Shown: piece after piece, positions 1 to 32,403 of the stretch
Numbering within the stretch: the stretch's first letter is position 1
Layout of the letters: the number at the start of each line of letters is the position of its first letter
Virus record (IMG/VR): IMGVR_UViG_3300037483_001810
Location: 1-32,403 of that record
DNA length: 32,403 bases
From: a virus
Lineage: Duplodnaviria > Caudoviricetes
Direction: 5' to 3' (one strand)
The notes under the pieces: model-generated
Database searches by the model: none
The model's input: only the letters and a program-made list of their open reading frames with translations
Told to the model about the DNA's origin: nothing
Position numbers and translations under genes: made by a program

Positions 1-762
1 GGAGGCTGGCCGGGCTAGGAGTTTGGTGCGGACCAGAGGGTTACCCCGACCGTCGAAGAAAGAGTCGGTGCGGTTGAGTCCATCAATCAACCGGTCTACC
101 CCTTCGATCTCCTCGATGATCACAGTCCGGTTCGTGTAGTCCCAGGCGTCGCGGCGGGTGGTCACCTGTTCGGCGGTCAAGGTGGCCAGGTTGGGGTCGG
201 CCCCCCACCAGCCTTTCCGTACTGCGATCACTTTCGGGGTGACAATGTTGTAGGCGCCGTCGAGGGTGGCTTTGTTGGCGTCCATCAGGAAGTCTGGGCG
301 GATCCGGAACTCGGCGTTGAGGGTTTGCATCAACGTCCGGATGCCGTCCAATGGCTGTTCGAGGTGGTGCCGGCCGGTGTAGGTGTTGAGCCCTGTGTTG
401 GAGACGGTGCCCGACCCGATCGCGTCGGGTAGTAGCGCAGTCAGCGCCGCGGACAGGGTGGAAGCGGTGAGGGTGACAGGTGACTCGATGGCCGGCCCGA
501 TGTCATCAGCGTCGCCCAGATGCCAGACCAGGCCGGCCCCGCTGATGCTGACTGGGTCTTCGTAGACTGGTTCGAGGATCACACCGGTATAGGTGGCGGC
601 GGCCAGCATGCCCGTGTCGCCGACACGGAGCGGGTCGAGTCGCTGTGGGACAACGACGATATGGCCGAACACTTCGATCTGTTCGAGAAGCCGATCGTAG
701 GGTGCGTCCGGTTTGAACGGCACCTTGAACGATCCTTGTTGCATGACCCATTCCGAGATCAT
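1..762 (-). CDS. Minor tail protein (partial, runs off the window)
   Basis: Not in the ORF track. ATG at 762 overlaps the stop of 759..2003 (ATGA). Begins MISEWVMQQGSFKVPFKPDAPYD and is in frame and open at the window edge (FFDGRGNPLVRTKLLARPAS). Second gene after the tape measure. Confidence 0.75.
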   Translation of the reverse strand, partial: MISEWVMQQGSFKVPFKPDAPYDRLLEQIEVFGHIVVVPQRLDPLRVGDTGMLAAATYTGVILEPVYEDPVSISGAGLVWHLGDADDIGPAIESPVTLTASTLSAALTALLPDAIGSGTVSNTGLNTYTGRHHLEQPLDGIRTLMQTLNAEFRIRPDFLMDANKATLDGAYNIVTPKVIAVRKGWWGADPNLATLTAEQVTTRRDAWDYTNRTVIIEEIEGVDRLIDGLNRTDSFFDGRGNPLVRTKLLARPAS

Positions 763-2003
763 CGGCGGACCGCCCGGACCTCTTCGTTGAGGTAGGCGAG
801 GTATTGGAGGGTGAGGTCTTCGGCTGTGTCGCCGGTGACCGCGGCGGAACCCCCGATTTCTGATCCGATGAAAAAGTCCATGCTGGTGGCGGCGGCTTTG
901 GTGATGCGGCCGTTGGTGAGGTCCTGGGTGTGGGCGCGGGCAGTGCCGAGCACATACCGGTTTCCGTCAGTGTCGTTTGAGGTGGCTCGGATGGCCGGTG
1001 GGGTTGTGGCACCGGTTGGGGTGACCGCGGTGGCAGCCTCTGTGGTTTCCCGTCTTATCTGAAGGTCGATGGTGGTGGACCCGGACCACTGGTAGAAGCC
1101 TTCGACGAACCGGGAGCCGCGTCGCACGTTCAGGTCAAGGTAATGCTGGTAGGCGGTGGGTGGGTTCTCGGCTGCGTCGCGGACTAGCCGGACACCTGAT
1201 ACTTCGGGGTCGTTGCGGATGATCGTGAAGTAATGCCAGGACGGGATGACGTTGACGTCGCGCCATATCGAATAGGTGAGGGCTGTGTCCCAGCCGGTAC
1301 CGTCGTAGTGGGCTACGTCGATGCGGCCGTTGGCGGCTGGGGTGACTTTGACGAGTCCGTTGGAGAGTTCCCAGACGGTTGGGGCGTTCGGACATTCCCT
1401 ACCGGCGCGCAGACTCCCAGACACCAGGATACGGGCAGCTCCCTTGTAGTAGTCGGCTGGGTTCACCGACCATGTCGGGTCGGAGGTGAAATCGATGCCG
1501 TCGAACCAGGTGATGGCACCGTCTTCAGTGGTGCGCTGACGGGCAGTAGGTGCCCCCACACCGGCGTTGTAGACCAACGCTCCAACCGGTGGGGCATGAA
1601 ACGGGGTCACCTCACTGACGACCAGGCCGTGGTCGTTGAGGGCGACCGTCCCCGAAAGAAGTGACTGAAACTCGACGGAACTGGCCCCACCAATCCGGGT
1701 CAGTACAGCCCGGAACCTGACCGAACCACCATCGTTCAGAGTTGCCAGGTCGGCGTCGATGTCATCGATCCAGTAGAACCCGTCACGGGTCGGATCATCC
1801 GACCAGAGGACCGTGACCGGGACCCGTGCCCGACCGTTCGCTTGGGCGAGTAGTTCAGTGCGGAGTAGTTGCGTGTTGGCAAGGGTGGTGGCGGCCAGGT
1901 CACCGGCGATGGTCACCCGGTCGGTGCGGCCGGCTTCGTCCCGCCAATCAAGAGGTGAATCAATCGCGACGTCGGAACCGACCCGACCTATCTGGAAGCT
2001 CAT
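759..2003 (-). CDS. Minor tail / distal-tail-region protein
   Basis: 414 aa, beta-rich, first gene after the tape measure, translationally coupled. Confidence 0.75.
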   Translation of the reverse strand: MSFQIGRVGSDVAIDSPLDWRDEAGRTDRVTIAGDLAATTLANTQLLRTELLAQANGRARVPVTVLWSDDPTRDGFYWIDDIDADLATLNDGGSVRFRAVLTRIGGASSVEFQSLLSGTVALNDHGLVVSEVTPFHAPPVGALVYNAGVGAPTARQRTTEDGAITWFDGIDFTSDPTWSVNPADYYKGAARILVSGSLRAGRECPNAPTVWELSNGLVKVTPAANGRIDVAHYDGTGWDTALTYSIWRDVNVIPSWHYFTIIRNDPEVSGVRLVRDAAENPPTAYQHYLDLNVRRGSRFVEGFYQWSGSTTIDLQIRRETTEAATAVTPTGATTPPAIRATSNDTDGNRYVLGTARAHTQDLTNGRITKAAATSMDFFIGSEIGGSAAVTGDTAEDLTLQYLAYLNEEVRAVRR

Positions 2004-3691
2004 CGTGCCGTCTCCCGCTGCAAGTTCCGCATGTCCTCATCGATACGCTGCGAGCGGAGGCGTTCACCGGCCACACCGAGAGCCTGATCGAAGGTGAGAT
2101 TTCCTAGCCCTTCGTCGAACCCGACAGCGGCTGCCCTGCCCAGGTCGACCCCGAGCTCACGGAACCGGTTCAAGATCGTGTCCTTGACGTTGTCGACCCC
2201 GTTCTGAATAGCCAACGCCCAGATCTCACCCTGCCGTTCGTTCTCTTCGATGCGGGCTTCCCAGTCGAATGCTCGATCCATGTCGGCCACAAGGTCTTCT
2301 ACGACTCCGGCCGCGGTGGGGCCTTGCTCGCGGAGTTCTTCTACCAGGTCATCGAGGCCGGCGTTGGCGAGGATGGCCAGGTTCGACCAGAACCGTGTTT
2401 GTTGTCCGAGTCGTTCTTCGAACTGTTTCTCGAGGGTGTCCAGTGACGTGTCGATTTCGGTCACAGCCGCATCGAAAAAGGTGGTGAACTCGGTGATCTC
2501 GTCGGTCAGGTCGTCACGGTATGAGTCGGCCAACTGCTGATTGGCGGCCCTCATTTTGAGTGCCTGGCTTCGAGCAGTCTCTAGGGTCTTGAGGGATTCT
2601 TCAATGGCTTTTTGGGAGGCTTCGGTTGCGGCGGTGACCTCTTCGATAGACGCAGCGTGAATGTCGAAGGGGATGTTCTCCCACGAGTCGTGTATCTCTT
2701 CGGCTGATGTGGCGTTTGCTCGTTGGGCTTCGTCGTTTTCCTGCCACATGTCGATGAGGTCCTGCAAGGTGGCAAACCCGAGAGTCGTCGGGTTCATGTG
2801 CATCGTCTTGTCGATGAACCCTTGCGTTGAGTCGGCGGCACCGTCAGCCCCGGCGCTCACCCCCTCTAGTTTGGTGAGGATGAACGCCAGGTTGGACACC
2901 AGGTCGCCGGCCTCAGTTTTGGCCAGATCGATGAGCGGTTTCAGGGTTTCGGCGAGGGACTGCTGGGCGTTGGCCGCCGAAGCCGCCATATCTTTGTTCG
3001 CGGCGACGGCGGTCCCGGCCCGGTCGGTGTAGGCGGAGAGAGCGTCAGCCGACTTTTCGGTAATCAGTTCCAGCGTTGCTTGTGCTTTGGCCTGGTCGAG
3101 TGCGGCGCCGGTTAGTTCGTCCTGGCCGTTGGCTGCCAGCCGTGATGTGACGGCAGCTTCAGAGATCGCAATGTTGAGTTCCTTCAGACCTTCACGTTCG
3201 CCCAGCATTCCTTTGATGATCCGGTCGGTGGCCGCCTCAACGCCGAGGGTGCCACCCTTCCAGTCATCCAAAGCGTTGGCGAGAAGTAGCGCCTCTTTGG
3301 TCAGGTCGCTGGCGTCGTCGCGGGCGAACCCCATCGGGACGAGCAGGTCACCAATGTTTGATGCCAGGTCTTGCAGGCCCACCTCGGACAGTCCGAATGC
3401 TTCGTTCTGCTCATCAACCCAGGTGCGCATCTCGGCCGTCATATCACCGAACACAGTCGACAGGCGACGTTCGGTGGCTTCCGCTTGGGTGGCCATCTGG
3501 TCCATACGGTTGACGACGTCCAACACGGCGGCACCAGCCACCGCTGCAAACCCGGTCTTGATGGCAGTCCCAGCTGACTTGAACCGCTGTTGCGTCGTCT
3601 GGGTCCTTGTGTCCATCTGGTCGAGCTTGTGTTTCATGTCCCGAATGTCGGCGAGGAACTCAACCTCGAGGGTCCGTTTGCGGCTACTCAT
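2000..3691 (-). CDS. Tail tape measure protein
   Basis: 563 aa, Ala/Glu-rich helical. Typical N-terminus (LEVEFLADIRDMKHKL) and TMP core (RIIKGMLGEREGLKELNIAISE). Located after the tail genes. Confidence 0.88.
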   Translation of the reverse strand: MSSRKRTLEVEFLADIRDMKHKLDQMDTRTQTTQQRFKSAGTAIKTGFAAVAGAAVLDVVNRMDQMATQAEATERRLSTVFGDMTAEMRTWVDEQNEAFGLSEVGLQDLASNIGDLLVPMGFARDDASDLTKEALLLANALDDWKGGTLGVEAATDRIIKGMLGEREGLKELNIAISEAAVTSRLAANGQDELTGAALDQAKAQATLELITEKSADALSAYTDRAGTAVAANKDMAASAANAQQSLAETLKPLIDLAKTEAGDLVSNLAFILTKLEGVSAGADGAADSTQGFIDKTMHMNPTTLGFATLQDLIDMWQENDEAQRANATSAEEIHDSWENIPFDIHAASIEEVTAATEASQKAIEESLKTLETARSQALKMRAANQQLADSYRDDLTDEITEFTTFFDAAVTEIDTSLDTLEKQFEERLGQQTRFWSNLAILANAGLDDLVEELREQGPTAAGVVEDLVADMDRAFDWEARIEENERQGEIWALAIQNGVDNVKDTILNRFRELGVDLGRAAAVGFDEGLGNLTFDQALGVAGERLRSQRIDEDMRNLQRETAR

Positions 3692-3869
3692 GGGCGGTCA
3701 GCTCGGCGTGTTCGGCGACGGTCAACTCCCAATAGGCTTGGGGGGTGATCTGCGGGTAGCGGGCCAGAACCGTCGGCATCGTCTGCGTCCAGAAGGTGTC
3801 ACCTTCCGCCACATGGAGGGCAGCCTTACGAAGCGGAAGATCTGCGAACATGGGGTTCAACTCATCCAT
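3684..3869 (-). CDS. Small protein upstream of the tape measure, possible tail-assembly chaperone (gpT-like)
   Basis: GGAGGTG RBS then ATG at 3869; 61 aa. The C-terminal ITPQAYWELTVAEH resembles chaperone C-terminal segments. Confidence 0.5.
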   Translation of the reverse strand: MDELNPMFADLPLRKAALHVAEGDTFWTQTMPTVLARYPQITPQAYWELTVAEHAELTAHE

Positions 3870-3874
3870 CAATT

Positions 3875-4321
3875 TCACCTCCGTTCCGGGTAGGCGGCCG
3901 CTAGCGCATCCATCATCCGGTCCCCGTAGGTGTCCATGATCTCGGGCACCTTGTCCCGGATTGTCGGATATACCGCATACCCGGTGCCAGCGTCGGGACC
4001 GTATCCTTGGGTCCACTGGTTTCCACGCCATGGCATGAACTGGCGGTAGGCGAGGGCACCGAACTCGGCACCGAAGATCCACGGGTAGCGGGCAGAGCGG
4101 ATGGCGATGGACGCAGACTTTTGTTTCGCTCGGCCGGAGATCCCTTTGGCAGCTTTGGCGTATTGGCGTGACACACCTCGGGCCCGATCTTGGGCGGCGT
4201 CAGCTACCTCTACCGAGATCTCTTTGTTGGCCTGTTGGATCACTTTCGGTAGGCGTGCGTCAACCCGCCGCAAATCCGAAACGAAATCGCGCAGGTCCGG
4301 GACTGCGATGACGACGTCCAT
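3875..4321 (-). CDS. HK97 gp10-like tail completion protein
   Basis: 148 aa with an N-terminal helix (DLRDFVSDLRRVD) and a YPWIFGAEFG ... YAVYPTIRD pattern typical of this family. Confidence 0.65.
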   Translation of the reverse strand: MDVVIAVPDLRDFVSDLRRVDARLPKVIQQANKEISVEVADAAQDRARGVSRQYAKAAKGISGRAKQKSASIAIRSARYPWIFGAEFGALAYRQFMPWRGNQWTQGYGPDAGTGYAVYPTIRDKVPEIMDTYGDRMMDALAAAYPERR

Positions 4322-4324
4322 GGG

Positions 4325-5308
4325 TTATGGGGTGATGTCTTCGTTTTGGAGTTCGATCGTGACGGCGTCCCCGGCGGCTGGGTCGAGTCCAACCCAGGGG
4401 ACGGCCACGGTGACCGCGTCGGTACCGGCGATCTGTGGTGTGTCACCGGTGAAATGGACGCCGTCCATGGTGAACCGCAGGAGGGCGGTTTCGTCATCGG
4501 AGATGACGTCACCGACGAACTCGACGATCAGAGTGATCTCCGTGTCGGCCACCCACACGTCGTACAGGTCGGCCGGGTCGAAGAAGTCGGCTGTGAACGT
4601 GCCGCCCAGTTCATCGACGGGCCGGTTCTTCGGTTGGGTTTTCAGCCCGTTGTTACCCAGGTAGTAGCGGCCGACGTCGAGGTTGTTGCGGATCCGCAAC
4701 GAGTCAACCGACCGGACCGCTCCCAGTGTGGCTGCACCCACTTTGACGGTGCCCTGGGCGAACGTGAACAGGGTCGGTGGCGACAGTGACGGTGTGGCCA
4801 GGGCTGTGCTAGTTTCTTCCTGTTGGGCGTCGAACTCCCAAGCCCCCATGAGTAGTCCGTGCTGACCGATCGAGAAGTCGGCTGAGACAATCTTGGAACC
4901 GGGATAGGTGAACGGTTCGACCGTCCCTGACCCATCCTCACGTTCCACACCTTTCTGCACGGTCAGTGACTTGCCCCACAGGGTGCCCGGTGTGAACGTG
5001 TGCAGATAGACGGTGGGGGAGTTGGGAATGTCCGGTTGGGAAGTCACCACATCACCCAGCAGATGTTCGAACAGCAAACCGATACCGGAGACGGGGACCT
5101 CGGTGGTTACCGTCCCACCCGCATCCTGAGAGACCAGCCGGCGGCCTTGCCCCCCGTAGCGGCGTCCCGGTGCAATACCAGCTGACTGTTGGAAGTTGGG
5201 TCGCCGTTTCATCGTTTCGGCTGTGAACTCGTGGAACCGGGTCGGTGTGACCGCAGTCCCATAGACGGTTTCGGCTGCAAGCCCGAACTGATGATTGATG
5301 TCACCCAT
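4325..5308 (-). CDS. Major tail tube protein
   Basis: GLAAETVYGTAVTPTRF N-terminus, SLTVQKG and FTYPGSKIVSADFSI motifs. AAGGAG RBS favours the ATG at 5308. Confidence 0.85.
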   Translation of the reverse strand: MGDINHQFGLAAETVYGTAVTPTRFHEFTAETMKRRPNFQQSAGIAPGRRYGGQGRRLVSQDAGGTVTTEVPVSGIGLLFEHLLGDVVTSQPDIPNSPTVYLHTFTPGTLWGKSLTVQKGVEREDGSGTVEPFTYPGSKIVSADFSIGQHGLLMGAWEFDAQQEETSTALATPSLSPPTLFTFAQGTVKVGAATLGAVRSVDSLRIRNNLDVGRYYLGNNGLKTQPKNRPVDELGGTFTADFFDPADLYDVWVADTEITLIVEFVGDVISDDETALLRFTMDGVHFTGDTPQIAGTDAVTVAVPWVGLDPAAGDAVTIELQNEDITP

Positions 5309-5310
5309 GG

Positions 5311-5490
5311 TCAACTCTCCTTGTTTTGGGTGTTGGCGGGTTCGACCTTGGCGGCCTTCACCCAGCAGGTCTGCTCGAGCAAACGATCTGCGATCTTGCG
5401 GGTCACGTCGACTGGTATCCCACGAACCACGGTTTGACGGGTGGCGACGATTCGTACCGACGGTTGGGGACCCTGAAAAACGATTCGCAT
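5311..5490 (-). CDS. Small hypothetical virion-module protein (59 aa)
   Basis: Below the ORF-track cutoff: MRIVFQGPQPSVRIVATRQTVVRGIPVDVTRKIADRLLEQTCWVKAAKVEPANTQNKES. Has an AGGAG RBS and fills the gap exactly. Confidence 0.7.
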   Translation of the reverse strand: MRIVFQGPQPSVRIVATRQTVVRGIPVDVTRKIADRLLEQTCWVKAAKVEPANTQNKES

Positions 5491-5500
5491 GTGGCTGCTC

Positions 5501-5971
5501 CTAGCTGTGACGGGATTCGACTGACAGCTGATAGTCGAGGACGGTGATCCACCCGCCCTTGTCGGCAGGACTGGTTTGCCAGGTCCGGTCGGAGACGATC
5601 ACCCGGAAGGTTTGATCGCCCAACGCCGGCGGATTGGACCGGATCACCCCAACCAGTTCGTCGAGGAGGGTTTCGCAGCGGGTCAGTCCTGCTGCAACGG
5701 CCGCGTCCGGGTCTGTGTCGGTGACGTCGTCGGCGGTGTAGTAGGTGAGGATCCGACCGGGGATCAGGTAGGTCGAGTCGTACCGTTGGTTTCCGATCAC
5801 AACCCACTCAGACTGTTGTTGGATTCCGGACTCGGCTGGACGCCACAAGATCACTTTGTCGACACCGGTTGAGTCGTCCTGCACCAGTCGGGCCACCGCC
5901 GGTGTGCCGAGCGCCTGCAACGCGGTGTGGAGACTGTCACGGATGGTGGTCAGCCAGGTTGCCAGGTTCAT
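5501..5971 (-). CDS. Putative tail terminator / head-tail joining protein
   Basis: 156 aa with the alpha/beta pattern of lambda gpU-like proteins (RCETLLDELVGVIRSNPPALG), just upstream of the tail tube. Confidence 0.6.
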   Translation of the reverse strand: MNLATWLTTIRDSLHTALQALGTPAVARLVQDDSTGVDKVILWRPAESGIQQQSEWVVIGNQRYDSTYLIPGRILTYYTADDVTDTDPDAAVAAGLTRCETLLDELVGVIRSNPPALGDQTFRVIVSDRTWQTSPADKGGWITVLDYQLSVESRHS

Positions 5972-6846
5972 GCGACCGGAACCTGAATCCGATAGCGGTT
6001 CAACGTTTCGTCCACGATCGGGATACCGGTCGGCCGGTTCGGGCCCGGTGTAGAAAGACGGACCGAACCGAGGTTGCCGTCGTCATAGGAGATCATCCGG
6101 TCGGTGATGTCCCGTTGCACCAGGTCATAGCGGGCCAAGATGAGAGCGGCATGCCTGATATCTCGAGGGGGTGATAGCCCGTATTCGTAGTCGAGGGTCT
6201 GCGGAAACCGGGTACTCGTCGACGGGGTCCTCCATGTTCCGTCTTGGCGGCTGACCCCCAGATCGTCAACGACCAGATCAGTGACCGTTGACCCGTCGTC
6301 GTCGGCGTTGATGATCGACCGCAGGTTGCGTGGCCAACCAGGCCCACCCACCCGTCGGGTACCGAGGGTGAGGGGAAGCCGGTACGGGTCGCGGTGGGAA
6401 GGCCCGGCAAACACGACACGGGCGTAGCGGGGAATGAACGACTGGCCGCAGTAGTCCTCGAACAGGTCGGTGATGCGGTCGCGGGCTGCGACCAGATCGG
6501 AGTCGGATGTTGAAGCGAGTTTCTGATCATCGAACCCGCGTGCCTGGGTCTCAGTGAACAACAGGGCTCCGACGAGCTCCTCGGTGGTGGTAAGCGTTTC
6601 GGAGGTGTCGGTTCGTGTCCACTCAAGGGTGAGCACATCAACCCGACTGTTCTCCGCGACCGGTAACGCCCACTTGTAGATGGTCGTCGCCCCACTTCCT
6701 TCCTTCGTGGTGCCAGCATCAGCAGCGAGGACAGAGCCGTCAGCTCGGGTGACGGTGACCGTGACGGTTCCGGCGTCGGCCTGATTACCGTCAGGGGCGA
6801 ACGCCACCGCAAAGACGGGGGCAGTGTTGATAAGCCACATGCTCAT
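5968..6846 (-). CDS. Head-tail adaptor with an extra N-terminal beta-sandwich domain
   Basis: C-terminal ~200 aa are adaptor-like (AARDRITDLFEDYCGQSF, YEYGLSPPRDIRHAALILA, IPIVDETLNRYR). N-terminal ~90 aa are all-beta (TVTVTVTRADGS). Confidence 0.75.
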   Translation of the reverse strand: MSMWLINTAPVFAVAFAPDGNQADAGTVTVTVTRADGSVLAADAGTTKEGSGATTIYKWALPVAENSRVDVLTLEWTRTDTSETLTTTEELVGALLFTETQARGFDDQKLASTSDSDLVAARDRITDLFEDYCGQSFIPRYARVVFAGPSHRDPYRLPLTLGTRRVGGPGWPRNLRSIINADDDGSTVTDLVVDDLGVSRQDGTWRTPSTSTRFPQTLDYEYGLSPPRDIRHAALILARYDLVQRDITDRMISYDDGNLGSVRLSTPGPNRPTGIPIVDETLNRYRIQVPVA

Positions 6847-9800
6847 GCGGGGCCTCCTTCGAGCCGTCCGACCACGACAATGACCGGTTCGAGCCGTCCA
6901 CCCGAAGCGGCAGCCGGTTCGAGACTGTTTCCGTCGGCGGCGGCGGACTCGAGCCGGCGGGTGAGCGCACCCAGAACCGACCCGACCGCCTGCGCTACTT
7001 CGAGCTCGGTGGCGGCGCCGATCAGGATCACGATCGGTTTGATCACGGTGACTGGCCGCGCCACCTCAGTTTCAGAGGTTGGACCCACGAGAGCTGCCCG
7101 GGTTGGGACTACCGTGATCGGTGTTTCAGTTTCGAGGACGGTGCTGATGGCGGTCACGATGGGTTTGGTGGCCGCTAGTGCTTCGGCCAGTTCGGTCTCG
7201 GTGACCGTCCCGACCGGGACACTGATCGCTTTTATCGCGGCTACCGGCAGGGCCTGTTCAATCTCAGACGCCACACCAACCGGGACCGCGCCGGTCTGAA
7301 CGACAACGACGGTCTGAGCTGTTTCCGTCTCGGACGTCTGCCCGACCGGGATAGTGATCGGTTTGACCGGGGCTACCGGTTGCGTCAGTTCACTTTCGGA
7401 GGTTTGACCGACGGTTGCGATGATCGGTTTCCGGGCGGCAACAGTCTGCGCCACCTCACCGTCGGTTGCCGTGCTGATGGCCATGATGATCGGTTTCACC
7501 GCCACCACTGGTCGGGTGGTCTCGAGCTCCGAGACTTGGCCGACCGGCTGGCTGATCGGCTTCACCGGAACCACCGGGCGGGCCAGGCCGGCTTCAGTGG
7601 CCACACCTACCGGTATGAGCATCGATTTGAGAGCAGCAACAGTCTGCGCCACCTCGGATTCGGCAGCTGTGGCGATGGCCATGATGATCGGTTTGACCGC
7701 CACCACCGGCCGGGCGACTTCGATTTCCACCGTCTGACCGACCGGCTGGCTGATCGGTTTGAGCGGGACAACCGGCTGCACAGTTTCGGTTTCGGCGGTG
7801 GGACCGACGGCCACCATCAGAGACTTCACCGCCGCGACGAGTTGAGCCACCCCAGTTTCACTGACCGTTCCAACTACGACACTCAACGGTTTGAGAGCCA
7901 CCACCGGTTGCGGAACCTCGATCTCCGTCGTGACACCGACCGCAGCGATCTTCAATGCTGCCACCGGCTGGGTAATCTCTGATTCAGTTGGGCCCACCAC
8001 GGCTTGGACAATCGGCTTGAGTGCGATGATTGCCTGAGCGACTTCTGACTCTGTAACGAACCCAACTAGTTGGGTGATGGGCTTGAACGCGGTAACAACT
8101 TGCGCAAGCTCTGTCTCAGAGGTTTGCCCGACCACTACCAGCTGGGACTTCACCGCTGCGACTACTTGAGCCGGTTCAGTCTCACTGACGGTTCCAACCG
8201 CGACACTGACCGGTTTCACCGCAGCCGCCGGCTGAGAGGTCTCCGTTTCGGAGGTTTGACCGACCGGTTCGACTATCGGCTTCACCGCGATCACCGGCTG
8301 CGACAATTCGGACTCGATGGCGTCACCAACTGGGACAACAACCGACTTCACAGGAGTCACAGGTTGAGAGGTCTCAATTTCTGCTGTCTGGCCGACTCCC
8401 CTACTGACGGGTTTGACCGCGACAACCGGCTGTATCGTCTCGGTTTCAGAGGTGGGGCCGACCGGTTCAATGATCGGTTTCAGTGGAGTTGTCGGCTGGG
8501 CAGTCTCGGTTTCTGACGCTTGGCCAACCGGTGATGATTTGGCCGCCGGCGACGGTCGGGCGATTTCGGTTTCAGTGACCTGGGAGACAGATTGGAGGAT
8601 GGGTTTGACTGCGGATACAGCCTGCGCGGACTCGATCTCGGATGCCGTGCCAACTGCAATCGTCTGGCCGCTGCTACCTCCTACCAGTACGTATTCGTCG
8701 TAGTACCAGACGTTGCCGGTTTCATAAATGAACCCGAGAACCTTGTCTCCACCGTTCCCGGCTGAGTGGGTGAAAATGTTGGCGTCAGCAGATTGGGTTG
8801 TAATGGCATCGACTAGTTCGATGTCGGTGCCCCACCCGCCGTTGTCGTCGTTCGAGTCGAACCACAAGTCGTTGGTGACGTTGATGTCAGTCCAGACGAA
8901 GTAGGCGGTGGTGCCGTCAACGATCAGCGAATACTGGTCTTGGAGGAGGCCTCCGACTGAGTTGGTTGAAATGGTGACCGGACTTGATGGTGTTCCGTCG
9001 TCGTCAATGTATCGGGAACGCCATCCGGTCGCGTCGTCGAAAGACCAGGTGATTCGTTCGACCCCAGCCGAGTCGTAGTAGATGAGGTCTTTGAACGCTC
9101 CGCCCGGTTGGGTGCCAAGGTTCTGTTCGGTTGACCGCCACGCTCCTGCAGTGCTGTAGTGGGTGAGGTAAGCGGTTCCGGTGACTGTTCCAGCCAGGAT
9201 TAGGAAGTGGGTGAGGTCGGCTTCACCAACCACCATGCGAGCCAAACCCCAAGCAATCTGCGTGCCGGCTTGGATGCCCGCGTCACCGCCGATCAGTTCC
9301 TGAGTTCCGAACCCTGCCCCGGTGTCGACTGCTATCGACAGGCGGGCGTAGTTGGTGCCCATGACCTTTTCAGAGGCGGATCGGAAGTGGGCGATCAGGT
9401 CGCTGTCTGACCGGACTGCTATCCCGGCGACCCGATAGTTGATCGAAGAGACGGCGACCTGCGCGCCAGAAACGACAGCTTCACCACCCCAGGTGTCGTT
9501 GACCGTGTCGTAAATGTTGAGCATCATGCCGCCGTTGGCGATGTCGGCCATGACGAGAATGTTGTCGCCGTCCTGGCAGGCGACACGGTCTAATCTGCTT
9601 CCGGTGGTGCTGGTAGTCCAGACCGTTCCAGCCGTCCAGTTGTTTCCGCCGTCTATCGATCTTTGGGGTCTGATCGTCCCGTCTGTCAGCCCGTAAGTCA
9701 TGATTGTCAGGTCGCCGTCCGAGTTGACATACGGTTGCGACGCATGGTTGTGGACTTCCGGGTATCCGTTTGTGATCGGGATGGTTGAGGGGAGTGCCAT
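6843..9800 (-). CDS. Large repeat-rich protein, putative virion fibre/adhesin (Asp-box propeller-like N-domain plus ~26 repeats of 20-22 aa)
   Basis: 985 aa from the ATG at 9800 (TAATG coupling). Asp-box SIDGGNNW; repeats such as VGQTSETETAQPVVAVKPIxxP. Confidence 0.7.
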   Translation of the reverse strand: MALPSTIPITNGYPEVHNHASQPYVNSDGDLTIMTYGLTDGTIRPQRSIDGGNNWTAGTVWTTSTTGSRLDRVACQDGDNILVMADIANGGMMLNIYDTVNDTWGGEAVVSGAQVAVSSINYRVAGIAVRSDSDLIAHFRSASEKVMGTNYARLSIAVDTGAGFGTQELIGGDAGIQAGTQIAWGLARMVVGEADLTHFLILAGTVTGTAYLTHYSTAGAWRSTEQNLGTQPGGAFKDLIYYDSAGVERITWSFDDATGWRSRYIDDDGTPSSPVTISTNSVGGLLQDQYSLIVDGTTAYFVWTDINVTNDLWFDSNDDNGGWGTDIELVDAITTQSADANIFTHSAGNGGDKVLGFIYETGNVWYYDEYVLVGGSSGQTIAVGTASEIESAQAVSAVKPILQSVSQVTETEIARPSPAAKSSPVGQASETETAQPTTPLKPIIEPVGPTSETETIQPVVAVKPVSRGVGQTAEIETSQPVTPVKSVVVPVGDAIESELSQPVIAVKPIVEPVGQTSETETSQPAAAVKPVSVAVGTVSETEPAQVVAAVKSQLVVVGQTSETELAQVVTAFKPITQLVGFVTESEVAQAIIALKPIVQAVVGPTESEITQPVAALKIAAVGVTTEIEVPQPVVALKPLSVVVGTVSETGVAQLVAAVKSLMVAVGPTAETETVQPVVPLKPISQPVGQTVEIEVARPVVAVKPIIMAIATAAESEVAQTVAALKSMLIPVGVATEAGLARPVVPVKPISQPVGQVSELETTRPVVAVKPIIMAISTATDGEVAQTVAARKPIIATVGQTSESELTQPVAPVKPITIPVGQTSETETAQTVVVVQTGAVPVGVASEIEQALPVAAIKAISVPVGTVTETELAEALAATKPIVTAISTVLETETPITVVPTRAALVGPTSETEVARPVTVIKPIVILIGAATELEVAQAVGSVLGALTRRLESAAADGNSLEPAAASGGRLEPVIVVVGRLEGGPA
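6980..8654 (-). repeat. Intragenic tandem repeat, ~66-bp (22-aa) unit, about 26 copies
   Basis: Units counted in the translation; three are 20 aa. A higher-order 198-bp duplication is visible (GCAACAGTCTGCGCCACCTC at 7438 and 7636). Confidence 0.9.
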
Positions 9801-10477
9801 TAGACGCCTCCGCCCATAACCCAACCGCCTTCACCATGAACATCCAACCAAAGGTGGGCGGGTCGTTCCGCTATCCAAGCGGCATGGGACTGCCAACGAA
9901 GGTCGAGGGTCCGGTCATGAACGTCGTCCGGTCCTGGCGGGGTGATTTCGGTGGCGACAACATGAACAACGTTCCCACCGGGACGAAGCAGTCCGTCGCA
10001 GGCGTCAAGGAAGGTGGGCAGGTCGACGGCGGGGATTCCCTCGACGGCCTGTTCGCTGATGATCCAATCGAACCGTCCCTGCTGACCGGCGCCAGCTGTG
10101 CGTAGCTGAGTGCGGGCGTCAGCGGCGAGAATGTCAATGTCGAGGATCAGTGGGGCAATATCCGGTCGGGCGTTGGTGGCTTTCTCCGCTTGGATCCACG
10201 GTGAAACCTCGGTACCCCAAATACGGTTGTGGTTGAACGTGTCGACGATCGTTTCGATGATCCACCCGAACCCGCAACCAACGACGAGGACCTGGGAGGC
10301 CGGGTTGGCGGCGCCGGGCATGGTGAGACCCCACTGGCGGGCCCGCTCGATCCAAGCTTTCTGTGATCTGTCAGGGCCTAACAGGTTTCGCCGGTAGGAC
10401 GGTTGGCGGATGCCAAGTGACGGGTTCCACCGTTGGTATGCGGCGTCGTAGTCGGCTTGACCCCAAACTGCTGGCAT
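9800..10477 (-). CDS. Class I SAM-dependent methyltransferase
   Basis: Motif I VLVVGCGFG, motif II IWGTEVS, post-II RFDWIISE and LLRPGG. Likely start MPAVW at 10477. Confidence 0.8.
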   Translation of the reverse strand: MPAVWGQADYDAAYQRWNPSLGIRQPSYRRNLLGPDRSQKAWIERARQWGLTMPGAANPASQVLVVGCGFGWIIETIVDTFNHNRIWGTEVSPWIQAEKATNARPDIAPLILDIDILAADARTQLRTAGAGQQGRFDWIISEQAVEGIPAVDLPTFLDACDGLLRPGGNVVHVVATEITPPGPDDVHDRTLDLRWQSHAAWIAERPAHLWLDVHGEGGWVMGGGV

Positions 10478-10497
10478 ACCGCGACCCTTCTCACGTG

Positions 10498-10540
10498 GTG
10501 CTCGGTGTCGGGCCCCAGATAGAAACCCGACACCGAGCAC
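10498..10540. terminator. Intergenic stem-loop (15-bp perfect inverted repeat)
   Basis: GTGCTCGGTGTCGGG / CCCGACACCGAGCAC, 13-nt loop, no U-tract. Terminator, attenuator or mRNA-stabilising hairpin. Confidence 0.55.
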
Positions 10541-10546
10541 ACGAAC

Positions 10547-10984
10547 CTATGAGGACTGCCAGAACCCGTTGGTGGCGTGGAAGTCGGCCGTCACGTCGTT
10601 GCCGTCAGCTGTAACCGCAAAGTCATGTGCCGACAACACCGGCCGGACCGCGTCTGAGGCGCCATCCTCACAGACGAGAATGTCAGTCACGTTGTTACCG
10701 GCAGTCGGACCTGTCCATGTCTGATCAGGGACGATCACCTTGACCAAATCCGACGAATCGTCCACCGTCAGGGTGATCGTTCCGTTGGTGATCACCTTCC
10801 GCGACCAGGTGGTGGTCTGCTCGGTGGTACCAGCCAACCCCAACACAGTCGACAGGTCGGGGCCGGCGTCCTTCACAGTCGCGTCAGCATCCATGGCGGA
10901 CAGGGGGATGATGATCAGGTCGGCACCATCCGCCACCTTCTCAGCGATACGACCCAACGCGTCGTTGAGTACGAAGTCACCCAT
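10547..10984 (-). CDS. Acidic beta-rich putative structural protein (possible fibre subunit)
   Basis: 145 aa, Asp/Thr-rich, ending AVTADGNDVTADFHATNGFWQSS. Lies in the head operon upstream of the repeat protein. Confidence 0.65.
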   Translation of the reverse strand: MGDFVLNDALGRIAEKVADGADLIIIPLSAMDADATVKDAGPDLSTVLGLAGTTEQTTTWSRKVITNGTITLTVDDSSDLVKVIVPDQTWTGPTAGNNVTDILVCEDGASDAVRPVLSAHDFAVTADGNDVTADFHATNGFWQSS

Positions 10985-11301
10985 TAGGCGTCACCTCCCT
11001 TGCCGGCCTTCTCACCGGATTTGGCGGGTCCGACCTTGACCCGCTGCTCGCCACGTTTCAACGCTCGAGACAACGCCTTCTCAGCTGCTGCCACCGCTTC
11101 CTGCGCGGTCACCTGCTGGTCGGCCGTTTTGGCGTTGTAGGAGCGGAACGCCTCACGAGACAACTCGGCCCGCTTGGCCCGACGTTCCTCGAGAAGAGCA
11201 TCGAACACCCTGTGCGCCTCCGCCACCGTCTGGACGAGCTCGTCGACCGTCGGATCCTTGACCGGTTCCGCACCGGCTGGAATATTCACAATCTTCGGCA
11301 T
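10984..11301 (-). CDS. Hypothetical coiled-coil protein
   Basis: 105 aa, coupled to both neighbours (TGATG, TAATG). Confidence 0.75.
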   Translation of the reverse strand: MPKIVNIPAGAEPVKDPTVDELVQTVAEAHRVFDALLEERRAKRAELSREAFRSYNAKTADQQVTAQEAVAAAEKALSRALKRGEQRVKVGPAKSGEKAGKGGDA

Positions 11302-11519
11302 CAGGACACCTCACCGTCTGGGACCGCAGTTGCCTGCTCACCTTTCGGTTCGGTGGGCTTCTTGGCGGTGGGCTTCTTGGCGGTCGAAGGTTCTTCTGCC
11401 AGTTTGGCGGCGATCAGCTGTTTCGCTTCGTCAGCGGACACATCGATCGTCTTGCCTGGCTCCGGCCACCTCGCACCATTGCGGGTGCCCGACACTTGGA
11501 CTTTCATTTTCACTTTCAT
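11301..11519 (-). CDS. Small protein following the major capsid gene
   Basis: AAGGA RBS; MKVKMKVQVSGTRNGARWPEPGKTIDVSADEAKQLIAAKLAE, a type commonly found after capsid genes; KKPTA tandem repeat. Confidence 0.75.
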   Translation of the reverse strand: MKVKMKVQVSGTRNGARWPEPGKTIDVSADEAKQLIAAKLAEEPSTAKKPTAKKPTEPKGEQATAVPDGEVS

Positions 11520-11535
11520 CGGTTGGTCCTTTCGT

Positions 11536-11574
11536 AATGTGGGTAGAGGAGAGTCGTCCTCCTCTACCCACATT
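11536..11574. terminator. Stem-loop downstream of the major capsid gene (16-bp perfect inverted repeat)
   Basis: AATGTGGGTAGAGGAG / CTCCTCTACCCACATT with a 7-nt loop. Confidence 0.6.
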
Positions 11575-11594
11575 CAGTCGGTCGACGTGTCGGT

Positions 11595-12827
11595 CTAGGC
11601 GGCGTTACCGATGAAGTGCTTCACCGCTCCCGTCTGGTCGATCAGGTTCCCATCCGTGCGGAGAATGAACCGGATCGTTGCCAGATCGGCATCGAACGCG
11701 AAGTCGTCGGACCGTTCGATCCGGACACCGTTGACGTCACGGATCGCATAGGCCGAGAAGTCGCCGAACAGGACCGACTTGGCTGACAAGGCCGGGACGG
11801 CCACGTTCGGGTCGGACACGACTTCCTTCCCGAGCAGCATGTCGGGCACGTCGACGGCGAGGCCGGGCTGCCACAGATACTGGTCGGTGGTGTCCTTCAA
11901 CTTCCGGGCTGCAGCCAACGCCGTGTCGGACATGAGCCACTTGCCGTTCGCCCGGTAGGCCTGAATGACACTGAAGTACAGGTCGATCAGCTCGTCAGCA
12001 GTGAACGCACCTGCCACACCTGCACCACCGGTCACACCCAACACCGACGCGGTGACGACACCGTTGGGCTGGCCGGTTCCGGTACCGGTGACGAAGTGTG
12101 CTCCGGAACCGTTCCCGAGAGCACGGCCACCCTGCCGTGACAGGTAGCCGAGCAGGTCGACACCCGAATCGGTCAGCAGCTCGGTGGAGAGCTGTGTCAG
12201 GAACGCATACTTGTATGCACCCAACGTGATCTGACCGAACGCCGGATCCGACGCGGAGATCGTGCCGGCTTCGGCGATGATGCCCGCCGTCGAATGGGAG
12301 GTGGTCTTCGGGACTTGGATGTCCTCACCGGATTCGGTGGTCAGGACCGTGGCTCCGGCCCGACGGATAGCGGACACGTCGATCATGTGTTCCCACAGAC
12401 GATTGACGAACCCGGTCGGGATCACATTCCCACCGGCACCGGCCGACAGGCCGGACAGGACACGCTTCTCAGCGGTGTTCCGTTTGAACTCGACGGACTT
12501 CACTTCACCGGCGAAAAGTTTGCGAAGCTCAGCTGCGTCGCGGGTATCCGGATCGGCCGGCTGACCGTCACCACGCAGGGTGCCGGCTTCCGGTTGGAAC
12601 TCGGCGCGCATGGCATCAGCTGCCGTGTTGCGATCCTCGAGGGCCTTCAGTTCGGCGATGCGCTTGTCGAGACGGTTGATCTCACCTTCGGCACCGGCGA
12701 GCCGATCCCACTGTTCCTGCTCCTCGGCGGACAGGTCCCGGTTCTCGTCGTCGGCCCGGTCGTTGATTGTCTTGGCTTGCTCCCACAGCGTCGCGCGCTG
12801 TTCGAGGAGCCGCTTAATGCGTTCCAT
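11595..12827 (-). CDS. Major capsid protein, HK97 family, with N-terminal delta (scaffold) domain
   Basis: Coiled-coil N-terminus, GGNVIPTGF, LSTELLTDS, LKDTTDQYLWQP and VLFGDFSAY motifs. Confidence 0.97.
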   Translation of the reverse strand: MERIKRLLEQRATLWEQAKTINDRADDENRDLSAEEQEQWDRLAGAEGEINRLDKRIAELKALEDRNTAADAMRAEFQPEAGTLRGDGQPADPDTRDAAELRKLFAGEVKSVEFKRNTAEKRVLSGLSAGAGGNVIPTGFVNRLWEHMIDVSAIRRAGATVLTTESGEDIQVPKTTSHSTAGIIAEAGTISASDPAFGQITLGAYKYAFLTQLSTELLTDSGVDLLGYLSRQGGRALGNGSGAHFVTGTGTGQPNGVVTASVLGVTGGAGVAGAFTADELIDLYFSVIQAYRANGKWLMSDTALAAARKLKDTTDQYLWQPGLAVDVPDMLLGKEVVSDPNVAVPALSAKSVLFGDFSAYAIRDVNGVRIERSDDFAFDADLATIRFILRTDGNLIDQTGAVKHFIGNAA

Positions 12828-12853
12828 CAGAATTCTCCTGAAGTTGAAGGGGT

Positions 12854-13714
12854 TTATCCGGCGAGGCGTAGCAGTTCGAGTCGCCGAGCTCGAGCAGCTG
12901 TGTGCGCCTGGGACGGCCCGTCAGATGTGTTCACGGCCGAAGCGGTGGACACGGTCTCGGGTGTGCCAGTAGCGGCATCAGCACTGCAAACTTGGGTCCG
13001 AAGGTTGGGTTGACGGGCAAACAGGGCACGCACCTGTGCCTCAATGTTGGAAGGGTCAGCAAGGAAGTCTGAGGCGTAGGCAGCCCGTTTGTGGGCTTGG
13101 GATACGCCGGCAGTCTGAAGGGTGACGTCCATAGCCCGCAGCGACGCAGCCTCCACCGTCGTCTGGGTGAACGCCGGGAACGTGACCGGACCGACCTCGA
13201 ACAGTTCCGCTTCGAGGATGGTCCGTTTCGCCACCTCAAGGTCGTTGTCGTCTGTGGGTTCGTCCCACCGTTCCGACACAACCCGGAACCACACCGACGA
13301 CCCGGAGATGTCCTGTCGGGACACCTGAGCATGAGTGGCCATCGCGTTCGGGTCGTCCGGGTTGATGTCCACCTCATACCAAAGGCCCTCATCCCGGTCC
13401 TCCAGGAGGAGTGTGCCGGCGGTGGTGCGGCCGAGCAGCCAGTTCACATCATGGTTCTTCATCGACCGGATATCGGCGTCACGGGAGATTGTGTTCTTCC
13501 ATGCACCGGCAGCGACCTCTTCGTCCCATTCAGCCCACCACCCTTTGATCCGGGTGGTTTGCCCGTACACCGAACCGAGACCGACAATCCGAGGGGTGGA
13601 CTCGTCACCGGCAGCCCGGGCTTCGAGCACATCGGCGGGCAGGGTACGAACTTCGAGACCTCCCGGGCCGAGTTCCCTTTCAAACCCTTCTGGAGCAGCA
13701 ATACGTGTCGTCAT
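12854..13714 (-). CDS. HK97-family prohead protease
   Basis: NHDVNWLLGRTTAGTLLLEDRDEGL, GSSVWF and LFEVGPVTFPAF motifs. Confidence 0.95.
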   Translation of the reverse strand: MTTRIAAPEGFERELGPGGLEVRTLPADVLEARAAGDESTPRIVGLGSVYGQTTRIKGWWAEWDEEVAAGAWKNTISRDADIRSMKNHDVNWLLGRTTAGTLLLEDRDEGLWYEVDINPDDPNAMATHAQVSRQDISGSSVWFRVVSERWDEPTDDNDLEVAKRTILEAELFEVGPVTFPAFTQTTVEAASLRAMDVTLQTAGVSQAHKRAAYASDFLADPSNIEAQVRALFARQPNLRTQVCSADAATGTPETVSTASAVNTSDGPSQAHTAARARRLELLRLAG

Positions 13715-13723
13715 GAGAGTGTC

Positions 13724-15049
13724 CTACTCCTTGTCTTTGAGTGTCACGGGGAGAAGTCCGAGGTGCTCGATCGGGTCCAGGCCCACAGCGCTCAACGCTG
13801 CGCCAGGGGTGAAACCTGACCGGATGAGGACACCGGCAGCATCCACCTTCGCTTTCGTCTCTACCGTGTTCGAACCCGTCAATGGTTCGACGGGTAAAAC
13901 CGATGTGGGCCGATAGAAGATCGCACCCAAACCGTCTGGCACGGGTGCATTGTCTTCCAGTTGGCGGATCTGGTCGACGTTCATGAACCCCGCTTTCAGA
14001 GCTACGGCATGGCTCTCATATCGGGTTTTGAGGTCGGTGCGGAGCAGTGCCCCAGTGTTGAACTTGGCGAACTGATCTGGTGGAAGGTTGGCTGTCCACC
14101 AGCTCTCGAACATTGTCAACCACGGTTGAACGGCATAGGTGAGGAAGTCAAGTGACCTCTGTTCACGGTTGGCGTAGGTGACTGATGAACCTTGCACAGC
14201 CACACCGATCATCTCTGGTGGAACCCGAAACGCCTGTGCAATATCTACGCCTATCCGGTTCCATGCTTCGACGAGCTGCGAATCGTCGGGAGTGGCCTGG
14301 ATCGATTCGTATTTCCATCCGCCGGCCAGCACTCCGGGTTCTCTACCTCGAATCGACTCGACAAACCGCTGTTTGATCGTCTTCGCTTTCGACCCGTCCG
14401 TGTCGTTCAGGGGGGTGTCGTTGGAGAGGATGGCTGAAGGGTGGGCTCCGTCACCAAACCATGAGGCAGCGAAATCACGGGCTGCGATCGCCACCCCGAT
14501 CAGCTCCTTGTGCCTGTCCAGAGGGGAGATACCTACTGCGCTGCCCGGCATCGCGTACCGGCGCAGATGATGAACCCGCGTCGCTGAGACAGGCCTCCCC
14601 GAAATCAGATAGGTGGGACGTTCCAGCTGGGACGCCTGCTCGACCGTGACTGCGACCGGGGAGATAATCTCGACCACTTCCGGATAGTCATCGAGGGCTG
14701 TCTGGGACATTTCGAGTCCGTACACGTTGCCCCACAACGCACCCGAAATGACTCCCTGGAACAGCCACTCGCGACGGTCGTAGATCAACGACGGGGACCG
14801 CACCAGGCCAGGTTCCGGTTCGATCTGTGTACGAACACCATCTGTGGATCGCCTGTACACGTCGACAGGCAGCGCCGAGATCACATCAGCCAGGAGCGTG
14901 ACCGAGGCCCACACTGCTGCAACGCCCAGCGCCTTCTCGGGAGTGACCGTCACCCCCGCCTTCGTACCTCGACCGAACAGGTCACCGCCCGCTATCCACG
15001 GCAGAGACGTCACCGCGCGCCGTTCGGGTTGGGCTCGAAGCAGCATCAT
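13724..15049 (-). CDS. Portal protein, HK97 family
   Basis: ALGVAAVWASVTLLADVISALP, LWGNVY, GISP, IAQAFRVPPEMIG and LLRTDLKTRYE motifs. Confidence 0.96.
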   Translation of the reverse strand: MMLLRAQPERRAVTSLPWIAGGDLFGRGTKAGVTVTPEKALGVAAVWASVTLLADVISALPVDVYRRSTDGVRTQIEPEPGLVRSPSLIYDRREWLFQGVISGALWGNVYGLEMSQTALDDYPEVVEIISPVAVTVEQASQLERPTYLISGRPVSATRVHHLRRYAMPGSAVGISPLDRHKELIGVAIAARDFAASWFGDGAHPSAILSNDTPLNDTDGSKAKTIKQRFVESIRGREPGVLAGGWKYESIQATPDDSQLVEAWNRIGVDIAQAFRVPPEMIGVAVQGSSVTYANREQRSLDFLTYAVQPWLTMFESWWTANLPPDQFAKFNTGALLRTDLKTRYESHAVALKAGFMNVDQIRQLEDNAPVPDGLGAIFYRPTSVLPVEPLTGSNTVETKAKVDAAGVLIRSGFTPGAALSAVGLDPIEHLGLLPVTLKDKE

Positions 15050-15201
15050 TTGCTTCGACTTTCGACAAGCAACGGAAGTTCACGGCCGACGATCAGGAGA
15101 GCCACACCGGCTGACATCAGGCCCCCAACGAGCCCTAACCAGACGCCGCAGGCCGCCACGATCAGAGCGAGACCGGTCGCAGAGATGAGCAATGAGAGCA
15201 A
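15046..15201 (-). CDS. Small two-helix membrane protein between terminase and portal
   Basis: GGAGG RBS with TTG start; MLSLLISATGLALIVAACGVWLGLVGGLMSAGVALLIVGRELPLLVESRSK; stop overlaps the portal ATG. Confidence 0.7.
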   Translation of the reverse strand: MLSLLISATGLALIVAACGVWLGLVGGLMSAGVALLIVGRELPLLVESRSK

Positions 15202-15210
15202 TTGGGCCTC

Positions 15211-16830
15211 CTACCAGATGTTCGCTAACGGATCGATGTCCTCGACCGCGTTGAGCAGGTGCCAGCCGGCCCGGTTGTGGGCGATGGCAGCTGCTACTGC
15301 AGCGTCGATCTTGTCAGGTGAATCATCCGCTGATTTCGTGATGACCGTGTACCCGCGGCGCAGAACCGGGACCGCGTTGCCGACATGACGTCGAAGGACC
15401 TCGGAGCCGTCGTGGGTGGAGGTGGGGGTGTCGTCGGCGAAGGCTTGGAAAAAGTCGTCGCAGGCGGCCGCCGACCGTTTCCATTGGTTCCATTCGAACC
15501 GGACGATCGTTTCGTCACCGTAGGTGTCTTCGAGGTCTTCGATCTCTCGATGCCAGCCGGCCGGGTCGGGAGCGAACTCGGCTACGTCCCACCGTCCCAT
15601 CGCCGCGTCGATTTCGTCTACGACTTCGTTGCGGGGTGCCCGCCAGTCCTTGGCATCGGCCGGTTTCTCCCACACCTTCACTGTGAACACGAACCGTTTC
15701 TTAGCGACGGTGCATCCCATCAGTGCGGTGGAGTCACGGTTGTATGATCCGTCGAACCCGAGCACGATCCTGGTTCCGTCCTTCGGCCAGGTCGACCGTT
15801 TCCGGGCTGACGTTTCGAACACCCCTGGTTTGAACCATTGGTCACGAGTCCGGCGGGGCTGGTTCAGCCAGTAGCGTCGGTGGCGGGCTTCGGACCATTT
15901 CGGATCTGCATGCAACGCCATGATCGAATCAATGTCAGCCCACTCGATCGCATCCCCGGACGCTTCGACCACTGCCGCCCGCAGGCCTCGTTTGGTTGTC
16001 AGGTCGTGTTTCTCGGAGGCTTGCCGATGATCGAACAGGCGGTTGGGTTGCGCGCCTGGATGACGTATCGCTTCGAGGGCAGCCTCATGGGAGGACTCGG
16101 CGATCGACCCTTCACCCGGCCCATACATGGTGGTCGTCTCCAACGACCAGGGGTCGGCCAGTTTCCGTTTCGGAATGTTGCCCACCATCGTCGTGTGAGC
16201 ACGAACCAGCCTGGTTGACGTGAACAAATGGGTTTCGTCGAAATGCTGAAAGGTGGTGCGGGCCCCGTCCCTAGCCGACGGAGCTGCCGCCAACGCTTTG
16301 ATCTCACCCGGCGCCGAACGGTGTTTCACCCGCTCTAACGTCACGTCGTATTCGTCGACCAGTGGACACGAGTCCTCGGTCAGGATGGCATACACCGCAC
16401 CGTAGGCCAGGTCTTCGGTCTGTTCCTCAGTGACGGCCAGCATCGGAATGTACGGGTCGCGGACCGGCCGGCCCACCGGTATCAGCTCGTCACCCTCTAA
16501 CCGCCACCCATCACAACGCACTGGTGCTTCCGGATGTGACTCGGTGATGGCAATCCACGCTGCGAACTCGGTTTTGCGGGTGCCCTTGCGCCTCGAGTAG
16601 GTGGCAGTTTTGAAACGGCGACGCCCGGCCCGACGATGACCCTTCGGGAACACCTCGTAGACCCGGTACAAGAACAGGATCTCCTCGTCGGTAAGCGTGA
16701 CCGGATCGCCGAGCACATCACCTGGACCGTGCACCAGGTTGGCTTCGATGAAGTCGCAGACTTCAGGACCGAGCGTCGGCCACGGCTGCCCGTCGAAGGG
16801 TGGGACGATCAGCCGGCTATCGGCGGTCAC
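15211..16830 (-). CDS. terL: Terminase large subunit
   Basis: Walker A variant SRRKGTRKT, Walker B QHFDETH, nuclease motifs LGFDGSYNRDSTAL and KIDAAVAA. Confidence 0.95.
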   Translation of the reverse strand: MTADSRLIVPPFDGQPWPTLGPEVCDFIEANLVHGPGDVLGDPVTLTDEEILFLYRVYEVFPKGHRRAGRRRFKTATYSRRKGTRKTEFAAWIAITESHPEAPVRCDGWRLEGDELIPVGRPVRDPYIPMLAVTEEQTEDLAYGAVYAILTEDSCPLVDEYDVTLERVKHRSAPGEIKALAAAPSARDGARTTFQHFDETHLFTSTRLVRAHTTMVGNIPKRKLADPWSLETTTMYGPGEGSIAESSHEAALEAIRHPGAQPNRLFDHRQASEKHDLTTKRGLRAAVVEASGDAIEWADIDSIMALHADPKWSEARHRRYWLNQPRRTRDQWFKPGVFETSARKRSTWPKDGTRIVLGFDGSYNRDSTALMGCTVAKKRFVFTVKVWEKPADAKDWRAPRNEVVDEIDAAMGRWDVAEFAPDPAGWHREIEDLEDTYGDETIVRFEWNQWKRSAAACDDFFQAFADDTPTSTHDGSEVLRRHVGNAVPVLRRGYTVITKSADDSPDKIDAAVAAAIAHNRAGWHLLNAVEDIDPLANIW

Positions 16831-17288
16831 TTCTTCGAACGCGGGTCACGCCGGGCCCGGGTGATCTCCGTCACCACCGCCAGCCCGGTGCTTTCCTCTG
16901 CCCCGTCGGGAAGTTGCCAACGAAAATCACGGCGACCCTTCTCCGTCAGGCCGAGCCCGTCGCGCAGGATCCGCAGTTCGTTCTGCATCGAGGCGAACCC
17001 GTTGAAGAACTCTCCCGAGTTCAAAGCGCGGGTGACCCGGTCGTAGAGGACCACCAGCTGCTGCAGGGTTGGCCAGTCAGACTCCATCCACATGTGCGCT
17101 ACCGGTGACCGCCACCACAACTCCCAGGCCTTCTTCGTGCTGGCCAAGAGGCCGCCCGAAATGCGGGGCAGATGCGGTCGCGGACCGGCATACGGTTCGG
17201 CCGGCAGGTCAACCCACTCGCCGCGCGTCGGCTTGTTGGACCGGGTCCGAGCGTCCTTCGGTTTCGGCGCAGGGCCACGTCCAGCCAT
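16827..17288 (-). CDS. terS: Terminase small subunit
   Basis: MAGRGPAPKP start, WELWWRSP and ELRILRDGLGLTEKGRRDFRW motifs typical of actinophage TerS. Confidence 0.88.
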   Translation of the reverse strand: MAGRGPAPKPKDARTRSNKPTRGEWVDLPAEPYAGPRPHLPRISGGLLASTKKAWELWWRSPVAHMWMESDWPTLQQLVVLYDRVTRALNSGEFFNGFASMQNELRILRDGLGLTEKGRRDFRWQLPDGAEESTGLAVVTEITRARRDPRSKK

Positions 17289-17413
17289 CAGCAGGAACCT
17301 CCTCAGGCAACCGGGTCTGGGAGATTCGCCCCATTGGCCCCAGACCCGTAGCCACAAAAGATGAGGGACGGAGTCTTCCGGCGACCCCGCCGATACCAGA
17401 AAAACGGCCCCCC
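17289..17413. other. Probable cos / packaging region
   Basis: Non-coding gap between HNH and terS with a G-run and a 10-bp hairpin (17312-17348). This is the usual cos location in HK97-like phages; the exact cut site cannot be identified. Confidence 0.45.
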
Positions 17414-17707
17414 CTACCCCCTGGCTCTATTGCACGACAGGTGAGTGAGGCGGAGGTTGGTGGGGTGGTCTGTGCCACCATCTGCACGGCGGGTCACATG
17501 GTCTAGGGACGGTGACCTAGGGGTCCGACCTCGCAACGCTGTCACCGGCATGTGACAGATCCCACAGACACCTTGATCTCGCTGATAGATGTCAGCGAGC
17601 AGATCTCGAGCCAGGTTGCGGTTCCGACGCCGCACGGGGGGCCCACAACTGGGGCAGCGGCGTCCCCGGGTGGGTCGGCCACATTCAAGACAAGGGCGAC
17701 GAGCCAT
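17414..17707 (-). CDS. Terminase-associated HNH endonuclease
   Basis: RDQGVCGIC, SLDHVTRRADGGTDHPTNLRLTHLSCNRARG and an N-terminal CxxC zinc ribbon; adjacent to terS. Confidence 0.92.
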   Translation of the reverse strand: MARRPCLECGRPTRGRRCPSCGPPVRRRNRNLARDLLADIYQRDQGVCGICHMPVTALRGRTPRSPSLDHVTRRADGGTDHPTNLRLTHLSCNRARG

Positions 17708-17840
17708 GAAACGGTGACCACCTTCCCAGGTTTCTGACGGAAACGGAGAGCGGGGGTGGCTGGACTCGGGACGGACCATGGTCTATCCGGCGAGGGGGAG
17801 GGAGGATACCCGGCTAGCCAAACACACCCCGATGTGGCGT

Positions 17841-18029
17841 CTAGTAGCGGCCGGCCGTCACACCCCGAGTACGAGGAAACCGGACCGGCTGATGTGCCCA
17901 ACACTCCGGACGTTTGTTATACACCGACAGGATCGTTGAGCACTCGAGCTCCGCACAGACCCGGCCAGGATCGAACCGTTTACTCGGTTGCACCGGACGG
18001 AGAACCCGGTGTATTGAAGTCGACGACAT
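17841..18029 (-). CDS. Small Cys/His zinc-finger-like protein
   Basis: GRVCAELECSTILSVYNKRPECWAH (C-x4-C ... C-x2-H); first gene after the putative late promoter. Confidence 0.65.
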   Translation of the reverse strand: MSSTSIHRVLRPVQPSKRFDPGRVCAELECSTILSVYNKRPECWAHQPVRFPRTRGVTAGRY

Positions 18030-18096
18030 AAAGGGAACGTTCACCCGGGTCACCCCCAAAGTTTCCGGCAGAAACTTTCCGCAGACAGCAAAACAC

Positions 18097-18121
18097 TACG
18101 AGGCCCCGGCGGGGCCTCGTA
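18097..18121 (-). terminator. Intrinsic terminator-like hairpin
   Basis: TACGAGGCCCC-GGC-GGGGCCTCGTA (11-bp stem) followed on the minus strand by GTGTTTT. Confidence 0.65.
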
Positions 18122-18152
18122 AGAGAACATTTGTTGTAACCCTAATAACATC

Positions 18153-18182
18153 ACTGTAGTTCACCCCGTCTGGGCATGTCAA
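18153..18182 (-). promoter_or_regulatory. Sigma-70/A-type promoter facing the late operon
   Basis: Minus strand reads TTGACA-N18-TACAGT. Confidence 0.65.
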
Positions 18183-18220
18183 CGACTATGGCAGTGTTGA
18201 CGATTCAGGGAAATGTCCCT

Positions 18221-19156
18221 TTACGTCTTTGGGGGTTCGTCTTCGGGACGGGTGTCAGGGTCGACGACTGGGGTAGCCGTCTCGGGTTTTTCCTGTTCGG
18301 GACGGGTGAGGGTATCACCGAGAAGCTCGGCGGCGGCGGCGGTAGCGGTGCGAACGTTGCGGCCGGCGATGTAACGCAATGTTGTGTCTATTGATCGGTG
18401 ACCTAGCAGTTGTTGGACGTCCTGGACGGGTGCGCCTGCTTCTAGAGCCAGTGTGGCAGCGGTGTGCCGCAGAGTGTGGGGTGTGCATTTTTCGATGTCG
18501 ACCGAGGCGGCGAGTTCGACTATTACTTCCCAGCCGGCCCGTCGTGATAGTGGCCGACCGTCGGAGGTTAGAAGGATGGGCCCATCTTTGCGGTCGCCGA
18601 CTGTGCGCCGTATAGCCTCGAGAACTGGGGGAGACAAAGGTTTCGCTTGACGGTGGCCGCCCTTCACGGTCACTGTCAACACGTCGTCGGTGATGTCCTC
18701 CAGGCGGGCAGTACAGGCCTCTGCGATTCGCAGGCCAATACCCACCATCAACCACACTAGTGCATGCGTAGCAGACGACCGTGTCCGGGCAGCGGCGATC
18801 AACACACGGGCTTGGGTGGCGGTCAGCCCTAACTTCTGTGGTCCTTCCCCTTTGGGCCGTCTCAAAAGATCGGTAGGATCTGAGTCCACAATCCCCTCGG
18901 CGGTGAGATAATCGAACAGTGAACTGACAGCTGACGCTTTTCGCCGCACCGTCGCCTCGGCTAGACCGGTCTCGAGCAGGCCGGCCAGCCAACGCTGCAC
19001 CACCGGTCGTGTCACCGCCAGCAACCCCATATTCTTAATGTCCAGATAGGCGAGGAACTGGGTTATATCAGTGGTATACCCGCGACGGGTACCCGACGGA
19101 TACGCAGCCAGCCAATCGGCTATCAACCCGCGCACCTCATCCATACTGTCACTCAT
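18221..19156 (-). CDS. Second tyrosine recombinase (XerC/D-like, core-binding plus catalytic domains)
   Basis: Complete catalytic set: GLRIAE (R), VKGG (K), PHTLRH (HxxR), LGH and TLRY (Y). SAM-like N-domain (TRRGYTTDITQF, ATVRRKASAVSSLFDYL). No arm-binding domain. Confidence 0.95.
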   Translation of the reverse strand: MSDSMDEVRGLIADWLAAYPSGTRRGYTTDITQFLAYLDIKNMGLLAVTRPVVQRWLAGLLETGLAEATVRRKASAVSSLFDYLTAEGIVDSDPTDLLRRPKGEGPQKLGLTATQARVLIAAARTRSSATHALVWLMVGIGLRIAEACTARLEDITDDVLTVTVKGGHRQAKPLSPPVLEAIRRTVGDRKDGPILLTSDGRPLSRRAGWEVIVELAASVDIEKCTPHTLRHTAATLALEAGAPVQDVQQLLGHRSIDTTLRYIAGRNVRTATAAAAELLGDTLTRPEQEKPETATPVVDPDTRPEDEPPKT

Positions 19157-19245
19157 CGTCGCCTGTCCCGCCACCGAAATCGTCACTGGAGCTACCGTTT
19201 GTCTTCATATTGCCTGCCTTGCGATATGCGGGAAGAAAATGGACG

Positions 19246-19446
19246 TTATGTTCGCGGCGGGGTGTCGAAAGTTTGGGGCTCAACCTCCGGGTCCGCTGGG
19301 CCGTGCTCTCCCAAATGGGCCACCCTGCGCTCACAATGACCAGTCACAACACCAAAGGTCAGACGGTTATCACCAGTACCTATGCTCTTGGAACTCACCT
19401 CATAATGCGCCATACACATCGCATTCGGATCGAACAAATCACTCAT
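19246..19446 (-). CDS. Small hypothetical protein (cassette)
   Basis: 66 aa, starts at the junction motif with a GAGGT RBS. Confidence 0.55.
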   Translation of the reverse strand: MSDLFDPNAMCMAHYEVSSKSIGTGDNRLTFGVVTGHCERRVAHLGEHGPADPEVEPQTFDTPPRT

Positions 19447-19463
19447 CGATTACCTCTTCCGTT

Positions 19464-19832
19464 TCATGCCCTAATCCACCTTCCATCCTTGATGAACCCA
19501 TGGTCACCACAGAGCCTGCAACACAGAGACGGAGAGAGGGTCAAAGGCTCCTCCTGCACTAGATCCCATTTGGGATCGTCGGGGGAAACGCGGTCAGTTA
19601 CAGGAGTTCTTATCGAGGCATAGGCCTGACACGGCTTCCCATCAGAAGTCAAATGACCTACCGAGACTCCTGCATGAGGTTCGTCGGGAATGTTAACGTG
19701 TTGAGGGTTGAGATCCCTATCTGGTGCCCACTGCACCCAGGCATACCAATGATCATTACCGAGATCAACGGCATTGGACGGTAGGTGGTCCCAGTCGTGA
19801 TCTCGAAAGTTCTTCGGGTCGTTGTTACTCAT
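19464..19832 (-). CDS. DUF6527-like protein
   Basis: C-terminal PLTLSPSLCCRLCGDHGFIKDGRW matches the TLxPS...C..H.FI..G.W pattern of DUF6527. Confidence 0.65.
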   Translation of the reverse strand: MSNNDPKNFRDHDWDHLPSNAVDLGNDHWYAWVQWAPDRDLNPQHVNIPDEPHAGVSVGHLTSDGKPCQAYASIRTPVTDRVSPDDPKWDLVQEEPLTLSPSLCCRLCGDHGFIKDGRWIRA

Positions 19833-20019
19833 CGGTTACCTCCTCGAGCCTCATGGCCTTGCCGTCGATCTCTACCGTCCCGCCATCAAGCAGAGCAAAG
19901 AAAGCGTCGATTCCGGTAGCGACGAGTGCCTCGTCGAGTGCCGCTGGACTACCGAGCATTGAGCGCGCTCTCCTCATACGCTCTGAAGATGCGTAGATTC
20001 TCCACGTGGTGTCACTCAT
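19825..20019 (-). CDS. Small hypothetical protein (cassette)
   Basis: MSDTTWRIY...EEVTDE, 64 aa, with the junction motif at both ends. Confidence 0.7.
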   Translation of the reverse strand: MSDTTWRIYASSERMRRARSMLGSPAALDEALVATGIDAFFALLDGGTVEIDGKAMRLEEVTDE

Positions 20020-20269
20020 CGGTAACCTCCAACGCGGCTCGCAATACCGCGGCGACAACCGGAGGCAGATCCCAATCCTCATTAGGGAACCAGGTTTCAA
20101 GCTCGGTGCATCCCCGTTCGATCATCGCCTCATCGACCCTAACCTCCCGGCCACCAGGACACCCAGGTGCCATACACATCCAAAAACCTTGCGGTCCCAA
20201 CCGATACCTCCACCTCAACACATGTCCGCAAGGTTGGCCGTGATCCCGCATACTCAAGATGTCACTCAT
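20012..20269 (-). CDS. Small Cys-containing hypothetical protein (cassette)
   Basis: MSDILSMRDHGQPCGH...CMAPGCPGG...LEVTDE, 85 aa. Confidence 0.7.
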   Translation of the reverse strand: MSDILSMRDHGQPCGHVLRWRYRLGPQGFWMCMAPGCPGGREVRVDEAMIERGCTELETWFPNEDWDLPPVVAAVLRAALEVTDE

Positions 20270-20460
20270 CGGTAACCCCACATCACCGCTGGTTCTGAGG
20301 CACACCACTTACAGAAAAGTGCCAGTGCCTCGCCGCCAACTGTCTCACCGCTCTCCTCCTCATAGACAATGTAAAGAGGAACATGACGACGACACCCATA
20401 ACACCTAACGGGCGACAGAGCAAGGCTTGGGAGAAAATCCTCTCTGGTTGTGTCACTCAT
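20266..20460 (-). CDS. Small zinc-ribbon protein (cassette)
   Basis: MSDTTREDF...CYGC...CKWC, 64 aa. Confidence 0.7.
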   Translation of the reverse strand: MSDTTREDFLPSLALSPVRCYGCRRHVPLYIVYEEESGETVGGEALALFCKWCASEPAVMWGYR

Positions 20461-20700
20461 CGGTGCTCCTCCGGGTAGCGGTCGACGACGATCAGGTAGG
20501 CGTCGGTCATCCGACACGGGACCCCGGCTGTCGCTGCCTGTTCGAGGTAGTACGAGTGCCAGCAGTAGCCGAGCTGGTGGTCGATAGCGCCGGCGTCTTG
20601 TGCTTCATGTTCGAGACACCAGCGGAGAGACAGATCCGTTACCTGTTGGATGAGATCGTTCCTATGGTCGAGCGCTTCTCAAACTCACAACGTCACTCAT
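20457..20700 (-). pseudogene. Frameshifted small cassette gene
   Basis: Strong RBS and ATG at 20700 give MSDVVSLRSARP then a stop. The +1 frame continues EALDHRNDLIQQVTDLSLRWCLEHEAQ...YCWHSYY...PCRMTDAYLIVVDRYPEEHR to a stop coupled to the next ATG. Span is 244 nt (3n+1). Confidence 0.7.
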
Positions 20701-20897
20701 CGGTCACCTCCTTGTTTCCAATCATGTTTGTCACACCACATACGGTTTTTGTTCGCATAACGGGGACACCACACAAACCCTGGAGCCCAAACACACCGTT
20801 CAAATATTGGGGCAGGTTTGATAAACAGTGAGCGAATCTCATATCCGACCCGGTAGCAGGCCAAAAGCAGAATCGGCTGTCTACGGTTCTTTTTCAT
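20697..20897 (-). CDS. Small basic Cys/His protein
   Basis: 66 aa with RCVWAPGFVWCPRY...WCDKH; its stop lies inside the junction motif. Confidence 0.6.
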   Translation of the reverse strand: MKKNRRQPILLLACYRVGYEIRSLFIKPAPIFERCVWAPGFVWCPRYANKNRMWCDKHDWKQGGDR

Positions 20898-20916
20898 GTC
20901 GAACCTTTCCCGGAAG

Positions 20917-21018
20917 TCATCCCCATATCAGCCATCCCAAAACAATCCCAACTCCTACCCCATACGAGGCGAACAAGATCATCACGATAAGCATCGGACT
21001 GCGGTTGTCGTCGGTCAT
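20917..21018 (-). CDS. Tiny single-pass membrane protein (33 aa)
   Basis: AAGGA RBS and ATGA overlap; MTDDNRSPMLIVMILFASYGVGVGIVLGWLIWG. Confidence 0.55.
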   Translation of the reverse strand: MTDDNRSPMLIVMILFASYGVGVGIVLGWLIWG

Positions 21019-21497
21019 TGGGGGTTCCTTTCTGAGAGTGGGTGACCGCACCAGGCGCAGTGACGGGGCCATGAAATGTCAATTGGGTGGTGGCAGTGGC
21101 GGCATAACGATCGTGCTGCTATCTGGGTGCGTAGGTGGATGAATCCGGCTAATGCGTCGGCACGGCGGGCAATGTGGTCGAGTTCTCGGGTGAGGAGGTT
21201 GTGGGCGTAGACGGGGGTTGGGTCAAACGCCCGGTCGGCTGCCGAACCTGACACACGTTCCCGGTCGGGTCGGATGGCCTGGTTCGCGGACGAGAGCAGG
21301 GCCAGTGTGTCGACTCGGTTCAGATATGCGCGTACTGTGGCAGCGGCGGCTGTATCCAGGTTGGCGACAAAACCCAGCTGGTCGCGGAGTTGGGCGATGG
21401 TCCGGTCTTTGGCTTGCAGGGTGTCTACTAGTTCGGCTCGTTGCCGTTGACAGGTGTCTAGTCGGTCATACAGTGACGGTTGCCGTGATTTCGTCAT
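21015..21497 (-). CDS. Hypothetical protein, coiled coil plus C-terminal zinc ribbon
   Basis: 160 aa with CRHC...CAWCG; coupled to its neighbours. Confidence 0.75.
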   Translation of the reverse strand: MTKSRQPSLYDRLDTCQRQRAELVDTLQAKDRTIAQLRDQLGFVANLDTAAAATVRAYLNRVDTLALLSSANQAIRPDRERVSGSAADRAFDPTPVYAHNLLTRELDHIARRADALAGFIHLRTQIAARSLCRHCHHPIDISWPRHCAWCGHPLSERNPQ

Positions 21498-21718
21498 TTT
21501 CCGGCTGTCTCCCCGTCAAAATGGGTGAGGTGAATCCACACATTTTTGTACAGACCCAACGCCTGGCCGGCAACAATTGGACGGTCACACCGCAAGCAGT
21601 AGCCACCATGCCTGGCCCGAAATGTTGCTTCCGGCATTACGTCGATCAAAGGTGGTATCGGTGTGTGCCCGTCACAGAGGACACATGTGCCCGGATCCAT
21701 CAAATGTAAATCACACAT
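21494..21718 (-). CDS. Small zinc-binding protein
   Basis: MCDLHLMDPGTCVLC...FRARHGGYCLRCDRPIVAG...WIH. Confidence 0.7.
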   Translation of the reverse strand: MCDLHLMDPGTCVLCDGHTPIPPLIDVMPEATFRARHGGYCLRCDRPIVAGQALGLYKNVWIHLTHFDGETAGK

Positions 21719-22142
21719 GAGATGTCGACGTTTTTTGGCGGGTCTCACCGACGGTGGGAAGGCTGGAGGCCAGACCGGTGCGTGTGGCATCACAGGCAAC
21801 ACAGATTGCTTCGCGCATTCCGCCTGGCAGATGGAAGATGGCCCAGCGGGGATGATGACAGTAGTTTGGGTCGGTTGGGTCCACCCCCTCAGGCACATTT
21901 GTTCTCGAGTGTGCTTTGGCAGCAGCTAACAGTTCTGATGGGGACGGCGCCGATTTGCGGCCCTGCTCGTACAGTTCGTGGACGGCCCGCCATAACGCCC
22001 GTTCCGGCAACCGTGCAAAGTCGGGGAACAGGGAGGCAACCCGTTCAGCTGAGGCCAGCCAGCGGGTACCCGGCCAGCGGGTATCAATCCACTCCAAAAT
22101 GTCGGCAAACGTGTCCTCAGACAGACGATGCACCAAAGTCAT
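21711..22142 (-). CDS. Putative helicase loader/inhibitor-like protein (G39P / lambda P position)
   Basis: Helical domain ending ALWRAVHELYEQGRKSAPSPSELL, downstream of the replication initiator; C-terminal Cys/His cluster. Confidence 0.5.
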   Translation of the reverse strand: MTLVHRLSEDTFADILEWIDTRWPGTRWLASAERVASLFPDFARLPERALWRAVHELYEQGRKSAPSPSELLAAAKAHSRTNVPEGVDPTDPNYCHHPRWAIFHLPGGMREAICVACDATRTGLASSLPTVGETRQKTSTSHV

Positions 22143-22408
22143 GGTCGGCCACCGGTCAACGTTTCTAACCGGTCGGCTACGTCCGGGCCGAGGAAGGTGG
22201 CAGCCACCCCCCGTAATACAGCCATGGCTGTGTTGGCACTGGTCATCGCATACTGGTCTTTGTCGAACAAAGCTTGGGCGCGGACGTCCAACCAGCCGGC
22301 TGTCCGATCAAACAAATACAGTTCCAACAGGCTGCCGGTCAGTTCAGTGGATGGTTCACCCGCTTCGATACGTCGACGGGTTTCCGCCAGGTCGGTGGCC
22401 GGGTGCAT
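22139..22408 (-). CDS. Hypothetical protein
   Basis: 89 aa, coupled on both sides. Confidence 0.7.
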   Translation of the reverse strand: MHPATDLAETRRRIEAGEPSTELTGSLLELYLFDRTAGWLDVRAQALFDKDQYAMTSANTAMAVLRGVAATFLGPDVADRLETLTGGRP

Positions 22409-23340
22409 CAGCTTGACCCTCGGGCAACCTGACGGATCGCATCACGGCGACGTTGCCGCATGGTGGCCGCCTGAAATTCGTCACGGTCCACATCGGAAAC
22501 GGCTGTCAACGGATTCGATGAATGGAATCGTCGCCAATGCTTCGCCAACGAAGACAATGTCAACTTGCCTACCCCCCACTCGAGCACCAGCCGCTGGGCG
22601 ATCGGGTGTACTTCGTCCGGGTCGATGTCGGCTTCCAACAGCTCAGCCTGAAATCGGCCTTGCAGTTTTGCTTGTGTCGTGGATGGTTCCGATCCGACTG
22701 CTTCGGAAATGGCATTCCACATTCGGTCTCGGTCCAGTTTCGAAATTGGTGGCGGTCGAGATAGATCGACCGTAGGGAGATCTATCTCTCTGGTGGGAGC
22801 GGGAGCGGTCTCTTTAGAAACCGGCCCTGTGGCGCGCGCTGAGGACGTCCCACAGGGCCGGTCTAAACCTGAGGTTGAAACCGGTACTGTGGGACCGGTC
22901 ATAACGTCGGGGGAAACGCCTGGTAGGGGGGGTGTCGGCCCGTCGTTTTGACGTGAATCGTCCAAATTTGGTGTCCCAATTTCTAACCCGGTCCCAGAGG
23001 GCCGGGTAAGGTTTGGGACATCAATTTCTTGGTGATCTTGCCCGCATACACACTCACCGGTGTACCGGTTGGGCACGTGCAACTGATATTCTTGAGCTTC
23101 ACGGCGCCGCCGGCCCAGCACCTCAACAAAACCTAACGCGATGAGCCGATCCAAGTTTTTGCGGACGGCCCGGTCTGAACTCACCGACGTGTACTCGGCC
23201 AGCATGAGCTCCGGTACTTTGGCGTAACCGACGTCGTTGGCCTGATCGGCAAACGCCACCAACAGCAGTTTCAGATGGCCGGGTAGTTGGCGGCCTTCGT
23301 GACGGGCCACCCAAGCGTGTGGTGTGACATGATGACTCAC
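22408..23340 (-). CDS. Phage replication initiator (N-terminal winged HTH)
   Basis: KLLLVAFADQANDVGYA...LAEYTSVSSDRAVRKNLDRLIALGFVE, then a low-complexity linker with DNA repeats and a helical C-domain. Confidence 0.8.
   Translation of the reverse strand: MSHHVTPHAWVARHEGRQLPGHLKLLLVAFADQANDVGYAKVPELMLAEYTSVSSDRAVRKNLDRLIALGFVEVLGRRRREAQEYQLHVPNRYTGECVCGQDHQEIDVPNLTRPSGTGLEIGTPNLDDSRQNDGPTPPLPGVSPDVMTGPTVPVSTSGLDRPCGTSSARATGPVSKETAPAPTREIDLPTVDLSRPPPISKLDRDRMWNAISEAVGSEPSTTQAKLQGRFQAELLEADIDPDEVHPIAQRLVLEWGVGKLTLSSLAKHWRRFHSSNPLTAVSDVDRDEFQAATMRQRRRDAIRQVARGSS
22820..23006. repeat. Iteron-like repeats, probable replication origin
   Basis: ACCGGCCCTGTGG (22820) and CCACAGGGCCGGT (22850) form an inverted pair; related ACCGGTACTGTGGGACCGGT (22880) and CCCGGTCCCAGAGGGCCGGG (22987). 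Confidence 0.55.
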
Positions 23341-23346
23341 AGGTTG

Positions 23347-23721
23347 TTACCCCCGGTAGTAGGCGTGTACGGTTCCGTCGTCGTGGCAGTCGATCGACCA
23401 TTGCACCCGGCCGGCCGTTTTCGGGTGGCAGGGCTGGTCGTCGAGTTCGAGATTGAAAACTCCGTCGCGGAGTAGAACACCCAACAGAATGGCGACCGGG
23501 TCAACTAGCAGACCGGCCTCTACCACTTCACGGATGACTGTCATAGCGGCTGTGATCCTGTCGGAGCGTTTCCGGGCGGTGGTTCGGCCATCCGGCAGTA
23601 CCCGAACTTTGTGACCGTCTACGACGACGTCGTGGGCGCTCTCATGGGAATGGGTAGACCGGAGGGTTTGGACTGTTGCCTCTCCCACCAGTCGGGGATC
23701 ATGATGGGTTTGCCAGGTCAC
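23347..23721 (-). CDS. Hypothetical protein
   Basis: GTG start overlapping the ParB-like gene stop; 124 aa. Confidence 0.65.
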   Translation of the reverse strand: MTWQTHHDPRLVGEATVQTLRSTHSHESAHDVVVDGHKVRVLPDGRTTARKRSDRITAAMTVIREVVEAGLLVDPVAILLGVLLRDGVFNLELDDQPCHPKTAGRVQWSIDCHDDGTVHAYYRG

Positions 23722-25049
23722 AACCCCACCTCCAACTGTTCGGGTTCGGTGAAGCCGCATGCATCGAGGAAGCCGGTATGGTTCACCAGGTCGGCTTCAC
23801 TGCGGCGATGATGTGTGTTCGACTTTTCACCGACCGCCAACACGACAGCCAACGCTGTAGAGGTTGGATCCGCCTCGAACCTCTCTAACAACACTGTGAC
23901 CGGATCAGCCTTGGTGGCCTGTCCGAGCAGGTTCAGCACCGGGGCGGCCAGGAACCGTTCCGAATCGATCAGCAGGCGGATCGCCTGTGAGAACACCTGA
24001 CCGGTCGGCACATCCGCCGGGTTGGTGAGGAGCTTCCGGTAAAAGACGTCCCGCTGTTTCTTTGCTTCCTCGTCGCGCGTCGCCTTTTCAGCCCGTTGCT
24101 GCTGCTGGGCGGCACGGGTTTGCTGTTCGGTCAACCAATCGTCAGCGACCTTCGCCGGTGAGTCACCGTCTGGGTAGTGGCGGGCCGGTGACAGGCAATA
24201 CCAGTTCACCGTGACAGTACGTAGCCCCTGTTCCCACCCGTCAACCACCCGAAACCGGGAACATGGCTCTGACCGGTGGGCGTCACCATCGACCGGAAGA
24301 AAGAAAGGTGAAACCAGTTTGGCAGTGCGGGCCTCATCCAAACCGAGTTCCACAGCACCCGACGTTTCCGCCTCTACAGTAAGCTGTCGTCTCATCGTGG
24401 TGAGGTTGGCTTCCCGCACCCGACTTGAAATCGTCGTCTCAACCTCGTGCGGGTCAGGGTCGTCAGACTCGAGAATGTCGGTGATGTCGGTGAGGAGACC
24501 CGTCTGGTCGATACCGGCCGTATCCAACGCTTTCGCCAGTTGGTAGCCGTCCTCCACCCTCACCGAACCCGACCTCACATGAGACGCCACATCGGCCGGT
24601 AACGCCAACAGGCGAAGGCGTTTCGACACATGCCCTTTCGACCGGGCCACCCGTTCTGCAATGTCCGACTGGGTCCACCCCAGCCGAAGCAGCTCCCCGT
24701 AGCCGGCAGCTTCGTCAACCGGATCCAAATCAGCCCGATGCAAATTCTCGACCAGTTGCGTCGCCCGGGCGTCCTCCTCCAAAACCAGATCAGGACGGAG
24801 AACAGCCGGAATAGTTGTATCGCCGGCGACAATCGCAGCCGCCAACCGTCGGTGACCGGTAACCAATATCCACTCACCTGTACGGTCAGGATGAACCCGA
24901 ACGGTGACCGGTTGCAACACCCCGATCTGACGGATCGATTCCGCCAAATCAGTCAAATCACCCAGACTGGTACGCGGGTTACCCGGATCAGGCCACACCT
25001 TCTCAACCGGCAGCAACGCCGTAGACGGGGCAACATGCCCGGATTTCAT
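23718..25049 (-). CDS. ParB/RepB/Spo0J-family protein
   Basis: PDPGNPR, LAESIRQIGVLQPVTV, LVTGHRRLAAA, LVENLHRADLDPVDEA and HTH TQSDIAERVARSKGHVSKRLRLL. Confidence 0.93.
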   Translation of the reverse strand: MKSGHVAPSTALLPVEKVWPDPGNPRTSLGDLTDLAESIRQIGVLQPVTVRVHPDRTGEWILVTGHRRLAAAIVAGDTTIPAVLRPDLVLEEDARATQLVENLHRADLDPVDEAAGYGELLRLGWTQSDIAERVARSKGHVSKRLRLLALPADVASHVRSGSVRVEDGYQLAKALDTAGIDQTGLLTDITDILESDDPDPHEVETTISSRVREANLTTMRRQLTVEAETSGAVELGLDEARTAKLVSPFFLPVDGDAHRSEPCSRFRVVDGWEQGLRTVTVNWYCLSPARHYPDGDSPAKVADDWLTEQQTRAAQQQQRAEKATRDEEAKKQRDVFYRKLLTNPADVPTGQVFSQAIRLLIDSERFLAAPVLNLLGQATKADPVTVLLERFEADPTSTALAVVLAVGEKSNTHHRRSEADLVNHTGFLDACGFTEPEQLEVGL

Positions 25050-25414
25050 ATGCCACGCTCCGAAATCAGCTTCCACACCAGAGCCGCCGCATCCGTATCT
25101 TCCCGCACCATCTGTTCACCAGCCCGTTGCAGCCGACGCAAATGACGTTCCGATACACCCAACTGGGCGGCCACCACCAACCGTCGAACCTCAAAATGAT
25201 GGCGGGCGACAAAAGCCACCAGCCGGCGGGCCCGGAGCGCGCCGGCTGTCCGCGTCCCATCCGACACAGACTCCTCCGACGTGCCCACCGCCGCAGCAAC
25301 CCGACCGATCAGATCAAGAAAGGCAGGGTCGAGGACAGGAAGGGGAATCCTCGACCCTGCGTGGCAGGAACCGGGCTGCAAAGATCCCGGTGAGGGTCCT
25401 GCCAAAACAGTCAT
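25046..25414 (-). CDS. DnaA domain-IV-like (TrpR-fold) HTH protein
   Basis: VAAAVGTSEESVSDGTRTAGALRARRLVAFVARHHFEVRRLVVAAQLG parallels the DnaA C-terminal DNA-binding domain pattern. Confidence 0.6.
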   Translation of the reverse strand: MTVLAGPSPGSLQPGSCHAGSRIPLPVLDPAFLDLIGRVAAAVGTSEESVSDGTRTAGALRARRLVAFVARHHFEVRRLVVAAQLGVSERHLRRLQRAGEQMVREDTDAAALVWKLISERGI

Positions 25415-25459
25415 ATCAAACGCGTCGCGGACGAGTTCACGACGCCTCCGACAACGCAC

Positions 25460-25675
25460 CTATGCAGTACGGGCACGGTCGGCCCCTTCCTTGTAGAGGG
25501 TCTGGGCGATATCGGGGTTCTGTTGGAGCTCGTCGCGGAGGTCGCACGCTTCTCGCTCAGAGGTTGTTTTCCCAACGATGACCGGGTGGCCGGCCCAGGT
25601 TTCTCGTATCCCGATGAGGAACCATTTGGTGTCGGGGGCGAACGCTTCTTGCTCCTCATACACCGAAACGATCAC
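25460..25675 (-). CDS. Hypothetical protein
   Basis: 71 aa, GTGA-coupled start, plausible composition. Confidence 0.6.
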   Translation of the reverse strand: MIVSVYEEQEAFAPDTKWFLIGIRETWAGHPVIVGKTTSEREACDLRDELQQNPDIAQTLYKEGADRARTA

Positions 25676-25830
25676 GAGGCGGCCACCTTCTTGACCGTCT
25701 GCCGAGTCCGACGGCGCATCACGCGCTCACCGAGCACCTTGCAGATGGCTTCGGGAGCGGGTTGGCGGTCGAATGTTGAGCGCATGCCCTGCCCCGCCAA
25801 GCCAAGCCCTGCCGGGCCCTGCACAGCCTG

Positions 25831-25873
25831 TGGGTGGGGAGACCGCCACTTCCCAGAACGGTCTCCCCACCCA
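25831..25873. terminator. 15-bp perfect inverted repeat in the early operon
   Basis: TGGGTGGGGAGACCG / CGGTCTCCCCACCCA with a 13-nt loop. Confidence 0.5.
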
Positions 25874-25898
25874 ACCCTTGCCGTCGTCCGGTTCATGC

Positions 25899-26180
25899 CT
25901 AGTTTCCGCCAGAAACCGCGCACGGACGACAAACCAAACCCAACACGGTGCGACGAAAAACACCAACCCGGTCGCGGTCACCACAAACCGGGCAACAGGC
26001 CGGGTCTAACAGGTTTTCGGGTGGGGTAGCAGGCGCTGGTGTCGGTACAGGCGGAGGCGGAGAACCTCCATCATCAGCCTGGCCGACCACTCCCACCCCA
26101 CCCGAAACGTTGAACACCCCGAAACGTTGACGACCGAGACTGACCCTGGTCGCTGTGTAACGGTCGAGACGGTACAACAT
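25899..26180 (-). CDS. Hypothetical Pro-rich protein with a C-terminal CxxC pair
   Basis: GGAGG RBS and TAATG coupling; CPVC...CRPC. Confidence 0.6.
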   Translation of the reverse strand: MLYRLDRYTATRVSLGRQRFGVFNVSGGVGVVGQADDGGSPPPPVPTPAPATPPENLLDPACCPVCGDRDRVGVFRRTVLGLVCRPCAVSGGN

Positions 26181-26335
26181 TATGAAACCTCCGTATCAAG
26201 GCGAAGCCAGGCGGTCAACGACAACCAGGCCGGAACAACAAACAACAGAACCGCCGCCAAGTCACCAAACCAGGCGGCCGTGATCAGGAACCCGAACGAC
26301 AAACCAGTCGTAGCGTTGAGGAAACGAGACCACAT
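26180..26335 (-). CDS. Small membrane protein (51 aa)
   Basis: Below the track cutoff: MWSRFLNATTGLSFGFLITAAWFGDLAAVLLFVVPAWLSLTAWLRLDTEVS, coupled at both ends. Confidence 0.7.
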   Translation of the reverse strand: MWSRFLNATTGLSFGFLITAAWFGDLAAVLLFVVPAWLSLTAWLRLDTEVS

Positions 26336-26637
26336 CAGCCGGCACTCCCCTCAACAAGTGACAAAGACGCGGCCGGGCGGCCGGCATCGATCAGACGGGC
26401 AACCTCCGACGGGGAGACCCGCCACTGGCCACGTATCTTCGAACCCAGCAACTCCCCCGACTGGACCATCGACAGAGCCGTGTTGTGATGTACGTTCAAC
26501 GTGTCACACACCTGCGCCAACGTCAGCAGCCGAGACGACTCGGCACCGGCCTCGAGCACATCAGCCTGTGACCGCAACACCTGCGCCTGGGCTTCCAACG
26601 CGGACGCTTGGGTACGAAGGAGTTCAACAGTCGTCAC
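26335..26637 (-). CDS. Excisionase-like HTH_17 DNA-binding protein with an N-terminal coiled coil
   Basis: LLTLAQVCDTLNVHHNTALSMVQSGELLGSKIRGQWRVSPSEV. Confidence 0.85.
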   Translation of the reverse strand: MTTVELLRTQASALEAQAQVLRSQADVLEAGAESSRLLTLAQVCDTLNVHHNTALSMVQSGELLGSKIRGQWRVSPSEVARLIDAGRPAASLSLVEGSAG

Positions 26638-26846
26638 AAGGCCACCTCTGGAGTTGATCCGACAGCCCTCGCCAGCCACTCATCAACAGCCTCGCTTGTG
26701 TATCCGAAGAAACGTCCGGTGTCAGGATTCGTTGCCCAATGCGGACCGCGCCCCTGGGAACGCCAGTTCCGCAGGGTTCCTGGGGAGATTCCGAGCTTCG
26801 AGGCGGCTTCGTCCTCGGACAGGAACGGCTTGTCGGTATCGTGCAT
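26634..26846 (-). CDS. Cro/Xis-like (AlpA/HTH_17-type) regulator
   Basis: FLSEDEAASKLGISPGTLRNWRSQGRGP...YTSEAVDEWL; divergent from the repressor. Confidence 0.88.
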   Translation of the reverse strand: MHDTDKPFLSEDEAASKLGISPGTLRNWRSQGRGPHWATNPDTGRFFGYTSEAVDEWLARAVGSTPEVAL

Positions 26847-26853
26847 AGGCATG

Positions 26854-26882
26854 AACTTACACGCCTGGTCATGCTAGGTCAA
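26854..26882 (-). promoter_or_regulatory. Early lytic promoter (probably leaderless transcript)
   Basis: TTGACC-N17-TAAGTT, then 7 nt to the ATG at 26846. Confidence 0.7.
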
Positions 26883-26984
26883 GCATTGTAAACTACATGA
26901 CTACTTGCATCGTTGTAGTTTGCTAGCAACAGCAAGCAAATACCGGGAGTGACTAGTCAAAAAGGTGAACTACATGTGGCACGC
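26883..26984. promoter_or_regulatory. Candidate operator region
   Basis: AACTACA at 26891 and 26968 and inverted at 26914; palindromes TTGCTAGCAA (26920) and TGACTAGTCA (26950). Confidence 0.5.
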
Positions 26985-27013
26985 TTGCATTGGGCCGCCA
27001 AACCCGTCACCAT
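26985..27013 (+). promoter_or_regulatory. Repressor promoter
   Basis: TTGCAT-N17-CACCAT, 10 nt before the ATG; no Shine-Dalgarno. Confidence 0.5.
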
Positions 27014-27023
27014 GCATCACTAG

Positions 27024-27467
27024 ATGTCACAGTCGTGGACCGAAGCAGCGGCACTATTGAGGCGATGGCGCACACGGAGCGGGCTCACGCAGCCAGCGCT
27101 GGCGGAGCGGCTAGGTGTCTCGGTATCGACAATCGCCCGCATAAGCAGAGCGACTGATGACGATCACCCCAACACAAGACCTGACGTTCTTTTCGGTCTT
27201 GCCAAGTTGATGGACCGAAGCGGCGCAGCCTTCTTGACACACCTCGGGTATGAGGATTTGGCGGCAGACCTGCGTGATGAACTTGGACCGCAGCACATCC
27301 AAGTCGGCACCGTTTCGGAGAGAGAGACCGCTCACAACGTGGACGTAACCGACGACACTGGCCTGTCCGACCAAGTGCGGCATTCACTGTCATACGGTGG
27401 TGCCGAACTCTCCCCCGAAGAGGAAGCCCGAGTACTCGCCTACATCGAGGGAATGCGCTCCCGATGA
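27024..27467 (+). CDS. XRE-family immunity repressor
   Basis: LRRWRTRSGLTQPALAERLGVSVSTIARI HTH; C-terminal ELSPEEEARVLAYIEGMR typical of ImmR-like repressors. Confidence 0.9.
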   Translation: MSQSWTEAAALLRRWRTRSGLTQPALAERLGVSVSTIARISRATDDDHPNTRPDVLFGLAKLMDRSGAAFLTHLGYEDLAADLRDELGPQHIQVGTVSERETAHNVDVTDDTGLSDQVRHSLSYGGAELSPEEEARVLAYIEGMRSR

Positions 27468-27696
27468 CTCGGCAACGATCGCGCACAAGAGATGACCCCC
27501 CAGCCGGGAGTTCGTCAAATCGACGGATGAAACCGCCGACGAAGTACGCACACGGAGATTCCAGCGTGTCTGAAAAGGGTGGACACGGATGCCAAGTTCC
27601 GATAGAATTCGCGGTGCAAGAGCGGCTAACACCCGTTGAGGGTCAGGGACCGGTGAGGTCTGAGAGCCGCTCTTTGCGCGTCCATGGCAATCCGCG

Positions 27697-28620
27697 ATGA
27701 CTTCCCGCCGCACAGAGGTTGTCGCTGCCGCTCCAAGATCAGTTCTACGAGCCGCAGTGTTCGTGGACTTCTGGAACCTCATCGAGAACCTTCGACGATC
27801 CCTCGGTGATCGGTCTACCGAATTCGATTGGGACGAGCTACCGGTCGCCTTGCTCGAAGTGGGAAGCAAGATTCTCAGCACTCGCCAAGTAGGAGTGTCC
27901 CTCGACCTTCACGGCGTCTACGTGTACGGCGCACCCAGATCGTCGGGCCCCTTCACCACAAACTGGTTCCGCAACAACCTCAAGACGAAGCCGGGATTCC
28001 TGGTGACCGTGCTTGACCGCAAGCCAGACCCACACAAATGTCGGAAATGCAGAACCAGAAACGTGGTTAACCGAGAGAAGGGTGCCGACGCCTCGCTGAT
28101 CTCAGACCTGATGTGGCTCGCCTGGCAAGACCGATACGACGTTGCATTTCTGATATCAGCCGACTCGGACATGATCCCAACTATTGAGCGGGTACAGATC
28201 TCGGGCAGAAGAGTCATTGCCGTGACCCCCGAAGCGAACCGAGAGCTCACCTCAGCCTGCTTCGCTCGGATAGCCATCGAGGACATGTTCATGGGCTCGT
28301 TTCACCGCTTCTTCCCCGGACTTGATGAAGGACCGGGCTACTCGAGAATGGAGGATCACCGCAGTCGGCTTCTGAGAGGAGAAAAGCGATACGACATAGA
28401 GGTCGAGTGGGCGCGAAATGACCCCACCTCCATCGATGGAATGATCAGTTGGCATCTCAGCCAGCTATTAGGAGAACCGGACCGTCAGGCTGAACTTGCG
28501 GCAGAGCTCGGATTCGAGCGTGTCCAAGGGAACCGGTTTATTCGTATTGCGGAGACCGAGGGACCTTCAGTCGACGATCTCGTTCGATTACAGCGCCAGA
28601 CCGGGCGACGGCCAGAATGA
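27697..28620 (+). CDS. NYN (LabA/DUF88, PIN-like) domain nuclease with a C-terminal extension
   Basis: VFVDFWN, REKGADASL, YDVAFLISADSDMIP and GRRV motifs; CRKC insert. Confidence 0.9.
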   Translation: MTSRRTEVVAAAPRSVLRAAVFVDFWNLIENLRRSLGDRSTEFDWDELPVALLEVGSKILSTRQVGVSLDLHGVYVYGAPRSSGPFTTNWFRNNLKTKPGFLVTVLDRKPDPHKCRKCRTRNVVNREKGADASLISDLMWLAWQDRYDVAFLISADSDMIPTIERVQISGRRVIAVTPEANRELTSACFARIAIEDMFMGSFHRFFPGLDEGPGYSRMEDHRSRLLRGEKRYDIEVEWARNDPTSIDGMISWHLSQLLGEPDRQAELAAELGFERVQGNRFIRIAETEGPSVDDLVRLQRQTGRRPE

Positions 28621-28684
28621 CTTCTTTTCGCGGTCTGCCCAGATCCGGCGGATTGTGTCCCGCCTGGTACGTAAGTTGCCACAC

Positions 28685-29116
28685 ATGGGGAAGTGGAATC
28701 CATGGACACACGCCAACGATCAGCATCCGAACGTCGACGTCTACACCACACCCTGCTCCGTCCCGGGCCTCTACTTCCCCGACGAACACGCCATCATCAT
28801 CGCGGAGGGGCAGAGCCGGATCATGCGTCGATCCGTGCTCGCCGAAGAGCTCGCCCACCTCGAGCTTGGTCACCGACCCCACTCCAACCGCATCGAAACG
28901 GAACGGATGGAACTACGGGCACGCAGGTGGGCCGCCCTACGTCTCATCACCCTCGACGAGCTCGCCGACGCCATCGTCGGGACCGCATCCTGGTTTGAAG
29001 TTGCCGAGTATCTGGATGTTGACGAATCGTTGTTGAGGCAACGGTTGGGAGACCTGACCGTATCCGAAAGGGGAACGTTGTGGAAGAAGATCGGACGGAA
29101 AGAGCTGGGACTGTGA
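28685..29116 (+). CDS. ImmA/IrrE-family metallopeptidase (anti-repressor)
   Basis: RRSVLAEELAHLELGH...ELRARRWAALRLI...VAEYLDVDESLLRQRL; TAAGTT -10 element 7 nt before the ATG. Confidence 0.85.
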   Translation: MGKWNPWTHANDQHPNVDVYTTPCSVPGLYFPDEHAIIIAEGQSRIMRRSVLAEELAHLELGHRPHSNRIETERMELRARRWAALRLITLDELADAIVGTASWFEVAEYLDVDESLLRQRLGDLTVSERGTLWKKIGRKELGL

Positions 29117-29475
29117 TCCCACAGCAACAGAAGATCGTTGTCGGAACCGGAGCTGTCCTCATGGTTTTAGGGAGTTTCATGCCGTGGGCGACAGCAGGGA
29201 TTTTCAGTGTTGCCGGGACGGACGGTGACGGAGTGATCACTCTCGTTCTTGGCGTTCTGATCGGAGCTTCGATGCTTCAGAAGGTGGCCAACTTGCGGGT
29301 GGTAGGGATGGCTGTTGTTCTGGTGAGTGCGGTCTGTGGTTTGATTGTGATCTCTGACGGCATGGACCTTGGAGATGCTGCAGGAATGGGGATATTCGTA
29401 GTTGGGGTGGGGGCGATTGTCGCAGCGTTCGGTGGCATTCAGATAGTCAAAGAGTCGATAGTCAAACGTCCATGA
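29113..29475 (+). CDS. Four-helix membrane protein (possible superinfection exclusion)
   Basis: LGSFMPWAT...GTDGDGVITLVLG with four hydrophobic segments; located in the lysogeny operon. Confidence 0.75.
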   Translation: MIPQQQKIVVGTGAVLMVLGSFMPWATAGIFSVAGTDGDGVITLVLGVLIGASMLQKVANLRVVGMAVVLVSAVCGLIVISDGMDLGDAAGMGIFVVGVGAIVAAFGGIQIVKESIVKRP

Positions 29476-30626
29476 GCGGCTACATTCGCCCGGTCGGGTC
29501 GGACCGTTGGCAGGTGATGTTTGATGTGTCCCCGGATCCGGTCACAGGCCGGCGGCGGCGCCGGTCGCGGACCATCAGTGGTACCCGTGACGACGCGGTC
29601 GCAGAGCTTGCCCGCATCCAACAAGAACTCTCCGACGGGCTGTGGATCGACGACGGGACCATGCGCCTCACCGACTTCACCGAACTCTTCATCGACGCCC
29701 GCCGGCGTCGGTGGCGGCCAACCACCGAATCCTGGTATCGGCAGAAACTCGCCTACGCCACCAAAGTGATGGGACATCGGAAACTGTCCCAAATCACCGG
29801 CGGATCGTTAACCGTCTTCTACGGACGGCTCCTCGACCGGGGTCTCTCCCCCACCACCGTGCAACACGTCCACAGGGCACTACGGGCAATGTTCCGCGCT
29901 GCAGTGAAATGGGGATACCTCAAAACTGACCCGTCCGAACGGGCCGAACCCCCAACAACCCAAAGACCAAGAATGCAAACCTGGACTGCCGGGCAGCTCG
30001 CCCTGTTCCTCGAGGAGGTTTCCGGGCATCGTTTCGGTATCGCCTACCTGATCGCTGCGATGACCGGGATGCGACGCGGAGAGGTAGCCGGCCTGCGCTG
30101 GACGGACATCGCCGACGACTACACGACGATGACGATCACCCAAACCATCACCGTCGTCAACGGCCGCACCCACGTCGGACCACCCAAGACTGGGGCGGGG
30201 ATCCGGCGGATCGCTTTGGACGAAACCACCGGACGTCTACTGCGAGCTCACCGCGTCACGCAACGGGAAACCTGGCTAGCCATGGACGGAAACTTTGAAG
30301 ACCTCGACCATGTCGTCGCCTGGCCTGACGGGAGACCAGTCCACCCCGACCTCATCTCCAAAGCCTTCCGGAAACTCGTCGACACACTCGAACTACCAGC
30401 CATCCGACTCCATGACCTCAGACACACCTACGCCACACTGGCGATGGAATTGGGCGTCAACGTCGTTGTCATATCCGAACGACTCGGACACGCATCACCA
30501 GCAATCACCACCAACCTCTACACCCACGTCCGAGACCACATGGACCGAGACGCCGCAGAGGCCATCGCGGATGCGGTACGTCGGCCGCGAGAACAGCCAG
30601 AAGGTCGGCTGCTACACGGCGACTAG
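29472..30626 (+). CDS. int: Prophage integrase (tyrosine recombinase with arm-binding domain)
   Basis: N-terminal arm-binding beta domain (GYIRPVGSDRWQV...DPVTGRRRRRSRT), TGMRRGEVAGLRW, PPKT, RLHDLRHTYAT, RLGH and TNLYTH motifs. Confidence 0.97.
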   Translation: MSGYIRPVGSDRWQVMFDVSPDPVTGRRRRRSRTISGTRDDAVAELARIQQELSDGLWIDDGTMRLTDFTELFIDARRRRWRPTTESWYRQKLAYATKVMGHRKLSQITGGSLTVFYGRLLDRGLSPTTVQHVHRALRAMFRAAVKWGYLKTDPSERAEPPTTQRPRMQTWTAGQLALFLEEVSGHRFGIAYLIAAMTGMRRGEVAGLRWTDIADDYTTMTITQTITVVNGRTHVGPPKTGAGIRRIALDETTGRLLRAHRVTQRETWLAMDGNFEDLDHVVAWPDGRPVHPDLISKAFRKLVDTLELPAIRLHDLRHTYATLAMELGVNVVVISERLGHASPAITTNLYTHVRDHMDRDAAEAIADAVRRPREQPEGRLLHGD

Positions 30627-30986
30627 ATCAGTGTGGCGGAGGGTTGTCGGTTCCGCCTTGGTCCACTCACCGTGGGGGCCTTCGTGATCGAAGCCAGGGA
30701 AGGCGTCATCAAGGGTGGGCCAGTCAGGAGTGCAACCACCCGCAGCATGGATGGCACTGCGGATTGCACCGAGTCCCACCTCGAGGGCGGCACCCTCGGT
30801 GTCACCACCGGCTACCAGTTCGATTGTCACTAACCCAGTCTTCAGGTCGGCGGAAATGGTTTCGTCGTGGACATCGAGATGACCAAGATGGTCGAGTACT
30901 TCGTACACGTGCTCCTCGAGTGACCGCTCATCGAGTTCGTTTTGTCCGACCACGGTGAATGGTACTTCGATGTGTAGCCAGATCAC
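30612..30986 (-). CDS. Acidic partner protein, putative HicB-like antitoxin
   Basis: Coupled (GTGA) to the HicA-like gene; acidic; VTIELVAGGDTEGAALEVGLGAIRSAI resembles the HicB N-terminal fold. Confidence 0.55.
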   Translation of the reverse strand: MIWLHIEVPFTVVGQNELDERSLEEHVYEVLDHLGHLDVHDETISADLKTGLVTIELVAGGDTEGAALEVGLGAIRSAIHAAGGCTPDWPTLDDAFPGFDHEGPHGEWTKAEPTTLRHTDLVAV

Positions 30987-31201
30987 GCGCCCTCCTCCTT
31001 GCATGCCCGGTCAGCCCAGGATATCAAGTTCTTGACGTAGTTGGGATCCGATGGACTCATGTGAACCGATCTTATGTGTGCCCCACAGGGACAGTATCCG
31101 CGGAAGTACTTGGCTCCTTTGCGCCGCTCGAATCGCCATCCGGATCCCTCAAGGTTCCGCATTGCGTCTTCTATGTCCTTTTTCGGATGTTTGGGGCGCA
31201 C
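30983..31201 (-). CDS. HicA-like small basic protein (putative toxin)
   Basis: KDIEDAMRNLEGSGWRFERRKGAKYFRGYCPCGAHIRSVHMSPSD: a HicA-like alpha-beta-beta-beta-alpha pattern. Confidence 0.6.
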   Translation of the reverse strand: MRPKHPKKDIEDAMRNLEGSGWRFERRKGAKYFRGYCPCGAHIRSVHMSPSDPNYVKNLISWADRACKEEGA

Positions 31202-31350
31202 TACTTGAGTGACATTATCAGCCCGGCCGCGCGACGGGTCCGCGACGTTCCCAGCGCCGATGGGGTCATGTGGCACCTGGTTGACAGGTGGGGACCGCGC
31301 GAAACCCCTGGTAGGAGTCATGTGGGCCGATACGGGTACCTGATCGTAAG

Positions 31351-31394
31351 CCTTTTAATCCGAAGGTCGCGGGTTCGATCCCCGCCGGGCCCAC
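31351..31394 (+). other. att core: 3' part of tRNA-Lys(UUU)
   Basis: CTTTTAA anticodon loop, TCCG, AAGGTC, T-arm GCGGG-TTCGATC-CCCGC and acceptor strand CGGGCCC-A. The upstream sequence cannot form the D-arm or anticodon stem. Confidence 0.9.
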
Positions 31395-31456
31395 TGAGCG
31401 AAGTGCCTGGTCAGCGTAGGTTTTTCGACCTCTCGTGAGACAGCTCCACAACCTCC

Positions 31457-31484
31457 GGTCCGCCCTGGTCCGCGTATGGTCCGC
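31457..31484 (+). repeat. Three phased GGTCCGC direct repeats (arm-type site-like)
   Basis: GGTCCGC at 31457, 31467 and 31478. Confidence 0.7.
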
Positions 31485-31494
31485 CAGAGTGGAC

Positions 31495-31731
31495 TCACGA
31501 GCTGTGACTCTCAACCAGATGGAAATTGTCCACCAACCATTCGGCCGCCGGGGTAAGCAGAGCCTCCTCCCGAATTACCTTCGACAACTCCTGACAGGAG
31601 GAGAGAAGGACCTCACCGTTATCCGCCAGACGCCGGGAGATGAGTCACAATCGTCCGTCCCGCCCAGTCAGTTCCTGGGCCTGGCGGGCTGTCACCGACA
31701 GAAGGCCCAACGGATGGCGGAGGGCGGCCAT
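31495..31731 (-). pseudogene. N-terminal relic of cyclic beta-1,2-glucan synthase (NdvB/Cgs family)
   Basis: Reads ...RRLADNGEVLLSSCQELSKVIREEALLTPAAEWLVDNFHLVESH, containing the conserved TPAAEWLxDNF motif. In-frame stop at 31645-31647 and truncation at 31495. Confidence 0.75.
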
Positions 31732-31894
31732 CTATTTGTGAAGGCCGGCTAGTGACCGCTTGAGGGGGTCCGACTGCTGGGCGTGCCAGCCGACCGCGGC
31801 GAGCAAGGCTCGACGAAACGGCCACTGGCGGCCACAACCCACAACAAGCAGGGTGGACGGTTGGCTCTCCGCCGCCCACCGTGGGGCGGCCCGG

Positions 31895-32059
31895 CTACTT
31901 GTCGAGGAGGAGCAGGGCGCCAGTTGCCAGAGCGACGACGGCGAGGATCTTGTCGGCACCGTCAAAGGTGAACACGCCGAGAAGCACCAGGGCCCAGAAG
32001 ACCAGAACGATCGCCAGGGCCTGTTGCCAGAACTTTGGTTTTCCCAGCTTGAGCTTCAT
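31895..32059 (-). CDS. Small membrane protein (54 aa)
   Basis: GGAG RBS; MKLKLGKPKFWQQALAIVLVFWALVLLGVFTFDGADKILAVVALATGALLLLDK. Confidence 0.7.
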   Translation of the reverse strand: MKLKLGKPKFWQQALAIVLVFWALVLLGVFTFDGADKILAVVALATGALLLLDK

Positions 32060-32078
32060 GAGAGTCTCCAATGGTGCA

Positions 32079-32249
32079 TCAGCCGAACGCGCCGAAGATG
32101 CTGAGCCCTCCCAGGAGGAACCCGATGACGAGAAGGACCGCACCGAGAAGTATCCTGCGCCGGAACAAGTACATCGCCCCGACGATCAGGCAAACCACGC
32201 CGATGGCAACGCTGACCGTCACCGTGGTCGCTGCGACAATCAACGACAT
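32079..32249 (-). CDS. Small membrane protein (56 aa)
   Basis: MSLIVAATTVTVSVAIGVVCLIVGAMYLFRRRILLGAVLLVIGFLLGGLSIFGAFG; GAGG RBS. Confidence 0.6.
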   Translation of the reverse strand: MSLIVAATTVTVSVAIGVVCLIVGAMYLFRRRILLGAVLLVIGFLLGGLSIFGAFG

Positions 32250-32285
32250 CACTGCCTCGCTCGGATGGTGCGAGTTCGTTGTGAT

Positions 32286-32372
32286 CTACCCACGGCGCCG
32301 CCTCCAGCCGAAGCCGCCACCGAACACCACGACCAGCACGACAATAAGGATGATCCATCCAGTGGTGCTCAT
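32286..32372 (-). CDS. Tiny membrane peptide (28 aa)
   Basis: AGGAAGG RBS; MSTTGWIILIVVLVVVFGGGFGWRRRRG. Confidence 0.6.
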   Translation of the reverse strand: MSTTGWIILIVVLVVVFGGGFGWRRRRG

Positions 32373-32403
32373 CTTTCCTTCCTACCTTTCTGAGATCGAG
32401 TGA

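Follow-up and report, generated by a model that had tools for sequence, protein, structure and literature searches.

Whether phage mosaicism arises through short sequences shared at gene boundaries or through random joints that are filtered by selection is an old question. Linker or boundary sequences belong to the Susskind-Botstein modular theory of temperate phages, as related in the consulted sections of PMC2839356, and "short conserved boundary sequences" together with the Island3 gene 67/68 case are treated in PMC3029335, the accessible text of which also states that such sequences are not findable at most boundaries; homology traces at mosaic edges are described in the available part of PMC2327257. 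The DNA analysed here, a stretch of 32,403 nucleotides (hereafter referred to as the window), carries six tiny accessory genes and a recombinase gene joined by a 20-base motif that combines a ribosome-binding site with a stop/start. The locus raises the question whether such a motif is a place at which single genes are exchanged and, if so, by what means. An initial annotation had proposed an integron-like array of cassettes, shuffled by the adjacent recombinase or by microhomology recombination.

The prophage and its array of small genes

The window covers one end of a lambdoid-type prophage and is classed as a provirus of 47% completeness. Family scans of its 58 ORFs gave the order integrase, repressor and excisionase-like genes, ParB, replication initiator and array, followed by a second tyrosine recombinase, a promoter-like site with a terminator, HNH, terS, terL, portal, protease, capsid and tail genes (Table 1). 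Since the array lies between the replication and the late genes in this order, it is regarded as an accessory stretch, the end of which may be marked by the promoter-like and terminator-like stretch. The integrase accounts for integration without need for the recombinase of the array. Rfam gave no match across 17000-32403, no annealing protein was identified by the family scans among the 58 ORFs, and no sigma-70-like promoter was found on the array strand upstream (17700-21600 scanned); attI has no searchable consensus. The runs containing DNA of the window are sediment metagenomes, with no RNA run among those listed. The closest labelled relatives of the recombinase (79% and 49% identity) are from Acidimicrobiia, and the labels of these two matches suggest an Acidimicrobiia host.

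Table 1. Features of the array and its surroundings in the window
Feature	Positions	Strand	Remarks
Prophage integrase	29472..30626	+	From family scans; beside the immunity module
Unit 0	20697..20897	-	66-aa ORF with Cys that stops within junction copy 1 (-4 frame); alternative 49-aa ORF in the -8 frame
Junction copy 1	20692..20711	-	0 mismatches to the 20-base consensus
Unit 1	20457..20700	-	Frameshifted; the motif ATG opens an ORF of 12 codons, the conserved product lying in frame 20678-20457
Junction copy 2	20452..20471	-	Motif match
Unit 2	20266..20460	-	64 aa, two CxxC motifs; no family match
Junction copy 3	20261..20280	-	Motif match
Unit 3	20012..20269	-	85 aa; N-half shows 44% identity to a 52-aa gene standing by itself in L024
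Junction copy 4	20011..20030	-	0 mismatches; upstream edge of the block common with L024
Unit 4	19825..20019	-	64-aa protein of an unnamed family; 26 matches including the window's own
Junction copy 5	19824..19843	-	Downstream edge of the block common with L024
Unit 5	19464..19832	-	122-aa DUF6527 (BubE-like) candidate; stops 18 nt before the next start
Junction copy 6	19438..19457	-	3 mismatches; not overlapped by unit 5
Unit 6	19246..19446	-	66 aa, Cys/His motif; no family match
Junction copy 7	19148..19167	-	6 mismatches; conservation limited to the 3' half
XerC/D-like tyrosine recombinase	18221..19156	-	311 aa; second tyrosine recombinase of the prophage
Promoter-like site (10/12) and terminator-like hairpin	18096..18182	-	From pattern match alone; precede HNH-terS-terL

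The spacings of consecutive starts (240, 191, 250, 187, 386 and 290 bp) agree with the unit sizes of about 190-390 bp given in the initial annotation, and two units, 3 and 4, do end in EVTDE. Its description of the products as mostly Cys-rich holds for five units with two to four Cys residues and fails for unit 4, which has none. Units 0-4 and 6 matched no Pfam or PHROG family, units 0-6 had no PADLOC match and unit 4 no Atlas match, and cultured phages gave no match to the array DNA, unit 3 or unit 5. Unit 1 is regarded as frameshifted, since the ATG at 20700 opens 12 codons and the homologues match the other frame (P0027 and P0028 at 80% and 69%, one of them a 74-aa protein starting MSD); contigs of run X1, which may be the source of the window and are thus not independent, agree with the frameshift.

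The junction motif

All seven copies of the motif were located at the gene starts at which they had been annotated, on the minus strand. The 13-base core ACCGATGAGTGAC, allowing up to two mismatches, has eight matches against 1.39 expected, a number reached in none of 100 shuffles; seven lie inside the array and one within a structural gene. The word ATGA[GA]T[GA]A occurs seven times in the 32-kb window, each time in the array, and positions -2 to +5 and +7 (from the A of ATG) are invariant in all seven copies. Around the start, the array junctions match one another at a mean of 13.7 of 22 positions, against 8.5 for 23 other prophage starts picked by hand and 8.8 for the 18 of these that have an NTGA overlap and lack the motif; none of 20,000 random subsets of seven starts reached 13.7. 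Array starts being so much more alike than the controls, the motif is not merely the look of a coupled start in this phage. Both the suggested confinement of the motif to the array (no copy at the 23 other starts) and its enrichment relative to gene starts, proposed as a check, are thus borne out. Perfect identity between copies extends over 8-18 bp (median 10), and the copy at the recombinase start, with six differences from the consensus, has lost the Shine-Dalgarno half and kept the 3' half.

Translational coupling, claimed to be automatic for any gene inserted between copies, is seen at five of the seven junctions and in two of three frames, three times through the ATGA stop at -4 and twice through the stop at -8. 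The junctions at 19446 and 19156 are uncoupled, the preceding cassettes stopping 18 and 90 nt earlier, and the third frame is closed in only three of seven copies. The use of both stop frames indicates that the motif is conserved at the DNA level.

The motif shows a pseudo-symmetry of 5-bp arms around an invariant 6-bp centre, with four of five arm positions matching in four of the seven copies. The symmetry fades past 5 bp, the centre takes five forms across the six copies of a related array (L024, see below), and a rough estimate makes the symmetry a likely product of chance, given the freedom in choosing centre and spacer. On neither strand do windows of 61 nt over all seven copies fold better than shuffled sequences (z -0.78 to +1.75, 11 folds), and neither a promoter nor a hairpin was found inside the copies by promoter scan and folding. 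The attC sites of integrons, as characterised in the accessible sections of PMC4889954, are palindromic and hairpin-folding, with R and L boxes and a terminal structure of 20-100 nt; the motif was rejected as an attC site on its folding and on a symmetry restricted to the 5-bp arms.

Two repeat systems of phages share some of its features. In the PeSL cassettes of the T4-type phages RB49 and phi1, too, small ORFans of a plastic region are separated by a repeated expression signal at which genes are exchanged, with no dedicated recombinase identified in the consulted portion of PMC2839356. However, PeSL is an intergenic promoter with a stem-loop, for which the same portion reports demonstrated mini-circles, whereas the motif of the array is an unstructured translation signal overlapping both genes; lacking promoter and hairpin at the motif copies, the array is not a set of PeSL cassettes. 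The SAS of cluster K mycobacteriophages is likewise an asymmetric repeat with a Shine-Dalgarno, found in temperate phages of actinobacteria just ahead of the ATG of genes that are non-structural. As described in the part of PMC3203893 available, it measures 13 bp, lies 3-7 bp before starts across the right (non-structural) arm and is proposed to be regulatory, whereas the motif spans the ATG and is limited to one run of seven starts; with a differing consensus as well, an identity with SAS was rejected.

Relatives, shared blocks and the recombinase

Among viral contigs, 27 loci contained the exact motif, and a looser scan yielded 119 of about 230 loci. The exact 18-base word occurs as single copies in the 27 unrelated loci, often at structural genes, and among 149 motif loci nearly all are single-copy, with four or more copies within 2 kb in one contig (L024, the same as L029) and less flanking DNA in 39 loci. 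A second set, selected by terL, comprised 80 loci, of which 54 with less than 3 kb of upstream DNA were dropped; none of the 26 kept has a motif array and none has a member of the recombinase subfamily. The terL bait found no relative closer than 61%, and the repeat filter applied to this set is conservative, recovering one pair in the window itself. Strong motif arrays are therefore rare (one contig in 149 loci, 0 of 26 terL-selected regions). One locus chosen by terL and not by the motif (L276) shows a fourth repeat sequence, 26 bp long, at the ends of three successive genes.

The related contig L024, found through the motif itself, carries five to six copies at the matching position, where they are followed by a small Cys-rich gene, HNH, terS and terL, its terL and terS being 25% and 38% identical in amino acids to those of the window. 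Over 17.4-22.2 kb the sole DNA match between the two is a block of 208 bp at 82% (window 20031-19824), which comprises unit 4 and both its junctions. It begins at the Shine-Dalgarno of copy 4 and stops where copy 5 ends, and on either side the neighbours are unrelated. In L024 the N-half of unit 3 corresponds to a gene of its own, located two places upstream, the C-half is similar to the end of a different L024 gene (by alignment alone), and a near-empty unit of 27 bp lies between two of the L024 copies; BLASTP gave no significant match between the coiled-coil gene that precedes the array and the L024 gene at the corresponding position. Relatives thus differ in cassette content, and the DNA they have in common stops at the motif, as had been anticipated in the initial annotation.

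Homologues of unit 4 (26 protein matches) led to four more loci. Two of them, L152 and L153 (38,096 and 59,000 bases), share a 202-bp block at 88% that extends from the tail of the upstream gene to the same tail sequence of the unit-4 gene, and have only two other matches, of 32-34 bp; the repeat bounding this block differs from the motif of the window and L024. Mosaic breakpoints thus fall at a shared repeat in both close pairs found, which are independent of each other, all in one gene family, and the remaining array units gave no comparable pair. In five of six phages the unit-4 gene has direct repeats on both sides, with three different sequences, namely the motif (window and L024), a 34-bp repeat of 94% (L030) and a repeat of up to 40 bp (L152 and L153); the sixth, L150, has no flanking repeat. 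Since one gene is flanked by three different repeats, the joint is a lineage-specific shared sequence and not a fixed enzyme target. Upstream junctions pair with the downstream junction of their own lineage to an extent matched in 8 of 720 permutations, or 1 of 24 with four lineages, and the 30 nt upstream in the window, taken alone, only equal the highest-scoring of the 23 control starts (9 vs 9). Junctions are more alike within than between six arrays (1 in 5000 shuffles), with the junctions hand-picked and the arrays not independent. Neither excised circles nor deletions were observed, and no motif-to-motif joint occurs in the assembled contigs of runs X1 and X2; such assemblies drop rare variants and so are no evidence on circles. 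One short X2 contig fits only 20009-20044 with both ends loose, a weak hint of the same junction with other neighbours.

The recombinase belongs to a subfamily of about 45 proteins (41-79% identity), and its residues R143, K165, H227, R230, H253 and Y262 are invariant in 44 aligned relatives. It scores 127-129 bits with XerD/XerC models and 60 bits with the integron integrase model TIGR02249 (cut-off 265), and its best PDB matches are XerC-like, XerA and XerD proteins (114-117 bits) against 73 for IntI4. The IntI insert, of about 35 residues near patch III in the available text of PMC4889954, was checked through the K165-H227 span, which measures 62 residues. On the model and structure scores the enzyme is not an IntI. 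A search with the single protein gave one distant locus and a profile gave three subfamily-level loci in 80, two of them at contig ends; matches in cultured phages are integrases at 31-34%. Tyrosine recombinases normally need identical centres and arms longer than those of the motif.

The distribution of the gene is equally at odds with a driving role. The fragment L024 (15% complete) has no recombinase gene between array and HNH, and the complete array-bearing phage G007 (the same as L153) has no match to the recombinase profile and no PF00589 in the ORFs scanned (52 of 61 long ORFs), and subfamily members in L154 and L155 precede HNH/terS without the motif at their start, the DNA farther upstream being missing there. 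The L154/L155 and G007 evidence argues against integrase-dependent excision of cassettes, and arrays without the enzyme and relatives of the enzyme without the motif at their start do not support the suggestion that the array is driven by its neighbour. Most likely the XerC-like gene is a passenger, placed last in the array operon and with a target of its own. As for other recombination genes, G005 encodes ERF and G007 an AAA_24 protein, which we take to be Sak4-type.

Probable exchange at the junction and its cargo

The array is a real feature for which cassette-like behaviour is supported and an integron-like mechanism is not. The motif is probably a gene-junction linker, a short homology through which accessory genes are likely swapped, added or dropped one at a time between phages by ordinary recombination. 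Like the linker and boundary sequences, it is a short sequence shared at gene ends, common to several gene boundaries beyond chance, and in Island3 and the linker systems, too, genes are gained or lost between direct repeats of gene tails, with general recombination proposed. The repeat is about 20 bp here and about 50 bp in Island3, and, unlike the earlier cases, it spans seven consecutive junctions as well as the first codons of the next gene and has counterparts in lineage-specific versions around one gene family. No paper on the motif, or on junction repeats that differ by lineage around a single gene family, turned up in a literature search covering few subscription papers.

Host RecA, slippage during replication or a single-strand annealing protein of the phage could make such crossovers at low frequency. 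A crossover within the linker would keep both genes whole. The gene before it would meet a stop in two of three frames, and the gene after it would receive a ribosome site and stay translated, which would make the recombinants viable; translational coupling would keep the products of exchange expressed. Each exchange would also copy the local junction to both flanks of the incoming gene, and arrays would thereby drift to a lineage-specific junction sequence. That exchange occurs at all is suggested by two phage pairs and one gene family, compared as sequences. Its rate is probably low, given perfect identities of 8-18 bp against minimal homology segments of 23-27 bp for Red-beta and 31-34 bp for RecA in the consulted part of PMC3945230, and the lack of an annealing protein identified in the window. 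Of the plug-and-play scheme of the initial annotation, the branch relying on microhomology recombination fits and the branch relying on the recombinase does not.

Selection by itself would also be expected to leave breakpoints at gene ends, and there may have been no preferred crossover, illegitimate recombination leaving survivors joined at gene ends and the likeness of the junctions reflecting convergence on a strong Shine-Dalgarno and a stop/start overlap for termination-reinitiation. ATGA overlaps with an upstream Shine-Dalgarno are common and couple translation, according to the accessible text of PMC6728339, the single copies of the 18-base word in unrelated loci agree with such convergence, and units 5 and 6 end outside the motif. 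Nevertheless, the 18 other NTGA-overlap starts of the prophage lack the motif, and convergence does not yield lineage-specific repeats of 26-40 bp extending well upstream of the Shine-Dalgarno, which makes this account unlikely. A start-associated regulatory site, at which a factor of the phage or the host would bind and jointly regulate the translation of the array genes, with use as a joint secondary, would explain the nine positions invariant or nearly so across unrelated genes, the motif common to the window and the distant L024, and the uniform orientation at Shine-Dalgarno-containing, exclusively non-structural starts, in which it resembles the SAS as presented in the available portion of PMC3203893. 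The restriction to a single 1.6-kb run instead of the early region, the different junctions of orthologous genes in other phages and the lack of an identified binding factor render it somewhat less probable still.

Excision and insertion of cassettes at the motif by the adjacent XerC-like recombinase, as in an integron, is the least probable of these accounts and is considered very unlikely. The enzyme has all the catalytic residues, the prophage has a separate integrase, the motif has its pseudo-symmetric arms, and integrons and CALINs, in the consulted text of PMC4889954, likewise consist of co-oriented single-gene units with a repeated site and an adjoining tyrosine recombinase. In contrast to integrons, however, the array has no IntI, no attC fold and no R/L boxes, its site is far shorter and overlaps coding sequence, and its recombinase is the last co-oriented gene. 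The scores of 60 against 265 bits, the unfolded motif, the fading symmetry with its variable centre, the flanking repeats that change between lineages, the two arrays apparently lacking the enzyme and the enzymes of L154 and L155 lacking the motif all speak against the integron-like reading with which the locus was first annotated. Equally improbable is its boldest form, a phage-specific XerC-like subfamily that recombines the pseudo-symmetric junction, the 6-bp centre of which holds the start codon, as a minimal phage-borne integron analogue, the site doubling as a translation signal and its dialects defining gene pools that include anti-defence genes; if true, junction dialects would give access to such genes, for example a BubE-like deconjugase.

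With the motif read as a linker, a likelier and less striking version, though still rather unlikely, is that junction dialects set the gene pools open to a phage with no enzyme needed. The cargo is illustrated by unit 5, which scores 24.5 bits with PF20137, just above the cut-off of 23.6, has 764 relatives and keeps Ser102 and His111 in at least 90% of 40 aligned homologues, at a spacing of 9 residues compared with 10 in Citrobacter BubE. BubE (DUF6527) is described in the accessible part of 10.1101/2024.11.21.623953 as a Ser-His protease that removes ubiquitin-like conjugates, and unit 5 is a candidate BubE-like protease by its family match and conserved residues. Since no E1, E2 or Ubl was found among the 58 scanned ORFs, it stands alone in the window; its homologues in four phages lie outside such arrays. 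A counter-defence role is hypothetical, unit 5 being one plausible anti-defence candidate.

A stand-alone BubE-like gene would thus be a candidate against ubiquitin-like conjugation systems, and the case shows that a recombinase beside a motif array need not power the array. For the old question of phage mosaicism, the locus offers a compact test, in that one 64-aa gene occurs in six phages with three different repeats around it, and in two phage pairs the common DNA stops at those repeats.

Genes and elements outside the array

The replication initiator gene contains a 24-bp inverted repeat, which is likely an origin element. Elsewhere in the window, the genes for a 993-aa repeat protein, for which family scans gave no match, and for a methyltransferase are located amid the head-tail genes. 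The NYN-domain gene is placed in the immunity region of the prophage and is a candidate prophage defence gene. A short segment was seen by eye to resemble the 3' half of a tRNA-Lys, beginning at the anticodon loop; ARAGORN predicted no whole tRNA in this segment, which is probably a prophage attachment remnant. A HicA-like gene and its likely partner sit between the integrase and this probable attachment site.

Coordinates of the features in the window and at other phage loci
Feature	Location	Strand	Match
993-aa protein with 22-residue (66-bp) repeat, and methyltransferase gene	window 6843-10540	-	
Unit 5, DUF6527/BubE-like	window 19464-19832	-	
Part of unit 1 with diverged copy	window 20500-20636		
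Inverted repeat	window 22847-22895		
NYN-domain protein	window 27697-28620	+	PADLOC HEC-09, E 4e-16
HicA-like gene and likely partner	window 30612-31207	-	PADLOC PDC-M06A / HicA-like
tRNA-Lys-like 3' half	window 31350-31392		
Near-empty unit	L024 879-906		
DSEAGT-tail genes	L276 3300-3900		
XerC-like subfamily members	L154 132-1046; L155 116-955		

Junctions and array genes in other genomes

On L024, a distant phage contig with the same junction motif, two junction copies are separated by 27 bp, a near-empty unit coding for 7 residues. At the terL-selected locus L276, three consecutive genes are closed by the same DSEAGT tail (26-bp repeat, 96-100%), which is a further junction type. A diverged copy of part of the frameshifted unit 1 was found on a contig with about seven times the depth in sediment metagenome run X1, and the unit 1 gene is therefore also present in another, more abundant genome.

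Members of the XerC-like recombinase subfamily lie just upstream of HNH/terS/terL at two loci, and this arrangement recurs in phages other than the window prophage. The DUF6527/BubE-like protein of unit 5 has 764 relatives, with a conserved Ser-His pair, and genes of this kind occur in late or tail regions at four viral loci; such stand-alone proteins appear to be commonly carried by phages.
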